A stretch of DNA of 62,817 nucleotides from Psammoneis japonica. Lineage: Eukaryota. Positions within the stretch are counted from its first letter, which is position 1, and each line of letters opens with the position of its first letter. The notes under the pieces were generated by a model. It saw nothing but the letters and a program-made list of their open reading frames with translations, was not told the origin of the DNA and searched no databases. Shown here one piece after another: positions 1-62,817 of the stretch. Location of the stretch: positions 1 through 62,817 of the forward strand of contig QPGO01000015.1 in the NCBI GenBank assembly GCA_008632985.1, given 5' to 3'. The position numbers and the translations under genes were made by a program.

Positions 1-387
1 GACCGGCATGAGAGAGAAGAACAAACAATAACACACGCAACTAGACCTAGAAACTTGATGACAGAAAAAAAAAATGAAAAATGAAAATCGAAAATCGCTG
101 TCGTCGTTCGTCATGCGTCCGTCGTCCTTTCCATCAAGCAAGCAGTTCGCATCATGAGTATATCAACCAAATCTGCATACCTACATAAAGAGAGACACTA
201 ATTGTGGCTTACGTACCCATCTTTTTTACGTATGTAGCTTTGTATGACGTTCCCGACACGACATCGCCCAAACGCGTCATCATCGCATTCTCCCCATCAT
301 CCGCCGCCGCCGGCCCCCCGCCAAAAGTTTGAAACCACAAAAATTCACGAAAATTTTAGAGAAGCCAGTCTCTCCGACCACTTGACC

Positions 388-1933
388 ATGGCGCCTCAGC
401 TTATCCCGGCTACATCACTCACACAAAATGATAATGGCTTGAAATTGCATTCCAAGAGTCACCTCAAGCAGTCGTTTCGTCGGCTTCTTCGAAAAGCTCT
501 CCTGGCTTTAGCTTTGGCATCGTTGATCTACATTTTGGTTGCCAAGAATTATGTCGCCAAGTGCCAGTCACCGAAACCTTTGAAGTCGTGCCCTGCTCCT
601 TCGGAAAAGAAGAGGCGTCGGAAACTTTGGAAAAAAGAAGAAAGAATCGAAAAGGAAATAGAATCGACAGAGGACGAAGAAGTTTCCGTCTTTTGTCGTG
701 CAGCACGGAATACTTTCGAGTATTTCCCATGGCTTCCCGATATTGAGCGCCAAGAAACAGCGACTGACGAAGTATGCCAATCCTTTGCAGAAGAAAAACC
801 AAAGCATGGACCAATTAGGAGGCTTCTTGCAAAGCTCAAACGAAAGAAAAAGAAGTTTGTATCAGAAGAAACAGATGCGCATTACCACAAGGCATTTACG
901 ACTGAGATGAAAATCACTCCAGCTCAGAAACAACTTATCGCAACCCTAAGTGATCGGGTGCTGAGCGAAGCATCAGAGAAGCGGCTGGAACATGTTGCAT
1001 GGGGTGGACATGGTGGGCCTTACTGGTGGTGGCCTAATCGTGCACATACGAACCAACCAGGAGGCTATGGTGTCGCTGGAGGCAACCTTTTGGCAAGCTA
1101 TCTGAGAATCATGCGTTGGCCAGAGGTACGAATTGTGACTCTCCTATTTTCTGGATTCCGGTTGTTCAAACAAAAATGTTACTCACCCCTTTTCATGTTT
1201 GTGATTGAAATCCTAGGATATGATTATTCATTTTCCCTTCAAACTGTGTCATGAGGGATGTTCAGCGGAAAAGGCAATCTTTCATACACTAGAGTGGCGC
1301 GAAAAGTACAAACCATGGCTCATGACGCCATCTGCAATGAAAGAAAATGAAGACGGATTTGTATATACTCGAGGGCATAGCCAGTCTCTGAGTGGGGATA
1401 ACTCGGGGCATTCCATGGTTTGGTACCGTGTGGGAATGCACAAAGTTGTTGATCCCGAGGCGTACTTTCGAGCAATTCTCAATACACTGGATCATTCGAT
1501 CGCAGACAACTTGAAAAGGTCTCACAATAAGGTTGGAAAGTATAATGTGGTTATGGACGGAAATCATTTCAGATTCTCCATGATGCCTAATTTGAATGAT
1601 GTAAAGCGCGGTTTATTGATGATGCAGGATCATTTTCCGGACCGGCTAGGAATGGTGTTTATTGCGAACTTGAGCAGGCCGGGAGAGATATTGTTCAATC
1701 TTATCACGCCATTCATCAGTAAAGAGGTCAGGGACAAGATCAAGTTGCTACCCCATGATGTGGAGAAACGACAAGCTGTGTTGGAAGCTGTGGTTGAGAA
1801 GGAGTCTATTCCTCATTGGCTGGGAGGATCCGACAGCTACGAGTTTGACGTCAACACTTACTATCCATCGCGAGTTCACTGGACCGAGAAGGAAGGCCGA
1901 GAGTACTTACAAACCATGCCATACCACGCCTAA
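388..1933 (+). CDS. CRAL-TRIO (Sec14-like) lipid-binding domain protein with N-terminal TM segment; intron 1126-1216
   Basis: Two ORFs join in frame across a GT..AG intron (WPE|DMIIHFP). Sec14 motifs include TLEWREKYKP, MQDHFPDRLG and ITPFISKEVRDKI...IPHWLGG. Confidence 0.85.
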
Positions 1934-2474
1934 GCCATATCACTGCTAGCTAGGTAACTATTGCTACGTGCTACTTCTCTGTTGGTGAGTAGGAAAGCGA
2001 CTCTCTAGCTAGAATCTTTGTTGCGCGCCATGTTCCGCTAGGGCCCTAGTAGCTCAAAACCTGTATGAAATGCGACGGATCCATCGTCAAAGAAGGAGGC
2101 ATTAGTGAGAAATCTACTCCGTCCCTCTTTTAGTCTGTGTTGCATAGTCTAGCTCTGATGATGTACCGGTAGGTCGCGCCATGTTTGGTGTTCTCATGCA
2201 TACCGGCAGGGCTCAAAACCAGTCTACTGAACTCACCCTGCGTACATTTCTACATACGCCCATTCTCTGTTGATATGTATGAAGAGACACCCCGTAGAAT
2301 CCACGTTAGTTGTACCAGCCAACGAGGGAATTCGATCTTCGAAAAATCCGTTGCTTTTCTGTTTCTGGGCCACGAGAAGACACCGTGCACTGTGTACCGG
2401 CATCGAAAATCACGCACACAATCAAAAGCAGCCTGTCATTTTCGCAGCAAGCAGCAACCGTTCCCGATTCAACC

Positions 2475-3125
2475 ATGGCGACCCCGCAGCCAACGCCCGA
2501 GTTCAAGCTCATCCTCGTCGGTGACGGCGGTGTCGGTAAGACGACCTTCGTGAAGCGTCACTTGACGGGCGAGTTCGAGAAGAAGTACGTCGCGACTTTG
2601 GGTGTGGAAGTCCATCCGCTTACTTTCCACACGAACCGCGGTCCAATCAAGTTCAACGTTTGGGACACGGCCGGTCAGGAGAAGTTCGGAGGCCTCCGTG
2701 ACGGATACTACATCCAGGGCCAGTGTGCCATCATCATGTTTGACGTGACGTCCCGTATCACGTACAAGAACGTGCCCAACTGGCACCGCGATCTCACGCG
2801 CGTCTGCGAGAATATTCCGATCGTTCTCACCGGAAACAAGGTCGAGATCAAGGATCGCAAGGTCAAGGCCAAGCAGATCACCTTCCACCGCAAGAAGAAC
2901 CTCCAGTACTATGATATCTCCGCGAAGTCGAACTATAACTTTGAGAAGCCCTTCCTCTGGCTTGCCCGCAAGCTTAGCGGTGACGGACAGCTTCAGTTCG
3001 TCGAGGAGATTGCTCTTCAGCCTCCGGAGTTCACCATTGATGAAGAGACCAAGCTTGCCTACGAGCAGGATCTTGCCCAGGCTGCTGCTCAGCCTCTTCC
3101 GGAAGACGACGACGATGAGCTTTAG
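2475..3125 (+). CDS. RAN: GTP-binding nuclear protein Ran
   Basis: [49 protein letters not shown] and the acidic DDDDEL tail. Strong codon bias typical of a highly expressed gene. Confidence 0.99.
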
Positions 3126-3403
3126 ACGCTCAGTAGGGATCTCGACGTACGCGTCATTGGCGACGCGCGAAGAATTCAGATGGTTTTATCGTGATGACCC
3201 GGGAGTCAATCACGGATCAACGGAAATCGATGAAATAAAATAGAAAATCTGTGTGCTTTACGTTTTAGTCTTTTTGTGTTCCGTGCCTGCATAAGGTAAT
3301 TCTATTTAGTTTACGTAGTGTTGAGTCTTCGCTTCATTGCTTACACGCCGCAATTGAAAGCGCTCCCTAACAACGGCGAGATCAATTTCCACTCATACGC
3401 CGT

Positions 3404-5068
3404 TCACTGCATCTTGGAAGAGTGTGGATTAAATATCCAGACGCTGTCGTGCATGTCTTGGCTTTTGTCGTCTTGGACCCAATCCAGCTTCGCATGAGTT
3501 GCATTTGCCACATGAAGGTGGCCGTATCCGTACTCAAATCGATCTCGTTTTGCTACCCACTTTTCTTGCTCCTCATTCTGATATCCCGGTACGTGGTGCT
3601 CTCGATTGCCGCCAGCTCCTTTGTTCCAACAACACAATCGGACAGGCGTGAGGAGGATCGAAGTAATTGTCACTTCTACAGGAAGGGCTCTGCCGAGACT
3701 TACCGACTGTAAGGTAAATCGGGCCACTACTATTCACCTGTCCAAACGCAAGAGGGTGGGTTCTCATGTAGCCGTGGTCGTGTCCATTCACAACCAAGTT
3801 TACCTTGTGACGGACAAACAACGGTTCCATTGTCTCTTTCATTATCGCGGGCTGCGTTTCATTCACGTGTCCGGTAAATGTAGTGTAAAGAGGTGCATGA
3901 AATACAACCATAAGCCAAGGCGTCTCAGATCTATCAAGCGACTGGAGGTGATGTCGAAGCCACTTGTGTTGTGCTGAATCAACTCTCACGTCACTGTAGG
4001 AGCTCAGTGCGATAATGTGGAGCAGCCCGTGATTCACTGCAAAAAAGCTGTTGCCGTAGTCGTAGTGATAGTGTCCGAGCATCACGTTTGGCTCGTTCTG
4101 ACGCATCGAAGCCAGTGCCGCTTTCTTGGATGCCGGTTTCCGTTTGTCGGGTCCAATCCTATTCGGGTTTCTGAAGTAATGCTCGAAGAACTGAAAAGGC
4201 ATGTTGGTCACCTTATCACATTCAATCTCGTGCTGTGCAGGACGTAAGCAAATAAGATGATATTGTTGAGATCTCATACCAATAATTGTATTACAACAAA
4301 AAAGAGAACGTAGGCACATACATTGCCGGCGGCCGCTACCAGTGGAACCGACCGAAACAAAGGTTCCATCAGATCCAACCACCGAATCCATCGACGCGGA
4401 ACGCTATCCGCATACGAAAGATCGCCAGCAAACACAACCAAAGAAATGGGGTTGGTATTCTTTGGAGAGGAAGCTCGATGAATATGGGCCATGGTTGTAG
4501 TTGAGTCCTCAGTCTGGCCAAGATCCCCAATAAGTGCAACCGTGGTTGGGTATTCAGGAAGCGGAGGCGTCTGAAACAGCATTGTCGGTGAAACCGCCAA
4601 AGGCTTTGTCGTCTCTTCATGGCTGCGGTCGACTTGAATACGATACCAATATCGCATACTACCAGCTCTTAGCTTTGGTAAGGTAACGTGGAAAATAAGA
4701 TCCCTCTGGAAAAAGTTCCCGGTCTTTGGGCTCGTGTAATTGAAATGAATTGCCTCAGACGATGCTCGTCCTTCCGGAAACAGACCACGCCCATATACAA
4801 CAGTTGGAATCGCGCCACGGCACTCTTCGTAGTCCAACGAGAAAGATACCGTCATGTTCAAGATATAGTCGCGTCCTTGGGCTTTTTGAGCATTGGAAGC
4901 TTGGCTCATGTGAATCCTTCGGGGAAAGCAAGGTTTCGGTCCGTCACGGGCACTCAAGCTATGGTAAAGCTCGTTTGGAAACTTTGCACCAGACAGAATG
5001 AACCCGAGATTCAAGCAAACTAGTGCAAATTGCGAGGCCCAATTTAGCCGATTACAGAGGAAAGCCAT
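3404..5068 (-). CDS. Purple acid phosphatase (metallophosphoesterase); introns ~4233-4321 and ~3619-3703
   Basis: PAP metal ligand motifs GDLG, GDLSYAD, GN|HE (split by an intron), VFHAPLY, GHDHGYMR and G|AGGNRE. N-terminal hydrophobic segment. Confidence 0.9.
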
Positions 5069-5405
5069 GCTGATGCGGCGCTTGTTGTTTTTTCAGAACA
5101 TTGTATGTCAGCACCGCAACTTTCAACTTGACAGCGCAAATTAGCGTACGTATCGTTTCATCCACACTTCAGAAATAATGACGTCATTTCGGAAAGTATA
5201 ATGTCCGATTCGCGACACGACCGCCAACCGCCACGTTTTTGCATCGACGCCAACAAACATGGAACTGGGAAAAACCACGTCGTTGTTGCATTCTTTTGTT
5301 CTGTTGCACCTCGTCGCTGGATGCTACTCATCTGAGTAATAGCATATCGTACGTTGGGTTTGTTGCGAGTTCGATAAGGGCTCGCTGTTTCATTTTCTTA
5401 ACAAG

Positions 5406-7103
5406 ATGACTTTTCGCGAAGTGAGGATTGCCTCACTCCTACTGATCCTTGCAGGTAGCGGACATTCTCTCGTGGTTCCGTCGAAAGCAAAACTTTTTCA
5501 GTCGACAAGAACACTCGCGAGCGCCCCCATGAGTTCAGTCCCGATGTCCTCGTCGGCTACTTCAGACGACATATCGATAAAAATGAGCAAAGCTAATGCA
5601 CCCGAAGAGCCAGATGTTGTGGAAGAATACACGCAGACTTTTGAAGACAGCGAGGACATCAGAGATCAAGCAATGCACATTGAACAGAGTTTTGACAAAA
5701 GCGATGGAGACAGCACTGATAGATGTTTGGTGCCAATATCTTCAAAGGCACGTTTTGTTCAATCACTGCCCAAGATTCTGAAAAAAGGCGACGAGCTGGA
5801 TCGAACAATCCTGACAACTGCAATTCCAAGCATGATCAATCTTGCCGTCGTTCCAATAGTGAACAGCGTCGACACTTTTTGGGTGGGTCGCATGGGAAGC
5901 GCACTTTCATTGGCAGGACAAGCAGCTGCAAATCAAGCCTTCTTTACACTCTACTTCTTGGTGGCATTTCTTCCTACCATTACTGCTCCCCTTGTGGCTA
6001 AAGCTGTTGGATCGGGTGATACCGAGTCTGCTCGAAGTCGTGTATGCGAGGCGTTGTTCCTAGGAAACGTGTTGGGTGGACTAGGAACTCTTGTCTTGGC
6101 GGGATTTCCGCGACTTGGATTGAGCATGGTCCTTCCGCCCGACGCTCCTGCTATGGCATATGCTGCGCCGTACTTGAGATGGCGGGCCTTGTCGATGATT
6201 CCTGCCTTGGTGTCGGCAACTGGTTTTGCCGCATATCGAGGCATGCTCAACACCATCACACCCCTGAAGGTGTCATTGGTAACCAACGCTCTTAATTTGG
6301 TCCTCGATCCGTTAGTCATGTTTGCGGGTAGAATGGGTTTTGTTGGAGCTGCTGTGGCCACCGCTACGTCTGAAGCGACATCAGGCTTCATCTACTTCAA
6401 GCTCCTACTACGAAAGAAGCTTGCCAATTGGTCCCAGATGTTTAAAGCGCCTGCGCTGTCGCAATTGATACCTCTTCTCCAAGGCGGTGCGGCAATGTTG
6501 GCGCGTCAGTTGGCTCTCAATATTGGTTTCGTTACCGCAACTCGTCGGGCTCAAGCCATGGACCCCACCGGCGTTGCTGCTGCAGCGTATGGGATCGTAA
6601 TGCAAATGTACTCTGTAGGTATAGTCATGCATGTGGCAATACAAGGCACGGCTGCGGCGTTGGTACCCTCGGCTCTTGCAAAAAGTGGTATAGACGAGGC
6701 CCGTTCCGTTGCAGATCGAATATTTTCCTGGGGATCCATTCTCGGTGTTGTGTTGGGATTGACGCAAATGATAGCTCTCCCATTTCTTGTCCCACTTTTT
6801 TCGACTCTTCCCGAAGTGCAAGATGCAGTTCGCTACCCTGCACTTATTTCGTCCATGATTCATGTCATAAATGGCCCTGTTCTCGTCGGCGAGGGAGTCA
6901 TGATGGGTCTAGGCTCTTACAAGGCATTGGCTGGAGTAACCAGTGTTGGAATTGGAACTATGGTAGCATTTCTCGCATCGCCACTGGGAAAACGATTGGA
7001 TGGAATCCTGTTTTCTATGGCCGCCTTTTGCTTGCTACAAGCAGTAGGCGTCGTCACCCATCATTTGCGATGGGGGGCTTTGTCTCGAAGAAAACAGAAC
7101 TAA
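5406..7103 (+). CDS. MATE family efflux transporter (DinF-like), probably with targeting presequence
   Basis: VDTFWVGRMG, LNLVLDP and GFVGAAVATATSE motifs; about 12 TM segments; signal-peptide-like N-terminus. Confidence 0.92.
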   Translation: MTFREVRIASLLLILAGSGHSLVVPSKAKLFQSTRTLASAPMSSVPMSSSATSDDISIKMSKANAPEEPDVVEEYTQTFEDSEDIRDQAMHIEQSFDKSDGDSTDRCLVPISSKARFVQSLPKILKKGDELDRTILTTAIPSMINLAVVPIVNSVDTFWVGRMGSALSLAGQAAANQAFFTLYFLVAFLPTITAPLVAKAVGSGDTESARSRVCEALFLGNVLGGLGTLVLAGFPRLGLSMVLPPDAPAMAYAAPYLRWRALSMIPALVSATGFAAYRGMLNTITPLKVSLVTNALNLVLDPLVMFAGRMGFVGAAVATATSEATSGFIYFKLLLRKKLANWSQMFKAPALSQLIPLLQGGAAMLARQLALNIGFVTATRRAQAMDPTGVAAAAYGIVMQMYSVGIVMHVAIQGTAAALVPSALAKSGIDEARSVADRIFSWGSILGVVLGLTQMIALPFLVPLFSTLPEVQDAVRYPALISSMIHVINGPVLVGEGVMMGLGSYKALAGVTSVGIGTMVAFLASPLGKRLDGILFSMAAFCLLQAVGVVTHHLRWGALSRRKQN

Positions 7104-7667
7104 AAGGATGTTAGGCTACTGATACTTCTTTTAGCTAAAAGTGTAACAAAATACTGGTAGTCTACCAGTACTGTAGTATTCAAGTTATGGTCCCTCGATC
7201 CTGATAGATCGGACGGCTGGGATAGAGTGTCTGACCGCCTAATTTCTATCTACGCAAGACAAAATAAATCTCCAAAAAAAAAAAACGAAAAAGAAAAAAA
7301 ACAAAACAACAACAGATAGAAGGAAGAAGGTGATGCCAAGGAGAGATTGCCACCACCAGTCTTCCCCTGGGTTTGTTGCTGTAAATTCATTTAGAAAGCA
7401 GAACCTGCAACCAGATTTTCACAGACGAATGCAATCGCCTAGGTGTTTCGTGGTCCCAAAGAAAAGTTGTAAAACGAGCTTGCAGTCACCTGCCTAGCTG
7501 TCACCATTCTTGTCTCGACGGTCTACAGCTCCTGGGCTCTTGCGCGTCCCCACGTCTCCAAGACCTTTTCCAACACATTCACGAGATTCGATCGTTGTAG
7601 CAACTTGGGGAAAATGGCTCGGGCCGCCTGTCACGGTAGAAGTACCAGCAGCGGGAAGAGCGACGGA

Positions 7668-8818
7668 ATGCTGGGCTTTCGCGAATATTTAAAGCTTCAA
7701 GATGGCACTGCCGACCATCTAGTGTTGGGAAATGAAGCTGGAGATGCTGATAGTATTGTGTCGGCCATGACTTTGGCCTACGTCGACTCCTTTGTCTCCT
7801 CGAAATCTCCAGTGATTTCCATAAACCGCGCCGATATGAACTTGAGGCGCGAAACTGTTCTCTTGTTGGAGCTCGCTGGTGTGGACGTTAACGACTTGGT
7901 GTTCATTGATGACCTCGAAGGAGGAGTTACAAAGCGTAGAAAGGTAACGCTCGTGGATCATAATCGCCTGGCTGATAACTTCCGACCAAGGTTTGACGTG
8001 GTTGAAATTATTGATCATCACGAGGATGGAAAAAATCACGCCAATGTTGTCGGGAATGCTCGAGATATCGCCTTTGCCAACGACAAGGCCCTTGTAGCTT
8101 CAACATGCACATTGGTGGTTGAACGGATGAAATCTCTGAAACCACCGTATAGTCCAGATTTAACCTTGCCGCTGCTGGGCGTCATTTTGCTCGATTCTGC
8201 AAACATGTCGGCTTCTGCGGGAAAAGGAACCGCAAGAGACCAAGCTGCTATTGACGAGATACTGCAACACACAGACTGGTCATTGTTGTCAGAAGAATCT
8301 GCTTCCTTGTATACTGATGACTCTGGAGCGCCAGATACGACCCAGCTGTATAAGCGATTGAGTGAGAGTAAGTTTGATCCAACGTTCTGGAACGAGCTAA
8401 GTGTGACTGATGCCTTGCGGCTTGATTACAAATGTTTTCAGGGGGGCAATGCAGCGGATGTTTTTGGTGCTTCCACTGTTTTATTGCCCTTGTCCTCCTT
8501 TCTTGCAAAGGCGGACTTGGTAAAGAGTTTACAAAATTTTCTCGAGCAATCACAGATACCTTTGTTGGCCGTAATGAGCGCCTGCTGGATAGACGGAAAG
8601 CCTCAGCGAGAACTACTTCTCTGTGGCAAGGAGCAGTTAGTAGCAGACATGTCCAGTTTCTTATTGCAGAACAAAGAAAGTGAATATCTTGAATTGGAGG
8701 AAGTGAAACCGAGCTTCGCAGAGAAAACATGCCGATGCGACAGTTTCGGCAGAGAAATGGCAAGGCGAGTCGCAAACAAGTTGCGCCAATCATGCAAAGG
8801 TTCTTCAATCAAGACTAG
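7668..8818 (+). CDS. Exopolyphosphatase PRUNE/PPX1-like (DHH family); apparent 1-nt frameshift near 8700-8730
   Basis: GNEAGDADS, LVDHN, IIDHH, ASTCTLV, GVILLDS and LRLDYK motifs. The family C-terminus FRQRNGKASRKQVAP lies in a shifted frame. Confidence 0.88.
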
Positions 8819-8948
8819 CAGCTGTGCCTTTATAAAAAATAATGGAGATTGAGTTTTTTAAGATGTCGTAGCAACCGACTGAGTTTGCTGTCAAATACAG
8901 CGCTTGCTGCAACCTTCCTCTCGGCAGCTTCTCAGAAAGAAAAATGGT

Positions 8949-9435
8949 TTACCATCCATCATTCTTTTCAGGATTGCTCCACTGCGGGTGAAGCTGGCCT
9001 AGGTCTTTTTGCGCAACAAGGTGGTAGTATTTCTCCGCCTGCTCGCGGCAGTTTTCATAGTGATTTACTCCCTCCTTTCGGTAGCACTCAATCACATCTT
9101 TTCTCAGCAGCTTGACGGTCTCGTACGCAACCTGACGTTCACGAGCACGTTGCTCGTTGGCTAGAAGAAATTTGACAGGATCCTTTGCGCGTCCTCTCTG
9201 CGAATAAAGCAAGTGATAACAAGTTAGCAAAAAAAACACAGGCAATGTTCGAGCGACTGAACTTCTCTTGCCATCAAACACGGTTTCCCAAAGCATGTCA
9301 TCAAAGTGCGACGTAGAAATCATACGGAGCGGTACGAGTGACAGCATCGAAACATACCTCTGAACCTCGTTCCTCGTGGGGGTGCGGCTGAAGACTTCCG
9401 TCAATCACCTTGGGTTTATCGTACATTGTCGTCAT
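8949..9435 (-). CDS. NDUFB10: Mitochondrial complex I subunit NDUFB10 (PDSW); intron 9198-9357
   Basis: ECYRKEGVNHYENC motif. Exon 1 MTTMYDKPKV...RGSE splices GT-AG onto RGRAKDPVKF. Confidence 0.82.
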
Positions 9436-10004
9436 GGTTCTGGCTTTTTTTTCTCCTCTCTTCAACCTTCACCCTGCTTTTAGAAGCCGCAACAAAGAAC
9501 AAGAGCACTCGTTGCCGAAAGGTTGAAAGTGGTAAAAAGGACACACGCACACACCATTTCGCGTTGTCCGTTTGTCCGATTGCAACCACTGTCATGTCGG
9601 TCTGTGTGTGAGCACTGTACTGTACGTCGTACGTGCGAGGCAGCCTGCTCAACGCTCCCTCAACTCAACGGATGATACAACATTCATACACGACGTTTTG
9701 GATTGAAAATTTGATTCATTGCCACGTCACACAGTGCACGCTATGCGCTATCACGCACGCACGCACCGACAAAGCAAAAAAGCACGAACGAAGCAAGCGC
9801 CAACCAGCAGAGGCCAATGGCAGGCCAACGTCGTTGACGAGAAACGGAGTACTGCAGTAACAAGCCGACACTCACTGGGATTGTCATTTCGAACTAAGCA
9901 ACAATTGCGAAGTGCAGCTTGGTTTGCTTTTGCTTGGAACTCTTGTGCCTTTTTCCTTGAATTTCTTCGAAGGCTCAACGATTGTAGTAAAATCAAAATT
10001 TGAA

Positions 10005-11376
10005 ATGGTGGGCGCCCTGTATTCCAACTATCGGTCTGTCATTTTGCTTTCGCTGTTGCTCCTTGCCTTTCACGCCATGGCAGCCATATCGTGGATACCA
10101 AGACCAGTTGCGACGGCTGTTTCAGCTGCAGCTTCGTTTGCCTTTCTATCGGGTAGGCGTGTACGATCACTGACCAGGGTGCGTACACAGCGTAAGGTAT
10201 CTCCTGACGATGCTTTCCCGAGTACCGTTCACATGATTGTTTTGGTGCATGGTTGGCTTGGTAATGATTCGGAGCTCGGGTATTTGGAGAGGCACTGACA
10301 AAAGAGACGAATGAGTCGACAAAGTTTGCCATTTATTCCGCTAAATCGAATGTGGGACGTACTTCTGACGGCATAGCTCCGGGTGGGGAGCGATTGGCCG
10401 AGGAAATTACGGAACAAATTAGTCAGTACAACGAAAAGAGTGAAACAGTGACGCTGTCATTTGTTGGTAATTCACTCGGGGGGTTGTACGCTCGATATGC
10501 CTTGTCGAAGATGAATTTGACCAACGTAGAGCCTTTGGTGTTTTGCACCACAGCTACGCCTCATCTCGGTGTTTCAGAACACACGTACATAAAAATTCCA
10601 AGATGGGCAGAGAAGGTGGTTGCGCACTCTATGAAGCCTACCGGGTTGGACTTGTTTCGATGCACTGATGTCTTGGAAAGAATGGCCCAGGAGACAGAGT
10701 TCATTGAGCCCTTATCCAAGTTCAAGAAACGAATCTCCTATGCCAACGCCTTTGGAACAGATTTCCAAGTTCCGACTACGACCGCCGCATTTTTGTCTCC
10801 AGAGAGCAGCTACCCTCATGTACCGATTGATGATTCCTCTTCCTTTGTCGCTCTCAAGGTGGAAACACCTCCAAATCAGGAAGTGGTTGACGATACCTGT
10901 GCATCACAAAAATTAGACTCGTTGGGCTGGACCAAGGTTTTCTGCGACGTTCGCAATGAAATACCCGTGCCCTCTGTGCCTTTGTCGTCCTCACCAAAGG
11001 CCGAGGAGAAGGTGTCTACGGAAGAAGCGATGCCACTACAGCGACGGGACTCGTTTACAAGTGGGGAGCTCATTCCAATGATGACGAAAGGCGGCGAACG
11101 ATGGCATTTCCCGCTCGGCCATACTGTACTTGTGGTAAGCTTTTGTGAAAACGCACTACAGAAAGTGGGGCCAAGCCTACATAATATGGCGTCTCATCTT
11201 CTCCTGCTTCAGCGTCCATAATATGGTGTCTCATCTTCTTCTGCTTCTTTGTTTCATTGCAGGCCAATTCTAAAAGCGACTTGGTTGCAAACATTAACTC
11301 GAATGGAAGGCCAATCGTTGACCAACTTGCGTCTTCGTTAATTGATGACATTAGACAATTCGAAAAGGAAATTTAG
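10005..11376 (+). CDS. DUF676 putative serine esterase/lipase; frameshift near 10290, intron ~11135-11262
   Basis: IVLVHGWLGN, RTSDGIAPGGERLA, nucleophile motif SFVGNSLGGLYARYA, ATPHLG and YANAFGTDFQVP. Confidence 0.88.
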
Positions 11377-11540
11377 TGATTAACCTACAACGCTGAACAG
11401 CTCACTTAGAGAATGGAGAGGTATACAGCCATAACAAAATTAGAGACTGGGGTTTCCAATTCCTAGATTATGACGGCACGTTTCTATCACTTGTTGCCCC
11501 CGCTCTCAAAATGCGAGCACGGGGGAGACTTTTGTCATGT

Positions 11541-13383
11541 CTATCTGAGCTCGTCAATGGCCCAGTTCAGGTAGGCACGGAAATATCTAGCTGCCGCAAG
11601 TGGCATGTCCCTCGGAACTCCAACTCTGTCGCGCAGATAAGCTAAGCTGGCAGCCACATCCCCCCTTCTCTTAGGGACGGCGTCCTTCAACTTGTCGCTT
11701 AACGAGTCAGGAGGAGTTTCCTGCATCAGCGCCAGACAAACGACGCGTAGTGCGGCATCCACCAGCGGTTTAATGGAGTCGTCGGGTGCCGCATACGGGT
11801 CGGCAAGCTCGGCGCCAAATGTCTTGCGTGGATTCGATGCACCAGCAGGACCACCTCTTGCGGCAAAACGAGAAACATTTTCACCGTTGTCGGCAAGTTT
11901 CCAAGCAGCAAAATCCTTACAGGCCTTGGCCATTACGTCTGGATCGCAAGATTTGTAGGACCCGCTTTCGTCAGGGGCTAGGTTCACGGCCTCAAGCGCA
12001 GCAAGTGGCAGCGGAGGCCCATGATACAAAGGTTGGAGAGGATCATCGTGCGGAAGCGGCAGCGTCCAGGAATCACCCTGCAAAAGTTGCATAGGCGGAG
12101 GATAAGATGTACAAAAAAGGTAAGTCGGAACGGTCGGCACCGAAAACTTACCTTTCCCAACAACATATTGGAGAATTCTTTGCGGTCTTTCTCAAACCCA
12201 CCATCATATCCAGGCCCGTACTGAGGAGGAATATCCTTTACATGAGTGTAGTAATCTGATTTGAAAGCGAGATAGCACTCCCGCTTTTCAAAAGCCTCCA
12301 ACCACCGATTCAAACCTTTGAAATTCCACTTTGGATCACGAAGATCCAAGCCTTTCCAGTACGCACATGATGCGAGCATACGCTCAACATGAGAGACATA
12401 GATAAAGTCAATCATGGTGGGATAGTCATAGTCATCAAAAAACCAAGGACCAGATGTGGACGTCAACGCGTCATCAACCTTTCTCATGCAATCAAGGAAA
12501 CCCTTCATTGAGCCCGAGACGGTTTCATCGGAACCCTTTCCTTTCAGCATATCAAAGACATTTCCTCCTAACCTAGGTCCCTCTGGACGAAAAAGAAGAG
12601 TGCACCACCAAGAGAATAGTTCTCTTTCCAGCCTTGACAGCTCCTGTACTTTAGCCCAGCCTTCTGCATCGCTGTCGTCAGGCAACATCGGTTTGTAACC
12701 TTCACTTTTCGGATGCCACTGATCGAGCAATTCCATGATAACTTGACTTTCGGTGATAATTCGAGAGTCACCATTTTCATCTTCAACCTCTATCGCAGGT
12801 AAGAGGCCGTTGGGAACTTTTCGCAAGAACTCTGGGGGCTTGTCTCCGTAGCTTCTCATTGGCACCTGCGAGAGAGAAGATTCCAACGTGTTAGTAGGAA
12901 CAAGAAACTGTTCTCGCGGTACACGTAATGGAAAACGCATACCAGAGAGATTTTGATGGGTATTTCTTTTTCTTCAATGAGCAACATGGTCTTTTCGCAA
13001 TATGGGCACCATCCAGCGTGGTCTCGGTACAATGTAATCTTGGGAGTGTCCTTCGAGTTGAAAAGTCGGAGCGTGTTCTGCACATGTGCGGAGCCTTTTC
13101 CAGTCTGACGACGCGAGACCTCTTCATTAATAGCTGCCCCAACCTTGGATTCCGCCGACTTTGATTTCAGATCTGACCAGGTGGGAACTGCAGTTGCTTG
13201 GGCCGAATCTTTTGTTGACATTTTGAGAGTCCAGCACTCTTTCCCTCCGACGACGGATCTCGAGTGATGCAACGTTCCCGCAGATGAAAGCGGTAGTCCA
13301 ACACTTCCGATAGACGGTGAAAATGCTTGAACACCAGATATTAACCAAAGATAAGCTACTGTGGTATGAAATGCCGTCTTCAT
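11541..13383 (-). CDS. Glutathione S-transferase-like protein, probably plastid-targeted; introns 12866-12942 and 12078-12151
   Basis: LYRDHAGWCPYCEK thioredoxin-fold motif, VPMRSYGDKP, GLLPAIE...ITES and SDYYTHVKDIPPQYG. The VQA-F cleavage site resembles a diatom bipartite presequence. The start codon could be a few codons upstream. Confidence 0.88.
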
Positions 13384-13667
13384 GGCTATTCCCATTGTTT
13401 CGAGCGCACTTAGCACATTTTTGGTTTCTCGCTTCGGCGGCAAAAACACGTCACACTGTCACAACCGGTGACTGTCGAATGACAGACCTGGGACGGGAAA
13501 TAATTTAGTCGTGTTTGCCACCCATTCTTTTAATCAGAAATTGCGTGAATAGCATATTCTAAGTAGTCAACAAAACCGATTTTTTATTATATTTCTCAGG
13601 AAGTCATGAACAGCAGGCTGATAAAATTGAAGGCACAGTACTACATAGAAGTAAGCGGCATGAGGCA

Positions 13668-16600
13668 ATGGCGTCGGTAACTGAGGTTGAGGAAAGATTG
13701 GCAGTGGCATCGATGGAGACAGACACAGAGTCTTCTTCACTTCGCACGGAAAGTGAAGGCGTACCGGCTCACATTCGCTCTCGGATGAGAGATGATCTCC
13801 CAACTCCCACCGAAGGTTCAAGAAGTATGCATACTCACCCAAGACGACGACAAATGAGAGACCCACCAGCGTCAAGGCTAAGGAATCAGGCTAGAATGGA
13901 TCAACGTGGAAGAGCATCAATCCATGCACCGAGTCGACATGCTTCAAGTCAGATTCACTCCAGTCCCATAGTTCATGTTGATTCTGTGCAGCGAGAAGAA
14001 GACGCGTCTCAGAGCGCCCGAGCGTTTGTTCTTGTTGATGCAGTTGACCAGCCCATTCTATCAGGTGGTACGGAAGCGATGGAACCGATACAAGTAACAG
14101 GGAGTGATGCAGTGCACATAGATGAAGAAATGACTGATATTCAGAATGCTGTGTTTGCGAATGATGCTTCTGTAGCCATGGCGACAGCTACTCTTGACCG
14201 AAGCGCCCAAGAAGCAACAGTGGTTTCAAGCACCCCATCACAAGCAGAACTGGCGGAAGAACTGGACGAAAAAATTGCAGCAGCGATGGGTCGCAGCCTT
14301 GGTTTGACAGTAGAGAGACTGGAAGAAGAAGCCGCGGTAGTAGGAATTACTGAACACGACGTGCACCCAGCTGACTTAGCGGAGGGCGAAGTCCGTGCCA
14401 CTTTTATTGGGGAAGACTATTCTCGAGCGGTAAGAGTACCCGATACCCCCTCTAGTGTTTCCCCTACTCATGAACAAGAGGCCACTGTGATTGAGATTGC
14501 GCAAAACGGACCTACGACTGTGTCTCAAAATGAAGAGGTCGCTCCGTCGGAAACACCTAGCATTTCACCCGCTGTCGCGTCACCTGTTGCTTCGAGTAGC
14601 AGAGAGGAGGAAGCAACTGTTCTAAAATTGAAGAGGATATTCATCCTGACAATTTATCTCCAACTGACGTAGCAGCCACCCTCCTTGAACGCGACTCTTC
14701 CCGGGCACCACCACCACCACCGCATCGTTCTCCACAGAGACCAATGAATGTGCGGTCTTCCTCTAGCCCTGTGACTGCGTCTTATCATAATCCATTCCAA
14801 GACGATTCTGAAGATACGCCTGCATTGTCTCGCGCTGGCTTGGCCGCCTTGGACGAGGCAGAGGAACGCGCATGGCTGAACCATCCGCCACTGGCAAGCC
14901 CTAATGTCCCACCGATCTTGCCTCCTCAAGTTCCTAGAAGCGCAAGTGACCCATCGCCCATAGAAGCCGAACCACTATCCAACTCGTCTTCCGTTGGCCT
15001 AGAAGCCCCCTCTCAAGAGAGACGAAGTACATTAGAGCCTCCCGCTCCGTTACCTCGCCAGCGTCCTCCGCCTCGACCAATGGCTGAGCGATCTGTGTCC
15101 GAACCATCAGAAACATGTCATCCACGTGGGAACCGCATTCCAACTCGCTCGCCAAGCGTTGAGCGCACTAGCAATGGAAGCGGGCCAATAACTCCAGTAC
15201 AAACCCATGGGGCGGCACCCAAAGGTTGCATAGAGTAAGTTTACCTTGTCTGTCAGTTCTTGCCGCGGCCTTGTGCCTGACTGTTGATATATTTTCTTCT
15301 GATTAGTTGTCAAACATGGCGTTAAGAAGCACAAAGGATGCGATGGACATGTTTCTTGGTGATCCCACCTCTCGCAAACGTAATGGACGTAAAGAGCCTC
15401 TCTCCCCTGCTGAATGTATAATGCCGCGAACTTTGTTACCTTGGTCTGTTTTCCATAACGAGACTACGAATATGTGGATTGCGACTGTAAATACCAATCA
15501 GAAGGCTCTAGACAGCAAGAATGTCGAGGAGGCGTCAAGAGCACTGAAAGCGTTCTCTCTGCCAACACAGCGATCTGCAGAAGAAGTTGGTTTAGCAATG
15601 GCGCCCCCTCGGATGCTACCCTTTGATACAAATCCGTTGTGCCATATATGTCAAGGCAAATTCTCTGTCTTTCGAAGAGCCTGTCATTGTCGGAATTGCG
15701 GTGTTTGTGTTTGTTCAAGTTGCAGTACTGCGAGACCTTCGAAAATGATACCAACCACATACAACATCAAGAATGAATCGACTGTGAATATATGCAGGTC
15801 TTGCGACTGGCTCAGCTCGGCTTTCAGAATTGCTCTCCTCGAGGGGCAAAGGGACGAAGCTCTTGCCTTATACTCTACCGGGAACATCAATGTTGAAAGC
15901 CCATTTGCCAATGTGAAGGGTGAATTGCTGTAAGTTACTCGTGCCATGACGGGTTTCAAAACCATTACCGATTATTTATTCGTTGAGTGTTTGCGTGTCC
16001 ACAACCAGGTTCCCAGTGCATTGCGCTGTTATGGGAGGGAATTTGGACCTGGTGAAATGGCTGGTACGTACCATGTTGAGAAGAAAGGTCGTGCGGTGGA
16101 TCCTTCCATGATCCCTCATACTCGACATTTCTTTGCTATTCTATCGACAGATTGATGATCGGTGCTGCCCAATTCGTTACATGCGAAACCGTGATTTGGC
16201 AAAGAAGAAAGGGGTGCCTTTGCCCCTCTTAACCTCGAAAGGAAGATCGTTGTTGGGTCTAGCTCTGACCGACAAGAGGGTAGCGACAGAGCACAAAGTT
16301 GATATTTTTCATTACTTGACGGTTGAGAAAAACATGTCACTCTTTGATGAGAAGGATCTGAATATGTATACAGCGCTTGTTGCTCTCACGGCAGTGCTCA
16401 ACCAGCTTCCCCGTGAAACGGGTCAGGATATGTCAACTTCCGTTGCCTTGAACGAAGCCGCTATTATTCATGGACCAGAAAACGGCGTGGACGAATCTAT
16501 GAATGATGCAGCACTTGCTGCTCTAGCTGGGATGGAGCGAGAGGACGACGCAGCCGCAACTTCAGCCGACGACGTGAGTTTTCTTTGTCAAATTTGATGC

Positions 16601-16807
16601 AACATTGATTTGTTGTCGTGTCGTGATTTCTGACACTTCGTTTGTGGTGACGGTTTTTCCAAGTGTATTATATGCTATGACAATCCGATTGATAGCGTTC
16701 TGACTCCCTGTGGTCACCAGATATGTTGTATGCAATGCAGCAAGAATATCTCTTCGTGTCCAGTGTGCTCTGTGCCATGTTCTTTTATTAGGGTTTACAA
16801 GGCTTAG
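13668..16807 (+). CDS. FYVE-finger and C-terminal RING-finger protein; several introns, frameshift near 14620
   Basis: FYVE domain CHICQGKFSVFRRACHCRNCGVCVCSSC...CRSC. The last exon (16664-16807) encodes RING CIICYDNPIDSVLTPCGHQICCMQC...CPVC. Long low-complexity N-terminus. Confidence 0.82.
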
Positions 16808-17436
16808 ACGTTTTCTCGAAGAACCACGCGGCTAGCTTGCTTTCAAAAGACTGAAAAGACAGGAAGTCTCACAAGTTCTTGCCATGCCATTATCGGAGCT
16901 CAGCTGTGCTGTTGTTCGCAATGATGAATGTTTACAAGCTTCTCCATGGATGAGCCGTAGTGCAATGGTGCTGTGTCATAATTTTGTGAAGAGGCGAGGT
17001 AATGTGTTTTACGGTACAAGCACTCTCTAGCTTTCTCTGCTTTGAAATAATGGTCCTTGGAATGATTCAAATTTGCAGAACGCGAACATCTAGTGTTTGT
17101 GTCAACACTTAGCAGCTAGGAAAGCAGCCAAGAGGAAAGTCTAGTAGAGAGAAGAGACGGCACTGCACCTAACTGTTAAACTCCGCTGCTCTTTTTTGTG
17201 CACATTGAAGATGGTAATTCAAGCCTTCTGACTCTTCGGTGTTTGAGCCGCATCATCTTTAGGCAATTAGCCACTGTATGCCGTGCCTACCTGTTTCGTT
17301 GCAATACCGTGAACTCGGCATCTCTGCATTCTCATGAAAGGACAATTCGGCGCCGAGAGCAGCACGCCATCGAAGTCAGATACCATGCAACACCCCCGTT
17401 GCGCGTTACGCGTTACGCGGCATAGATCTACCCCGT

Positions 17437-20182
17437 TCACACAATGATGCGGATTCGTTTGTCGGATTCCCTGCGCTTGTCATTCGTATCGTACTTCGAA
17501 CACTCGACTTGGAGGATGGCTTCGTATTGCGCTCCCATTCCAAGTCGTCTACTTTCCCTCGACATATCACCTGTAGAAAGTTTGTTGCTGCCACACATAA
17601 GCTTCCTTCTCATTCGCTTTCCAGATCTGTAGCAGTTGAGGGCTGTGTCATTGGGGTCAAGCCCCTCCTTATTCATCGCATAGACAAGTCGCACCGCAAT
17701 ATCTGGTCGCAGAGATCTACCGCAGACGTAGAGCAAGCCATGATAGGCGGCAATGAGGTTCTTGCCTTTCGGACGAGAAATGGACACGGGTGCATTACGC
17801 GTTCGGTACTCATGAGCGAGGCAAGCCCGTCGAATCTCGTTTTTCCAGGCATTTATTGCACCGTCAATGTCGTCACCGAAGCAGCGAAAAATCGCATTGA
17901 TAAATCGACCATCAGCGGCAAATTGTGTTTTTGTCGCTAATCGGAAGACATTCATCGCAGAATCGACATCAGCAGGGCCGTACTGGAACGCAGATACTGC
18001 AATACAGTATGTTTGTGAGTTCGGCTTTGGGAGAGCCTGACCAATGTCTGCGTGTCTAGTCATGGCATCCAAAAGCGTCCTCGTAGCGTCGATGCAGGTC
18101 TTGTGATCTATGGCTAACACAAGGGGAGTGGCATAGACTTTGCTCTGAACTTCTTCATCCCGACCGTGTGAACTGTTCTCCATTTCAATGGAAAGATCAG
18201 GAGTAGTAGGGGCACTTGAAAATCCTTGTGCCGCCATTGATTCTTTGATAGCGAGAGCTCGGTACTATTCAATCTAGAACCCGATGCGAGCGCCGCTAGT
18301 AGGGCGTTCCATGTCCTTGCCTTCATCGAGTTTGTACCAAACTTGTCAAAAAACCAACAGGCAGACGAAGCATCCCCAACATCTCCGTAACGCGTCACAA
18401 CAGCACGAAGCACCGCAGGTGTAACTTCCACGTGAAACCTATTGATGGCCTCGGTGCACAGCAAAGTCAGCTCTTCACTATTAGATGCAACGCCCACCAT
18501 GGAGGTTAAAGTATAAGCATCAGGACGCAATCCAGAATCAAGTAGCGCCCGATACAAAGAACGCGCTTGGCGCCGCGCTTCATAGACGGATGAAGCGGGG
18601 GACACAGGTTTAGATGAATCTTCAACATCATCTGAAAGCCACGAGGTTTGATTATTGGTGTAGTCCTCCTTGGAGTCCACCTCACCGTTCTGATGCTTCG
18701 TTTCGTGCCGATATCCTTCAATCATGATATTGAAATGCCGCACACCAGGGCGGGCTCGTCCTGTGGAAACATCAGGTTTTTCTGCTGGAACGAGGTACGT
18801 ATCAAAGAGCGCTTGAGCAGTGGAAAGCTCACCCGACTTGACAAGAGTGTTTAGAAACGAAGCAAATGCGTTCGATACAGTGCCGAACTTGTTTGAGTTG
18901 CGTTCGATGAATGCTCCAATGAGAGAGTCGATGTCCCCGACGCGGCCGGCTCTAATCAACGGAACAAGAAGCAAGTCAATTGTATATTGATCTGGTTGTA
19001 GCGTGGGCTCTCTCAATAACCGATCAAAGAGGGTAAGCATCTCCGCCTCACCGGCTTCGCCATTATTTGCCAGAGCCTGTAATCGCGAGTTGTATGCATA
19101 AATATTCGGTTCAAAATCGTAACTCTGCATCTCTTTCCAAACTTCATCTGCTAAAGTAAGGTTGCCCACACTAGCAGCGGCACTAAGAAGTGTTGTATAA
19201 GACGTGACGTCGGGTTCCGCTCCTAGCACGCCCTGCACCATTCCCGGTTCTAGCCATTTTAGAGCGGTTTCAAGCGATGACAATTTTTTCGGTCTCTTCT
19301 GTTGCGACGACGAAACTCCCTTTCCTGTCGCCTCGTCACAAAGCGCCGCCAAGAAACAATTAAGAGCCACAATATCAACGTTTGCACCATGTGGATTACG
19401 CTGGCTCAGTTCACCCAGTCGAAACAATAACTTCTCGATTCGACGGATGCGTCCCATCTGACGTAAACTGTTGCAAACTGCAATATATGCTATAGGAGAT
19501 GGCAAATAACCTTGATCGATCATATTATCCAGCAATTCAAGAGCAAGCCACACTAGCCCTACTATTGCAAGTGCTTTGATGACTCGCTCCTGCACCGCAA
19601 AGGGCTCCGTTCTATGGATTTCAAGGGAGTCAAGAATTCGACCCAATTCTGCAACCTCAGCTTGCGTTCTGGCTGGCATTTGCCAAGAATTCAAAAAAAG
19701 CAGAAACACACACTGTAAGCGCTACACTCGAGCATTACGTATTACAACGTCTCACTTCAAAAGGCATGGAACGCACCGTAAAGAAGTTGGTTGAGAGTCA
19801 TCACAAGTGTTGCGTCGGCAGTCGGCCCGTCATGTTCTTCCGCCAATTTTTCAATGCTCTTAACAACCCACTTTAACGAAGTTTGTTTATTTGATGCAAA
19901 TCTACGGGGACTTCTGTCGTCTTGACCTGAAAGTTGATGATTCAGGTTGGAGTTAAACTGGTCGGCAGAGAGCCGCAGTTGGTGGAAACTGCGAGGTGAC
20001 GTGAATAACTTTTTCATTGCTGTTGACCAGTCAGCAGTCTCAGCACTTGCAGAGAACGACCCAAGATCACGCCGAGACCTCCATCTCGTTATTGAAAAAC
20101 ATTCCACCGACAAAAACGCTTTTGAAGTGACAAGGATGATGAATAAAAGACGCGGCGTCTCTGAAGAGTCTTCGTTTTCCAT
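17437..20182 (-). CDS. Pentatricopeptide repeat (PPR) protein; intron 19673-19776, frameshift near 18245
   Basis: Repeats such as PDVTSYTTLLSAAASVG, PNIYAYNSRLQA, PDAYTLTSMV and AYHGLLYVCGRSLRPD. Signal-peptide-like N-terminus (VEC-F). Confidence 0.88.
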
Positions 20183-20638
20183 CCCAAACGTCGTGACTGT
20201 TTCTGAACAACCATCATAGTAAAACTTTCCAACTCAACTTGATATTCTTCCCATCCTATCAAATTGGAAGTACTGTAGGGCCTACTGCATATATCGATGG
20301 GTCGCTTGGCCCTGCGAACAGCGAATGCATGCTGGGTGAATGGATGGTACCGTCGGGCCCTCTACCGGTACTTATTACTCGCGACGTGAGTTTTCGTTGA
20401 TTTTTTCTTTTCGTGTCAAAAATACAAAAATGAAAAGGACAGGCGGACAGAGCTGAAAGCATGTTAGTTTTATCGAATCAAACGTTACTGAAGGTATCAT
20501 TAAAATTGAGTGACGTATGTACCAGAATATGCTCGTAAGATTCTACTGCGATACATACAAAACGGAAGATGCGAAATTTTTCATCGAGTTTTCGTGTCAC
20601 TTGTGCACTGCGGCGAGAGGCGCCTTGTTGTTGGCACC

Positions 20639-21778
20639 ATGACGACGAACGCGCCCTCTGAGTCGCAGCCAGAGAATGAGCCCGTTCCAATGTTCGCAAC
20701 CTCCAATCCGGTAAGTTCTCCGAGATCAGATGAGAAGATTTTGTACATGAGCCTGCTTGTTTTTGTGCTTTTTGCGGTATGAGTTGTGACGCTCCAATCG
20801 AACGGAATCAGTAATAGCAGGTTCAGCTTTATGTACAAATCTACGGCCCATCCAGTACAGAAGATCCGCCTCAAGAAGCCACATTTTTTTCTGATTTGCT
20901 CCTTTCATTCCTCTCGTTTTTTTTAGACGGTCGATGAGCCTAACGTTGATCTTGATGATATCTTTCGTGATTGCTACTTTGGAGATTTTCCCGTGCCACC
21001 GTTTGTTCAGAGTGGAGCTGTCGAAACCGACGCTGGCCAGAAAAGAAGTGCGGAGGAAGCCGACTTGGACGAGGGTGGCGATTCCAAAAAGTCTAGTAAG
21101 CCTCTTACAGAACAGCAAAAAATCGAACGTAGGGAAAGGAATCGTGAACATGCGAAACGTAGTCGATTGAGGAAGAAGTTTCTTCTTGAGAGTCTGCAGG
21201 AGCAAATTCATGGGCTACAGGGCGAGATCGAAACACTCAAGAATATCATTCAAACTGAACTCCCAGACAAAGCTGATGCTCTTCTGTCGTCCGTTACCGC
21301 CGATAAAAGTAAATACAAACCTCTTCCGATGCCCAGTGGATTTGGTCCTGTCAAGACTCTGATGGAACCTGACTTTCGTCTCATGTCAGCTCTTTCCGGT
21401 TCGCAGCAGAATTTTGCCATCTCGGATCCTAGTCTCCCCGACAATCCCATTGTGTACGTTTCACAGGGTTTCCTCGACTTGACTGGGTACAAGCTTGACC
21501 AGGTGCTCGGGAGAAATTGCCGTTTTCTCCAGGGACCAGGTACTGATCAAAGTGCCGTCGATGTTATCCGTCGTGGTATTCGTGAAGGGATCGATACTTC
21601 TGTCTGTCTCTTGAACTACAGAGCTGATGGAACCCCTTTCTGGAACCAATTTTTTGTTGCGGCCCTTCGTGATGCTGAGAACAATGTCGTGAACTTTGTC
21701 GGGGTACAATGCGAGGTTTCAAAGGCAGTGGTAGACAAGCAGATCTCGGAGGGAAAGACGCCGGCTCTTTCGTCGTGA
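20639..21778 (+). CDS. AUREO1c: Aureochrome blue-light receptor (bZIP-LOV), 1c type; intron 20711-20926
   Basis: bZIP ERRERNREHAKRSRLRKKFLLESLQ and LOV domain with GRNCRFLQG. DFRLMSALSGSQQNFAISDP resembles diatom AUREO1c as I recall it; the subtype is less certain than the family. Confidence 0.93.
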
Positions 21779-22829
21779 GGGACGGGGAGCTTGATGGGAG
21801 TAGGGAAAGATGCATGTCGCCAAAACAACTCTAGTAATGATAACGTGAAGGTTTAAACAAAGTTAAATGACATCGAATCGTTTCCTAAATCGGAGTGGCA
21901 AAAGCGGTGATAGATTGACACACTCGACTACATGCTAAATGAAAGTCGGCCAAATTATTGGACGATTTTCAGACGGATGTAATGGCTCTTAGGCTGCTTT
22001 GAACGGCTCAAAAACTATGAACGACTCTCCCTTCACCAGAGCAGTGTGATGCTGATGTAGACAGGACGGATATGAACACACCTTTCTTCTGTTGTTGAGG
22101 AATTTCTGCCAATGCCTTCATAATGAGTTTCACCAGCCAACTCTCTTGCTGCGACACATGCTGGCATTCCATGCGATGGTGAAGCAATTGCAATGGCGGT
22201 CAAGAAACAAACCCACATAATGACACCACCACTGCCAGTGACAAAGGGAGGGAGAATTGAGGAGCTGTTTCAGTGATTGTGCAAACGACGTGATGTTGCC
22301 CCCTCTTTCTTTCTTTTTCAACAGACCCCCATCTGCAATTGTCTCCTTGTGGCCACAGGTGTCAAGGTTGGCTTGGCAAATGACATGAGTTAAGCATGCA
22401 ACTTTATCGGTGTAAAAGAGAAAAACATGCCATGTGTGACTGTCATGCCCATCATGGTTGATCTTGACTTTGTCGCGGTTTGCAGCAGCGATGATCCACC
22501 TTCAGCAGCTGAGGATGCTGGCCTCAACTGAAGGTTTGAAATGTCATGGAGAATCCTGCTTGTTCAGTCTCTCTCTGCTCTCATGATGTTTAAAATGCTT
22601 GGTGTTGATGCAGCTGTGATCAATTGCCACAATTTGTTCATTTGCACTTGCCCACAGAAAAGACAATGCCCAAAAGACTGCAGCCAAAGAACAATTGGGG
22701 GGACTCAGAGACAGCAGCACCAGAGAGGCAGAGGCAGGGCCACACAAAAAGTGATGCAGCTTGATCTAAGGCACATCACAGGGGGGGGGCAGGGAGAAAA
22801 TAGAGCTGCAAAAAGGAAGCCACAAATCC

Positions 22830-23060
22830 ACGTGGTTTGTTTGTCCCACAGCCATGTCAGAAGTGGTTCAAGCATTGTCTTGAGAAAGATGTGCAAGCTG
22901 ACAGACAGAGATGAAGGCCACATGGAGCATGCGGCAACATGCATGGCATTCAGTGAACTTAATTTTTCATGCCAAAACCAAACAGTCATTTCAGTGGATG
23001 TTGTTGATGATGCTGAGATGACACCACAGATGCCATGTGCTCCAGCTCGAGAGTTGTCAA
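22830..23060 (+). repeat. Diverged direct repeat A, copy 1 (copy 2 at ~28690-28885)
   Basis: Collinear shared blocks: gtcagaagtggt, caagctga..., catggagcatg/catggaacatg, tggatgttgttgatgatgctga and gctcgagagtt/gctcaagagtt. Confidence 0.7.
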
Positions 23061-26000
23061 CAGTGTTTAGAATCAACAGCCATCATCAAGAATGTTCTTG
23101 CTTGCACACAGTTGGAAAGTGTGCTTTTGCAAACCAGCCATTGAGTGGTGGTGCCAGTCAACAACTTGGTGAGACACCACAATCCACCTGACATGACTGA
23201 ACCATAGAGTGTGCATGAGATCTTTGCAACAAAAACAAGACACACTGTGTTTTGCCAGTGCTCGCACTGCAACAGGTCACCCCATTTTATTTTTAAAGCC
23301 ATGTGGCAGTTGGCAGAGCATGGGGCTCCAGCCAGATTTGCACTGAGCAGTTGTTGTGCAAATGGGCTCTCATCCTTGTCTGGCTGGCACTGGCAAACAC
23401 AGGAAGCTTGTTCAAAATGCTGCGTGCATGTTGATGATGACACCCTGGCTTGGAGCAGCCTCAGAAGCCTGGGCTCAATTGAGAACATCAAAGCCTTGAT
23501 GCCCCCTCCCTCCAGTGCCAGCCAGAGCCGAGTCTGTGGCAAAAATGAGGAGGCTCCACCAAATTGTGCCACTTTTTCCCTTTCTTGCCAGCAGACTCCA
23601 ACACAACAAGGGCAGTTGTTCAGCACTTCTTGGCCCTGGTTGTGACTGCACCAGCTCCCAACAACTGTGGACAAAAGCTCATGTGCAGATGATGAGATGT
23701 GTGCCCAATTGCTGCCAACAAAGCCATGTTTCCATGTGCAGTGTCTCATGAAAAGATTCTTGCATTCTCCCAAAGCACTGTCATGGCAAATGGAGCTCTC
23801 CTGCAGTGCTTCAATGATCATGTCCAATGCAATGACTGCAGCTCCAACTGGCCCACAGCCTCCAACACCACAGTGCAAGGCATTGCCTTTAGCATCACCA
23901 AGTTAGAAGATCAGATCACAACAAGCACCTGGAAAACACAAGCGACAGCTTCCCCAAGACAGCCCCCACACACAACAGATGTGCTGCCATTCATGTCATC
24001 CATCAATGGAGATGTTGTTCCTTCCAAACTCTGTGAAATGGGTGCCAAAAAATTCAAATGACAGGCTGCAACAGCAGCAGTCCAGGTGCAAAGCTGGATG
24101 CAGCACACCCTCAAGAACACCAGTTTGGTTGCTTGCTTGTGCTCAACCAAGGAGTGGTGGCAGCTGTGCAGGCTGGTGATTTCCACAGGATCACAGTGAT
24201 CTGCCAAACAACTTCAGCACCTTTTTCTTGGCATGCCCTCTGGTTGCACCAGGAAACAATGAGAAGGAGACAGTGGCAGCAGCAGTGATTTGTCTCCACA
24301 TGCAAGTCACAGCTAGAAGGAAAAGGTCTTTAAGAAAAGGACATCAAGAAGATGTCAGAGCAAAAACTCAAGTGGCCAATGATGGCAGATGCTCTCTCCT
24401 TTCAGATTTGTGACTTTGCTTGAATTCTTGTTGTTGTCCTGGGTGAGAAATCTCCTTCTGTTTTTGACATCAAGAAATGTTGTCTGATTTGCTGCAGCCA
24501 GCAGGAAAAGGACAGAGCTTTTTCTGGTGAACTCCCTTTGGATGCAGTCCAAAAGATGTCCAACTCTGGCTCACCAAATTGTGCCAACACTGAGGTGCAA
24601 TGCAACACCATTTGTGACTTCCTGGTTGGCTTCACAGATCTCCAGTGCAAAACAGCACTCAACCACTTTGCTTGAACCACCCTCACCTTTGTCACTGCTC
24701 AGGTGATGGGAGATGAACAAGGAACAAAATGCAGGGGTAAAGACAGATGCCAAGGGCCAAGGCAAAATGGTGCAAAATGACTCTCTGTGGTGCAATCCTG
24801 GAAAAGCTCAAGAAAGGTGAGGACTGTGGCAAGACCTTTCATTCCCACATCAAGTCCCTTCTCATCATGATGGATGGTGCTCATCTTTGTGGCAAGAAGA
24901 GTCATGTCAAGGGCCACTGTGTGACCTCTTGCAACTTCAATTGCAGCGAGCCAAAGGGAGCCACATTGGTTGTTGCTTGGTGGCAGCAACCTGGTCCACC
25001 ACCCAAACTGCCAAACACTCCAACCCTGCCTTTGATGATGTTTGTGTGTGAGCCCCAAACTCCCAAGCAAATTGCAAAAAATGGCAGGTCAATGACAAAT
25101 GGATCAAATCAAAGGCCGTCACACCCAGAACACTGTTGACTTAGTCTGAGAACAAGTTGATGAGCAATGACAAGCTGAGCAGCTGACTGACTCTTTCCTT
25201 GCCAGATGCAACTCAAGGATCCACACAATGCAAAAGTCTGCTGCAAAACCCAGTGACAGCTTTGTGTGTGTTCCATGGCTGCAGTGTTTCTGTGAGACAA
25301 GCAGCAATGCCCATGGCAATTGATGCACTGGCATGCCCAAGTTTGAGCTCTGAGTTTCGCCACAGTTGATGAGGAGCATGGAGCTCATGAAGCAAGGGAT
25401 GCTGATGGGAGTGCAGTGGGACAGACAGATGCATGGCAGGGCTTGGTTTTTCCCTGTGCTTGTTGCTGGCAAGTTGATGCTGTGCTTCCACCACAAGCAC
25501 CATGGCATCATTCATGAATGTTTGTCATTGCCAAAGCACATTGCACCACAGCGCTGATTGTGGCATCATGTTCCAGCCACAGAAAAGTTCCATGCTTTGT
25601 TTCACACAATTTTGTGCACAAGCATGTTGTTGCTTGTTGGGGACAGGCTGACAAGTGGTGGCATGTGTTTGTGAAGCTTTGAGTGTGCAAAACTCTCATG
25701 ACCAGCTGGAGGACAAATGCATGAGTGGTTGGGGGCAATCTGAGGCAGGTCAAAACAACACAGTGAAGTGTGGGAATTGTCAAGCCGTTTCAAATTTGAC
25801 CTCAGATGATTGACACACCACATCCTCAACATGACTTGCAAAGTTAATGAGCACATGTTCCAGCCATGTGCAAATCAAGCACCATGCACCAAAAACAACA
25901 TTTTTGAGACTTGTGATCAAGCTTTTGCCCCAGCCCACCAAAAGCACAGATTTGTCCAAACATCAATGTTTTGCAACACTGGCAAGACTCATGTCAGTGT

Positions 26001-28689
26001 TGCAATTTCATTGTTTTTGTGGCATCAATGTTTTTCATTGTGACAAATGAGTTGCAATGCCATGGATGAATTTGACCAAAATCTTGCAGATTTGCACTCC
26101 ATTGCTGTTTGAGTGTTTTCAAGACAAAACAATCATTTGCAATGTCATCTGGCAGGTCACGCTCCACCTGCAAAGGCTCCATTGCAGCCAATGTGCTGAT
26201 GTCATGCCAACCAGCATTTGCTCTGCAGAAGAAATTGTGGCATGCATCCCACGAACAAGACTTGGGCACCAATGAAAAAGGAAATGCTCAACTGTCCACA
26301 CTCTGTGGGACACTCACAAAAGCCAACACACATGTGAGCATTTTTTATCAACACACTTCACACACAAGGATTGTGTCATTTGCACTCAAAATGGAGCATT
26401 CAGGGCTGAAACATGCTGAGTGCAGCAATTAAGAAGGCTTGGCTGCCAGAGATGTTTTGCCTGTTGCCAGGAATGAAGAACAAGATGATGATGGCAAGGC
26501 ACCAGCACTCTGATTGCACAATTCATTCTGACTGTCAATCAGCAACACTTGTCAGAGTGGGCACGACAAGCAAAGGCCAACACAGACAGGACCCTCCAGC
26601 AACAAAGAGCAGGAGGGAGCAATGGCGGTGAAAGTTGGGGCAACAAAAACAACTCATTCTCAGGTGAAATCGTGGTGTGTGCAAACAAAGAGGCTTTGCA
26701 ATTTTAAGAATTGAAAAGTCATGGGAAGGGTGGCAATGTGAAATCTTTGAACTTTGCCTTGCAGGGCAGAATCACAAAGGAAAAAATCACTTCATGACTG
26801 TCCCTCATGGTGCTCAAATCTGCACAAGATTCTGTGCATTTGGTGGTGTTTTGGCACATCAATTCCCACACACCAACATTGGATGCCAAGATGGGAGAGC
26901 AAGGCAGCACACAAAACTGGCAGAGAAAGCAAAGAAAAACAACAGAAAGTGCTGCAAACATGGGATGCCACTTTGCAATGAGACAACACAAAACAAAACA
27001 AAAAAAGTTGCAGGCAGCAAGATGAGTGCAAACCAGCAGCAGGACAACAGGGGAAATGAGGGCCCACCAACTTTGATTGGTTCTGTGCATGCAAGGGAAG
27101 AAAGGAAGTGAGACGAAGCATGGCTTGCATGTGGGTTGATTTGTGCTCAAAGGAAATTTCTTGCCACACTCTTGTGCACTGCTGTCAAGGCAATGGCACA
27201 TCCACCTCTGGCTGGCTCCACAAGTCCAACTTCAACAAGGACAAGAGCCCCATGCAACTGACAGTCATGCATGAATTCACCTCCATCATGATTCCAGCCT
27301 GAAGCCAGTTGTTCAGTCAATGGCTCCCGGACAAGAAAAACTTTGTTGGCAACTGTTTGTTGAGAGACAGAAATCTTTGTGATGATGCTCTTGCTGCTTT
27401 GCTCTGTCATGTTGTTCTCAAGCAGATTCCTTGAAATTTTCTCATCTCCCACTGCCCAATGAGGCCATTTCATGGTTGACCTCCTTGACACCAAAGTTGC
27501 TTGTCAACAAGCCAACACCAAAGAAACCAACAAGAAGTGCAGTGCAGCTGGGCTCTCAGAGACAACCTTCTCATTGACAAACTCACTGTCACCCAATGCT
27601 GTCACAAGAATGGCAGCACTTGGCTCAATGTTGCAAAGTGTTGGCAGCAGGGATGACTGTCAGAGCTGCTGGTGTGGACAATGTGGTGCCAACCTTTGAG
27701 TCTTGTGACTGGAAGGGCTCAAGACTTGACAAGGACAGATGCTCATCTCACCTTCTGCTGTGACAATGCCAAGGACACAAGAGCCAAGATGGACAACAGA
27801 AGCAACAGAAAGCAATCACTGCCACACTCCTTGGAGCCCTTGCCAGAATTGCAAGGATGCAGCCATGAACTAAATGACCATCAGCACATGTTTTTTGTGA
27901 TGTGATCCTGCAAATGCTCCAGAACCAAAGGCAGCCATTGCACCAAACTTCTTTTGCTTTGAAACCTCCATTTCTTCCTCTCCAACAGGGAGTTGTCCCA
28001 CTCAGACCCAGATCCAGCCTTGGTGGACACTGCATCAATCAACCCCAAAGTGCCAGAAGAATGAAGAACAGTGCAGCACAGCCGCTGCATTCAGAATGGG
28101 CAGCAACATGCTCCAAACAGTCAAAGCCTGGTCAGCAGCAGCAGCAGCAGTGCACAGAGTCTGAGCTTGTGCCCTCCCTTGGCAACACTCAACTCACTGG
28201 TCTGCACCATCCAGACCAATGGCAAGCTTTGGAGCCTGCAATCACATCTGCCACATTGAAATGTGAGCTGCAGCAAAGGCAATCAGAGAGGAGTGGTTGG
28301 GATGCAATCACACAAGATCAGTGCACGCTCCATTCGCTCAGGCATGGCAATGGCGCTGTGTCTCAACAATGCACCAGTCCACTTGTCAGCACTCATCAGA
28401 ACCCACAGATGCAAGTGGCTCTCATGAAGCCCAACCCATCCCATGCCAAGCACAGTTGAGGGCACAACCACCATCATGGCTCATGCTGTTCATGCAAGTG
28501 GCATGATGGGCTGCAATGGAAATTTGTGATGGCACACCAACTGCAGGACTGTCGGGTTGCTGGGGAGTGTTGCTGCTCATGTCCAGGAATTAAAATTTTC
28601 TTGGGCCAAGCAACCGGCATGTCTTGATGCACTCCATTTTTGCTTGGAGCTGGATCTCACAACACCCGTTGCAAAGACTTGTTACATGG

Positions 28690-28885
28690 GTCATTGTTTG
28701 TTGGTCCTGTGAGTCAGAAGTGGTGTGAGCAGCCACAGATGTGCAAAAGGCACACAAGCTGATGGGCAGATGGAGGCTGCATGGAACATGATGTGCTGAA
28801 GTCCATTTCTTGTCAACAACAATGGATGTTGTTGATGATGCTGAAACAACACACATTGTGTGTTCTGGCTCAAGAGTTTTCATGA
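28690..28885 (+). repeat. Diverged direct repeat A, copy 2
   Basis: Collinear similarity to 22830-23060. Confidence 0.7.
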
Positions 28886-30769
28886 GCAGCCTTTAAAATT
28901 ACCCAAACCCACCCTGCATCAGCTGCAGGACTGTGGGGTCACTGCAGAATGTTCAAATCTGGGGTTAAAAAGGACTGGGAGTTCTCAACCTGACATGAGA
29001 GGATCTTGTTTCAATGGGCAGCTCATTGCTGTGGTGACACTGCAGCAAAGAGGAGCAACCAAAGGAGCATGAAGATGTGACTAAGTTGACAATGAAGTGC
29101 TGCACCAAGGAAATAAAAGACACTTGCAAATTTTGCAATGGTGTTGCTGATGTGATGCCCAACAGTCTGGTGGCAACAAGTCTGTCCAGCTTTGATCTGC
29201 ACCCTGACAGCATCAACACCTGCAGCCACAGATGTGATGATGACAGTGAGTTGTGTCAGATGGGGGTGAAATTCATGAGGGCAAGCCCTCCAAAACTCAT
29301 GGCCATGGCAAACAATGGACACAATTGAGACAACAAGTTGCCAGAGACAGAGGATGAGGACATTGGGGCACCAGCAAGATTGCTTTCCCACCACTGACAA
29401 AGGAGTTTGGAACACGTGGCATTTGACTTTGACAATGGGCAGACCTCTCTCCTCTGCATGTCAGGACAGCATTTGTGAGCCCTCAGAAACCTCCTGTGTG
29501 GCAAACAAAAAGTGCAAGGGAGGCCTTGACAAGATTCTCAAACAAGCAAAGCATGGCTCACCAAATGGCATTCTCTGAAACCTCTGCTGCATGATCAATG
29601 GCCACAATGGAGTTCAGCACAAAAAACCAGAAGAAGAGATTTGTGTCATGTGCCACCTCTGCCCAAGCTGGGGATGGACCTTGCCACAAAATTGCCAAGT
29701 GGATCACCTGGAACAAAGCTCAAGAAAGTTCAAAGAGAGTGCATGGCTCAACAGGCAAAAGCTTGCCAGCTGCCACACCAAGGTTGCACAGAGTGTGGCT
29801 GACCAGGAGAAGGCTGCTGCAGGCCATTGAACTGTGTCTTGCTCTGTTTGTGACCAAAATCTCACTGCCTCATTTGGGGAAAGCTCCCCTGTGGTTGGTG
29901 CAGCACAACCAGCTTTTTGCAATCAGCTGTTGTTGTTTTTCATGCCACAGCAGCATGCATCAAAGCATTGCTCAAGCACGCAAATGTTGCAGTGGATGGC
30001 CACATGTGATCTTGAAATTGCACACAAAACTTCTTCATGTTGGCACACTGTCTCACAAGAAATGTGGGTGCCTGGCAAAGGCCAAGAAGCAACGGCAGTG
30101 AAAACAACAAAAGACAACAAGGTGGGAGCAACCCCCAAGTCAAAAGCCAAGCAGCTGCCTTTTGAGGCTAATTTTGAGCCTTGCGCTTGAGACTCTCACC
30201 TTCCAAGTGACATCCCACACCAACAGCTCAGTTGAACAAGGGTGTGTTGGTCCCCAGTGACCCTTTGCCAGGAGATCCAGTGCACAGTGCAACAATCATG
30301 GCATCTGTGTGGGGCATTGCAAGCACCAGCTGTTGGCAATGCACTCCACTGCTGAGCTGACAAATGACCTCCCTTGATGCATCAATCACAGGCCCCAGCT
30401 AGCAGCACAGAGCTTGTGCAGCTCTTGTTTGTGTCAGCAGCTGGTGCAACTCTTCCTTGACACTGGCATCATGGTCATCATGTGCTGGAAGCAAGTTTGA
30501 AATTTTTGATTCTTCTCAGCACCTGCAAATGATGTGTTGAGAGATGTTGGTTTGCAATTTGTGCCACCTTTCAATGGCTTGCTGCTCTGACAGCACTTTT
30601 CACAAAACAACCACTGCCTCTTTGCCCAAGCATGCAGCAGGGCCAAGAGAGCACTTGTTGTGGCTCAGCACAGACTCAGCACTCCTTGAAAGAATGGGTT
30701 TTTAAGCAGGCAGAAAACAACAGAGCCGGGGTCATGAGAGGGACAACTGGCAGTGCAACACAAAAACAA

Positions 30770-31165
30770 TGAGTGACTGGGTGGGCAGCAAGTGTGGCAG
30801 TGCAGGCTCAGAGCCACAGATCTGCACAACCAAGATCAGCAACACAGCAAATCCCAGGGAAAATGGTGCTGAAGAAGACATCAACTTTGGCATGAGAATT
30901 GGGAACAATTGTGAGAATGGGAACAACATTGGTGATTGCAGTGTTCTGGATTTCAAGGCAGAAGAATGAGATCAGCACAACTCTCAAGGTGGGAAAGGCA
31001 GAAGGATGAATGGTGGGATTGGCTCACTCTAAAATGAGCGATGGCCCCATCACCAATCAAGGCAAATGGCAGCCATTTTCAGGAGATTTTTTTTCATGTC
31101 TGTTGGACCCAAAGATTGGAAGATGTTGTTTTGCATGTTTTTTGGAAACACCATGTGGGAGAGGA
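30770..31165 (+). repeat. Diverged direct repeat B, copy 1 (copy 2 at ~32075-32455)
   Basis: Shared blocks gagtgactg, aaccaagatcagc/aaccaaggtcagc, gctgaaga..catcaa..atgagaa.tgggaacaa, tcaccaatca, caggagat and gacccaaa...gaaacacca. Confidence 0.8.
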
Positions 31166-32074
31166 AACGGGGGTTGGGTTTGGGGATGCAACCACAGCCA
31201 GACAGAAAGACAAGGATGGGCAAGCCTTTGGACATTGATCAACAACACATTCATGCACACACCAGTGCCATCACAATGGGGCTTGTTGACTTCAATGTTC
31301 ATCTGAAACATTTCATTCATGACACCTCACTCTGCGGACTGGGGAAAGAACATGTGCACTGTGATGCTGCACCTTGCTGGACCTTGCTCTTTGAATGTGG
31401 TGTCAACAGGATCAAAGATGGAGGCACAATTGACAGGTTGAGAGCAGCGCATTTGCCAGAGCCTTGCTGTTGCAATGGGTGCCCAGTCTGCATTCTAACA
31501 GCCTGAAAACAAACCTCAACACTGACAAGATCCCACAAGCTTTCTTGGCTGCACAACATGATCATGAAGAAGGAGATCTTCTGAGTGCTGGTCTGGCACA
31601 CTCAACTGATGGCAGACCATTGTTCATGAATGTCCAACCAAACACAGCCCTGTCATGAAGCACAGATCCATCACTTCCAGCTGCAGCTTGCACAGAACAA
31701 TCTGATGTGCCAGCTCTGACAACAAAACATGAAATGCTGTGCAAGAGAATGGCATTGATTCCTGCTCTGGCAGCGCACCCAACCACTCCTTGATCATGTC
31801 TGGAAGAGGCAGGGGAACCTTCATGATGAGCATGGAGCAAGGCAGAGCAAAACTCCAGCACCCATTGTCAAGGGCAGAAAAATTTGTTACTTTGCTGAAC
31901 ACATTTCACAACAGCAACAACAACAACCATCATTTTTGCCCAAAACAAAAAGCAGATTTTGAGAGCACTTGTTGTGGTGGCTGGTCAGTCGCAAAAGAAC
32001 AGGTTTTCAAGCATGACAGAAAATGGCTCAGGCATGGGGTGAAAGGAACAATCAACAGGGCAGCATGTGAAATG

Positions 32075-32455
32075 TGAGTGACTGAAGAGGCAGCATGTGG
32101 TGCTGTGGATCCAGCAGCAGATCTTCTTTCAACCAAGGTCAGCGGCACAAACCTGAGGGAAAAGAGGGGCCGACACGCTGAAGATGGCATCAATTTCAGA
32201 ATGAGAACTGGGAACAACAATGATGAGAGCAGGAACAGTGTCAACAACCACAGTGCTCTGGATGTCACCAGAGGCAGAAGAGTGGGGGCGTCTGTGTGAG
32301 GTGCGCGGGGGGCGGGTTTTGGCGGCTGATTCCTGTCACCAATCACGATGCATGACCACAGCCGTTGGCAGGAGATCTGCCATGTTGTAAATCCAGACCC
32401 AAACATTAGAAGCTGTTGTTTCTACATGTTTGTTTTAGAAACACCAAGGGAGAGC
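32075..32455 (+). repeat. Diverged direct repeat B, copy 2, straddling the right edge of the TpA-depleted block
   Basis: Collinear with 30770-31165. Its distal part still carries TA and CG. Confidence 0.8.
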
Positions 32456-32724
32456 AAAGGGTTTGAATGTGTTGCTTGGGACAGCTTGGAACGGTGGGAG
32501 GTTGGATGCGCCGGATGGAAAGACGAACGCGGGTACGTCATCGGACGTCGACGACACCACAGCGATCAGCGATCACATCAGTGCCATCACAAAGAAGTCG
32601 CCAGTCCAAGTCCCCAAGATAACATTCATCTCAACAACGAGTGCCGCAGGGTACGAGGTCGAGAGGAACTGGACAAACAACAGCCGAAGCTCTTACTCTG
32701 TGTGGCTACTGCTCATCATCAATC

Positions 32725-34395
32725 ATGCTAAAGAAGTTTTGGCGTTGTGCGCTCCTACTGGGACTTGTGGCAATAGTTGCCCCTACCACTGAGGCATCGG
32801 TGGAATCGATTCAAAGAACTGCTTTCTCGCCGAAACCCTATGTCACGGATATTAAGAACGGCGGTTCCTTGAACCCGGCTGTACATGCGAGCCTAAGAAA
32901 GGTCACGGAATCGTACCGTGGAGGTGGTGATTCGTCTGGCGAAAGCGACGCGCTGGTGGGTGCCGTTGCATTTACTGCCATCGACAAGATTTCTAGGGAG
33001 CTGTTCACGAAGTACAGCATCCCTTTCCCTTCTCAGTTGGGGGCATGCATGATCATGTTTACAACGATGGTGCTAGGCGAAGAGCTTGTACCTGGATTTG
33101 GAGATAAGATATTTTCCTTCTTGAATCCAGGTGCCCTTTTGTTGGCCAAGTGGCTTCCGGTGTTTTTCGTTCCTGGACTGGCGATGCTTCCACTGGCGCC
33201 ATCTATTGGATCTCCTATTGAGGTGCGTTGTATTGAAGCATTTATTATGTATCTTCTGGGACGTGATTCTGCTTAATGACGCCACTAACTTCTTCTCGCT
33301 TTTGTCGTACGCCCTTTGTATCCTACCGGTGACTAGGTTGTCAAGGTGCTTTCGGTGATTATCCTTGGCTTTATTTTCTCCTTAAGTTCCACGGCCTTTG
33401 CTGTGCTGGGCTTGAGGGCATCCATGGGGGCTGTAACGTCACCTGAAGCACCACCCCAGGTGCCGAAGCGCAGACAGGCGAAAGGAAATGATGCTCCCGC
33501 CCCCCCTCCCAAGGCCTTCTCAGACTCCACGATGGATTTCCTCCTCAAGGGAACAGTGTTGTCTGGAGCTATTAGCATAGCGGCATCACGCAATGATATG
33601 GACTGGGCAACGCCTCTCCGCACTATCAACATGCTTTTTGTTACTGTAACTTCGTACGTGTGGGGAGCTCGTTTACCGTCTGGGTTCAACAAGGTCGTGC
33701 ACCCACTCGTTACCAGCACTGGTTTGACCCTGGCTGCCATGGCAATCACTGGGTTTTGCACTGGCTCTACGTTCATGGATGTTTTACGGACGTACAAGGT
33801 GGGTTCTATGAGTCCACTTGAGACTGGTGCCGGTGACGTTTTGTTGTACCTCCTCGGCCCGGCTGTCGTGTCGTTTGCCATGTCAATGTACAGTCGGAAA
33901 ACTCTCTTGAAGGAAAATCTCTTTGTCGTTATTGTCGCCATGTTTGTTTCAAGTGTTGGGGGACTTTTTGGAACTGGCGCTTTTGTGCGCTTAATCAACC
34001 TAGGTGGTGCTAGTGACACATTTTTGCGTCGCTCGGTTTTGTCACGCAACGTTACAACTGCGCTGGCCATTGCTCTAACATCAATGATTGAAGGTAACCT
34101 CGCTATCGCCGCCAGCGTAGTGGTTTTGACCGGGATTATCGGTGCTACCTATGGGAGGACGCTACTAACAGCAATGGGGATTGAAGACCCTGTATCACGC
34201 GGCCTCGGACTTGGAGGTGCAGGTCAGGGGCTAGGGGTGGCTAGTATGATGAGTGAAAAGGACGCATTTCCTTTTGCGGCTGTATCTATGGTACTCACGG
34301 CGGTCTGCGCTACAACCCTGGTTTCAATTCCAGCTGTGAAGGATGCCCTTTTGAGTCTCGTGGGGCCTGTTACAGTAGCTCCAGTGACTGCGTAA
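32725..34395 (+). CDS. LrgB-domain membrane protein, PLGG1-like (plastid glycolate/glycerate translocator) paralog 1; intron 33223-33336
   Basis: IPFPSQLG, LLAKWLPVFFVPGL, KVVHPLV, GAGDVLLYLLGPAVVSFA, SRNVTTALA, SRGLGLG and EKDAFPFAAV motifs. Signal peptide. Confidence 0.9.
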
Positions 34396-34967
34396 TAATG
34401 CAGAGTAGGCCCCCAATCTATCTGAAGTAGGGTTTGCTTCGCTTGCTATGTATATTGAAACGAGGGTATAGCTAAATTAAAAGAAAAAGACTGCTATGTT
34501 GTATAGAAATGATGAGTCATCTCTTTATGCTCCTTATGATGGTGTTTGGATGTCTTTGGTGAAGCAAATGACGAGTTGGAATACTGGTAGGTACATTCCA
34601 AGTTTGTTGCAACAACCCCCAGCATCTCTACGATGCCGTACCGCGTTCGGTAGGCCTCAGACTGCGACAGAATCAAATTGACTTAGACTAATACAATCGA
34701 GGCCGTGATCCGCCCGATGCATAACCCAGAGTCTGCGGCCAAGGGATATGGATGCGTGAGACTACGTATCTAAGAGGACTTCTTTTGGCGGTTTGATTTG
34801 GTGAACAGTTTGGTTGGGTTTTTTGGCGGGAAGCTCAAGCCAGAAAGAATCGCGCGCGCATTTCTGTACGGTAAGTTTACGCCGCAGGCCGCATAGCTAG
34901 GTACCGTAGGCCGCAGATAGACCGCCGTGCCAATAACAGCATAAAGTCTTCATCAAGCGAAACAACG

Positions 34968-35866
34968 ATGGCGAGAGGATTGCTTTTATGTTTGTTCTTT
35001 GTTCCGCCATCTCAGCATTCAGCGCTGAGACCAGTGTTGCTTCGAAATTCAAGGCCCCAAATGCTGACACTTCTGTGGAAGTTGCGAAAAAGTGGAAGGA
35101 TTCTGATGAAGCCCTATGGTCGTATGTTAGTGAGAAAGTACCTGATGTTCTTGAACACACTGGTAGTGCAGCGTTCGATGAGCACCTACGTGGGGTTCAA
35201 GCCGTGTTACGGTATTGGAACGCCCCTGAACATCTTGCATCTGCTGGCTTGTTTCACTCAATTTACGGGACAGAGGGGTTTCAAGGATTTGCGCTTCCGC
35301 TATCGGAACGCCCAAAGATCCAAGATCTTATCGGAAAACAAGCAGAGAAATTATGCTTTATCTTCTGTATGGTAGACAGATTCACAGTTGACAAAACAGT
35401 TATGGCATGGAAACCTGGCAGTGTGGATGAGGACTCGAAGTTCGTGTTCCGATCAAGAGCAGAGTTGGGTCGATTTGAACTTGTTCTTAACAAGGAAGAA
35501 TGGCTAGACTTCATTGAGTTGACGCTTGCAGACTGGATGGAACAAGTCGAAGGCGCAGCGGCTAAGCCCTCTGATATATTCCTTTGGCGTGCTGGGGAAG
35601 CATATGCGTATCGTAGGCTAGCATACGAGAAAATGAGCGAGCTGTTGGCCTTTGAACGAAAACGATTGACAGAGAAGGCACCAGAACTCTTGAAGGCTGT
35701 GATGGCTACGGAATCGCCACAGACTCGTAAGCTGATCCAGATGCGGACACCACCCATGTCTGAAGCTGCTATTTATGCTCACAGCGCACTAAGAGCTGCT
35801 GGAGAGGACATACCAGAAGATCTTTCACCCCAGCCATTCAACAGATCGGAGTGTCAAGCATCGTAA
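34968..35866 (+). CDS. DUF6817-like (HD-related) protein; likely frameshift near 35003, or start at 34988
   Basis: EHTG..FDEHLRGV..VLRYW...AGLFHSIYGTEGF motif. MARGLLLCLFFV|SAISAF would form a bipartite presequence. Confidence 0.72.
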
Positions 35867-36389
35867 TAGACCTTTTAGTTTGGAAGGCCCATGTAGTTTA
35901 GATCACAGTTTTACTTACCCATTGGTTCATCTATGGTATGTAACAGACAAAAATCTCTCTCTATCGATCCGTCCTATCTCTCCGTAGCCCTATTGTACGC
36001 AGTCGAGACTCGAGTGACGCGCCTCGGCTGTCTGCTGTAGACCTTACTGGATGTCTGATCGTAGTAAACTACTATAATTAGCCAGGTACCTTTCACACAG
36101 CTGTGCTGACCACAAGCTATCTGCAGCAAAACTGCCACAAATAAGCTTTTTGGTCTGTTTTCACACAAACCAGTACAACCACAGGGCATCCAATCTCACA
36201 ACATTCACCCGAATGCTGCTGAACAAGAATAGAATTGTTGCAACTTATTATATAGGCCCATAGCTGCTTCCAAGAAGCAAGCTCGAGAACGGATCAACAT
36301 GGCGCGAGAAGGACTTCAGACAACGCGGGAACGTGGACGACAACAGACGATTATTAGATTATGCACCGCACCTACCTACTAGTACTCTA

Positions 36390-37975
36390 GAGAGTTGGAA
36401 AAAAAAAAAGAGCTCGTCGCAAACAGCAAAATAGCACTAACACCATACCAGCGCTGTCGAGCCCTCTCCGACCCACCACACCCCCCATACCCCTACTATA
36501 CCGCCATATAACATCGCCCGTGCAGCGCAACGAGCGATGCAACCTCCCGCCGCGACGCTGTGGATCACGCCATTGTTGTCCTTGTTGGCCGCTCTTCACT
36601 CACGTAGAAACCCTACCACAACCTACGTGTCGACACACATCACACCCATCATCACACCCATCACACGTAGAAATCCTACCACGTTCTACGCTCCCGACAC
36701 CACCATCACGATGACCGAAAACGCCCACCATGACGCAACCGCGTCCTCCCTCGACGCATTTACCCTCCTCGACGACAACTCCCATACGGACTCCGACTCT
36801 GACCCCGAAACTAATGAGTCAATCTTCGACACTGCGGACACCACCGACGCAGCATCCGCTCCCTGCTCCCATCCGCTCCCTGCTCCCATCCGATCACGAC
36901 ATGCCTTGGGCCGACATCTCCATTGCCACACCCCTCAACCCTGCAGACGACACCGAGCATGAATCCATCAATTGCCGCCGAGTCTCCTCCATCAAAATCA
37001 AGGACATCGCCCCGCCAGACGCACCCCACCCCAACCTGGATTTTGACGAATCTCAGCACAGAAGCCGTCACGTCGTCGCTCAGCATCAGCTTCTCACAGC
37101 GCTGCGCAAGCAGGCCACTGAACACCACCACACAGCCTTCCGGGACCTCCGCACCCGCATTGACACCCCACAAGCCCAAATCCAAGCACAACACCTGACC
37201 GCACATCTCGTTGGCAACCTCGCACCCGGCACCCTGCCCCCACGAGCGACGCCTGGCACCTGCACGCACGCTCTTCCCTTTGACGCCTCTCACCAACTGT
37301 GCCTCTCCTCCTTTCCCCTTTTTCACAGGCCCGACAATTGGTGGGCACTGGTCCACACTGATTCGCCTCCGCCCCCTGCCCAACGGCGCGGTGCGATCAT
37401 GCCCTTTGCCATTTTGTTGCACTTGCCCCCACCACTGCCCGGCGCACGCACAAGCAACGCGCCGGGTGGCAATTTTTGTCGGAACCCTCACTGTCCCTTG
37501 GACCTGGCCAGACATGTGACCGACAACATGGCGGGGATCAGCAGTGCCAGGGGACACGGACATCGCGCCTTCGGCGCGATGCGCCGTGCTGGAGCTTCGT
37601 GCCAGAAAACCTGGGGGGCCTCGCTGTGCAATGCAGCCCCAGGTTCCCTGCCATTCTTGAGATGACAGGGCGGGGTGACATTCAAGGAGCCCGTCCTGGG
37701 CACAACGTCCTGGGGGCCTTTTCCAGACCTGAGCGGGCATCCTTGACCATGCGCATCAAGGGTGTCGACTGCCTGCAGGGGATCAGGTTTGGCTGCATCG
37801 CAGCCCCCTGGAGGTGACACATGCTTCAGTGGTCATTGGGGCCCCTGGCATGAACCAGGGAGAGCACAAAAGATGCTGCTGCCTCAACCCACTTGAAGTG
37901 GACACTGCACACACACACACACACACACCCAGCACTGGAGAGAGCAGGTCTGCCGATGAAGATTCCCCCAAGCTC
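36390..37975 (+). mobile_element. Degenerate C-rich retroelement-like fragment, TpA-depleted from ~36850 on; ends with a (CA)n tract
   Basis: Strong C/A strand skew, broken Pro/His/Thr-rich frames and an imperfect ~63-nt tandem duplication at 36600-36690. Family not identified. Confidence 0.5.
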
Positions 37976-38386
37976 TACTGCCACCCTCTATAGCTAGTAG
38001 AGAGTAGCTCCACTACTACTTAGCAGCTGCTGTAGCTCAAGAATGTATCTCTGTGAGTTCTAGACACCCTGCCTCCGCGATGTACGCCTGCTCCGGCAGG
38101 CTTCCTGAAATGCCCAGTTGAAGCTTGTACGCCCATAATTTATAAGACTTTGATGACGTCACGACTGGTGTTGGATTACCTATATGTCTATACTTGTATA
38201 GTATTATATATGTTTTGCCGCCATTTTTGTGTCGCGATCTCACTTTTCACATTCATCTTCAACCTGCTTCTTATTTTCGAACCTCATCGCGGCTCGAGGA
38301 TCTTCGCCAACCGTTACGTTGCTGCTGTCCTGTCTGACTTCAGCTTATTCCATTGCTTTCAATTGCTCGGGGCTTCCCAAACGAAA

Positions 38387-40042
38387 ATGTGGAAAGTTTC
38401 AGTTTGGCGGATCTTTGCCGCCACTCTTCTTCTGGTCGCATCCGATGCGTACTCCCCTCCGCACGTCTTTACAAGTCGGGGACACCAACACATTGGACAT
38501 GGAGCATTTCGTAGCTCGTCAATTCGCCTTTCACATAGAAGCCGAGTTTCTGGTAAGAAACTATTGGTTGGCATGTCAAAGCGCCGAGTCACAAAACAAC
38601 TGAGAATGTCGTCCAACGAAGAACCTACTGTCAAGGCGGTTGGAGCTACGTCGATGTTGGTTCTCTTTGACATTGGCTTTCGCAGGCTTTTCAAATTACT
38701 CTCGATATCATTTCCATCATCGTTGGCAGGCTGCGGTTTCTTGTTTGCGAGCCTTTTGACATTTCCAAAGGGTCAGCAGATTTACAATTTTCTTAGTCCA
38801 GGAGCGGCACTTTTGGCAAAGTGGTTACCTGTATTCTTTGTACCCAGCCTCATTACTCTACCATTGGCTGCAGATCTCGGAACGGCCGCCGAGGTAGGAT
38901 CTTAGCGCTTAAATGCTGAGAGATAAACGAACCATTCTGATGTATAACCTTCTTTGCTCCTTGCCAATTGCTCCTTGCTTTCATAGGTTGCAAAGATTGG
39001 AGTTGTTGTCGGCGGTGGTTTCTACTTTTCAGCGCTGACCACTGCATGGTCTGTGTTGGGAATCAGAAAGCTCGTATCCAGAAACAAGAGTGAAAGGATG
39101 GGTAATGATGCAACAAACACAGCTGATGAAGCTGATGAAATACCTGTGGTTGTCAATGGTGAATTTACTCCTGAAGAGAAAGCGCCATTTTCGGATGAAA
39201 CAGCTTCCTTGCTGAGAATCGTTTTGAGTCTCACTGCCTCTGCTGCGTTAGTGACCAGTACTTCACCGGATCATGCGCACCTTTTGAATCCAACGTGCTC
39301 GGCTTTCATGTTAACCGCGACTCTGCACAACTTTGTCTTTGGTGCCCGGTTGCCAAAAAAATTCACAAAGTTGGTCCACCCGCTCGTTACATGCACCGCT
39401 CTGACATGGGTTGCAGCAAAGCTTCTCGCTTTTGCAACCGAAACTTCCTTTAAATCTGTACTCAAGAAGTACCGCACGGGATCATTGGGTCTCTACACAG
39501 CAGGGGCGGGAGACATTCTCCTATTCTTGTTGGGTCCTGCGGTTGTGTCCTTGGCATGTCAAATGTACGACAGGAGGAAACTAATGAAGGAAAACATGGC
39601 AGAGGTGGCAACAGCGGTAGGAGTTTCATCCGTTGGCGGCTTGTTTGGTACTGCTGGGCTCGTACGGCTTTTGAATATTGGCAATCCTGTTGTCCGTCTT
39701 TCACTGTTATCAAGAAATATTACGTCTCCGCTGGCAATGGCCATTGCGTCGATACTCGGTGCAGATGTTTCGCTTGCCGTTACCATGGTGGTCCTGTCCG
39801 GTTTGATCGGTGCTAACTTCGGTGCATCAATTTTAGACGCATTTGGGATAAAAGACGCTGTCGCACGTGGTCTCGGAATTGGGGCGGCGGCGCATGGATT
39901 GGGAACAGCCGCCTTTGCGAACGAGAAAGATGCTTTTCCATTCGCGGCTATTGCAATGGCTTTGACTGCTTCTGCCACCACCGTTCTAGTCTCCATCTCT
40001 CCCATCAGGAAGGCGGTTATACAGCTAGCTTTGGGGTCTTAG
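38387..40042 (+). CDS. LrgB-domain PLGG1-like paralog 2; intron 38894-38986
   Basis: ISFPSSLAG, LLAKWLPVFFVPSL, KLVHPLV, GAGDILLFLLGPAVVSLA, SRNITSPLA and ARGLGIGAAAHGLGTA motifs. Signal peptide (SDA-Y). Confidence 0.9.
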
Positions 40043-40198
40043 CAATATTTACCTGCTATTTCGACAACATGTGTGACCAAGTGAAACAAAGGTCTGTTGG
40101 TGTTCAGAGCTAAAACGAATTCAATAATATGTGTTAAAAGGAACCGTTGTTGCACCTCCTGTTCGTTCCAGAAGCCCATCTTCTGCTCGGAATGTTAC

Positions 40199-41144
40199 CT
40201 AAAGTGATCGTCCCCAAAACAATTTTTGTACTTCTGGAGTGTTTCTGAATCCTGATGTGCTTGCAAAGGTGAAATCGGCTACAAGGCGGCTGCTATCACC
40301 CTCCACTCGAGTCACTCGATGGAGCGATTTTGATCCAGAAAAGATGGAAAGTGTTCCAGGAGAGAATTTCAATGTATGTAGAACAGGCGACGGGATTCTT
40401 TTTTCACAGAAGCTGTCTTTTTGAACGGTCTCGTCATACTCTCTCAATGCTGCAGCTACGGCTTCGAGAGCCATGTCATTCGGATTTTTCTGTCGCAGAG
40501 GATGAGTGTATTGAAATAATCCAGTACCCTCTACGGCAGCCTCCTGTAACATCAGAGTTGTGGAGAACTCTGATTCGTCAAAATGAAAAGAATGATGGTA
40601 CCGAGGACGGAACACATTGACTGAGCAACAGCCAAGAGGATCACCCGATATGTACAAAGAGTCATCACTGTTCTTTACAACGGCTTTCACCAACTCGAGA
40701 AGTGTCGCTGACTTGTACAAGGATGCCAATTCCGAGTCCAATGGCAGCTCATCGAAAGCAATGGACGCCACCTGTGTCCTCATTTCGTAATTTCTAACCG
40801 AATTTTCCGGTAAAGACGAGTCCCTTGGTAACAGATGCGCCGTGTGTGTGTCGTCGGTTGTGAAGGCTGAATCTTCCTTCGACCGAGCTTCTCCGATGCA
40901 CCGGGAAAGAGCTTCGTCAGTGATGAAACTTGGAAACGTGACTTTGACGCGGAGGATGAGACAGTGCCGAGCGAAGACGTGAGATGAACGGATGAAAATG
41001 CCACGGAAGAAAAACACTCGAGCACCCGGTCGATGAAATCTCACCAGCTCCGGTACGCCGGTATTGCTCCCTCGCCTTTTTAATAGCAGCAACAGCCTGC
41101 GTTGAAGTCAAATCCGAAAGCCAAGGGTACTTCTCAAAGTTCAT
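40199..41144 (-). CDS. Fe(II)/2-oxoglutarate oxygenase (HalD/BesD-related fold, HxD type); intron ~40944-41044
   Basis: SGDPLGCCSVNVF, HFD facial-triad motif, LHRVTRV...SRLVA. Exon 1 MNFEKYPW...TGA splices onto VTFPSF. Confidence 0.75.
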
Positions 41145-41149
41145 CGTTT

Positions 41150-42929
41150 GTGCTTTAGTCGCGGACCCTGATGAAAGGAGGAGACGAGGAGAAAGTTGGA
41201 GGTGTCTTCCTTGCTCGAACTTGTAGAGTCTTTAAATAGAAGATTAAGGGAGCCTATGTAGAGCGGAAGGGAACAGCAGAGGGAGGCACGGAGGTAGCTG
41301 TAGAGACGGTAGAGTAGAAGGGTCGAAGGACGCAAGACGAAGGGCGTTTTGAAGAAGGTATGGGTGAGGAGGGAGCAGGGAGAGAGGAAGTGAATCGGAG
41401 GATGTGCGTAGAAAGGTGAAGAACGACGTTGTAGCCAAGAGTTTGGGTGGCCCACTGGGATGGGGTGGCCGTACGGTAGGTGCTCCCAAAGCGATCGGCG
41501 GACAGGCGACGCCATGCGAAGTCAGCGGAGGGAAGGATTGCAGACGGAGACGACAAAGCGTAGAGGAAGGCGGAGTAGGAGGCATCGGAGTGACGAAAGT
41601 CAGAGGAAGAGGACCAGGGTGGCTTGGGCTGAGAGCAGACGGAGGAGGATGTAGAACCAAAGAGCAAGCGGTGAGCAAAGCAGCCGAGACCACCAAGGTG
41701 ATCTGCAGTGAAGGGGAGCAGGAAGATGCCATCGTTGTCAAGCGAAGAAACAACAAGGGATCAATCGGCAGAGGAAGTGGAGGGGCCAAGAAACTTCAAT
41801 CTTGCGCTCGAGTGGTGTGCCTCAGTTAAAATAGGAGAAGAGGGGGCAGGCAGACCTGGAGGAGGGCGAGAGGAAGCTTGAGGGACGGCAACGTCTGCTG
41901 CAATGTGGTGATGGCGGGAGGGAGCGGAAAGGGAGGCGGGAGGGGGAATTAAAATGCCGACATCGGCGGGACGGAGGAGCGGGCAGGTGGGGAGCAGGTT
42001 GGTGGGTTCGAGATGAACGTCATCAGGGGATCGACAGAACTCTGCAAGAGGACCCAAAGTTTGGGCTGGGATGAAAACAGCATCACGGAGACCATTGGAG
42101 AGCTTGGACTTGTGAGCACGGCGGCAAGAAAAGGCATGATCACCACAGGCATCCAGGATGGCATGGCCACAGGGACAGGGAGTGTTGACAAGGGACGGAG
42201 GAAGGATGGGGAGATGAAGCTTGCGAAGGGCGGCAATGACGTGGGCGTCCGAAGAAAGGCGGGAGCTTGGGAAGCGACGGGAGAAGGAATGAAGAGGGAG
42301 GCTTGCAAGCGGAGATGGCAATGAAGGGAGTGAAGATTGCACGTCGTAAGATGAGTTGGCAAGGATGGAGGTTGCTGCTTGCTGCTGATGTTCATGGCAG
42401 AGGCGACGAGCCAGGCCAGGAAGAGTGGCCGATTTAACCAGGGCAGCCAAGGAAGAAGAGGAAAGGGCAGAGGCGGAAGCCAGAACAGGAGCATGACGGC
42501 GGAAGAGCATGTGGAGTCATGGGGAAGAGCGAGGGTTGGACCAGGAAGACAGGGAGAGCTGAAAGCAGCGCAGAAGGGAAACAGAAGTGCCAGATGGCAG
42601 GCTGACACCGTGCGAAGCAAAGTGGAGCGAGCGGAGAAGCGACACCAAGAAGGAAGGAACGGCAGCAGCTGTTGGATCCCGGAGACCAAACCCGCCTGAG
42701 GAGGCAGGAAGGAAGGCAATGGCAATGGAATGGCCAGGAAAAGGAGCGGCGAAGGAAGTGACGCAGTGAAGAAAGCGGTGAGCAACGGTGAGGAGGAAAT
42801 CTTGAAATGGAGAGGTCCAGAGAAAGGGGTCGGGAGGATTGTCGGGGTCGAAGTTGCAGCAGAAGTCAGCCCCAAGGAGGTGAGCAGAGGATGGAAGAGA
42901 TTGATTGTTGGTTGGGGAAACAGCGCGAG
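41150..42929 (-). mobile_element. 5'-truncated non-LTR retrotransposon (CRE-like, restriction-like endonuclease), flanked by 5-bp direct repeat CGTTT
   Basis: GGFGLRDP RT-thumb-like motif, zinc knuckle CPCG...DACGDHAFSC, RLE motif RPADV...AADVAV and FLLPFTADHLGGLG; several frameshifts. CGTTT occurs at 41145-41149 and 42930-42934. Confidence 0.8.
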
Positions 42930-43465
42930 CGTTTCTTGAACTTAGAAACTTGGACGGAATGAACTTGCTGCCGACATGACGTCAGCGGTGCTGACGACAC
43001 GACGCACGATAACAGCATGGAGTTACGACTAGCACAATGTGAACTGTAAAAAACGTCCCGAACACCCGTATCGCATTTTTTGTACATCTATATTTAACGA
43101 TAACGTCTTTTAGCAAATAATTAGGGCATTTTTACAGATGTAACCCATACAATTTTTACTCAAAAATCGATACTTGTAACACAATTAGAAGATTTTTTAA
43201 TGTTTCCTATTCAAATTGAGAGTCAAATTTTGATATTACTTTTTCAACTCCGACTGCTTCATAATCAATAAACAAGTTCGAATATTTTATTAAAAGACGT
43301 GGCCGGCGTTTAGGTCCATTTTGGCGGCTCCGACATTTGAGTTTACTTAACACCAGACATTTCTATAGGACTTAAGTTCGTAGAGCAATAAATACGTAGA
43401 CTGGTACAAATTCTACATCAGGAGTCATGTGCAGTCATTTTACATACCAATCATACAGACATTTA

Positions 43466-44479
43466 CTATATATTTAAATACAAAGTATTCAGTTTGTAAT
43501 AGTCTATTTTGCACATTGTGCTAGTCGGTAGCCTCATAGGGCCCCAAACGACAAACGAGCAAAACGTGACTCGGTCGAGCGTTGGCCTCCGTCCAAACAT
43601 TGTCTCAACAAGATTTACACAACAATCACAAGTTGTGTCGCCCACTCGTTCCCAGCAAACACCGCACGTCAAAAGAGTTGCAGGGGACACGGCTGTGTGA
43701 CCGACGATGCCCTTTCGCTTGTCTGCACGCACAACCTGCTTCAGACCTGGCATGTCATCTCCATTGTTGACTGCAGCTTTCTTTTTATCGTCGTCCAATG
43801 AAACAATCAAGGATGCTGACTGGCTCACATTTATTTCTTGACACGTCTCGTTGAACCCATCTTGGAATTTTTCCCAGAGTGGCTTTTTCTTGCGAGCCGT
43901 TGACGATGGCGCATCGCCTGAACGGCCCATTAACTTCCACACCATTTTGCACTTCTCTTTAGTCATTAGCCCAGCACAATTTATGTCGTCATCATCACAC
44001 AACTCTTCAACTGACAACCGACATGCCTTTTGCTTGCAGTGGGTGGCAAGAAATTGAGAAGCTTCTTGAAACTTGAGCGACAACTCTGACTCCAGAAGTT
44101 GCATGAGAGGACGTGCACTGCCCATAAACAGTGACGCAATGTCCTCAATAGGATCAATCGATTTGAATTCTTTTCCTGTGAGTTTTTGCACCCTCTCGCG
44201 ACATCCCTGAATCTCTGCTTTGGCCGTCTCCCACACCTTTTGGGGAGCTTGGCTAAAGGCAATCTTGACATCTTTCCCATCATTGTCCACTTTCCATTTT
44301 GGACGGTCCTTTGACTGCTCGGTTCTATCACACTTATCCATCAAGCTGTCCTCAATCAAGTGGAGATCCTCGTCGCAAAAATTCAAGTCCTCTGTTGGAT
44401 TGAAATGCTCCACCCAATCTGATTCGGACGTCGTCACCGAGTGCAACGCCGATTCATCCATTGGTGCAAGTGAACTCAT
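43466..44479 (-). pseudogene. Truncated, mutated DDD transposase fragment (piggyBac-like)
   Basis: IVSLDDDK motif. The frame drifts after VTFCS, where D-R-G-Y would be expected. Cys-rich and Tyr-free over most of its length, and TpA-depleted. Confidence 0.55.
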
Positions 44480-44978
44480 GCATGGACTGAAATCTCAGTG
44501 TCGTCTTATGCAGGTAGAATCAGGGATGTGTGATTGTAAGACTTGGTTGGCAGCATAAAAAAATAGAAAGTGCACAAACTCGGTTGATTGCTGAGAATTC
44601 AAATTCGAGAATTCTTCCTTCAGCATGACCTCATCGTAGACTCTGTGCATGCAATGACCTTTGTACCAGGACAGCGTACAAGTCTACGAGCAGAAAAGCG
44701 GCGCGCTGCGGTTTCAGACGCAGCAACTACGGCGTTGATCCAGAACGACGCCATTGTCTCTTTTCGTTTGAGAGGTTCATGAATCTTGTTGGCATGGAAA
44801 CGTGCATCTACAGGATTTGCTGGTACAGTCCTACGTAGCCTCCTTTCGTGCCCCTGTGGGCACGAACGGACAAAAAACAGACGAAAATCTTCACGGGGGA
44901 TATCGAGCGCAGGAAAGTTCGATGCGATGGCGTGAGTAACTTATATGTCGCGTTATCGTCACCTTCCAAATCGATCTT

Positions 44979-46166
44979 ATGCTCTCGTCATCTCTGATTG
45001 CAGAGTTGTTCATTTGTATTGCCATCGTTTCTCAGTCAGCCTCGTTCACCCCGAGAAGCCTACGAAGCAGGATGGTCGAACAACCAATTTTCCTGAGTGA
45101 CGCAAATGGAGAGCATGTTTCTTACAACACTCCACCTTTGTTTTCGGTTGGAGTCATCGCGGATATTCAATATGCACCGATACCGGATGGTTTCTCCTAC
45201 GGCGGAGTACCTCGTTACTACCGCCATTCCCTCGAAACAGCACGCCACGCCGCCGAGCACTTTGAAAAGGAGAGATTGAGTCTGATGCTGAATCTCGGGG
45301 ACACTGTGGATGGAAAGTGTCAGGATATTGATGAGCACGGCGGAGATTCAGTGTCTGAGGGTGTAGATCCAGGCCACGCTGCCGTGGATGATGTGCTAGA
45401 TGCATTGTCAGCCTATCAGACTGGCCCAATGATACACACCTACGGAAACCACGAACTGTATAATTTGGATCGACACGACATTGGTATCAAGCTTGGCATT
45501 CCTTTTGTGATTGAGCCTTGTGGCGACTTGGTGGGCTATCGAAGTGTTACTTACAAGCATGTGCGGTTCGTCGTCCTTGATACTTATGATTTAGCGCTCA
45601 TGGGTCGATGTCCTCAAACATCACGAAAACACAAGCAAGCTACAGAAATCATGACAGAGAATAACCACAACTTCCCAGAGGCCGAAAACTCCCCCGAGGG
45701 TCTCGATGGACTTCAGAAGAGGTTTGTTGCCTTCAATGGTGCAATTGATACCCCTCAATTGACATGGCTAGATGAGACGTTGCAAGAAGCAAGAGAAGCT
45801 GGCGAAAAGGTCATTCTTGTTTCACACCAACCGATCCTACCTGGTTCTTCTAGTCCTGTTTGTTTAGTATGGAACTACGATGAAGTTTTGAAAATTGTGC
45901 AAGAATACAGTGACGTAGTTGTGGCATCCTTTTCCGGACACGCTCACAAAGGGGGCTACGAACGCGATTCTATTTCTGGTATTCACTTTCGAGTATTCGA
46001 GGCAGCATTGGAAAATCCACATCCGCACAAAACGTATGCTTGTGTTGACATTTTTGAAGATCGTCTAGTAGTTCGGGGTTATGGCAACTGTAAAAGTGCG
46101 GTCTATGACTTCGACCACACAGCAGTATCAAGACAGAAAGGCGAGTTGCTTGAAGATCCTGCGTGA
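44979..46166 (+). CDS. Mn-dependent ADP-ribose/CDP-alcohol diphosphatase (ADPRM-like metallophosphoesterase)
   Basis: GVIADIQYA, RYYRHSL, NLGDTVDG, GNHELYN, RFVAFNG, SHQPI and SGHAHKGGY motifs. Confidence 0.9.
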   Translation: MLSSSLIAELFICIAIVSQSASFTPRSLRSRMVEQPIFLSDANGEHVSYNTPPLFSVGVIADIQYAPIPDGFSYGGVPRYYRHSLETARHAAEHFEKERLSLMLNLGDTVDGKCQDIDEHGGDSVSEGVDPGHAAVDDVLDALSAYQTGPMIHTYGNHELYNLDRHDIGIKLGIPFVIEPCGDLVGYRSVTYKHVRFVVLDTYDLALMGRCPQTSRKHKQATEIMTENNHNFPEAENSPEGLDGLQKRFVAFNGAIDTPQLTWLDETLQEAREAGEKVILVSHQPILPGSSSPVCLVWNYDEVLKIVQEYSDVVVASFSGHAHKGGYERDSISGIHFRVFEAALENPHPHKTYACVDIFEDRLVVRGYGNCKSAVYDFDHTAVSRQKGELLEDPA

Positions 46167-47187
46167 GACAGACTACTCGTACGAGACACACTAAGTCTCT
46201 GGTAGTAGACATTATAATGCTTTGATAGAAGACTCATGAAAACTTGAGCCATACTCGTACTTTTATGATGTAGAGTCTATGCTTTGAGGATCACGTTCGT
46301 ACTGTGGAGGTAGCCGGAAAGAATACAACTCTGGGTGCAACTGTGTAGGTTCTAGTACTTTTCCTACGTTGTAGGTTGAGAACTCGAGCATCACCAGTGA
46401 AGCACAGACACCGACTTCCGCTACATCAACCTGCAGCACCCTCCAAGACGCGCAGCGGCGAAGACAACCACAAAAGAAAAAGATCGCGACAATGGCCTAC
46501 TTTGCGTCGCTGATATCTATATATATTTTTGCCGTATTTTCCCGTTTCTTTTCGCAGTATTCGGAGCTTTTATACAAGGAATATGATGGGCTAGTGGAGC
46601 TGGCGTTGAATTCATTCCATCGAGGCGGATTTGTCGCTGAAGGTACCACACAGAAATTGTGAGAATTGAGCATCAACATGACGGATTTTTGTGATATTGT
46701 AATGCATCTTTGGTGTTGTTTCTCACTTCTTGTCATTATTTTGACGTTTGTGATATAAGGTGTCTATAGGGCTTGGTTTTATTCCGTACTGACTTGCTCC
46801 TCGGAACTTATCGTTGAATAATCAAAATTGCGTTTCAATTGGATTTGATGATCAAGAGTTGGCGGCGGTGATGTCTAAACATCCCTTTGGCCGATATTCG
46901 CGGTTCTTGTTTCATTTTCAACGGTACTTCTACAATGAATCCGACAGGCCTGGTTTTATTGTGCAAAATTTCATTCCATAGAGATGGATTTATTGGATGT
47001 CGATTGACACCCAAATGCTGCTTCAATTGGAAGGGACGCTACAGTAATGTTTTGGATTGAAATAGGAAGAATGAAGACCTAGACATGTATGACATGTAAC
47101 ATGAATATTAAATATGGTATGTAATACAAACAAACATGAACTGACATGGAATGCAATCGCCGTCTGACCCCTTCTTTCTTTCTACCA

Positions 47188-49155
47188 CTAAACCTGCAGC
47201 AATGGACTCAGACGGTTGTTGCGCTTGTCGTGTTTCAATGCATTGATAATCTGAGTCACTGGTTTTGCTGCACCATAAACCTGATACACGCGATCACAAG
47301 CTACCTGGGCACTCAATCCAGCTCGGACAAGCCCAGCCACCACGTCCCATAGAACCTTCCTTCTGTGGCACTTGTGCTTGACTCGACCGCGCTCCTCTCT
47401 GGTAAAGTCTCGTGCTGCTTTCCTGCCACCAATTCCATTCTCATACTCTTGCCACAGAATGTGAACAGTCCTTGGATTAGGGCTCAGGGTGCTCTCATAA
47501 GGGACGTGATTTGGATTATTATTGTTGTTTGCACCTTGCTGAGGCGGGACGTTTCCTGCCGCTTGTTGGTTACCCTCTTGGTTTCGTACAACTCTAAATG
47601 CCGGCTGGGAAGCAAGGCGTCGCATATTGCGTTCTACATTTGCAAGTCGGCGCTCCAGCTGTGCATGACGATCATCGGAGCTGGCTTTGAGCTCCTCCAC
47701 GATGCGACGCAATGACCTCACCTCGGAGTGCATCGCGAGCAATAGATTTCGATCGGCAAGCCCGCGGCCGGCTGCGACGCCCCCATTCTGAGCGCCATTC
47801 CCCCCATCATCAACATCCACCACTTCATTGAAATATACCTCGGCATCTTCACCAGTCACCACCATCAATACTTTTTTAATTGGGTTCTCGCCAATCGGCA
47901 GTTGACGCACTCCATTGTATGCTTGGAGAATGCGCTCTCTCAGATGTTGCGGAAGGTACTCGCTTTCCTCTGAAAAAGCAAACCACAGCAGTGCTTTCCC
48001 AAGCACCAAAGCAATCTCAGAACCAAATTTGTTGTTTATTGCCGGCACTACATGCTCCAATAAAAAATCATTTGAAACTCCAGCGCCCTCCTTGACAATG
48101 TATTTGCACGGGCCTCCAACACAGAGTGCCGAGGCAACCTTGACATCCGGCCATGGCAACTCTACATCATCATACAAATCCGATATGCGCTTGGATATTT
48201 TCCAACGGCCACGATAGTCCTTCTCGTCTTTTTGGCACCCGTTTTTGCGGGCACGCGTTGAGCCATATTTTCTGTTGCTGTGCGAGCCAACCAGTCCTTT
48301 GGTGCTTCCTGTTGCAGCAACAAATTCTGGATGAATGTATACTTCGTTTGCGAGTATCTTGGTGACTGCATCCTTCACCTTTTCTCCTCCTTCTGGCACA
48401 CGAAGGTCATCGGTTAATCCAAAAATGTAAGGTGTACGTTCTGCGGCACCTCCTGCACCATGGAACACTTCTAGCCAAATTGCCAAGCCAAGCAAAGAAC
48501 AAAACTGTGGGTCCATTGCCCCAATGAGAATTTGGTTTGGGGCATCTCTTTCTTCCAGACAGTTCTTTGACCAATTTAGCCTTGCCCGTAGCGTAAAGTC
48601 ATTGGCTGGATGGGGGGTGAAATTCTCATTGAGGAACTGCGTGCAATCGTCGATTCGACCAATCATGTGAACCTGAAACCGGAACAAGCTTGGCATGAGA
48701 TACTTTCGCAGCATGGAATTGGTCTGGTTTTCCTCGAGTATTTTGATTTGAGCCCGGTACTCCTCGTCTTTCAATGGTCGTCTCTTTTTTGACGGCGCAC
48801 CCCTGTTCCGAGTTTCCTCTTTCTTGACCTTTTTGATGAGTTCGTTTACGTCGGTTGATCGTGTCGGGTTGCCTTGGTTTGATTGAACATTCCACGGCAT
48901 CAACCGGTTTGGCATGTAGCTGGAAATCGCCTTCTTCCAGTATTCCAACGAACTTGACCTTGCTTGCTTGGGCAAGTCGTCATCGCCTGGTTCGGGCGTT
49001 CCATACGCCTTTAGATTCATCCACCGCTTGACATCGTCGGGGGTTATTTGAAGCAGCCTCTGGTTGGTGAACTCTTGTTCATACTGATAAGTCACCCCAT
49101 CAAGAAATGACATGAGTGCTATCAAGGTTGGCTTGTAATCATTTTTAGACGGCAT
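47188..49155 (-). mobile_element. Crypton (CryptonS-like) tyrosine-recombinase transposon ORF with C-terminal GCR1_C-like domain; element ends not defined
   Basis: WKKAISSYMP...GNPTRS N-terminal block. YR catalytic-like residues GRIDD, HSNRK, RGRWK and DLYDD. C-terminal LSPNPRTVHILWQEYENGIGGRKAARDFT..ERG. Uninterrupted 655 aa. Confidence 0.8.
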
Positions 49156-49605
49156 GGTCTTCGTTGTATTGTTGCATAAATCGATCAGAAACGCGACGTA
49201 CCATGCAACAAATCGGTTGTTTCAATACGGAAAAAACTCCCGTGCTTCCTCCAAAAAAACACGGAAGGTACGGTTGCTGAAGAGGGGGTAACGGTCAGTA
49301 CAATGTGTAGAATTCAACGGGGAAATACTACGGAATACAACATGGGTTGTATTCCCGGGATAATGTACGAGTAGCCGGCTCCGGGTTCAGCGGTCATGCG
49401 GAGTGATGCGCTCCTCGTGACTGGTTCGTGACTTACGAAAACTGCATGGCGGTGCTGTGGTCGCGCTTTCTGAAGAAATCGCGACCACAACCGAGCGTTG
49501 ATCTTGGATGGTCGCAAGCTACAAGCTTCCATAATTTTGATCTCGTGACCAAGTATTTTACAATTATTCACCTCTCTAGGGCCCTAGAACGATATTCTGT
49601 GCAAA

Positions 49606-50154
49606 ATGATTAAGAGTGGGGAAACGATTGACTGCAGCTTCTTACAGAAATACTCTATTGTTTCTCTCGGCTCGCATCAAATTGTCCGTCAAAAATCTGA
49701 TGAAGGCGGTTCGCCCCTGCCTAAGACTTTCCAGCCTTCGAAGTACGAGGTGATATGTGGCCGCGGAAAGACTTGCTACGACCACCCGGGCAACGTGATG
49801 TTTCGGGAGACCGTTTCAATGCACTTGAAAGAATACTTGAAAGCAAAGACGAAACTAGAAAAATCTCTTGTGGTGGTTGCGATTGTTGACAGCATTCGCG
49901 AATCAAGTTCAAACGGCGGATTTGTAAAGAAAAATTATACCACAGACGCTTGGGAGGTTGTCTCAGATCGCCAAGCAAGAGAAAAGGTCGGTCATTCGCT
50001 AAGAGAGACATTGAAGGCGGCGAAAAGCTTAAGTCGAAACGACAAACGAGTCCCTCCTCAGAGGAGTTTCGAAAAGAAGCAAAAATCATTACTCTTGGCC
50101 CAGCGTGAAATCTTTCGGAAGTTAGTGGAGGCAGACACGCAGGGAGAGATCTGA
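49606..50154 (+). CDS. DUF6824 domain protein (diatom-expanded family)
   Basis: EVICGRGK..YDHPGNVMFR...YLKAKTKLEKS..V..IVDSIR...GGFVK...W..VSDRQAREKVGHSLR. Confidence 0.85.
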   Translation: MIKSGETIDCSFLQKYSIVSLGSHQIVRQKSDEGGSPLPKTFQPSKYEVICGRGKTCYDHPGNVMFRETVSMHLKEYLKAKTKLEKSLVVVAIVDSIRESSSNGGFVKKNYTTDAWEVVSDRQAREKVGHSLRETLKAAKSLSRNDKRVPPQRSFEKKQKSLLLAQREIFRKLVEADTQGEI

Positions 50155-50180
50155 TTCTTTCTCGGCAAAAAGCCTTGGCT

Positions 50181-51590
50181 CTACTGTTCCTGACGGAGTG
50201 CTTTGGCCAACTTCTCCTCCCACGGACTCTTCTTGTTGCTTCTGTCAGGAGGGTGTCTCCCATAGTACAAGGTGAACAAATCATTCGGATTCATCCCCCC
50301 TGCATACATGTTGACAAATTTTGAGTTCATGAATGTGACATATAGTACTCCAAACTTCTGCCACCGTCGTGGTGAACACAAGGCAGATGCCCCCTTAATG
50401 ATAACAACTCGTTCGTTATTCAATCCGAACTGTTTCAGCAATGCTGAACGTCGTCGTAGGAGATGTATCAATTCATAGTCTTCCATTAAACACTGATCTG
50501 GAAAGCCTCCCACAAAATTAAAAACAGAGGCCGGAATCGAAAGAACCTGATCGCCGTACGGTAGAGAATAAATATGAGATCTAAGATTCGCAGTCATTTC
50601 GACTGCCTTGATGCCAGGCGGATACGGTCCACCATTCAAACCAGCTTGTGATGTGTCAATACCAAAAGAGAAGGCACAAGAGTTAGCACGTGATTCGTTG
50701 CCATAGTATCCATGCGCTCTACTCAATGCTTCCACAACTTTGCTATCCCAATCCTGTGGAAGTGCTGTGTCGGAGTGACAGAAGCAATAAAAGCGACCAG
50801 TGGCGAAACTTGCACCAAAGTTGAGACACGGACCACGACCTCCACCGTTTGTAAATGCAACAACCATGAGTTCTCCCCAACACCCGATCAAGTCTCTTAC
50901 AGACTCTTCTAAATCTACGCAGGCTCCAGCATCTACCAACACAACTTGGACAGTTTGTGGACGCCTACATGCTTTCAACGCACGTTTCAGTTTGGAGAAA
51001 ACGTCGGTTCCAAGTTCACGAAAGGCGGGAACAATCATTGAAATCTCGAATTTGCCGCTCTCTCCAACGGGCGGTAACACCAACAATGGAGCCCATATTC
51101 GCACAAGCTGTCTCCTTAAGACAGCATGGTGGTCCGAGGTATCCCGAATCTGTCGCTCTTGACTGACGGGACGCATTGCAAGAGACGCCAGCCTCCTACA
51201 AATATCGCTGGAACGCAACAAGTCAGTCAATGCTTCGTCCGACCACTGTAGCTTTTTTGTTAAGCTTTGTAAAAGGGACACGAGTTGATCAAGTCGTTCT
51301 GATGGAGAAAAGCGATCCAATTCATCTCGACTACATGTCGTCAATGGAATCCAACAGGGCAATTCAATATGCAGATTCACTGGAGACGCTTTCCTGTTCA
51401 ACATTCGAAAGAGACGCTGTACCGATGGAGAGATATAGGTTGACATCACATAGTGGTACCCCGACACCCCAAGACACGATAGAGCTAGTGAGCAACAGAG
51501 AAACGATTCGACCACAAAGGGCAACGAAGTTTCCGGTCCTCCAATCAGCGGTAATTTCTTTTTCGTTTTTTCTCCTCTGGCGGGTTGCAT
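50181..51590 (-). CDS. GT2 glycosyltransferase, TIGR04283-like, with N-terminal TM segment
   Basis: ISMIVPAFRE, VVLVDAG, GRGPCLNFGA, FCHSDT, LPYGDQ, VGGFPDQCLMEDYEL and SPRRW motifs. Confidence 0.85.
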   Translation of the reverse strand: MQPARGEKTKKKLPLIGGPETSLPFVVESFLCCSLALSCLGVSGYHYVMSTYISPSVQRLFRMLNRKASPVNLHIELPCWIPLTTCSRDELDRFSPSERLDQLVSLLQSLTKKLQWSDEALTDLLRSSDICRRLASLAMRPVSQERQIRDTSDHHAVLRRQLVRIWAPLLVLPPVGESGKFEISMIVPAFRELGTDVFSKLKRALKACRRPQTVQVVLVDAGACVDLEESVRDLIGCWGELMVVAFTNGGGRGPCLNFGASFATGRFYCFCHSDTALPQDWDSKVVEALSRAHGYYGNESRANSCAFSFGIDTSQAGLNGGPYPPGIKAVEMTANLRSHIYSLPYGDQVLSIPASVFNFVGGFPDQCLMEDYELIHLLRRRSALLKQFGLNNERVVIIKGASALCSPRRWQKFGVLYVTFMNSKFVNMYAGGMNPNDLFTLYYGRHPPDRSNKKSPWEEKLAKALRQEQ

Positions 51591-52158
51591 GTTCTTTTGC
51601 TCTGACGAAGGTAATCCTTTTATACGCTCAGATTCAAGCTAAACCACTGCTACTCCCTTGCAGGTGACTTAATGGGTCGCTGTCGCCTATGTAGGGCCCT
51701 ATTGTGTCGAATTTGATGTCACGCAGCAAATCGCAATCGCCATTGCGTGTTTAATCTAGTGTTTCGCTTTTCGCTCAGTGTTCAATTCGGAGAGAGTCGA
51801 ATGATTCAATTTTTGGAGGAATCTTCGAAGGATGATTCCAGAGATTCCTGCATATTTTATCATTTAAAAATAAATATAATCATTGATGAAGGCTAATTAT
51901 ATGACGTACGTCAGTGCTTGAAAGATACCCTGCGTAGGTTTCTACTCTGTCATCTACGGGGTACGTAGTTGCAGTAGAATCTACTGCCCGTGACGCTGCC
52001 ACACAAACACACCGAGCGACGACGTTTTTTCGATGAAACCACATCATCGAGGTTGCTTTCCCAAGAGCCATCAATATTTTTGTGTGTGAGGAAGCAAAAA
52101 GCATTCGTTTCGATAGAGTCTCTGTATGCATCAAACTCTTTGTAGTAACAGCAAAATT

Positions 52159-52997
52159 ATGATGAAGAAATGTAGAACTTTCGTTGCGGCTTTGGTGATT
52201 CCAGCAACAATCGTGAGTGGCTTTCAGCAGCAACTGCCTACTTTGCACGCAACAAGACCGCTGAACGCTGGCTTCACCGTGAGACCAGTTGCACCTGCCG
52301 CTGTAGAGGAAGAAGAATTGACGACCATTACGGATGAAGTCGATAAGCTTCGTGAATTGCCACCTGTGCTTCAGCAAATTGTAGAAGAGAGAAATGAATT
52401 TCAAATGAATCTGGGAAAGGCAATGGACACACTACGAAAAGACTACCCGTACCTGCTCACAATGCATCCCGGTAAGGAATCAACCCACGAACCACCTCTG
52501 TTGCAAGTGAATGATCTTCTTCTTACCAGATCTGTTAATTTGTTTCTTGTAAAGACTTTAGCATTTACCATGAAAAGATTAACGTCGTGGATCCGTCGGG
52601 TGTTCAACTTAGCGGCTTGTCGAACTACAAGCATTCCTTTACCTTCTATCAAACTCTGATTAAGATTCTGTACACAGAGCGATCGGGTTTGCAATTTCGC
52701 ATGGTGTATGACTTTGCTCGGTCTTCCATTCGTGTGTCTTGGAATGTTGTTCTGCACTCAAAGGTTCCTCTGACCAAACCGCTGTATGTGGATGGTATTT
52801 CAGTGTACAAGCTTGATTCAGCTTCAGGAAAGATTGTGGAACACAAAATCGAAAATCTAATGATCAACAACACTCCGGTCGCTCCGCCTTATGGGATATT
52901 TTCCTTGATTAGAGAAGAACTTGCGGCTGGTCGGAAAGCCCATGGTGTTCCTGTAGGTGTTGCCGGTGCTGCCAGTATTGTTGCAGGGTCGTCCTAA
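52159..52997 (+). CDS. DUF2358 (SnoaL/NTF2-like) protein, probably plastid-targeted; intron 52472-52554
   Basis: NLGKAMDTLRKDYP...P|DFSIY...DPSG, IRVSW and DGISVYKLD..SGKIVEH motifs. VSG-F cleavage motif. Confidence 0.85.
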
Positions 52998-53779
52998 AGA
53001 GAGTCGATCAGCAGTCTCAACAGGGCGCCCCTTTTCGAGAAGGCTTCTGTCCTTTTGTTAATCCTTCTATTTCTAGACTTTATATATATATGCAATGAAT
53101 CGAGTCGGGAGGAAAGTAGACCTTTCCATTCGTACCTCTTGGCGCAGTGACAACTCGGTGTTAACATATAATGCTTCATTTACGTGAGTGGCTGTCCCGT
53201 TAAATCTAGTTTCCCATCGTCCTCATATCGAGCCGTCCAGCTGAGTCTGTTCTTTGTGAATTTTCGTACCGTAGATACATCCCGCCAGTAATGGATTGCC
53301 GCTTTTGTGGAATTCGCGAACCTTGTTCCCAAATTTCTTTTTCGCAGGGACGTGTCTCTTTCGCTGGAGCGAACTACTAGTCTACATTTCTGCAACGAAA
53401 GAATAAAGTAAGCGTTAAGGCGAAACTCATAAACACCACGGTGGTTTGACAGGATCTCTTCCAGACGAATTCAAAAAAGATGGAGGGCGTAACATTTTCA
53501 ACTGCTTTTCGTTTCGTTACAGAAATTGCTATCAAGCAAACTTTATTTTATCATTGAATATCTCATACAGGACACTGCCGTTCTGAGCCAAAGTTCAGTT
53601 TGCTCAATTTCCTCATCCCCAATTCCTCTTTCAATACTGTTACGATACTCAGTATCTAAACACTTTTCCACACTACAAGTATTCACCTCCGTACGATCGA
53701 TCAAACACGGGGAAATCTCAAAGCCCAGATGAAAAGGATTCCCATTATCCTTCAAGTCTCTGCATTAGCACCATCAAGT

Positions 53780-54487
53780 TCAAGGCCACAGTGGCTCTCC
53801 GTCGTATACGTCCCAGTTGCGAATACCGGTCCACAACTCCAAATCTGGGTATAGGCGGCAGGTGAAAGCCCTGCGACCGCTCAAGTACGCCTTGCCGTTT
53901 CCAAAAACGCGACAGTCCTTCTTTTTGCCCAAAGAAATATGCATTCCTCCGCCATTGGTACGATTGCGACCCCAAACCAGGACAATCGCGACTTGAAGGT
54001 CGACTCCCCAAAAGGGCAGAGCTTCCTTAGCTTTGGCTATTGCGCCAGCCGTCTTGGGGCGTTTTGCCGCCAACTTCAAGGCATGGACCTTGTCAACAAC
54101 TTGACGAACAAACTGCGGTGATGAGAGTGTCGATTGAAGGCTTTGCTCCTCCACCCACGCGGGCCATTCGCTGCTGCCGCGCCCGCTAATGTTCTCGACA
54201 AAGATCTGAACCTGCGAATTCTCCGGGAATTGATCTTCCACCTCCTTCCAAGTATGAAACCAGTTTTGGCACGTGGCTGCCGCTGACATACAGTCATGCT
54301 GGTAGAGATATCCACTTGATAAAACAAAAGGCAGACCCTGAAGGAGAGGCGTCGACATGAGTACTGAAGCGCGTTCGTGCTGTTCCACGAGCGCTAATTG
54401 CTCCTGTTGCTCTCGACGAACGGACGCACGTGTCGAGCGACGTGTGCGTGCAGGACCGGCGTGGCTATCGTCAGCTGCACGTTTCAT
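53780..54487 (-). CDS. Hypothetical protein, 235 aa
   Basis: Clean ATG-initiated ORF with normal composition. No domain recognised. Confidence 0.55.
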   Translation of the reverse strand: MKRAADDSHAGPARTRRSTRASVRREQQEQLALVEQHERASVLMSTPLLQGLPFVLSSGYLYQHDCMSAAATCQNWFHTWKEVEDQFPENSQVQIFVENISGRGSSEWPAWVEEQSLQSTLSSPQFVRQVVDKVHALKLAAKRPKTAGAIAKAKEALPFWGVDLQVAIVLVWGRNRTNGGGMHISLGKKKDCRVFGNGKAYLSGRRAFTCRLYPDLELWTGIRNWDVYDGEPLWP

Positions 54488-54848
54488 GACAGGAGAATAT
54501 AGATAGGAAAAGGGAAAGCGTTGGGATCTGCTGTTGTCTTCGCTACTGCTCTCTGCTTTTTGTGTCGGTCTTGGTACTTCTACTAGAGAGGGGCCACTCC
54601 CAGCTTGGGAGAGGGGCCTATGGTACCGGTACGGTGTATGGTATGCCGGGAGTGGGCGGCGGCATTTTTGTTTGGCGCGTTATGTTCGTTTAGAAAGCGC
54701 GCGACGTACGTACGTACGGACAGCCAAATCGTCTGTCCATTTCCTCAGAACTTCCTCGTAGGAACAGTACGGAAGTTGACGTGGCGTCCGCCGACCATCG
54801 ATCTGGTGGGTGTCGTGTGGTCGCGAATAGAAAAAAGCGGCAAAGATA

Positions 54849-55358
54849 CTGTAGAGTGCGCGAAACGTCAGAATTGCGCGTTGGCGAAAACCACAACTTT
54901 TTTTCTCTCCTCCCGCAGCCGCACATCCCGAGTTTTGCAATTGACAACGCTTTTGGCCTCAAACGGCGGCGAACAAGGCATCGGCAGAACCGCAATCATT
55001 GTAAGAACATGTGTGTTGCTTTGTTTGTGAAAATCCACAATGAGTTCGTCGAGAAAAGTGAATCTCGTAGTCGTTTTGCGTGCAATTTCGCGTTGGGTGT
55101 TCCCGAGAACGCGGTTGCTTTTTCGATTTAGCGTTGTCCTTGCACGGAGAAACGCTGAATCGCAGCTTTGTTGCAATGTGCATCTTGCCCACATGCTGGA
55201 TCTTGGGATGCGTCTGTCTCGGCGTCGCCAGCTCATTGTTGTTGCTTCAAAGAGGATCCGCTCCGGGCTGTCCAAGGCACGGAACGTCTCTTTGTTGTGT
55301 TTGAAAGAGATTCGTTGCTTTGAATTTTTCAAAACGGGGATCTCGGTGTCGTGAAATC
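54849..55358 (+). repeat. Left inverted repeat arm (hypermutated copy, ~54-nt internal deletion)
   Basis: Manual alignment to the reverse complement of 59347-59910. Confidence 0.95.
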
Positions 55359-55464
55359 GTTGTGTGTCATCGGTGTTGTTGCCGCAGCATCCGTCTGTCA
55401 TGGCTCTAATGGCATGTTTGCCTTTTCTCGTTCCTTGAGTGCAGGTTTTGCATCACGTGGCACC

Positions 55465-57720
55465 ATGAAGAAATCCATCTCTCAACGAACTTCATCTAGG
55501 AAGAGGCAACCAACAGTGGAAGCTAGGTTGGGTGAAGAGAACAGAAAGGACCAAGCTGGAGCCCGCAAGAAACGCAGTGACAGCCGTGGAAGAAAGCACC
55601 GGTTGGATCTCCCGTTGTCACCAGACAGTGACGATGCGGACGCATTGTTGAAAACACCAAGCATTTTCTCCAATGCCAACAGACAAAAATCGGGAAAGAA
55701 ATCCTCCTCTTCTAGGTCGAGAAGCTCAAAGTCATCATCGTCATCCAAGAAGACACCCGGGTCGCGTTCAGATTCCGGCAATGCATCCATTGATTTGGAA
55801 GAGAGAGAGCACACCATCTATGATCTGGATGCTTCACATGTCACAGTTGGGTTGTGCTTGCACGATGAACGAAAAACAAGCAGTCCCAAGTTCACCACCC
55901 CGTTTAACTTTCGCGATGGACCCAACAGAGGGCAGGATTTGGTGTCGATTGCATCACTCGGCACTGGCTCCACCACAGAAGAAGTCGAGTCAGAATTGGA
56001 CGCACTCCTTTCTGCCAAAGGAAAGAAACTGATGCCGCACAAGACTTCAAACTCGAAGCCACGCTGCAGAGCTGACCCCCAGATGGCGGATCCTCCAGGC
56101 AAGTGTGGTTCAAGCCGTGTGACGCCCACAGTTGCAGAGGCGCATTGGATGCATGCTCTGACTCATGTGTCGTACAAGAATTGTGATGACGAAGGAGACA
56201 TGGCTGATGATGAGAGTCAGTCTGACCCTTCTAGTGTCATTCTAGACCTGATCTGTGTTGTTGGGAACATTCAAGACGGAACAAGCACGGGGCAAGCATC
56301 CAGGAAAAGAGGAACACAAGACGAAGAGCTGTCATTGGCCTTGTGCCTTTTGCCTCCCGCAACGAACAAGGATGGAACGCATGTTGTTGCAGGTGAGAAA
56401 GACGCGCAGCATGTTGCCACTCTAGAACCATCGGCTGATGGTGGCAGGGTTCAATGGAGTCTCGTGTGCAGCACTGTGTTGTGTGCGGCTGTCGAGGATC
56501 AACGGCACAAGGACAAAGATGGGAACTCGTACGTGGGAAAGAAGTCGTCATTGTTGCTTGTGGAGGATTTTTCAAAAGCTCAAGTGAAGCTTCTCAACTC
56601 CACTGAGCATTTGTTTTCGGAAGCTCACAGGCGTGTCAAGGCAAAAAGCAAACCGCCTGAGGCACGGGATCCAAAATGCGCCTTCCTTCGTCTGTCTGTT
56701 GGAAAGAAGAAGAAAACCGATGAGCCGTGGGATGATGATGAGGAACCATCCATTCCCAGCTCCCAGGATGACAGAGTTGCAGCACTGCTCTCTCCCGAGA
56801 AAGCAGTGAAACCCCGCACTGCAAGAGAAACGCGAGAATTCGACGCGGAGGCTCCTGGAGAAGTTGTCAAATTCATGAAAAAATTGGTTAGCACCGACAT
56901 TGATTGCAACCCTTTTTATCATGCTCTCACGTTGGAACACTGGAAAGCATGTAGACGGCATTGGGGCAACAGGACATCCATCGACGGCGAATGGCAGTTG
57001 CACATTTTTGAGGCGTATGAGCTGGACCCTGAAAAGCCAGACACATGGCCGAACATTGATCTCGTGGCTCCAGAGGTTCATCCTTCTATGACCGAAGATG
57101 ATGGCAGGTGTGGCGGATCAATCCAAAGAGGTGCGCATGAGGTGCAAGGAAACGGGTTGCCCAAATCACACGGCGAGGATCCGGACGTGGCAAATGAAGC
57201 GGGAAGGAACAAAGCAATGGAGCGGATGGCGGAAGGCCAAGTCAATGCAGCTGCAGCTGTCCTGGCCCTGGCCAAAGCAAAAAGTGGACATTTTTTGGCT
57301 CCGGATGAAATGTTTGTCCATGTGATCAACACGGAATCAGAACGCACCGTGGGCATTTCGGTTCCATTCTCAGCAACCAAAACTGTTTGCACCGAGATCT
57401 ACGACAACAGGAGACCGACAGATGCAAATGTTCGCAGTTGGTCAAAGGAAATTGTGAGGTCTGTTCGCAGCAAAGAAAAGGTGGTGCAGATTCACCTTTG
57501 GAACTCTTTGACCAACACAAGCGTCCTTTCATGGTTGGTGGAAGAGCTGAAGACACTTGCAATTGCGGAGTTGTTTCGCGCGGCACCAAAAGATGAAAAC
57601 AACAAACCAAAAGAACCAATCATTCTACACTTGGTGGTGGAAGATGTGGACGCACCATCCGACACTTCCGTGCTCTGGCAGACAAAGCGTAGATGGGGCA
57701 TTTCAAAACTTTGGTCATGA
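55465..57720 (+). CDS. Transposon-borne ORF of unknown function (~750 aa), probably mutated
   Basis: Long open frame inside the TIRs with a basic/Ser-rich N-terminus. Tyr-poor and TpA-depleted. Confidence 0.6.
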   Translation: MKKSISQRTSSRKRQPTVEARLGEENRKDQAGARKKRSDSRGRKHRLDLPLSPDSDDADALLKTPSIFSNANRQKSGKKSSSSRSRSSKSSSSSKKTPGSRSDSGNASIDLEEREHTIYDLDASHVTVGLCLHDERKTSSPKFTTPFNFRDGPNRGQDLVSIASLGTGSTTEEVESELDALLSAKGKKLMPHKTSNSKPRCRADPQMADPPGKCGSSRVTPTVAEAHWMHALTHVSYKNCDDEGDMADDESQSDPSSVILDLICVVGNIQDGTSTGQASRKRGTQDEELSLALCLLPPATNKDGTHVVAGEKDAQHVATLEPSADGGRVQWSLVCSTVLCAAVEDQRHKDKDGNSYVGKKSSLLLVEDFSKAQVKLLNSTEHLFSEAHRRVKAKSKPPEARDPKCAFLRLSVGKKKKTDEPWDDDEEPSIPSSQDDRVAALLSPEKAVKPRTARETREFDAEAPGEVVKFMKKLVSTDIDCNPFYHALTLEHWKACRRHWGNRTSIDGEWQLHIFEAYELDPEKPDTWPNIDLVAPEVHPSMTEDDGRCGGSIQRGAHEVQGNGLPKSHGEDPDVANEAGRNKAMERMAEGQVNAAAAVLALAKAKSGHFLAPDEMFVHVINTESERTVGISVPFSATKTVCTEIYDNRRPTDANVRSWSKEIVRSVRSKEKVVQIHLWNSLTNTSVLSWLVEELKTLAIAELFRAAPKDENNKPKEPIILHLVVEDVDAPSDTSVLWQTKRRWGISKLWS

Positions 57721-57889
57721 CTGTTCGTACACTGCAAACAGATTGGTCATTGACTGGACGGACCATCCGATGCCTCCGTGCTCTGCCAGCAGATAAACCA
57801 CACATGGCGGCATTTTAAAACTGCAGTCATGGCTGCTCGCACACGTTCTAGATGGATCAGCTAGACGGAGCACAACTGTGTGTTTTAGT

Positions 57890-59274
57890 CTAGTCTGACA
57901 TGACACAGCTGCTCGAACAGCTGTGTTGAATCCTCCAACACAGCTGAGGAAGAATTCTTCCTCAGCATCCCCCGTCTTCCTTTCCTGATTGTCATCGCAC
58001 CCTGGCACCCCACACTTGCGAAAATGGTTCCTGGCTTTTCGTGGCGTCATCTCTTCCAATGCCAGCTCGTGCGCCATTGACCAATTCATGCCTTCTTCAC
58101 AAGAAAAACGCTTCAGGCCGGACTTGCAAACAGAGAAGTGGCACTCAATTGGATTCAAAACAGGGCTGCAAGCTGCTGCACAAACTGGCTTGGCTCCAGC
58201 ATCTTCAATCAGTTGTCGAACGCAGTCGGAGATGTGTGTCGATGCGCTGTCCATCAGCACCACAGACCGCGGCTCGCAAAGATGACACCTCCCCAGAACC
58301 GGCACCAAATCATTCTCAACGTGTCTCTCAAACCTTTCCATGTCCACAGTCCCACGTTCCGGGTCATTGTCATGAGGGCCACATTCACGTTCCACCAGCA
58401 TGCACGCTTCGATCACAAAACCGTTTGCATCTGCAGCACCAATCACAGTGCACCTCTTGCGAAAATCTTCCTCAAAACATGCATCAACTGCGGGTGGTTT
58501 GCCAAATTTTCCCCAGCCACGCAAACGCCTGGATGCGTTGGCACTCTTTGCCGTCTCATCAACAAAGACAGCCATCTCTGGTTTTTCTACGAACAACTCC
58601 AGCCGTCAAAAGCACCTCTCCCGCTCGGCCTCGCATCTTTGTCTTGAACGAAAAACCATTTTTTGAAGAGAGCAGCCTGGTCGGTGCAATTGACGCCATG
58701 TGGCAGAGGGGTGCCATGTCATGCCCCGGCGTCGTCTCATTGAAAGCTGCATTTCATCGAGGTGGAGATGCGGCTTCTCTCTCACGACATCAAGCAGCAC
58801 TTCATCATCCGCCTCTGAAAATGATGCAGCTCTTGTTGTCACTCCGCGACGCCTTTTCCAGCTGTTCATTCTACGGCGAGTGGCAGCTTTTGTCTCACCA
58901 TGCTGAAGGCAGTGGTGAAACCAGTCATAAAATGTCTTGCACTTGATCCTCCGGCCAAACATCTGATCAACTTCTTCCCAAACAGATTTGAGAAGACGGA
59001 TTTTCCCACCATCCTTCTGTGCATGCTGCCACGCATTGTCCCCCAGTTTTTCCATTGCAGTCTCAACACACTCCTTCTGCAGTTTCTTGTCGTCGTGCGC
59101 TGTGCCACCACACTGTCTGGGTGCATTCGGCCTGTTGCACGTGTGATGCCGAACTCCGGGAGCAACCCAAACCCCATGCATCATGTCCCATCTTTGTGCC
59201 TCTCCAAAATTGTCACCCTCCCCCGCAGCAAACAACTCAGCTGCTGTTGCCATGAGACACAGAAAGGTTGTGAC
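57890..59274 (-). pseudogene. IS630/Tc1 DD34E transposase pseudogene
   Basis: KPHLHLDEMQ (HTH), AVFVDET, VVLMDSASTH and ACSPVLNPIE, with 34 residues between the second D and E. In-frame TGA at 58606-58608, probably from CGA. Ends are approximate. Confidence 0.85.
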
Positions 59275-59346
59275 CATGATCAACACTCGACAAAGCCTGC
59301 ACTTCAAGCAACGAGAAAAAGGCAAACATGCCGTTAGATTGGCGAT

Positions 59347-59910
59347 GATTTCACGACGCCGAGATCCCCGTTTTGAAAAATTCAAAGCAACGAATCTCTT
59401 TTAAACACAATAAAGAGACGTTCCGTGCCTTGGATGGCCCGGAGCGGATCCTCTTTGAAGCAACAACAATGAGCTCTGGCAAACACAACACACAGCAGCG
59501 ACCAAAAAATGAGCAATAAAACGATTTGTCGTGACGCCGAGACAGACGCATCCCAAGATCCAGCATATAGACAAGATATATATTACAATAAAGCTGCGAT
59601 TCAGCGTTTCTCCGTACAAGGATAACGCTAAATCGAAAAAGCAATCGCGTTCTCGGGAACACCCAACGCGAAATTGCACGCAAAACGACTACGAGATTCA
59701 CTTTTCTCGACGAATTCATTACGGATTTTCACAAACAAAGCAATACACATGTTCTTACAATGATTACGGTTCTACCGATGCCTTGTTCGCCGCCGTTTGA
59801 GGCCAAAAGCGTCGTCAATTGCAAAACTCGGGATGTGCGGCTGCGGGAGGAGAGAAAAAAAGTTGTGGTTTTCGCCAACGCGCAATTCTGACGTTTCGCG
59901 CATTCTACAG
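59347..59910 (-). repeat. Right inverted repeat arm (largely unmutated copy)
   Basis: Reverse complement of 54849-55358; retains TpA sites. Confidence 0.95.
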
Positions 59911-60933
59911 GGAGATGCAAGAAAAATCGAAATTTTCATTTTTCCTTGCTTTTTCCCGCTTTTTCGAACACCACGCGGTCACGCGGTGCGCCTTTTTGTT
60001 CTTCGTCTTGCGGAGATAAGCACGATGCGAATGCGAATGAACCGACAGCACTGCTGTTCCGAAATCCGTTCCGACCCTGCTGTGTTAGCCACTGGATGAC
60101 TGTCTGGGCTTAATGTACTGTGGCTTTGGATGGGTGCATTGACATGGTGAGTGTATGCTTCTGTGGTCATCGTGTGCTTGATGTTTTGTATTCTTACCAA
60201 GTGATGCTGGCTGCGTGCCACAGCGACCGCGGGCGGTAGGCAGAAGTTTTTGTCGCCGCAGGTGGATTCAGTTTCTGCGGACCTGTTGGGGTTCTCATCT
60301 GTTCAGAGTGTAGTCAAAATTGTTTTTCGTGGATAGGCCTTTTCAAAGATTCCCTTCGGGTACGGTTTGGGTACGATTCGGGAACGCTTTTGGAACGTTC
60401 CGAGAACGGTCAAAATGCGGGAATGACGAAATGCCTATTTCGTCGAATGGTTTTTCAATGTTGGAGCTGTTGGTGATTGTTATAGAGCATATTTAGTGTA
60501 AAGCTAGCCCAGCAGTTACAATACATTATAATAGATTAACTACAGCTGCTGTAATTGAAAAGTATTAAGGCTTCTAAGAACCGTACTTTTTTGGGGAGAA
60601 AATAAAAACCGGTTTTGACAGGTGTACCTCTCAGCAATATGCCAATCAAATCCATTTAAATTTTACATTGCTGTGTCATGCTCGGATAGTTTGAACAATA
60701 ATACGGTCATAATGATGCATCATCTTTCCCATTGGCTGATTGTCAGGCTCCAAAGTTGGCTCTCAGCGCGAATTAGTGTATTTGAGAACGTTCTCGGAAC
60801 GCTTTTGGAACGATCTTGGAACGTTTTTAGTACGATCTGCAAGGGAATCTCGAAATCCACTACATCGAAATAGTCCCCCCCAAGAGGCCTTTGTTGGTTT
60901 TGGCAGTTGGAGTTATTTGGCGGTATTTGAATT

Positions 60934-61322
60934 TGAAATAGACTATCCCGCAAGAAGTAGAGGGGTGAGAGGGTCGTTAATGATTCAAATCGGAGTTCTC
61001 ATCAACTCATCAGCCTTCCGAAGCGAACTCGGTCGACTTGGGATACAACAATACGCTGTGTAGGATGGAGAGTTCAGGACTCTCTTGAGGTTGTACAATA
61101 CAGCAGAGGATGATAAGAAGTAGTTTTGGGACAATAAGATACGCTAAAGATACGAATTGTGAGAAGATCTCACGAGGGATTGGAGATGACATTATGACCT
61201 AACGGTCGTGTGTGTCACTCCGATTACTATCGCTAGAAGACTCAACGGACATTTCTTCCGGAAGAAGAGATCCATGACCGGAAGCGTCATCCGTGAATCA
61301 GACTCGGTTGTTGACTCGTGAC
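60934..61322 (-). repeat. Probable 3' LTR of the Copia element
   Basis: Follows the purine tract GAGAGGGAG (~61323-61331, minus strand) just after the pol stop. The ...TTTCA end at 60934 is a guess, since the second LTR is not in the window. Confidence 0.5.
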
Positions 61323-61359
61323 TCTCCCTCTCAACCGAAAAGAGAAGGAGAACTGTCAG

Positions 61360-62817
61360 TCACCAGCCCATGAGGGCTTTGCGACCAGTGCGGAATAGAT
61401 CAACAGTCAATCCTTTAGTAAACTGGTCAGCAAGCTGTGCAGCTGAGCTCACAGGCTCAATTTTGATCTCCAAAGCCTCAACTTCAGTGCGAAACCAATG
61501 GCAGGGAATGCCGATGTGCTTGGTTCGTGGGGACAATTTTGGCACACGGGCGAATTGGAGGCAGGCAGCATTATCTTCGTACACAACGGATGCTGGGAGG
61601 TTAGTAGAGTCAATGGGAGAATCCTCAGTTCCGTCGTTGGCGTGTCGGAAAGCCTTCGAATGTGTCGAAATGTCGGTCTGTCTGTCCGGCTGTCCGAAAA
61701 CGAGCGCGTTGATTTCCTTCACGATCTCGCGAAGGGGGATGAGATCACGCATCGCTTGGGAGAGGGCGACATACTCGGCTTCCATGGTAGAGAGTGCGAC
61801 GAGGGTCTGCAACTTGGACACCCAGACAATCGGACATCCAGCATAACAAATGACATGTCCCGCACGTGACTCAACAGACGTGGGATCTTGTCCATCTTCA
61901 ACACTGAAGAGTCCCGCGAAATCAGCATCAACATGGCAGTCGAGTCGTTGATCGGCGGTTGGAGTTAGGATAAGTCCTTTATCAGCCGCATCCTTCAGGC
62001 AACGAAGAATGCGCTTGATGGCCGCAGCGTGGGAGGCCTTGGGTGCGCAGGAGAACCGCGCGACTTGATGGGTCGCGCAAGCAATGTCCGGGCGGCTGTT
62101 GGACGCTAGATGCATCAGCATGCCGACCACGGAACGGCAGTCATAAGGCTCGTCGAATGGTGGCCCGTCGGCATCGCTGCCAGCAGGAGTGGGCAAGGCA
62201 GGAGTGGGTGCGCCGTTGCACTTGGTCATCTGTGCGGTGCGGAGAACTTTCTCAATTAGGCCGGGTTGGGTCAGGAGGAATCGGCCGTCTTCGAGCTTTT
62301 GAATCTTGACACCTAGAAAGTTGCCGACTTCGCCTTCATCACGTAGATCAAAGACATGGCGTTGCTCATCATTGGAAATGCCCAACTTGGCAATCTCTGC
62401 TTCCAAGGCTTGGGCCGATGCGCCGGCGAACACTGTGTCATCAACATGCACCACACATGACATGCCCTTTTTGAAATAAAGACAAGGGTCAATGGCGGAT
62501 TGAATCCATCCTCTTTCGAGCAATCCGTCCCTCAGCTTTTCACAGAAGCACTTGGGAGACTGGCGTAGGCCGTGTGGGCCTTTCAACAATTTTGGCACCA
62601 GATCGGTGCCCGATTTTGGCTGGAAACCCTTGGGAGGCTCTACATGGACCTTCTCCTTGATGTCAGCTTGGCAGAAGGCTGTGGCACAGTCCACTTGACG
62701 TGTGGTCCAACCTTCCTTGAGTGCCGTGGTGAGGAGAAGGCGCATGGACGACCATTGCACTGCCGGCGCGCAGGTCTCGAAAAAATCGATCCCGTGTTTC
62801 TGCAAATCGCCGCGAAC
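61360..62817 (-). mobile_element. Ty1/Copia (CoDi-like) pol 3' part, RT + RNase H; open frame but with many mutated conserved residues; runs off the window
   Basis: GIDFFET(C)AP, (H)GLRQSP, IDPCLY, V(H)VDD, RPDIA, (H)VDADFAG, VALSTMEAEYVALS, YEDNAAC, RTKHI and QLADQFTKGL. Confidence 0.96.

Follow-up and report, generated by a model that had tools for sequence, protein, structure and literature searches.

Between two host genes in the window that we analyzed (the whole 62,817-nucleotide stretch of Psammoneis japonica contig QPGO01000015.1, GenBank assembly GCA_008632985.1), DNA has lost nearly all of its TpA and CpG within a single domain of sharp, common edges, and the direction of change has been from these dinucleotides to TpG and CpA. 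It is likely that two context-specific transition processes, acting in situ, drove old, non-coding and partly repeat-derived DNA to this near-total loss. Process 1 would convert TpA to TpG or CpA (A:T to G:C, on either strand). Process 2, slower than process 1, would convert CpG to TpG or CpA, most simply as 5-methylcytosine deaminates in silent DNA that is methylated at CG.

Composition of the block

The original prediction had put about 35 TA between approximately 22.3 and 31.9 kb where hundreds are expected, and had described CG as very rare and GC content as roughly balanced; the counts bear out each of these descriptions. The 9601 bases of positions 22300-31900 contain exactly 35 TA (observed/expected ratio, o/e, 0.05) and 40 CG (o/e 0.07), compared with approximately 354 and 524 expected at the ratios of the flanks, a deficit of about 803, or 8.4% of bases. 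TG (1060, o/e 1.96) and CA (1207, o/e 1.84) together exceed the flank ratio by about 890, versus the approximately 803 TA and CG that are missing. GC content is 0.479 in the block and 0.481 in the left flank (positions 1-22029), where o/e is 0.58 for TA, 0.98 for CG, 1.15 for TG, and 1.13 for CA; in the right flank o/e is 0.52 for TA and 0.90 for CG, with a GC content of 0.491. The flank-like TpA ratio that the prediction had named as counting against it was not found (0.05 vs. 0.52–0.58). Among the 256 tetramers, TGCA, CATG, CACA, and TGTG, which had been singled out as dominant, rank first, sixth, second, and ninth in the block.

The joint depletion is confined to one place in the window. 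Both TA and CG fall below an o/e of 0.2 in 19 of 125 500-bp bins, all of them contiguous (22501-32000), and the next-nearest bin, two edge bins aside, starts at 37501 (TA 0.26, CG 0.44). The 19 consecutive bins of the block have TA o/e of at most 0.15 and TG+CA o/e of 1.74–2.15; cut-offs for TpA-poor, CpA+TpG-rich windows were taken from a preprint on Bigelowiella natans (10.64898/2026.01.13.699255). The indices used to detect repeat-induced point mutation (RIP) are 0.063 for TpA/ApT and 2.11 for (CpA+TpG)/(ApC+GpT). Because these lie at the opposite extreme and GC is unchanged, scans for low GC or for RIP would overlook the block, as had been anticipated. In a public DNA run (X1), which may derive from the same sample as the window assembly, contigs cover 30 of 30 depth bins, and two records, 6928 and 7757 letters long, show 8 and 9 differences from the window. 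Unpolarised differences between the window and these contigs in the block comprise two TA/TG, five CG/TG-or-CA, and two TG/CA.

Edges and flanking host genes

The TA-depleted domain (22130..32390; TA o/e 0.05, 19 contiguous 500-base bins) has a core, 22300-32290, that is also CG-depleted (CG o/e 0.07, TG/CA o/e 1.84–1.96). The domain occupies the full gap between two host genes, except for approximately 350–500 bases beside each. To the left is the last exon of a gene with bZIP and LOV-type PAS domains (20927..21778, + strand; bZIP_1 7.1e-8, PAS_9 6.1e-17), and to the right a gene at 32623..34392 (+ strand) with a first ORF at 32623-33276 and a second, LrgB-like ORF at 33337-34392 (LrgB 5.2e-33). 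Both flanking genes are normal in composition, and host genes in the window have TA o/e of 0.4–0.8. When the positions of every TA and CG were followed, the left side resolved into a transition zone (22030..22500) in which TA is last dense at 22121 and CG continues to 22289 before a last few at 22408-22489. At the right edge (32289..32390), where CG resumes from 32289 and TA from 32388, approximately 340–440 bases remain before the probable start codon of the right-hand gene. The edges of TA depletion and of CG depletion agree to within about 100–300 bases.

Internal repeats and the direction of change

The right edge sits within one copy of a direct repeat. A purine/pyrimidine-coded BLAST search and alignment paired 30576..31301 (copy 1, + strand), entirely within the block, with 31881..32616 (copy 2, + strand), which spans the edge, at a score of 147 compared with a shuffle maximum of 44 (n = 3). 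From 32290 on, CG and TA are normal in copy 2. Of the CG and TA in this outside part that could be aligned, 10 of 17 CG stand opposite CA or TG in copy 1, and three of five TA opposite TG or CA. Transversions occur at 51 of 399 aligned columns of this pair, and the alignments are therefore noisy; given how few TA could be aligned here, most of the direct evidence of TA loss comes from neighboring transposons and not from the block.

The same comparison yielded a shorter direct repeat, 22831..23075 and 28692..28901 (both + strand, 5.9 kb apart), as two collinear pieces with scores of 49 and 44, at the limit of the shuffle range. Its commonest discordant dinucleotide pair is TG-versus-CA (12). 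Across the two repeat pairs within the block, the other copy carries the flipped TG/CA form at 27 of 144 TG/CA sites and a single transition at four, while other dinucleotides show double transitions at 25 of 474 sites and single transitions at 132 (Fisher odds ratio for the excess of TG/CA flips 4.1, p = 3e-6). Such flips are expected if an ancestral TA or CG was resolved independently in each copy. Read from these alignments, the changes came after duplication, and the cause of the composition is mutation and not a native composition. The polarity at the edge-crossing repeat and the flips both agree with the proposal that TA->TG/CA and CG->TG/CA changes converge with GC unchanged.

It is conceivable that foreign or selfish DNA arrived or evolved free of TA and CG, for instance in escaping TA-directed mutation and CG methylation, and the failure to find a source element for the block leaves room for an unknown donor. 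We regard this as very unlikely, since the flips between internal copies and the CG- and TA-bearing outside half of copy 2 show conversion here, after duplication. Furthermore, the block has no coding capacity that selection might have shaped, and TA loss in the neighboring transposons destroys conserved residues.

Loss of tyrosine codons in neighboring transposons

A Copia-type reverse transcriptase (RVT_2; 61363..62817, - strand) runs in an open frame that leaves the window end, with o/e of 0.28 for TA and 0.91 for CG. Compared with 60 homologues, it keeps one of 10 conserved Tyr columns, five having become Cys and four His; Tyr at query position 124 is present in 100% of homologues and lost here. 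Its other conserved columns are kept at 208 of 235, within the homologue range (6 of 60 are equally low or lower). Against 120 homologues, Tyr survives at one of 12 conserved columns and the other 11 are now Cys or His (pattern CCHHHCHCHHYC), while the next-lowest homologue retains seven of 12. A Tc1-like DNA transposase (DDE_3 and HTH_32; 57718..59400, - strand; TA o/e 0.06–0.15, CG 0.74–0.76) has Cys in place of Tyr at all four Tyr columns conserved among nine homologues, with 72 of the 80 remaining conserved columns intact. Both reading frames are still open, and the Tc1-like frame extends approximately 100 residues beyond the homologue ends. Replacing a TAY codon (Tyr) with TGY (Cys) or CAY (His) takes an A:T to G:C transition within TpA, on one strand or the other. 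Judged by these conserved columns, the Copia and Tc1 copies lost their TA by mutation, and the loss inactivates the transposon proteins.

Loss of 11 of 12 tyrosine codons, with other conserved residues within the homologue range, implies a TA rate in Copia far above background. This bears on passive decay, under which a genome-wide context bias against TA and CG would act without any targeting and the block would be the oldest unconstrained DNA. Host DNA is indeed TA-poor already (o/e 0.52–0.58), and nothing in the block points to a function, its ORF lengths being as expected by chance (longest ORF, P = 0.11). TG and CA outcomes also resemble independent single events, with no strand-coordinated runs of them detected (z = 1.16). 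Processive deaminases often leave such runs, and their absence counts against the two-process reading as well. Aside from the Copia tyrosines, however, passive decay is at odds with edges that are sharp to within a few hundred bases for TA and CG alike, with the composition of the other intergenic bins of the window (TA o/e 0.39–1.0, CG 0.8–1.2), and with a duplicate that is half converted and half not, and we consider it improbable.

The Tc1-like element also bears on RNA editing, in which A after U in double-stranded transposon RNA would become inosine and be fixed in DNA by reverse transcription. Copia passes through an RNA stage, and a U before the edited A fits the preference of ADAR, as discussed in the B. 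natans preprint (10.64898/2026.01.13.699255). Yet the DNA transposon is damaged in the same way, such that an RNA intermediate is not needed, both strands are affected about equally (TG makes up 46.5% of 2354 TG/CA sites), and the converted domain ends mid-duplicate and at gene borders, not at element ends. This explanation appears extremely improbable.

The elements form a graded series, as had been predicted: a Crypton-like ORF (GCR1_C domain; 47191..49221, - strand) has ordinary composition (TA o/e 0.46, CG 0.87, Tyr 3.2%), the Copia and Tc1-like elements have lost TpA, with CG normal in the former and mildly reduced in the latter, and the block has lost both. The series weighs against a single process, such as one enzyme or lesion pathway acting on both self-complementary pyrimidine–purine steps (e.g., a deaminase taking A and C). 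The shared edges of the TA-poor and CG-poor domains speak for a single process, as do ADAT2-type deaminases acting on A and C in DNA, which the B. natans preprint cites (10.64898/2026.01.13.699255). On the other hand, the two losses are uncoupled in both the Copia and the Tc1-like elements, the target base is 3′ in TpA but 5′ in CpG, and in B. natans nearly all viral-region mutations are A:T to G:C, with no mention of CpG in the main text of the preprint by term search. We think it unlikely that one process accounts for both.

Origin and content of the block

The block had been described as repeats, and two internal duplications and one piece matching many contigs bear that description out in part; the source elements themselves did not emerge. 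Six-frame translation of the block gave no Pfam hits (best E 0.078), and no Rfam hits were found in it. A search tolerant of TG/CA reversion, suggested as a way to identify the source elements, was run with the window's own Copia, Tc1, Crypton, and ORF798 proteins and gave no match. The many-contig piece, 25776..26060, has loose ends at 25776, 25935, 25965, and 26052, and the run X1 contigs that match it continue into dissimilar sequence. Summed depth in bin 25511-26011 is 1665 compared with 58–75 in most others, a figure that is not a copy number. This piece is probably a fragment of a dispersed repeat. As no source element was identified, the term "repeat-derived" stands on the two duplications and this piece. 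Three further TA-poor stretches, at 36.5–38, 41.5–43, and 43.5–44.5 kb, contain no recognizable domains.

Proposed mechanism and meaning

Process 1 appears to be fast, given that nearby transposons with open frames are already without most TA while their CG is barely changed. Since it abolishes TAA and TAG and cannot generate a stop, frames remain open or lengthen. As processes 1 and 2 shift GC in opposite directions, GC remains at the genome mean. TA or CG newly made by other mutations would be removed in turn, leaving a floor of approximately 0.05. We infer that process 1 is enzymatic, that silent chromatin is its target, and that it serves as a defense. Our leading guess for the enzyme is an adenine deaminase acting on DNA; the natural substrate of ADAT2/3-type tRNA deaminases, A34 after U33, presents the TpA context. 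The CG loss may run via methylation. Diatom LTR elements are described as methylated, the CpG context being attributed to unpublished data (PMC2806351). Counting against the proposal, no such signal is reported in the accessible part of a diatom mutation-accumulation study of 2019 (PMC6604790).

More tentatively, and with some doubt on our part, diatom-like algae could run an active, chromatin-targeted defense that edits adenine at TpA in DNA, a mirror image of RIP that is shared with the distantly related Bigelowiella, hence possibly old in SAR, and that strikes LTR retrotransposons, DNA transposons, and unclassifiable repeats alike, sparing no class of mobile element. If true, a TpA defense would disable proteins through loss of tyrosine codons with frames left open. 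TpA editing and CpG decay together would then erase elements in a GC-neutral manner, invisible to standard repeat, GC, and RIP scans.

Comparison with known systems

As in ascomycete RIP, dinucleotide-specific transitions here inactivate transposons in sharp domains. Fungal RIP changes C to T mainly at CpA, creating TpA, lowering GC, and making stop codons, and is recognized by a product index (TpA/ApT) above approximately 0.89 and a substrate index below approximately 1.03. In the present case TpA disappears, stop codons are lost, and GC stays as it was, and RIP is ruled out by the indices of the block (0.063 and 2.11) and by its GC content.

The CpG deficit with excess TpG and CpA is what methylation-driven CpG decay requires, and in such systems loss is limited to the silent domain, as it is here to a putatively silent one. 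In mammals CpG o/e is approximately 0.2. Unlike vertebrate CpG decay, depletion in the block is deeper and local, CG in the bulk of the genome being at approximately 0.9–1.0. The animal enzymes APOBEC3 and ADAR work during replication, on single-stranded cDNA or on RNA, and the G-to-A or A-to-G changes that they leave are biased to one strand. They resemble the present case in making deaminase-type transitions with a neighboring-base preference on selfish nucleic acids, and differ in that both strands of resident chromosomal DNA are affected here, a DNA transposon included.

In the literature we found no report of TpA hypermutation in diatoms, nor of its combination with CpG loss. By comparison of signatures, the TpA half of the block matches the TpA hypermutation reported in 2026 in B. 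natans. In mutation-accumulation lines of that species, two integrated viral regions gathered 231 mutations, of which 230 were A-to-G or T-to-C, with all GC-biased ones at TpA, and RT and DDE domains were overrepresented in TpA-poor, CpA+TpG-rich clusters (10.64898/2026.01.13.699255). In both cases TpA becomes TpG or CpA on either strand, TpA-poor, CpA+TpG-rich windows are clustered, and TpA-poor DNA includes reverse transcriptase and DDE transposase elements. The B. natans changes are confined to foreign or selfish DNA; here Copia and Tc1 are affected and host genes keep their TA, while the source element of the block was not found. A rate far above background was measured directly in B. natans, whereas here change is read from sequence, with Tyr loss far above other divergence. 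B. natans is a chlorarachniophyte (Rhizaria) with viral inserts; here transposons and a block of unplaced origin are involved. Its inserts, of giant-virus and virophage origin, have many TpA left (Rho 0.45 in the larger insert) (10.64898/2026.01.13.699255), while in the present block depletion is near total and CG has been lost too.

A domain depleted of TA and CG between two host genes

The block occupies the space between two host genes. On its left lies the last exon of a gene for a bZIP and LOV/PAS protein, ending at 21778; this domain pair is the aureochrome architecture and suggests a photosynthetic member of the stramenopiles, for instance a diatom. On its right lies a gene whose first ORF starts at 32623 and whose second ORF is LrgB-like. 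Within 22300-31900 (9601 bases), dinucleotide counting gave 35 TA (observed/expected ratio, o/e, 0.05), so that the depletion described in the original prediction was exact to the digit, and 40 CG (o/e 0.07); in the flanks, o/e is 0.52-0.58 for TA and 0.90-0.98 for CG. Both TG (1060, o/e 1.96) and CA (1207, o/e 1.84) are nearly doubled. Losses and gains balance: relative to the expectation from flank ratios, TA and CG together show a deficit of about 803 (8.4% of bases) and TG and CA a surplus of about 890, and GC content is 0.479 in the block vs. 0.481 and 0.491 in the flanks. TGCA, CACA, CATG and TGTG rank 1, 2, 6 and 9 among the 256 tetramers of the block, and its RIP indices are 0.063 and 2.11, compared to 0.64 and 1.23 in the flank.

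Among 125 bins of 500 bases, TA and CG o/e are both below 0.2 in 19, forming a single continuous run (22501-32000). When each TA and CG was positioned individually, TA was sparse past 22121 and CG past 22289 to 22489 on the left, while on the right CG returned at 32289 and TA at 32388. The two losses therefore have one domain in common, which ends a few hundred bases before each flanking gene, the TA-poor domain being slightly wider than the CG-poor one. These shared borders suggest that the losses of TA and of CG read the same chromatin state, which would link a new mutational defence to DNA methylation. A passive bias acting throughout the genome is a less likely explanation for a domain bounded in this way. 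Inside the block, TG accounts for 46.5% of the 2354 TG/CA sites, and no strand-coordinated runs or clusters of TG or CA were found along it (z 1.16), a pattern consistent with a large number of single, independent events affecting either strand.

Several features of the neighboring genes are worth recording. Two LrgB-like genes (32623-34392 and 38057-40039) lie on the same strand and 5 kb apart. A weak LrgA match comes before the second, a DUF6817 gene separates the two, and the arrangement resembles a local duplication. Contigs from a public DNA sequencing run (run X1) split at 20858 and 20893, within the left flanking gene, at approximately half depth (33/68), which looks like allelic variation in a diploid.

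The block in a public sequencing run

The stretch occurs in one DNA run, X1, and in no listed RNA run. Contigs of run X1 cover 30 of 30 bins of the block, and records of 6.9 and 7.8 kb differ from the window by 8-9 letters; contig joints with sides of 20-33 letters were disregarded as unreliable. The block thus cannot be put down to this one assembly, with the qualification that the run may share the window's sample. The 18 differing bases in the block were read as 15 events: two TA/TG differences, five between CG and CA or TG, two full flips between TG and CA, three other transitions, and three transversions or shifts. The two flips and the high variable share among the few surviving CG and TA give a hint, and only a hint, that decay is still ongoing, as these differences are unpolarised, may separate strains and may include base-calling errors at modified bases. 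The run X1 contigs also carry 21 extra bases at 25704 and some 20 single-base insertions elsewhere in the block, reflecting either differences between strains or minor errors in one of the assemblies. Many of these contigs match 25.78-26.06 kb alone and then run into unlike sequence, which fits a dispersed-repeat fragment, although their summed depth is not a copy number.

Contents of the block

No Pfam domain was found in the block in a six-frame translation with stops replaced by X (best E 0.078 and 0.15, failing the cut-offs), nor any Rfam match at E up to 0.1, and Tandem Repeats Finder returned two tiny arrays only, with no real tandem array. The longest ORFs, of 281, 219 and 193 aa, are explained by chance, their lengths matching Markov simulations of the same dinucleotide make-up (P 0.11, 0.18, and 0.23). 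In a transition-tolerant scan, each TG or CA in the block was also counted as TA or CG under penalized scoring, with four Copia homologues and the Tc1, Crypton and ORF798 proteins of the window as queries. No source element was found among these queries, real and reversed queries scoring alike (39-56). As a positive control, Copia reverse transcriptase (RT) DNA that had been fully converted in silico and given 0-30% random substitutions scored 180-907, compared to 32-42 for reversed queries.

BLAST of the block against the window in a purine/pyrimidine code, an alphabet unaffected by transitions, revealed two internal direct duplications. The larger pairs 30576-31301 with 31881-32616 (score 147 vs. 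at most 44 in shuffles), and the weaker, collinear pair joins 22831-23075 to 28692-28901. The part duplicated into the block is promoter-side sequence of the first LrgB-like gene. A 534-column match to the purine-rich 42.2-42.7 kb (score 52 vs. a shuffle maximum of 44) was set aside as probable low complexity.

Mutation or native composition

The two repeat pairs bear directly on whether the block was mutated in place or has this composition natively. At 144 TG/CA sites, the other copy has the flipped form (TG vs. CA) in 27 and a single transition in four, while all other dinucleotides of the same pairs show double transitions at 25 of 474 sites and single ones at 132 (p 3e-6 vs. TG/CA sites). 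TG facing CA is how an ancestral TA or CG would be expected to look if resolved independently in each copy, and a flip share of about 19% would be expected if some 40% of present TG/CA were converted sites. Copy 2 of the larger duplication crosses the right edge and has ordinary composition from 32290 on. Beyond this point, CA or TG in copy 1 stands opposite 10 of 17 aligned CG and three of five aligned TA, which gives the direction of change; furthermore, as the duplication crosses the edge, the extent of the converted domain does not follow from where the repeat begins and ends. Repeat flips, the edge-crossing duplicate and the neighboring transposons thus all point to mutation, and a native composition of the block is less likely.

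Neighboring transposons at earlier stages

The Copia-type RT (61363-62817, minus strand) has TA o/e 0.28 and CG o/e 0.91. Compared with 60 homologues, it keeps one of 10 conserved Tyr columns, with five Cys and four His in the others, each one transition from TAY. At query position 124, presumably the YxDD catalytic motif, the Tyr is 100% conserved in the homologues and the sequence here reads VHVDD. Other conserved columns are kept at 208 of 235, inside the homologues' own range. Against 120 homologues, the pattern at 12 Tyr columns is CCHHHCHCHHYC, and every homologue keeps at least seven. The Tc1-like transposase (57718-59400, minus strand; TA o/e 0.06-0.15, CG o/e 0.74-0.76) has Cys at four of four conserved Tyr columns and keeps 72 of 80 other conserved columns. 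Its frame extends approximately 100 residues past the C-termini of all nine homologues. As TA loss takes stop codons away and never makes them, frames stay open, and this dead copy would still pass for a gene in annotation. Its frame at 57718-58605 (minus strand) also has Val where nine of nine homologues have the Asp of a conserved SPDLNP stretch.

The Tyr losses in these two proteins indicate, therefore, that TA loss in this genome is a mutational process, one that appears to be much faster than ordinary divergence and to strike both a retrotransposon and a DNA transposon. RNA editing fixed via reverse transcription is a less likely source of losses with this range of targets. The original prediction had placed the block at the saturated end of a series running from Crypton through Copia and Tc1, and the TA/CG o/e values bear this out: 0.46/0.87 in the Crypton-like ORF, 0.28/0.91 in the Copia RT, 0.06-0.15/0.74-0.76 in the Tc1-like transposase and 0.05/0.07 in the block. 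TA is lost first and CG much more slowly. This order argues for two clocks rather than one, and a single enzyme acting on both the TA and the CG step is accordingly less likely.

Other stretches of the window are also poor in TA. ORF798 (55324-57717, plus strand), a 798-aa open frame adjoining the Tc1-like transposase, has TA o/e 0.13, CG o/e 0.75 and 0.8% Tyr, and searches returned no Pfam match, no protein-atlas match and, at E ≤ 1e-10, no homologue; the frame may represent a transposon gene of unknown type, open solely because TA loss removes stops. At 36500-38000 (GC 0.58-0.62, TA o/e 0.0-0.5), each strand has a long open frame (316 and 314 aa), coding for a Pro/Ser/Thr/His-rich low-complexity product without a match in a Pfam search. 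This may be either a low-complexity gene of the host or one more TA-converted element. The stretches 41500-43000 and 43500-44500 (TA o/e 0.05-0.35) had no Pfam match in any frame. The former has a strong purine excess on its plus strand (GC skew 0.37-0.39, AT skew 0.30-0.39), and between them 43001-43500 is AT-rich and TA-rich (GC 0.33, TA o/e 0.93).

Proposed explanation and its implications

The block is a real feature of a recently described kind, TpA hypermutation. The probable explanation is a pair of context-specific transition processes that act in place and are directed at one silent chromatin domain. One would attack TpA rapidly and is most likely enzymatic; the other would be a slow loss of CpG through methylation. 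Candidate enzymes for the TpA attack are ADAT2/3-type paralogues or other nucleic-acid deaminases; TET/JBP-like proteins that oxidise thymine offer a different chemistry, as a T-to-C change at TpA equals the A-to-G change seen from the opposite strand. The loss of CpG resembles the ordinary decay of methylated CpG. In a diatom, every LTR element tested was methylated, in CpG context according to unpublished data mentioned in that report (PMC2806351).

Removal of stop codons leaves dead transposons with long open frames, and these can be annotated as genes for strange tyrosine-free, Cys/His-rich proteins. As GC is unchanged and homology lost, neither repeat maskers nor GC and RIP scans pick up end-stage blocks, and repeat content may be underestimated. 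Should the host prove to be a model diatom that can be transformed, knockouts of candidate enzymes could test the mechanism directly, which to our knowledge is not yet possible in Bigelowiella.

Comparison with known systems

TpA-directed hypermutation has so far been described once, in a 2026 preprint on one chlorarachniophyte, B. natans. According to that preprint, mutation-accumulation lines showed a thousand-fold rate in two integrated viral regions. Of the 231 mutations there, 230 were A-to-G or T-to-C, each of these changes falling at TpA. Across the genome, clusters poor in TpA and rich in CpA and TpG showed enrichment for reverse transcriptase and DDE domains, and the candidate enzyme was an ADAT2-like deaminase (10.64898/2026.01.13.699255). 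Its main text, searched by term, does not mention CpG, diatoms or stramenopiles. In the literature searched, including that main text, the preprint alone combined "TpA dinucleotides" with "hypermutation" in this sense, and nothing was found on mutation directed at TpA in diatoms or other stramenopiles; the accessible text of a diatom retrotransposon paper (PMC2806351) and of a diatom mutation-rate paper (PMC6604790) does not mention a TpA process.

Fungal RIP is a functional analogue, although its chemistry runs the opposite way. The TpA half of the signature resembles that of B. natans, our one precedent. However, B. natans is a chlorarachniophyte and its targets are integrated viruses, whereas here they are a retrotransposon, a DNA transposon and a 10-kb block; the lineage, the targets and the GC-neutral saturated end state are new, not having been described before. 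The same signature in a diatom-like genome would mean a general, wider-spread genome defence rather than the curiosity of one alga.

Follow-up and report, generated by a model that had tools for sequence, protein, structure and literature searches.

Among described systems, RIP of Neurospora and other fungi is one of the nearest to the signature reported here. Both consist of dense, transition-only, dinucleotide-specific hypermutation that falls on both strands, here apparently also of mobile or repeated DNA, ends at sharp borders and kills the element. However, RIP changes C:G to T:A mainly at CpA and thereby creates TpA, whereas the A:T to G:C changes found here destroy TpA and create CpA and TpG. 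RIP itself was rejected as an explanation, as its indices are inverted in the affected block A described below (TpA/ApT 0.063 and (CpA+TpG)/(ApC+GpT) 2.12, vs 0.64 and 1.23 in the background). We know of no RIP outside fungi, where it depends on a RID/DNMT4-type enzyme and a premeiotic stage. According to a survey of 60 diatom species, 31 possess DNMT4 enzymes, which cluster with fungal RID and have no assigned function (PMC9998398); the same paper describes diatom transposons as CpG-methylated.

If adenine is the base under attack, the signature shares with TadA and the early TadA-derived base editors an adenine deamination read as G, with T or U at position -1 and C at +1. The natural substrate of TadA is RNA, namely the U-A-C-G anticodon loop, and the early editors prefer 'YAC', whereas in the DNA analysed here T at +1 does no worse than C. 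Eukaryotic ADAT2/3 substrates carry G, C or A at +1, never U. To our knowledge, no natural DNA adenine deaminase has been described. Clustered, context-specific transitions also mark element copies in animal genomes, where they are credited to host deaminases (PMC4866542). APOBEC3 and ADAR leave single-stranded marks, G>A or A>G, made during retrotransposition, whereas here a DNA transposon was hit on both strands, in one arm and apparently in place. Finally, A>G changes at W-A, at TA and less so at AA, recall the WA hotspots of polymerase eta in immunoglobulin somatic hypermutation (PMC8749460 and PMC7884765), but the bias of TA over AA is much stronger here, transversions are almost absent and whole domains of 5-10 kb are saturated.

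In the window, i.e., the whole stretch of 62,817 nucleotides that was analysed, one region has lost both TA and CG and contains an older internal duplication:

22050 to 32290, no strand assigned: block A, some 10.2 kb nearly devoid of TA and CG (dinucleotide observed/expected ratios, 300-nt map)
30650 to 31000, plus strand: older internal duplicate, copy 1 (partner 31955-32310)
31955 to 32310, plus strand: older internal duplicate, copy 2 (partner 30650-31000)

Within 22380-31900 (9521 nt), 35 TA (observed/expected ratio, o/e, 0.05) and 40 CG (o/e 0.07) are left, next to 1199 CA (o/e 1.84) and 1053 TG (o/e 1.97); the comparison DNA (window 1-22000) has a TA o/e of 0.58 and a CG o/e of 0.98. 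The losses are confined to TA and CG. About 355 TA and 488 CG are missing, and a surplus of 895 CA+TG balances this deficit, indicating that the lost TA and CG became CA and TG. The real extent of the depletion reaches beyond these limits, from about 22050 to 32290. According to the 300-nt map and the TA/CG positions, its right border is sharp (32289-32388) and its left border is graded across 22020-22500. TA is normal in the adjoining intergenic DNA, with an aureochrome-like gene on one side and an LrgB-like gene on the other. No Pfam family was found in the 22 ORFs or the six-frame read-through of block A, and its coding capacity is not recognisable; nor could the block be identified from these as a transposon or repeat, which counts against a transposon-directed reading. 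The two internal duplicates are apart by 81 transitions and 35 transversions, including 15 CA-versus-TG doublets, which we read as single ancestral TA or CG sites resolved separately in each copy.

The TA sites that survive in block A are strongly biased in context. The sequence-only reading had described them as mostly YTAR, about 24 of 34 by eye, and the count is 24 of 35 (TTAA 12, CTAA 6, TTAG 4, CTAG 2), the remainder being YTAY (6) and RTAR (5), with no RTAY. The chance share had been set at about a quarter, which is too high, as YTAR makes up 281 of the 1639 TA sites (17%) in four unaffected stretches of the window (40,003 nt; binomial p = 2.4e-11). The enrichment thus persists after correction for background tetramer frequencies, the check named in that reading, and also under a second null in which new TA are drawn at random from the CA and TG of block A itself (22% YTAR, p = 5e-9). 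Relative to background density, survival amounts to 0.36 for YTAR, 0.06 for YTAY, 0.05 for RTAR and 0 for RTAY, of which 122 would be expected; TTAA taken by itself is seen 12 times where 14.3 are expected.

A second affected region allows for a direct comparison between a mutated and an untouched copy of the same sequence:

54849 to 59910, no strand assigned: DNA transposon; its long terminal repeats are inverted and measure 378 nt (95%) and 129 nt (96%)
54849 to 55358, plus strand: left terminal repeat arm, mutated; 15 of 19 right-arm TA are TG or CA here
59347 to 59910, minus strand: right terminal repeat arm, untouched, used as proxy ancestor; 0 of 4 left-arm TA are changed here
57715 to 58596, minus strand: remnant of a DDE transposase (Pfam DDE_3, E = 6.6e-12)

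The left border of the depletion is the first base of this transposon. From there TA depletion with near-normal CG extends to about 59400 (TA o/e 0.13 and CG o/e 0.78 over 54849-59346), and the TA density of the right arm is normal from 59402 on. The summed word depth of the transposon is 142-430 vs about 55 in the single-copy flanks, which implies several genomic copies. Both the DDE element and the Copia element described below are multi-copy by summed contig depth. The arms differ at 27 clean mismatches, one of them a transversion, and in 15 of the 27 a right-arm TA faces a left-arm TG (7) or CA (8). TA is taken as the ancestral state because of the depletion itself and because at 55044 and 55347 other genomic copies agree with the right arm. 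So polarised, the left arm carries all 15 TA changes and all four CpG changes, with TA changed at 15/19 sites (79%), CpG at 4/46 (9%), other A/T at 5/250 and other G/C at 2/155. The terminal-repeat counts given previously are exact, including the changed A lying in TAY on its own strand in 13 of the 15 TA changes and the four non-TA A>G changes that precede a pyrimidine (AAT, AAT, GAT, GAC). Among the survivors in the core of the DDE element, YTAR again stands out (15 of 30 vs the 17% background, p = 4e-5).

These rates separate two processes. What is probably methyl-CpG deamination decay is recognised in the CpG>TpG/CpA changes of the same blocks and in the low CG o/e of block A, but it covers the CG half alone: TA loss is faster, at 79% vs 9% of the arm sites, and occurs also where CG is not lost. 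Two deaminase signatures were rejected. APOBEC-type C>T or G>A in TC or CC is contradicted by the two changes among 155 non-CpG G/C positions of the arm, the losses lying at TA and CG only. ADAR-type one-strand A>G is contradicted by the balance of TG and CA (7 vs 8 in the arm, 1053 vs 1199 in block A) and by the DNA transposon being affected. As judged from the letters, the changes are DNA-level, on both strands and almost all transitions, and they affect a DNA transposon alongside Copia. The finding that mutation is limited to one of the two arms of a single element argues for mutation in place. The same untouched right arm speaks against a purely homology-triggered process, since it is a repeat too and should have been mutated.

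The base that follows the changed A influences the rate. In a larger set of 41 pooled pairwise events the 3'-pyrimidine bias is kept, with an odds ratio of 2.9 for Y vs R (Fisher p = 0.005). Hits per available half-site are 14/27 before T, 10/37 before C, 13/62 before A and 4/38 before G, and the order is thus T > C > A >= G. At sites with TAY on one strand and TAR on its complement, mutation fell on the TAY strand in 24 of 31 cases when all sets are taken together (p = 0.0017), made up of 14/18 pairwise events, 6/7 conserved-Tyr codons (in columns where Tyr reaches 80% or more) and 4/6 displayed read differences. Surviving TA half-sites mirror this preference: A or G follows in 79% of those in block A and in 82, 71, 59 and 64% of those in the metagenome Copia loci L006, L016, L050 and L051 (see below), vs 43-45% in two backgrounds. 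TAY is nevertheless a rate preference and not a rule, as 7 of the 31 informative events break the pattern, TAG and TAA sites were mutated too (TAA nine times among the late-stage changes from L016 to L006) and the protected contexts vary by block, being TTAA in block A and TCTA (22/68 half-sites vs 7% in the background) and CGTA in the DDE element. The TAY target motif proposed earlier holds in the first sense only. At saturation, resistance is left to TAA/TTAA alone. G at +2 seems protective, as suggested by the CGTA survivors, and a composition test of YTAY going to YTGY vs YCAY gave +345 vs +174 in block A and was flat in the DDE element (+45 vs +43). The proposed resemblance to a TadA/ADAT-type preference survives in part. 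A thin likeness to TadA remains in T(-1) and C(+1), whereas ADAT does not fit because its substrates never have U at +1 and T is the best base here. In agreement with the earlier statement that the window encodes no candidate enzyme, none of its 35 ORFs of at least 200 aa matches a deaminase family.

Depletion of TA extends to a retroelement gene and to two smaller blocks:

61360 to 62817, minus strand: Copia-type polymerase (RVT_2, E = 4.8e-29), partly TA-depleted, frame open
36750 to 37800, no strand assigned: block B, G+C-rich, TA-only depletion (TA o/e 0.08, CG o/e 0.81, 3 TA left)
41700 to 43000, no strand assigned: block C, TA-only depletion, purine-rich plus strand (TA o/e 0.12, CG o/e 0.75)

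At the 10 columns in which 60% or more of 62 normal Copia loci carry Tyr, the window copy of Copia keeps a single Tyr and shows six His and three Cys instead, and the Tyr of the Y-x-D-D motif is among those replaced. Tyr makes up 1.0% of its residues vs 3.5% in the normal loci, and 0.2-1.0% across the affected copies. From these replacements, TA loss in Copia reads as damage, not adaptation. Long open frames, such as the 382-aa frame retained in L006, are kept because, by sequence logic, A:T>G:C changes cannot make stop codons. Block C retains YTAR at 4 of its 6 surviving TA sites, and the depth is about 1100 from 42818 on; as a contrary observation, the high-depth segments 46153-46819, 48821-49487 and 60827-61493 are without depletion. 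Judging from a sample of 80 Copia loci out of public metagenomes, which may include the window's own species, the same signature recurs in unrelated Copia contigs. TA/CG o/e is 0.07/0.01 in L006, 0.25/0.11 in L016 and 0.32/0.30 in L050, and L051 and L031 bear the signature as well (0.43/0.82, Tyr 0.2%); the signature-bearing loci come under three contig-name series.

We consider it very probable that the TA hypermutation is real, targeted and in place. The best explanation of the whole, to which we give a probability of roughly 55%, is transposon-directed hypermutation of TpA to TpG or CpA combined with a slower decay of CpG. A DNA-level mutator would strike certain transposon-derived stretches of a pennate-diatom-like nuclear genome in place and turn TpA into TpG or CpA, with either strand open to these A:T to G:C transitions. 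At TpA it would work at roughly ten times the rate of CpG decay and far above the rate at all other positions. The changed A would be hit fastest before T or C (equivalent to R before T on the other strand) and more slowly before G or A, leaving TTAA almost immune, and the action would end at sharp borders coinciding with element ends. In the same domains CpG would decay to TpG or CpA more slowly, probably via cytosine methylation, so that young targets would have lost TA only and old ones both. Such a process would presumably be enzymatic and genome-defence-like, a mirror image of RIP in fungi. In chemical terms, the simplest route may be a deamination that turns adenine into hypoxanthine (read as G) within 5'-T-A-Y-3'; this fits the almost pure transitions, the mutation of both strands and the strong preference of TA over AA; we put adenine deamination forward as a tentative candidate. 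We found no report in the literature of such TpA-erasing hypermutation. The dead mobile-element copies in which nearly all TA became TG or CA may thus point to an undescribed DNA-level A-to-G mutator of mobile DNA.

The A in T-A-Y is the T in R-T-A on the complement, and the target base could therefore be adenine or thymine. A TET/JBP-type or other enzyme might modify T in 5'-R-T-A-3' of silenced elements, e.g., to 5-hydroxymethyl- or 5-formyl-uracil, with pairing to G and T>C as the result. As the two motifs are exact complements, all context results fit this route equally well, and pure transitions and two-strand symmetry are compatible with it. In its favour, the 5-hydroxymethyluracil of dinoflagellates is concentrated at TpA and TpC, and 5-formyluracil promotes pairing with G. 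We nonetheless hold it to be unlikely, as a saturating loss would demand a highly mutagenic derivative and we know of no hmU or base J DNA reported to lose T at such a scale.

Error-prone repair appears somewhat less probable still. In methylated elements, lesions such as the T:G mismatch from methyl-CpG deamination, processed again and again, would recruit a polymerase-eta-like enzyme that inserts G for A at WA, which would explain why the 4 CpG and 15 TA changes share one domain, all in the left arm, and why non-TA A>G changes occur in A-A-T, so that the motif reads W-A. However, polymerase eta produces a mixed spectrum of A>G/T/C, whereas one of the 27 arm differences is a transversion, and TA (15/19) is hit far more than AA or other A/T (5/250). 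Polymerase eta WA mutagenesis as such, with AA and TA both hot and a mixed spectrum, was rejected on the same figures. Moreover, TA loss is about nine times CpG loss per site and TA-only blocks occur.

We attach a small probability to slow passive decay, in which TpA would exceed all other steps in mutability where silent chromatin replicates late and is poorly repaired, and no dedicated enzyme would be needed. The depletion does track apparent age, from TA-only to TA+CG blocks, and the CpG decay of these domains is itself ordinary and passive. Yet 15 changes in one arm of an element stand against 0 in its other arm, TA is changed at 79% of sites vs 1-2% at other positions, TA is normal in neighbouring intergenic DNA, and no spontaneous process known to us renders TpA about nine times more mutable than CpG.

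Selection on active elements to shun UpA and CpG in RNA or DNA, and so to evade host nucleases or methylation, is very improbable. Both dinucleotides are suppressed in many RNA viruses, and the polymerase frames of the window Copia copy and L006 are open; such frames are expected anyway from changes that make no stop codons. Tyr can be encoded only with TA, and yet conserved Tyr including that of Y-x-D-D was replaced, block A lacks coding capacity and the non-coding arms are affected. We give an equally slight chance to RNA editing, in which an ADAR/ADAT-like A-to-I activity would act on element transcripts and reverse transcription would fix the result. Animal genomes do contain retroelement copies with A-to-G clusters (compare PMC4866542 for APOBEC), but the equal hits on both strands contradict this route, a DNA transposon is affected and the arms of one inserted element differ.

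Least probable of all is a sequencing or assembly artefact such as miscalls of modified bases: the sole matching run, X1, may be the assembly's own source, but its independent set of contigs, the longest of 315 kb, carries 0.91 of the block's sampled words, which implies accurate reads, unrelated metagenome assemblies also bear the signature, and copies resolve the same site differently. CA-versus-TG doublets set the window apart from further copies in the genome at 43748/9, 44331/2, 57109/10, 58788/9 and 59118/9, and also occur between L006 and L016. Over 1234 contigs, the places that differ from the window comprise 908 with transitions and 320 with transversions.

Block A, which extends over about 22050-32290 on a 300-nt map, has lost the dinucleotides TA and CG in favor of CA and TG. 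In 1-kb steps from 23001 to 32000 the observed/expected ratio (o/e) ranges from 0.01 to 0.09 for TA, from 0.02 to 0.11 for CG and from 1.76 to 2.05 for CA+TG. Counted over 22380-31900, there are 35 TA (o/e 0.05), 40 CG (0.07), 1199 CA (1.84) and 1053 TG (1.97), compared to an o/e of 0.58 for TA and 0.98 for CG in the stretch 1-22000. Relative to background density, about 355 TA and about 488 CG are missing and about 895 CA+TG are extra; since this excess matches the losses, the missing TA and CG have been turned into CA and TG. The RIP indices are inverted (TpA/ApT 0.063; (CpA+TpG)/(ApC+GpT) 2.12). The right edge of the block is sharp, with CG back at 32289 and TA at 32388, and the left edge is graded across about 400 nt. 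A Pfam search of its 22 ORFs of at least 90 aa gave no credible match, a six-frame read-through with X at stops gave no family, and comparing the block to the remainder of the window by blastn and tblastx returned nothing beyond an internal duplicate. Purine/pyrimidine-coded blastn of block A against 80 Copia loci and the window reached a top score of 114 versus 110 for the reversed control, and thus revealed no homology. Elsewhere in the window, TA is lost and CG is kept in the following stretches:

36750-37800, block B
41700-43000, block C
54849 to about 59400, in a DNA transposon that ends at 59910 and has long terminal inverted repeats (the DDE element)
Window's end, part of a Copia polymerase (Copia end, 61360-62817, minus strand)

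The two arms of the DDE element (left, 54849-55358; right, 59347-59910) differ at 27 well-aligned positions, 15 of which are TA in the right arm and TG (7) or CA (8) in the left. The changed A is followed by a pyrimidine in 13 of these 15, and the four A>G changes outside TA lie in AAT, AAT, GAT and GAC, which reproduces the figures reported by the sequence-only reading for all three counts. Broken down by base class, transitions affect 15 of 38 TA, 4 of 92 CG, 5 of 250 other A/T and 2 of 155 other G/C positions, accompanied by a single transversion. Out of 19 TA kept by the right arm 15 are changed in the left, whereas none of the left arm's four TA is changed in the right; at 55044 and 55347 other genomic copies read the right-arm letter, supporting the left arm as the derived one. 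Depletion begins at the first base of the element, and the mutated domain covers the left repeat as well as the interior before stopping at the right repeat's inner edge; the right repeat itself (59347-59910) has no TA or CpG change at all. TA is lost first and CG later, since 79% of the TA sites in the left arm have changed versus 9% of its CG sites and TA-only blocks exist. TA and CpG decay share a domain, because all four CpG changes fall in the mutated arm.

The sequence-only reading had also proposed that surviving TA are enriched in YTAR, and this enrichment persists after background correction. In block A, YTAR accounts for 24 of 35 survivors (TTAA 12, CTAA 6, TTAG 4, CTAG 2), next to YTAY 6, RTAR 5 and RTAY 0, compared to 281 of 1639 TA (17%) in 40 kb of unaffected window DNA (p 2.4e-11); under the alternative null of new TA born from block A's own CA/TG, 22% YTAR is expected (p 5e-9). 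The share is 15/30 in the core of the DDE element (p 3.7e-5), 4/6 in block C, 1/3 in block B and, not significantly, 5/18 in the Copia end. Expressed as fractions of background, the trinucleotides TAC, TAT, TAG and TAA stand at 0.02, 0.03, 0.09 and 0.27 in block A, and at 0.14, 0.06, 0.39 and 0.17 in the DDE element. A multiplicative model, fitted by hand to the tetramer table of block A, gives the survival of a half-site (one strand's view of TA with its 3′ base) as about 0.92 before A, 0.32 before G and about 0.1 before C or T.

The protected context varies by block, being TTAA in block A and both TCTA and CGTA in the DDE element. Among the 68 strand-symmetrised surviving half-sites of the latter (54849-59346), TC precedes TA in 22 (p 6e-10) and CG in 10 (p 0.02), each against a background of 7%. 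TA may be protected by an adjacent, possibly methylated, CpG or by a TC step; alternatively, the element may have been TCTAG-rich from birth. A product-class composition test (YTGY versus YCAY) was flat in the DDE element (+45 versus +43) and was counted as a point against the proposed process. Many of the element's surviving TA are contained in TCTAG or TCTAGA.

The signature is very unlikely to be a sequencing or assembly artefact and is not unique to the window. A public run, X1, holds 0.91 of block A's sampled words in contigs of up to 315 kb, a length for which accurate reads are needed, and may be the assembly's own source. Independent support is given by the best 80 of 411 confirmed Copia loci from public metagenomes, which include these depleted copies:

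L006, TA o/e 0.07, CG o/e 0.01
L016, TA o/e 0.25, CG o/e 0.11
L050, TA o/e 0.32, CG o/e 0.30
L051, TA o/e 0.48, CG o/e 0.16
L031:1-4165, TA o/e 0.43, CG o/e 0.82, polymerase Tyr 0.2%, from a third metagenome series

A or G after surviving TA is enriched in all five, and L031, like the DDE element of the window, is at the stage where TA alone is lost; the remaining loci of the set have a TA o/e of 0.35-0.85 without this pattern. L006:1-1487 and L016:490-1976, from different assemblies, are one Copia copy at 94% identity and at different stages of depletion. With TA at 8 versus 27, CG at 1 versus 8, 66 transitions, 19 transversions and many CA-vs-TG doublets (CA in one copy, TG in the other), the pair captures the process as a natural time series. 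A Copia family of ten copies, all from one metagenome series (L052, L054, L057, L058, L061, L069, L070, L073, L076, L077), was judged not to be a clear target of the process and left out of all event counts: its TA o/e is 0.33-0.56 and its CG o/e 0.33-0.63, A>G rates in TA context are just 1-3 times those in other contexts, and shared ancestry dominates the site patterns, which sometimes run opposite to the TAY rule.

The target 5′-TAY-3′ claimed from the sequence stands as a 3′-pyrimidine bias in a larger event set and falls as a strict rule: pooled over all sets, 24 of 31 informative events follow it (p 0.0017), so that it is better described as a preference. Pairwise comparison of the DDE arms, of L006 with L016 and of L050 with L051 yields 41 TA>TG/CA events. 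Changes per available half-site amount to 14/27 before T, 10/37 before C, 13/62 before A and 4/38 before G (pyrimidine versus purine, odds ratio 2.9, p 0.005), and where the other strand offers TAR the TAY strand is changed in 14 of 18 events. Late in the process, from L016 to L006, TAA changed nine times because few other targets were left. Further events were polarised by conserved tyrosines, set by 62 Copia loci with normal TA; eight columns with at least 80% Tyr were used and those below (q295, q321) excluded, L006 and L016 were counted once where their state is shared, and outcomes were read from the alignment table. Cys (TGY) or His (CAY) occupies these columns in the depleted copies: the outcome is Cys in six of seven cases with a preceding pyrimidine, and a purine precedes six of seven His outcomes. 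The His of DCHVDADF was rejected as a Tyr replacement, the same His being present in loci that otherwise keep Tyr. Finally, 1234 contigs at no less than 80% identity to the window show 908 transition and 320 transversion places. Event classes were taken from 40 differences listed of 1313, which comprise 10 single TA-vs-TG/CA differences (seven with a 3′ pyrimidine; four of six informative ones follow the rule), 10 single CG-vs-TG/CA differences, five CA-vs-TG doublets, three other transitions, all in A-A-T, six transversions and one further transition at 45094, beside a transversion.

We argue that the activity works in place, on chromosomal DNA. An RNA intermediate as the edited molecule is excluded by the strand symmetry of the products (TG 7 versus CA 8 in the left arm, TG 1053 versus CA 1199 in block A), by the involvement of a cut-and-paste DNA transposon as well as Copia, by the difference between two arms of one inserted element (15 versus 0 TA changes) and by the border at the element's first base. 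The same ancestral site has been resolved differently in different copies: the old internal duplicates of block A, which are 81 transitions and 35 transversions apart, contain 15 CA-vs-TG doublets, and such doublets likewise occur between L006 and L016 and between the window and paralogous contigs. The process is destructive to the elements. Indeed, of 10 columns in which Tyr is conserved, the window's Copia polymerase keeps it in one, its Y-x-D-D motif is without the Tyr, and the Tyr share of residues is 0.2-1.0% in depleted copies versus 3.5% in normal ones. As A:T>G:C changes create no stop codon, frames stay open (485 aa in the window's Copia, 382 aa in L006) and a spurious 789-aa ORF appears in the DDE element.

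The responsible activity would act on either strand of a DNA duplex, recognizing T-A together with the directly adjoining bases, would yield transitions only and would be restricted to particular element copies. Enzymatic deamination of adenine to hypoxanthine would be the simplest fit. We tentatively propose, at a probability of roughly 30%, that an adenine deaminase acting on DNA occurs naturally in diatoms and is directed by chromatin or repeats; it would rewrite 5′-T-A-Y-3′ to T-G-Y on both strands, would inactivate mobile elements in this way and might also act on 5-methylcytosine at CpG. A modification of thymine in R-T-A with subsequent mispairing with G would be formally indistinguishable, since T in R-T-A and A in T-A-Y cannot be told apart from sequence alone. 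A polymerase-eta-like error process at W-A would accommodate the A-A-T secondary sites and the domain common to TA changes and CpG decay, but is disfavored by the extreme bias of TA over AA and the near absence of transversions. Passive decay of TpA cannot produce a change of 79% of TA versus 1-2% of other positions within one arm while the other arm is intact, and selection instead of mutation is excluded by the loss of conserved tyrosines and the effect on non-coding targets. Homology as in RIP, small RNAs and chromatin are candidates for the guide; repetition alone is insufficient because the right arm is untouched and several high-depth segments are undepleted.

The process resembles fungal RIP in outcome and logic, but the chemistry that defines RIP is not found here, and the CG half of the signature is an ordinary case of methyl-CpG decay. 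For this CG half only, diatom DNMT4 enzymes offer a lead: PMC9998398 groups them with fungal RID and gives their function as not known. The ordinary RIP indices appear, for Rhizoctonia, in PMC7884421. Regarding the suggested TadA/ADAT-type preference, the U-A-C context of TadA does overlap with the one found here, whereas ADAT substrates do not match. To our knowledge, transposon-directed point hypermutation is otherwise seen solely as C-to-T (fungal RIP, APOBEC), and we know of no natural enzyme that deaminates adenine in DNA. The full-text literature, mostly main texts outside subscription journals, yielded no account of TpA-directed or A-to-G transposon hypermutation in diatoms or other eukaryotes.

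If the adenine deaminase reading is true, the process would amount to an 'inverse RIP' and to the first genome-defense mutator based on adenine, and its enzyme would be the first natural counterpart of those that had to be laboratory-evolved for adenine base editing. Diatoms are a major phytoplankton group, and a TpA-erasing process in mobile DNA would be a new arm of eukaryotic genome defense; it would account for islands of odd composition and for long 'ORFs' free of stops, both of which confuse the annotation of genes and repeats in diatoms. A simple index (low TpA/ApT, high CpA+TpG, YTAR survivors) would find and date silenced elements. Should a deaminase or a thymine-modifying enzyme be responsible, it would be of direct base-editing interest, and candidates could be matched to a fingerprint in which T-A-Y changes fastest, TTAA is immune and a neighboring CpG possibly protects.

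The window itself is gene-dense eukaryotic nuclear DNA of 48% G+C, with long, intron-poor ORFs for MatE, DHH/DHHA2, PPR, Rab-type GTPase, FYVE, LrgB-like and aureochrome-type bZIP+PAS proteins; named relatives of the last are from the pennate diatoms Fragilaria, Fistulifera and Cylindrotheca (76-89% identity). The aureochrome-type ORF (bZIP and PAS/LOV, 20993-21778) directly adjoins block A. Two LrgB-like ORFs and a weak LrgA-like ORF stand in tandem (33346-34395, 38150-38905, 39053-40042) with block B between them. Block B has 61.5% G+C and carries two almost fully overlapping ORFs (311 and 309 aa) on opposite strands, neither with a Pfam family; both are probably frames that the loss of TA has freed of stops. 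Around block C (41600-43000) the plus strand is strongly purine-rich (G+C skew +0.37 to +0.39, A+T skew +0.30 to +0.39), the long overlapping minus-strand ORFs match no Pfam family, and a depth of about 1100 from 42818 onward marks part of it as highly repeated.

Among the public runs, no RNA data set matching block A is listed, which was not counted as evidence; neither was the RNA-like run X2, whose contigs leave 54824-57491 without cover. Over 59910-60447, X2 contigs have a 77-nt GT..AG skip (60145-60223) and, immediately before the final base of the transposon (59910), 255 unlike letters; this pattern resembles that of a spliced transcript or of an allele lacking the insertion. An ORF of 655 aa with a GCR1_C domain (47188-49155) is flanked by 46153-46819 and 48821-49487, with depths of about 2100 and about 1800 versus 55 for single-copy DNA; this is a repeated element in which TA is not depleted. 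Just upstream of the Copia remnant, two small arrays 404 nt apart (60344-60419 and 60781-60845) are built from an 11-nt unit that has GGAACG or GGTACG at its end.

Follow-up and report, generated by a model that had tools for sequence, protein, structure and literature searches.

Probable TpA-specific A:T-to-G:C hypermutation of a Tc1/mariner-type transposon in a diatom

A multi-copy DNA transposon of the Tc1/mariner type has one copy, 5.06 kb long, at positions 54849-59910 of contig QPGO01000015.1 of the diatom Psammoneis japonica (assembly GCA_008632985.1). The two inverted arms of this copy differ by transitions only, mainly at TpA, in the direction A:T to G:C. What is observed are these differences with their context and direction, the tract over which TpA is depleted and the death of the transposase. 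They are probably explained by TpA-specific hypermutation of the left arm and the interior, of the type described in Bigelowiella natans, with the right arm representing the state before mutation. The window is the whole stretch of 62,817 nucleotides that was analysed.

The element and its genes

Besides inverted arms of about 0.5 kb, the element has two genes in convergent orientation, one for a DDE_3 transposase and the other an open reading frame termed ORF-A. The features are as follows.

54847..54848, no strand: TA dinucleotide next to the left terminus, possibly a target-site copy of the Tc1/mariner type
54849..55358, plus strand: left inverted-repeat arm, probably hypermutated; 4 TpA, observed/expected ratio (o/e) 0.13; three CpG decayed; 57 bp fewer than the right arm
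54853..59401, no strand: TpA-depleted tract, 34 TpA per ~4.5 kb
55465..57720, plus strand: ORF-A, second gene, convergent with the transposase; 798-codon open frame
57715..59400, minus strand: Tc1/mariner-type transposase gene, dead; Pfam PF13358 (DDE_3), 45.9 bits, cut-off 28.6, E 6.8e-12; frame interrupted by one in-frame TGA at 58606-58608
59347..59910, minus strand: right inverted-repeat arm, largely unmutated; 20 TpA, o/e 0.50; upstream of the transposase start
59476..59532, minus strand: 57-bp segment, right arm only

The inverted-repeat search returned 54849-55226/59533-59910 (378 nt, 95%) and 55230-55358/59347-59475 (129 nt, 96%), and a further short inverted match was present at 55405-55426/59317-59338. 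The Tc1/mariner features present are thus the DDE_3-type transposase and terminal inverted arms of 510 and 564 nt with 95% identity. The counterpart on the right (59911-59912) of the TA at the left end is GG, the right flank being another repeat, of high copy number (summed contig depth 858-1192). Contigs of the public run X1 broke at 54848/54849 and at 59910, and 307 of them mapped to the stretch at >=80%, showing the family to be multi-copy. The 57-bp difference in arm length is most likely a deletion in the left arm since additional letters are also present at the place equivalent to 59476-59532 in a divergent genomic copy (27 skipped, 79 between).

Ten homologues of the transposase were found at E<=1e-5. 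The 798-codon frame of ORF-A compares with at most 425 codons in 500 dinucleotide-preserving shuffles, and ORF-A has 43 relatives with E<=0.001. No Pfam family was found for the ORF-A frame, nor for the five relatives scanned.

Comparison of the two arms

The right arm was reverse-complemented and compared with the left over two gap-free blocks totalling 507 positions. There were 24 differences; all 24 were transitions and none was a transversion. A MAFFT alignment of the arms gave 26 mismatches in 510 positions, the two extra ones lying at indel edges. The aligned blocks contain 19 TpA in the right arm and 4 in the left. Of the 19 right-arm TpA, eight correspond to CA in the left arm, seven to TG, four to TA and none to CG, and no left-arm TpA was altered in the right arm in the 507 positions. 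The right-arm TpA cover only 38 of the 507 positions yet hold 15 of the 24 differences (binomial p = 9e-12). Outside TpA there were four A/G or T/C differences (54856, 55044, 55114 and 55188), three sites where a right-arm CpG reads CpA or TpG in the left arm (54946, 55037 and 55347) and a single TG-versus-CA site (55269-55270). The left arm has G/C where the right has A/T at 20 sites, with the opposite at four sites (p = 0.0015). Fifteen of these 20 GC-ward changes fall at TpA, four elsewhere and one within the TG/CA site. The preference for TpA is strong but not exclusive.

All of the arm counts given by an earlier, sequence-only reading of this DNA (15 of 19 TpA changed to TG or CA, the other changes, no transversions) were reproduced, and the pair of sequences which it quoted as an example was found at 55166-55196 versus 59593-59563. 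Its description of the comparison as direct evidence was overstated as polarity is not obtainable from two arms alone. It further took it as established that TIR arms start out near-identical. This fails as a mechanistic rule, TIRs, unlike LTRs, not being regenerated with each transposition, but apparently applies here as the differences are transitions only.

Direction of the changes

The direction was examined using columns with Tyr in at least 60% of at least four homologues of the transposase, of which there were 14. In these columns the transposase has Cys nine times, His three times, Trp once and Tyr once, and the conserved Tyr, encoded by TAY, is replaced by TGY or CAY in 12 of the 14. 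Other conserved residues are retained (Val 12/12, Gly 8/8, Trp 4/4, Leu 14/16). The Tyr content of the transposase is 0.3% versus 4.0-5.7% in nine homologues, and its Cys content 5.7% versus 0.5-2.9%. The replacements Ile-to-Thr, Ile-to-Met, Leu-to-Pro and, after a codon ending in T, Ile-to-Val match single TA-to-CA or TA-to-TG steps; Asn-to-Ser represents A-to-G outside TpA. For ORF-A, the 15 columns in which Tyr is commonest among the relatives contain His at seven, Cys at one, Tyr at two and other residues at five, and the well-conserved Tyr columns, of which there are only three, contain His at two and Tyr at one.

The TpA o/e of the region matching the transposase was 0.39-0.88 (median 0.70) in 63 metagenome relatives and 0.11 in this copy, none of the 63 being depleted below 0.39. 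Judged by these relatives, TpA-poverty is not native to the transposon family, and the signature is uncommon in this family of transposases (0 of 63).

Other genomic copies could be consulted at 4 of the 24 arm sites, among the 40 differences listed of 823. The 40 listed are places at which the window's letter is absent from every contig, so that the run lends no confirmation to the left arm's letters there. Among these, every contig covering the site carried the right-arm letter at 55044 (2/2), 55170 (1/1), 55174 (1/1) and 55347 (7/7), so that other copies have TA at 55170 and 55174, and the window's own letter at these four sites and at 55369 was in no contig of the run. The summed contig depth was 673-783 on the right arm and 176-279 on the left, a gap which gives a slight hint in the direction expected were other copies nearer the unmutated state. 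At 58788-58789 the coding strand reads TG, giving Val where seven of eight homologues have Ile, and three other contigs read CA with Ile retained. A single ancestral TpA thus had different outcomes in different copies.

Given the Tyr codons, the TpA content of the relatives and the letters in other copies, the left arm and interior are most reasonably taken as hypermutated and the right arm as the older state. The direction that had been proposed, A:T to G:C at TpA, therefore held up, these sources (few outgroup sites being visible) being joined by the experiment in B. natans. The proposal that both strands are affected is likewise borne out by the eight CA and seven TG in the arm and by the occurrence in the genes of Tyr-to-Cys as well as Tyr-to-His replacements.

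Extent of the TpA loss

The TpA o/e is 0.11-0.13 in the interior, compared with 0.46 for the whole window, 0.56-0.71 for the flanks of the element, 0.4-0.7 for host-gene regions and 0.56-0.69 for the high-copy repeat to the right of 59910. In this respect the left arm (0.13) resembles the interior, and the right arm (0.50) resembles the window and the flanks. Gaps free of TpA reach 697 bp in the depleted tract, against a median of 16 bp for the window as a whole. The depletion begins with a sharp boundary at the left end of the element, the first converted site being 54985. Its final TpA-poor stretch gives out somewhere in 59335-59402, so that TpA density changes where the right arm has its inner edge. 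The loss of TpA is thus restricted to mobile DNA, the flanks and host-gene regions being spared. It amounts to 79% in the arm, in agreement with the ~82% implied for the interior. Stop triplets behave in the same manner; TAA and TAG number 11 and 30 in the interior versus 91 and 86 in the flank, while TGA is unchanged (165 versus 168). In the 1-kb windows of the element starting from 55001 to 58001, TpA o/e was 0.05-0.20, on the depleted side of the cut-off set for the B. natans genome, and CpA+TpG o/e was 1.34-1.50, just below the corresponding cut-off of 1.52.

A second TpA-poor tract lies at 22-32 kb in the window with a TpA o/e of 0.03. Its ten windows (22001-31001) have TpA values of 0.01-0.17 and CpA+TpG values of 1.73-2.05, on the depleted and enriched sides, respectively, of both B. 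natans cut-offs.

The favoured scheme is that the arms were once alike and a mutational process at TpA acted later, which would have converted about 80% of TpA to TpG or CpA on both strands, over everything between the left terminus and the inner boundary of the right arm. That arm, nearly untouched, would then display the sequence before mutation. Chemically, a TadA/ADAT2-like deaminase may have acted on the DNA and turned adenine into hypoxanthine; the natural target of such enzymes is an A preceded by U in tRNA. Targeting might be to a silenced-chromatin or small-RNA-marked domain and not to repetition as such. The earlier suggestion of a repeat-targeted process finds no support, as the adjoining high-copy repeat has normal TpA and, in B. 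natans, a single-copy viral insert was hit.

Alternative explanations

The sparing of the right arm may reflect a true edge of the tract, gene conversion or an assembly chimera. That gene conversion or ectopic recombination brought in the right arm from a sister copy with almost no mutation, or that misassembly joined it on near 59340-59400, is a possibility to be taken seriously although not the favoured one. The family is multi-copy, the right flank also consists of a high-copy repeat, the step in TpA density falls on the inner edge of the right arm and none of the contigs listed bridges 59335-59402. However, the arms show no transversion in 24 differences whereas family copies differ at 201 transversion and 604 transition places, so any donor must be a very close sister, and the right arm lies upstream of the transposase start as an intact element requires. 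Either event would leave the conclusion on polarity intact. The opposite polarity, with arms originally poor in TpA and a right arm which gained TpA by RIP-like or methylation-linked C-to-T change at CpA or TpG, would be in keeping with the classical CpA-to-TpA signature of fungal RIP and is not contradicted by the two arms taken by themselves. It is nevertheless very improbable. The host is a diatom, the right arm is not enriched in TpA (its o/e is close to that of the window; TpA/ApT 0.53, (CpA+TpG)/(ApC+GpT) 1.15) and TA is found at 55170 and 55174 in other copies among the differences listed. As the Tyr codons and the 63 relatives indicate that the TpA-poverty of the interior is derived, opposite polarity would still need a TA-destroying process together with a contrary one in a single arm.

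Hypermutation of the left arm and interior could also proceed by a different chemistry, in which a modified thymine at TpA (e.g. 5-hydroxymethyluracil, the product of an enzyme of the TET/JBP type) pairs wrongly with G and the primary change is T-to-C. TpA is self-complementary so that T-to-C and A-to-G are indistinguishable by sequence, and hydroxymethyluracil shows a TpA preference in dinoflagellate DNA. Nothing here points to such a base and the B. natans authors favour adenine deamination; the modified-thymine route is considered unlikely. It is less likely still that the TG and CA letters are unreal, a sequencing or assembly artefact that stems from miscalled modified bases at TpA within silenced DNA. 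The absence of the window's letters at the five sites listed above from the run contigs would suit such an artefact, but the contigs match the TpA-poor interior, with other letters at only 4 of 520 positions in 55566-56085 and 7 of 416 in 56359-56774, although the run may share its sample with the assembly and its contigs are possibly not independent. Strand-specific miscalls should also yield CpG, which was seen at none of the 19 sites. Finally, TpA is mildly under-represented throughout the window, as might be expected if selection or GC-biased gene conversion instead of a targeted mutator had removed it. This has almost nothing to commend it given the sharp stop at the element's left terminus. 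Non-coding arm and genes have lost TpA to the same degree, and the loss was not selected because conserved Tyr residues were destroyed; GC bias would act on all A/T and not concentrate 15 of 20 GC-ward changes at TpA.

Comparison with known systems

Fungal RIP, in Neurospora and other fungi, resembles the present case in giving transitions only, in a dinucleotide context, at the DNA level, on both strands and with the killing of transposons. However, RIP creates TpA from CpA whereas TpA is destroyed in this element, the host is no fungus, and RIP depends on duplication whereas the neighbouring high-copy repeat is unaffected. The RIP thresholds are TpA/ApT >0.89 and (CpA+TpG)/(ApC+GpT) <1.03. 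The two indices were 0.14 and 1.61 in the interior and 0.17 and 1.31 in the left arm, and these, like those of the right arm, lay on the other side of both thresholds. With the direction being A:T to G:C, the earlier dismissal of fungal-type RIP and 5mC decay is upheld.

ADAR, ADAT2/3 and TadA convert A, preferably one that follows a U or T, to I, which is read as G, and long inverted repeats are classical ADAR substrates. ADAR is not known outside animals. These enzymes act on RNA whereas the change here is genomic; it affects an element of the DDE (cut-and-paste) class and reaches 4 kb past the repeat arms. RNA editing followed by reverse transcription had been thought unlikely and we agree, as this is a DDE transposon changed on both strands; no reverse-transcriptase domain was found in the ORFs scanned of the element. 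The APOBEC/AID cytosine deaminases, which hypermutate retroelements and viruses, also inactivate invading DNA by context-specific, host-driven deamination, as may be the case here, but give C-to-T/G-to-A, usually on one strand of a replication intermediate, instead of A-to-G.

The closest parallel is B. natans, in whose integrated viruses the same TpA to TpG/CpA hypermutation was measured (Mettrop et al., bioRxiv 10.64898/2026.01.13.699255, 2026-04-14), so the earlier statement that no such system had been described no longer holds. According to the preprint, 230 of 231 single-nucleotide mutations in two viral regions of mutation-accumulation lines were A-to-G or T-to-C, all 230 were at TpA, a single-copy viral insert was mutated and DDE-superfamily endonucleases were enriched among TpA-poor coding sequences (10.64898/2026.01.13.699255). 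Its authors regard deamination of adenine as the more likely route, put forward an ADAT2 homologue as a candidate and cite reports that ADAT2 of Trypanosoma and amphioxus is active on DNA (10.64898/2026.01.13.699255).

Both cases show A-to-G/T-to-C at TpA on both strands, in discrete regions of foreign or mobile DNA with some foreign DNA spared, and leave TpA depletion with CpA+TpG enrichment as the lasting trace, DDE genes being among those affected. They differ in host, a diatom (Stramenopiles) versus a chlorarachniophyte (Rhizaria), and in target, a multi-copy Tc1/mariner-type transposon versus a giant-virus or virophage insert. The depletion is far deeper here (o/e 0.11-0.13, and 0.03 in the 22-32 kb tract, versus a Rho of 0.45 for a B. 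natans viral region), the tract ends within the element and a few A-to-G changes lie outside TpA whereas the B. natans process is strictly at TpA. Mutation was observed de novo in the B. natans lines while the diatom case is known from its trace alone. A literature search found no report of such hypermutation for any diatom. Thus the trace that a TA-specific mutator leaves on invading DNA, described for the first time in 2026 from an unrelated alga, is now seen in a diatom transposon.

Structure of the element and its genes

A repeat search showed that positions 54849-59910 are bounded by inverted arms, which pair in two blocks: 54849-55226 with 59533-59910 (378 nt, 95%) and 55230-55358 with 59347-59475 (129 nt, 96%). 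The parts of this element are as follows.

54849-55358, left arm
55324-57720, plus strand, ORF-A, an open frame of 798 codons with a likely start at 55465, running towards the transposase
57715-59400, minus strand, DDE_3 (Tc1/mariner-type) transposase (Pfam E 6.8e-12), with one in-frame TGA
59347-59910, right arm (inverted)

Given these positions and orientations, each arm lies upstream of an inward-facing gene. ORF-A exceeds the longest frame found in 500 dinucleotide-preserving shuffles (maximum 425). A search of 1.84 billion library proteins found 43 relatives of it at E ≤ 0.001. No Pfam family was matched by ORF-A itself or by the five relatives scanned. Within residues ~610-735 of ORF-A (57300-57717), the C-terminal ~110 residues match a recurring module, present in as many as 10 copies in unannotated proteins of very large size, one of them 3765 aa long.

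The contigs of a public sequencing run, X1, were matched to the element. They break at 54848/54849 and at 59910. The element family is multi-copy, as 307 of them match the stretch with an identity of at least 80%. Two other runs, X2 and X3, gave 18 and 0 matching records and added little. As TA lies to the left of the element and GG to the right, the flanks do not demonstrate a target-site duplication. One run contig of 745 letters matches the left flank, 54144-54848, and continues with 40 letters that do not match the element; it may represent an allele that lacks the insertion, or a different junction. A degenerate 25-nt pattern drawn from the conserved arm terminus had no matches in the metagenome contigs scanned.

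Differences between the two arms

The arms were aligned with MAFFT and differences were counted over two gap-free blocks totalling 507 positions. All 24 differences were transitions and none was a transversion. The right arm has 19 TpA in these blocks and the left arm 4; at the 19 right-arm sites the left arm reads CA 8 times, TG 7 times and TA 4 times. Thus 15 of the 24 differences fall inside right-arm TpA, which cover only 38 of the 507 positions (p = 9e-12). Of the 24 sites, 20 have the G/C letter on the left-arm side and 4 have the A/T letter there (p = 0.0015). Three of the latter four are a right-arm CpG facing CpA or TpG in the left arm, and the fourth is part of a TG-versus-CA site. 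Four of the 20 G/C sites are A-to-G changes outside TpA, and the right arm has 57 extra bases.

This recount reproduced every number in a sequence-only reading of the window, which had proposed from the same comparison a repeat-targeted A-to-G hypermutator acting at TpA, a 'reverse RIP'. Two arms alone are unable to polarise themselves, and evidence on direction was therefore sought elsewhere.

Direction of the change

The left arm and the interior both have an observed/expected ratio (o/e) of TpA of 0.13, and the transposase half has 0.11. The right arm, at 0.50, is close to the window average of 0.46, and the flanks have 0.56-0.71. Of the two arms, it is the right one that has normal TpA.

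The transposase protein was aligned with 9 of the 10 homologues found, and a column counted as conserved tyrosine when four or more homologues were represented in it and 60% or more of these had Tyr. At the 14 such columns the element has Cys 9 times, His 3 times, Trp once and Tyr once, while other conserved residues are kept (Val 12/12, Gly 8/8, Trp 4/4, Leu 14/16). A change of TAY to TGY or CAY is a change of TpA to TpG or CpA, which neither CpG decay nor any C-to-T process can yield. The composition of the whole protein agrees, with Tyr at 0.3% against 4.0-5.7% in the homologues and Cys at 5.7% against 0.5-2.9%. An Asn-to-Ser replacement in the transposase represents A-to-G outside TpA. ORF-A offers a weaker test: its three well-conserved Tyr columns hold His twice and Tyr once, and in the 15 columns with Tyr as no more than the most frequent residue it has His seven times, Tyr twice, Cys once and other residues five times.

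A baseline for the family was taken from 63 metagenome-contig relatives found by a protein-guided scan, which at 29-54% identity are too distant for arm alignment and serve for TpA content only. Across the transposase match their TpA o/e was 0.39-0.88 with a median of 0.70; none lay near 0.11 and the depletion signature was present in 0 of the 63. An intrinsic TpA bias of the family was accordingly rejected.

Other copies of the element allowed 4 of the 24 arm sites to be polarised from the 40 of 823 difference records listed. Among the records listed, every covering contig carries the right-arm letter at these four diagnostic sites (2/2 at 55044, 1/1 at 55170, 1/1 at 55174 and 7/7 at 55347). 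A divergent copy is among these contigs, with 44 other letters in 245. It too carries additional letters at the place of the 57 right-arm bases, and from this comparison the left-arm gap is probably a deletion. At 58788-58789 on the coding strand the element reads TG, giving Val where 7 of 8 homologues have Ile, and three other contigs read CA, which keeps Ile; the ancestor was TA, resolved differently among the copies. Summed contig depth is ~3x higher on the right arm than on the left, as expected if independently mutated copies are all nearer to the unmutated state, which is weak evidence as depth is one figure per contig. Among the records listed, no run contig carries the window letter at 55044, 55170, 55174, 55347 or 55369. 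The culture may differ from the assembly in this arm, which is hypermutated, or filtering may have dropped the culture's own contigs.

Stop codons follow the same direction. The counts of TAA and TAG are 91 and 86 in the flank and 11 and 30 in the interior, with TGA unchanged (168 versus 165). Taken together, the dinucleotide, protein, baseline, other-copy, stop-codon and ORF-A evidence shows that the left arm and interior lost TpA through A:T to G:C change and that the right arm retains the earlier sequence. The arm conversion of 79% agrees with the ~82% loss implied for the interior. The direction and context put forward in the sequence-only reading are thus supported. RIP with reversed polarity was rejected, since TpA is normal in the right arm and 12 of the 14 conserved tyrosines of the transposase have become Cys or His. 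Selection or biased gene conversion as the cause of the TpA loss, and ADAR-type RNA editing fixed through reverse transcription, were also rejected.

A strand bias in the interior is possible. In the tyrosine test over 55359-59346, minus-strand A-to-G equivalents exceed plus-strand ones in both genes (Cys 9 versus His 3 in the transposase, His 7 versus Cys 1 in ORF-A; 16 versus 4 in total, p = 0.012), and the plus strand of the interior has 403 CA against 336 TG (p = 0.015). The left arm is symmetric, with CA 8 and TG 7.

Edges of the tract and the spared right arm

TpA density is normal up to the TA at 54847. Between 54853 and 59401 there are only 34 TpA, and the gaps between them, with a window median of 16 bp, reach 697 bp; between 59402 and 59773 there are 19. 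The left edge of the tract lies between 54848 and 54985, where neither arm has a TpA. Its right edge coincides with the inner end of the right arm, somewhere in 59335-59402. Conversion per TpA, estimated from the arm-category counts, is 0.79 in the left arm and 0 to ~0.12 in the right. The element is without CpG depletion (o/e 0.71-0.79 in the interior, 1.4-1.6 in the arms), so CpG decay and TpA loss are separable here.

The sparing of the right arm could reflect a true edge of the tract, its replacement by the arm of a closely related sister copy that had not been mutated, or an assembly switch between copies. Family copies differ from one another at 201 transversion and 604 transition places; the absence of transversions among the 24 arm differences argues that the two arms are very close kin. 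None of the contigs listed bridges 59335-59402, and missing cover there is not evidential.

Beyond the right arm, the flank at 59911-60850 is another high-copy repeat with a summed contig depth of up to 1192 and normal TpA. It contains 11-bp-periodic units of the GGGTACG/GGGAACG type at 60344-60422 and 60781-60848. Other genomic copies join different sequence exactly at 59910.

Other TpA-poor stretches of the window

A 10-kb complex, non-repetitive tract at 22200-32400 has a TpA o/e of 0.01-0.17 per kb, a CpG o/e of 0.02-0.25 and CpA+TpG of 1.7-2.05. This is the signature of the element, but deeper and with CpG loss. No internal repeat was found in the tract, and neither six frames read through stops nor the longest ORFs gave a Pfam match. 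Two shorter stretches, 36812-37976 (1164 bp) and 41950-42943 (~990 bp), have no or very few TpA. They are strongly C-skewed with a GC content of 0.56-0.62 and long ORFs on both strands, had no Pfam match, and may be compositional rather than hypermutated.

Two LrgB-family genes on the same strand, 33337-34395 and 38987-40042, lie ~5 kb apart and are probably tandem paralogues. The nearest Atlas cluster of the LrgB gene is Bacillariophyta, and diatoms are all 6 of the 6 named organisms among the best 120 matches of an exopolyphosphatase ORF (top identity 53%). These host genes indicate that the window is from a diatom.

Significance and comparison with known systems

To our knowledge, the only transposon-killing point-mutation systems known before 2026 were C-to-T: fungal RIP and animal APOBEC. 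Genetically tractable species exist among diatoms, and knock-outs in them could be used to look for the enzyme and its targeting. For base editing, a natural DNA adenine deaminase preferring TpA would be an interesting enzyme. The half-spared element is an internal before-and-after pair, with its own control, for defining the context of the process. As TpA loss takes away TAA and TAG stops, it creates long false ORFs. An A:T to G:C, TpA-specific counterpart has now been shown by one preprint in a chlorarachniophyte. A near-saturation footprint in a diatom transposon means that the system is probably not peculiar to one alga and could shape repeat content, gene annotation and base composition in a major group of oceanic primary producers.

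The sequence-only reading knew of no description of such a process. One already exists for Bigelowiella natans (bioRxiv 10.64898/2026.01.13.699255), so the proposed 'reverse RIP' is a genuine type of process. In that preprint, mutation-accumulation lines had 302 nuclear single-nucleotide mutations, of which two integrated viral regions held 231, and 230 of the 231 were A-to-G or T-to-C, all at TpA giving TpG or CpA, with only some lines affected. The same source reports that DDE-superfamily endonuclease and reverse transcriptase are enriched among 324 TpA-poor coding sequences, describes 124 clusters of windows poor in TpA and rich in CpA+TpG, and proposes an ADAT2 homologue as a candidate enzyme. 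It was the only report for any organism, and none was found for diatoms, in the literature searched, subscription journals lying outside its scope. Passages of a Phaeodactylum mutation-rate paper (PMC6604790) contained nothing like the signature.

The claim that repeats are targeted is not supported. Contig depth on the stretch peaks in the repeat to the right of 59910, which nevertheless has normal TpA, and the B. natans giant-virus insert was hit although single-copy, according to the preprint (bioRxiv 10.64898/2026.01.13.699255). Nor is the claim of a new, repeat-induced system supported. We infer that the chemistry is adenine deamination or, alternatively, involves a modified thymine. Tentatively, and with rather more doubt than confidence, a TpA-specific DNA adenine-deamination defence may be common to diatoms and chlorarachniophytes, acting in discrete tracts whose sharp bounds follow a chromatin or small-RNA mark. 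If so, the defence would be ancient in the SAR (stramenopile-alveolate-rhizarian) group or widespread among marine protists, a tract could end partway through one transposon, with one of its arms surviving as an unmutated internal record, and the minus-strand excess of 16 versus 4 would point to a strand-biased, replication- or transcription-coupled single-stranded substrate. The CpA+TpG of the element, 1.34-1.50, is just under the cut-off used for B. natans, which is species-specific. The diatom is a new host lineage, and a Tc1/mariner-type DNA transposon a new type of target, for a hypermutation first reported in 2026.

Follow-up and report, generated by a model that had tools for sequence, protein, structure and literature searches.

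Hypermutation directed at TpA dinucleotides has so far been reported only in Bigelowiella natans, an alga unrelated to the organism considered here, in which de novo TpA>TpG/CpA changes occur in integrated viral DNA (Mettrop et al., bioRxiv 10.64898/2026.01.13.699255). According to the available text of that report, 231 of 302 de novo nuclear mutations in B. natans lines fell within two integrated viral regions, and all but one of those 231 were A>G or T>C, with all of the A>G and T>C changes located at TpA (10.64898/2026.01.13.699255). The same text describes an enrichment of reverse transcriptase (RT) and DDE domains among TpA-depleted coding sequences (CDS) of B. natans, and proposes an ADAT2-like deaminase for this organism (10.64898/2026.01.13.699255). 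Repeat-induced point mutation (RIP), known from ascomycete fungi, ruins mobile elements through CpA to TpA transitions, which raise TpA content and make stop codons. In animals, APOBEC and ADAR enzymes leave deaminase hypermutation in integrated retroelement copies, where the strand-specific marks are connected with reverse transcription or RNA.

Here, we document a TpA-depletion signature, together with its direction, strand symmetry, confinement to tracts and wider sequence context, in DNA from a diatom-like stramenopile (the window, i.e., the whole stretch of 62,817 nucleotides that was analyzed). The named relatives of a host LrgB-type gene in the window are all diatoms (Seminavis, Cylindrotheca, Thalassiosira, Cyclotella, Mediolabrus and Bacillariaceae; 60%–67% identity), and its best match shares 73% identity. 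The genes found in this window are long and have almost no introns. Dinucleotide profiles of host DNA in the window gave O/E ratios of ~0.6 for TpA and ~1.0 for CpG, whereas TA O/E was 0.03–0.28 in a series of tracts (Table 1), in which TG/CA was elevated to 1.3–2.0. TpA depletion and a gain of CpA/TpG hence coincide in discrete tracts, as in B. natans. The Copia copy that lies at the end of the window is very likely a dead retrotransposon that was subjected to a DNA-level TpA>TpG/CpA process aimed at mobile DNA.

Table 1. Coordinates and properties of features in the 62,817-nucleotide window
Feature	Coordinates	Strand	Properties
10-kb block	22122–32388		TpA O/E ~0.05, TG/CA ~1.9; CpG ~0.05 within 22490–32140
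ORF in 10-kb block	23208–23645	plus	CCVHVDDD motif
First LrgB-type gene	33424–34395		
Overlapping ORFs	36715–37755	both	314–316 codons
TA-free block	36813–37975		1.16 kb, zero TA; CpG density normal (60+ sites)
Second LrgB-type gene	38153–40042		
TpA-poor block	41653–42942		1.3 kb, 5 TA; CpG normal; ORF with Cys/His cluster, no Pfam match
TA-rich island	43001–43500		52 TAs per 500 bp
Partly TpA-depleted block	43538–44506		TpA O/E 0.14–0.34; CpG normal
Tc1-like DNA transposon	54849–59910		Bounded by inverted repeats
Inverted repeats of Tc1-like element	54849–55358 and 59347–59910		About 510–560 bp, 86% identity
Left counterpart of outer right inverted repeat	54849–55250		TAs lost
TpA-depleted tract in Tc1-like element	54860–59500		35 TA versus ~163 expected at host O/E; CpG normal
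ORF carried by Tc1-like element	55414–57720	plus	768 codons; conserved uncharacterized family, no Pfam domain, 43 relatives
Transposase	57715–59385	minus	HTH region and DDE_3; one in-frame stop at 58606–58608
Outer 400 bp of right inverted repeat	59500–59910		18 TAs retained, 6 of them RTAY
Segment adjoining Copia ORF end	60400–61330		Very high contig depth; probable 3' LTR
Copia (RVT_2) reverse transcriptase/RNase H frame	61360–62817	minus	485 open codons, cut off by window end

The Copia frame matched the Pfam RVT_2 domain at 103.8 bits (cut-off 31.6), and a search of a protein collection identified 2014 relatives at E ≤1e-10, the best of which was ~61% identical. In an alignment with 63 of the best 120 of these 2014 relatives (mostly full-query coverage, about 47%–62% identity), the RNase H region was colinear with the relatives, over all 485 residues of the frame, which ends in LMGW like the consensus. 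The catalytic YVDD motif reads HVDD (VHVDD) in this copy, at a column where 98% of relatives carry Tyr. Judged by its sequence, the copy is a member of the Copia family by descent, but is predicted to be inactive. The segment adjoining the end of the ORF is probably the 3' LTR of the element; no second LTR is present within the window, which does not reach the 5' part of the element.

Conserved Tyr residues of the Copia copy had originally been predicted to read systematically as Cys or His. All 12 of the motifs listed could be located against the consensus, 11 of them in columns with at least 60% Tyr; for the DIACA motif, Tyr is the majority consensus residue, yet the column is absent from the ≥60% Tyr list. 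A putative LY to PH change was traced to the codons CCA CAC, each one TA>CA step from CTA TAC. The frame was also expected to have only five Tyr left and plentiful CpG, and we counted exactly 5 Tyr and 98 CpG sites (O/E 0.91). TpA in the frame amounts to 21 sites (O/E 0.28; Poisson P = 1e-4), with TG at 1.41 and CA at 1.20. At columns with at least 80% agreement among relatives, the Copia copy retains 197 of 227 residues. This retention is very unevenly distributed, with 196/218 non-Tyr columns retained, compared to a single Tyr at the nine Tyr columns, where the remaining residues are Cys (five) and His (three) (Fisher P = 3e-7). Lowering the threshold to 70% yielded 15 Tyr columns, three of which are upstream of the window end, while the 12 aligned columns hold 5 Cys, 6 His and 1 Tyr. 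In no case had Tyr been replaced by Phe, Ser, Asn or Asp.

To characterize the substitution spectrum, we sought, for each of the 60 columns where the Copia copy differs from a consensus of at least 60%, a single-base change that would convert a codon of the consensus into that of the copy. Steps of the form T[A>G] or [T>C]A explained 22 columns and CpG decay explained 1, while 21 columns involved other one-step changes and 16 were multi-step. TA-type changes consequently make up 22/44 one-step amino acid changes, compared to 6/190 in the same analysis of eight unaffected control relatives for which DNA was available (8 of 16 loci used; L003, L010, L014, L015, L020, L025, L049 and L077 were left out based on codon mapping). 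Beyond Tyr, TA-type changes include CTA>CCA (Leu>Pro, two cases), GTA>GCA and seven A>G changes at first codon positions (producing Thr>Ala, Ile>Val and Lys>Glu) that follow a codon ending in T; of the nine first-position A>G changes in total, just two lack this T.

In the homologous region of 80 metagenomic relatives, the median TA O/E was 0.66, and only 2 had values of 0.28 or lower. Depletion was observed in two distant Copia sequences from metagenomes, namely L049 (positions 419–1789; TpA O/E 0.05, CpG O/E 0.22), with four Cys/His at Tyr columns, and L077 (positions 399–1775; TpA O/E 0.18, CpG O/E 0.10), with two. Going by these two sequences, the TpA signature may be present in other environmental eukaryotes. 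When L049, L077 and the Copia DNA were compared with the 80 loci by blastn, no DNA relatives near enough for polarization emerged, and the best DNA-level relatives were ~65%–77% identical over short stretches only.

The transposase of the neighboring Tc1-like element matched DDE_3 at 46 bits (cut-off 28.6), with residues D13, D116 and E151 invariant in the alignment. The DDE_3 domain, the acidic residues and the terminal inverted repeats (TIRs) identify the element as Tc1/mariner-like, although no clear target-site duplication (TA) was found at its ends. The TpA deficit across its tract is highly significant (Poisson P = 4e-34). The original prediction had extended the Tyr pattern to this transposase, and the alignment bears this out: compared to 10 homologues, 0/9 Tyr columns are retained (5 Cys, 3 His and 1 Arg), and 15/26 one-step changes are TA-type. 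The in-frame stop is the only one in the 556-codon transposase frame, and requires a change of the G>A/C>T class, because A>G and T>C cannot make stops. In the 768-codon ORF carried by the same element, one of five Tyr columns is kept, three read His and one reads Trp. A C-terminal module of this ORF (~100 residues, about positions 630–750) is present in up to 10 repeats in the 3765-residue protein P0253.

The two TIRs of the Tc1-like element have 28 mismatches over 512 aligned columns. Fifteen of these are TG/CA in the left TIR and TA in the right, none are the reverse, and four are CpG-type. Different copies were expected to carry different subsets of the changes, and the 15:0 ratio agrees with this for the sole comparison made, between the two TIRs of one element. 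At one site, TG in one arm is paired with CA in the other, which indicates that both arms changed from the same ancestor. The direction of change, TA>TG/CA, is accordingly established as proposed at the outset, based on conserved Tyr, Leu, Ile, Thr and Lys columns and on this TIR site, where ancestral states are those of the protein consensus and one TIR pair. The outer 400 bp of the right TIR retained TAs that its left counterpart lost (Table 1), and the hypermutated tract therefore ends inside the Tc1-like element.

Further tracts are located between 22 and 45 kb in the window. In the 10-kb block, the CpG-poor zone starts 250–370 bp inside the TpA-poor zone at both ends. One ORF of the block contains a motif (Table 1) that resembles the YVDD polymerase motif with Tyr>His. 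Pfam returned only one weak RING match for the 18 ORFs in this block that are free of stops and at least 110 aa long. The block was also rejected as a recognizable member of the Copia family, as tblastn with 120 Copia relatives found only the known copy in the window. No LTRs or large repeats were detected in the 21.5–33 kb or 36–45.5 kb regions, and the repeat search returned just three short tandem arrays. The 10-kb block could be an old retroelement or viral insert.

The TA-free block is situated between two LrgB-type genes (plastid glycolate/glycerate translocator-like) that are 5 kb apart, the second of which is preceded by an LrgA-like ORF. The overlapping ORFs in this region, which are on opposite strands and have no Pfam match, probably stem from only TGA stops remaining. 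The same region exhibits a strong C/G strand skew (−0.24). Downstream, the TA-rich island is flanked by the two TpA-poor blocks.

The loss of TpA depended on the neighboring bases. RTAY sites occur at a density of 7–23 per kb in host DNA and 0–2 per kb in tracts. Relative to host density, surviving RTAY sites were at 0.07 times in the Tc1 tract, 0.11 times in the Copia copy and zero in both the small blocks and the 10-kb block. The corresponding values for RTAR/YTAY sites were 0.14, 0.42, 0.25 and 0.05, and those for YTAR sites were 0.52, 0.59, 0.42 and 0.35. Pooled surviving TAs were distributed 6/56/57 among RTAY, mixed and YTAR contexts, versus 37/61/20 expected from a baseline of host DNA, as opposed to ancestors of the elements (P = 6e-21). 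The shift for the Copia ORF alone, compared to its own relatives, was not significant (P = 0.13). The greater loss of RTAY than YTAR implies that either strand is more readily attacked at a T with a purine before it or, equivalently, at an A with a pyrimidine after it. TAY codons always supply this favored half-site, which accounts for the loss of Tyr being more complete than that of TpA in general.

Both strands were affected alike, with Cys:His ratios of 5:6 in the Copia copy and 5:3 in the transposase, and TG counts approximating CA counts in the larger tracts. This equality, together with the involvement of a DNA transposon and its non-coding repeats, indicates a process that acts on double-stranded DNA rather than RNA editing with subsequent reverse transcription. 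In the Copia copy, transposase and TIRs, with the control relatives for comparison, changes almost exclusively of the A>G/T>C type at TpA were found on both strands, as described for B. natans. A check of the codon table showed that stops cannot arise from any sense codon via A>G or T>C, although they can via C>T or G>A. Hence, heavily damaged frames remain open. Tract edges differ from element edges, as neither the probable LTR nor the outer right TIR was hit (the former is free of hypermutation, with 16 RTAY sites at a host-like density). This sparing, which simple whole-element targeting does not predict, counts against the explanation favored here.

According to the original prediction, the TpA process is separate from CpG decay, and acts earlier or faster. 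The first part is upheld by five tracts without TpA that have host-level CpG. For the second, the tract pattern (five TA-only, one without both, none CpG-only in the window) and the nested CpG-poor zone of the 10-kb block fit the proposed order, but different targeting would fit just as well. Copies were compared using contigs of one public sample, possibly the source of the assembly itself, which includes many paralogous copies. Changes in these contigs versus the window comprised 178 A>G, 184 T>C, 156 C>T and 159 G>A, and 19–34 of each transversion. Among the 40 listed of 910 copy-to-copy differences, 19 were CG<->TG/CA and 11 were TA<->TG/CA, suggesting that CpG change is also under way in these families. 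CpG decay via 5-methylcytosine deamination gives similar TG/CA end products and is seen in the 22–32 kb block, where CpG loss would represent ordinary 5-methylcytosine decay on top of the TpA process. Neither the Copia copy nor the Tc1-like tract shows CpG decay in bulk (CpG O/E 0.8–1.0).

The TpA process envisaged here would work in tracts of ~1–10 kb, on both strands alike, with a preference for 5'-R-T-A-Y-3', and would spare CpG. As only A>G and T>C changes would be made, Tyr codons (TAY) would be wiped out, Leu, Ile and Val codons (NTA) would be damaged, and codons starting with A behind a T-ending codon would also be altered. The predicted outcome is a long open frame coding for a protein with a ruined active site. 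Tentatively, the chemistry could be deamination of adenine to hypoxanthine at T-A-Y on either strand by a TadA/ADAT-type enzyme, which would be fixed as G at replication. Chemistry of this kind would agree with all of the observations made here on strands, stops, context and tracts. By analogy with fungal RIP, although with the opposite base change, the process may constitute a form of genome defence.

The TpA signature cannot distinguish an attack on A from an attack on T, because TA is its own reverse complement, and R-T-A and T-A-Y are consequently one observation made from opposite strands. This leaves room for oxidation of thymine by a TET/JBP-type enzyme in R-T-A, where the resulting 5-hydroxymethyl- or 5-formyl-uracil would pair with G to give T>C, under the same defence logic. 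In dinoflagellate DNA, 5-hydroxymethyluracil favors TpA, which adds to the case for thymine. Nonetheless, the T-A-Y preference resembles the natural TadA substrate context, U33-A34-C35, and we consider thymine attack unlikely. Adenine deamination is, moreover, the sole published proposal for the signature, going by the available text of the B. natans report (10.64898/2026.01.13.699255).

The affected copy could alternatively have been born mutated, if double-stranded transposon RNA was A-to-I edited, reverse-transcribed and integrated. The unmutated state of the probable LTR by the Copia ORF is in keeping with such an origin, as is the preference of ADAR-type enzymes for a 5' U mentioned in the available text on B. 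natans (10.64898/2026.01.13.699255). However, RNA editing predicts sense-strand A>G changes, and only Tyr>Cys, whereas the Copia copy has 5 Cys and 6 His. It is further contradicted by blocks without RT that are also affected, and by a DNA transposon that carries the signature, including in non-coding repeats that differ from each other. ADAR-type editing fixed by retrotransposition was rejected, since changes were neither sense-only nor retroelement-only, and we regard an origin from edited RNA as very improbable. There is also little to recommend the idea that Cys and His reflect the family itself and not damage, whether normal for the lineage at these positions or a result of selection to avoid TA. 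Although L049 and L077 kept several Tyr at TA O/E values of 0.05–0.18, which could speak for such a property, the catalytic YVDD is altered to HVDD, and 51 of the 63 relatives have no Cys/His at Tyr columns, with one such residue in 11 relatives and two in the one that remains. In addition, unrelated elements and non-coding repeats nearby exhibit the same loss, making a family property highly unlikely.

A technical origin was considered because the sole public run containing this stretch is from one sample, possibly the assembly's own source, and modified TpA bases in silenced DNA might be miscalled in long reads. Basecalling error would not be expected to give near-complete conversion with sharp boundaries, or frames of 485 and 768 codons free of indels, however, and similar TpA/CpG depletion is found in two metagenome relatives. 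De novo changes were also seen in Illumina-sequenced lines of B. natans, according to the available text (10.64898/2026.01.13.699255), and a sequencing or assembly artefact thus seems barely credible. Every change is AT>GC, as would be expected from GC-biased gene conversion, or from a regional AT>GC bias in repeats, without any TpA-directed enzyme. Such a bias is exceedingly improbable, given that ApT O/E in tracts is 0.82–0.88 while TpA falls to 0.03–0.2, that the GC content of tracts approximates that of the host, and that it would not generate the gradient from RTAY to YTAR.

The DNA-level TpA process favored here shares with RIP transitions that affect both strands alike, are specific to a dinucleotide and ruin mobile elements within tracts. 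Fungal RIP itself was rejected, as its C:G>T:A changes are the opposite of those found: TpA is destroyed here rather than raised, and the TpA process cannot make stop codons, whereas RIP does. APOBEC and ADAR activity is comparable in that deaminase-type hypermutation is recorded in integrated copies, and in the 5' U favored by ADAR, but here both strands and a DNA transposon are affected. The closest match is with B. natans, where, in the available text, nearly all changes are likewise A>G or T>C at TpA, occur on both strands and lie in tracts of foreign DNA, and where RT and DDE domains among TpA-depleted CDS parallel the Copia RT and DDE_3 transposase here (10.64898/2026.01.13.699255). The two systems nonetheless differ in several respects. 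The host is a chlorarachniophyte (Rhizaria) in one case and a diatom-like stramenopile in the other, and what is hit here comprises a Copia element, a Tc1-like element and several further blocks. An NCLDV insert in B. natans is at 0.45, based on the available text, compared to near-complete loss here (10.64898/2026.01.13.699255). De novo events were measured in B. natans, while the end state alone is known here. The RTAY to YTAR gradient and a block that also lacks CpG were observed here, and a term search of the available main text on B. natans did not return "context", "trinucleotide", "CpG" or "diatom" (10.64898/2026.01.13.699255).

We found no report of TpA hypermutation in diatoms in the literature searched, which excluded most subscription journals, and terms for it did not occur in the available text of the diatom papers PMC2806351, PMC8147415, 10.1101/2025.10.24.684338 and PMC6604790. 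The best reading is a tract-wise hypermutation of mobile DNA, directed at TpA at the DNA level as in B. natans, but with a diatom-like host and an additional R-T-A-Y preference.

If the diatom placement is true, a process known from one chlorarachniophyte also runs in a major algal group, and is not a one-species curiosity. The enzyme would represent a naturally occurring A:T>G:C editor of DNA, and the R-T-A-Y preference limits the candidates. Tools for transformation and gene knockout exist for diatoms, making it feasible to find this enzyme. Long ORFs without stops persist in several frames of hypermutated tracts (e.g., the overlapping ORFs of 309–316 codons at 36.7–37.8 kb). Gene predictors will annotate false or dead genes in such tracts, which Pfam misses, and divergence dating will overestimate the age of hypermutated transposon copies. 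More broadly, there is a fair, though less than even, chance that TpA editing at R-T-A-Y is a genome defence common to stramenopiles and Rhizaria, either ancient in SAR or spread through it. Such a defence would be independent of cytosine methylation, and possibly earlier, would leave stop-free "ghost" ORFs from transposons and viral inserts, and would represent the adenine-side counterpart of RIP.
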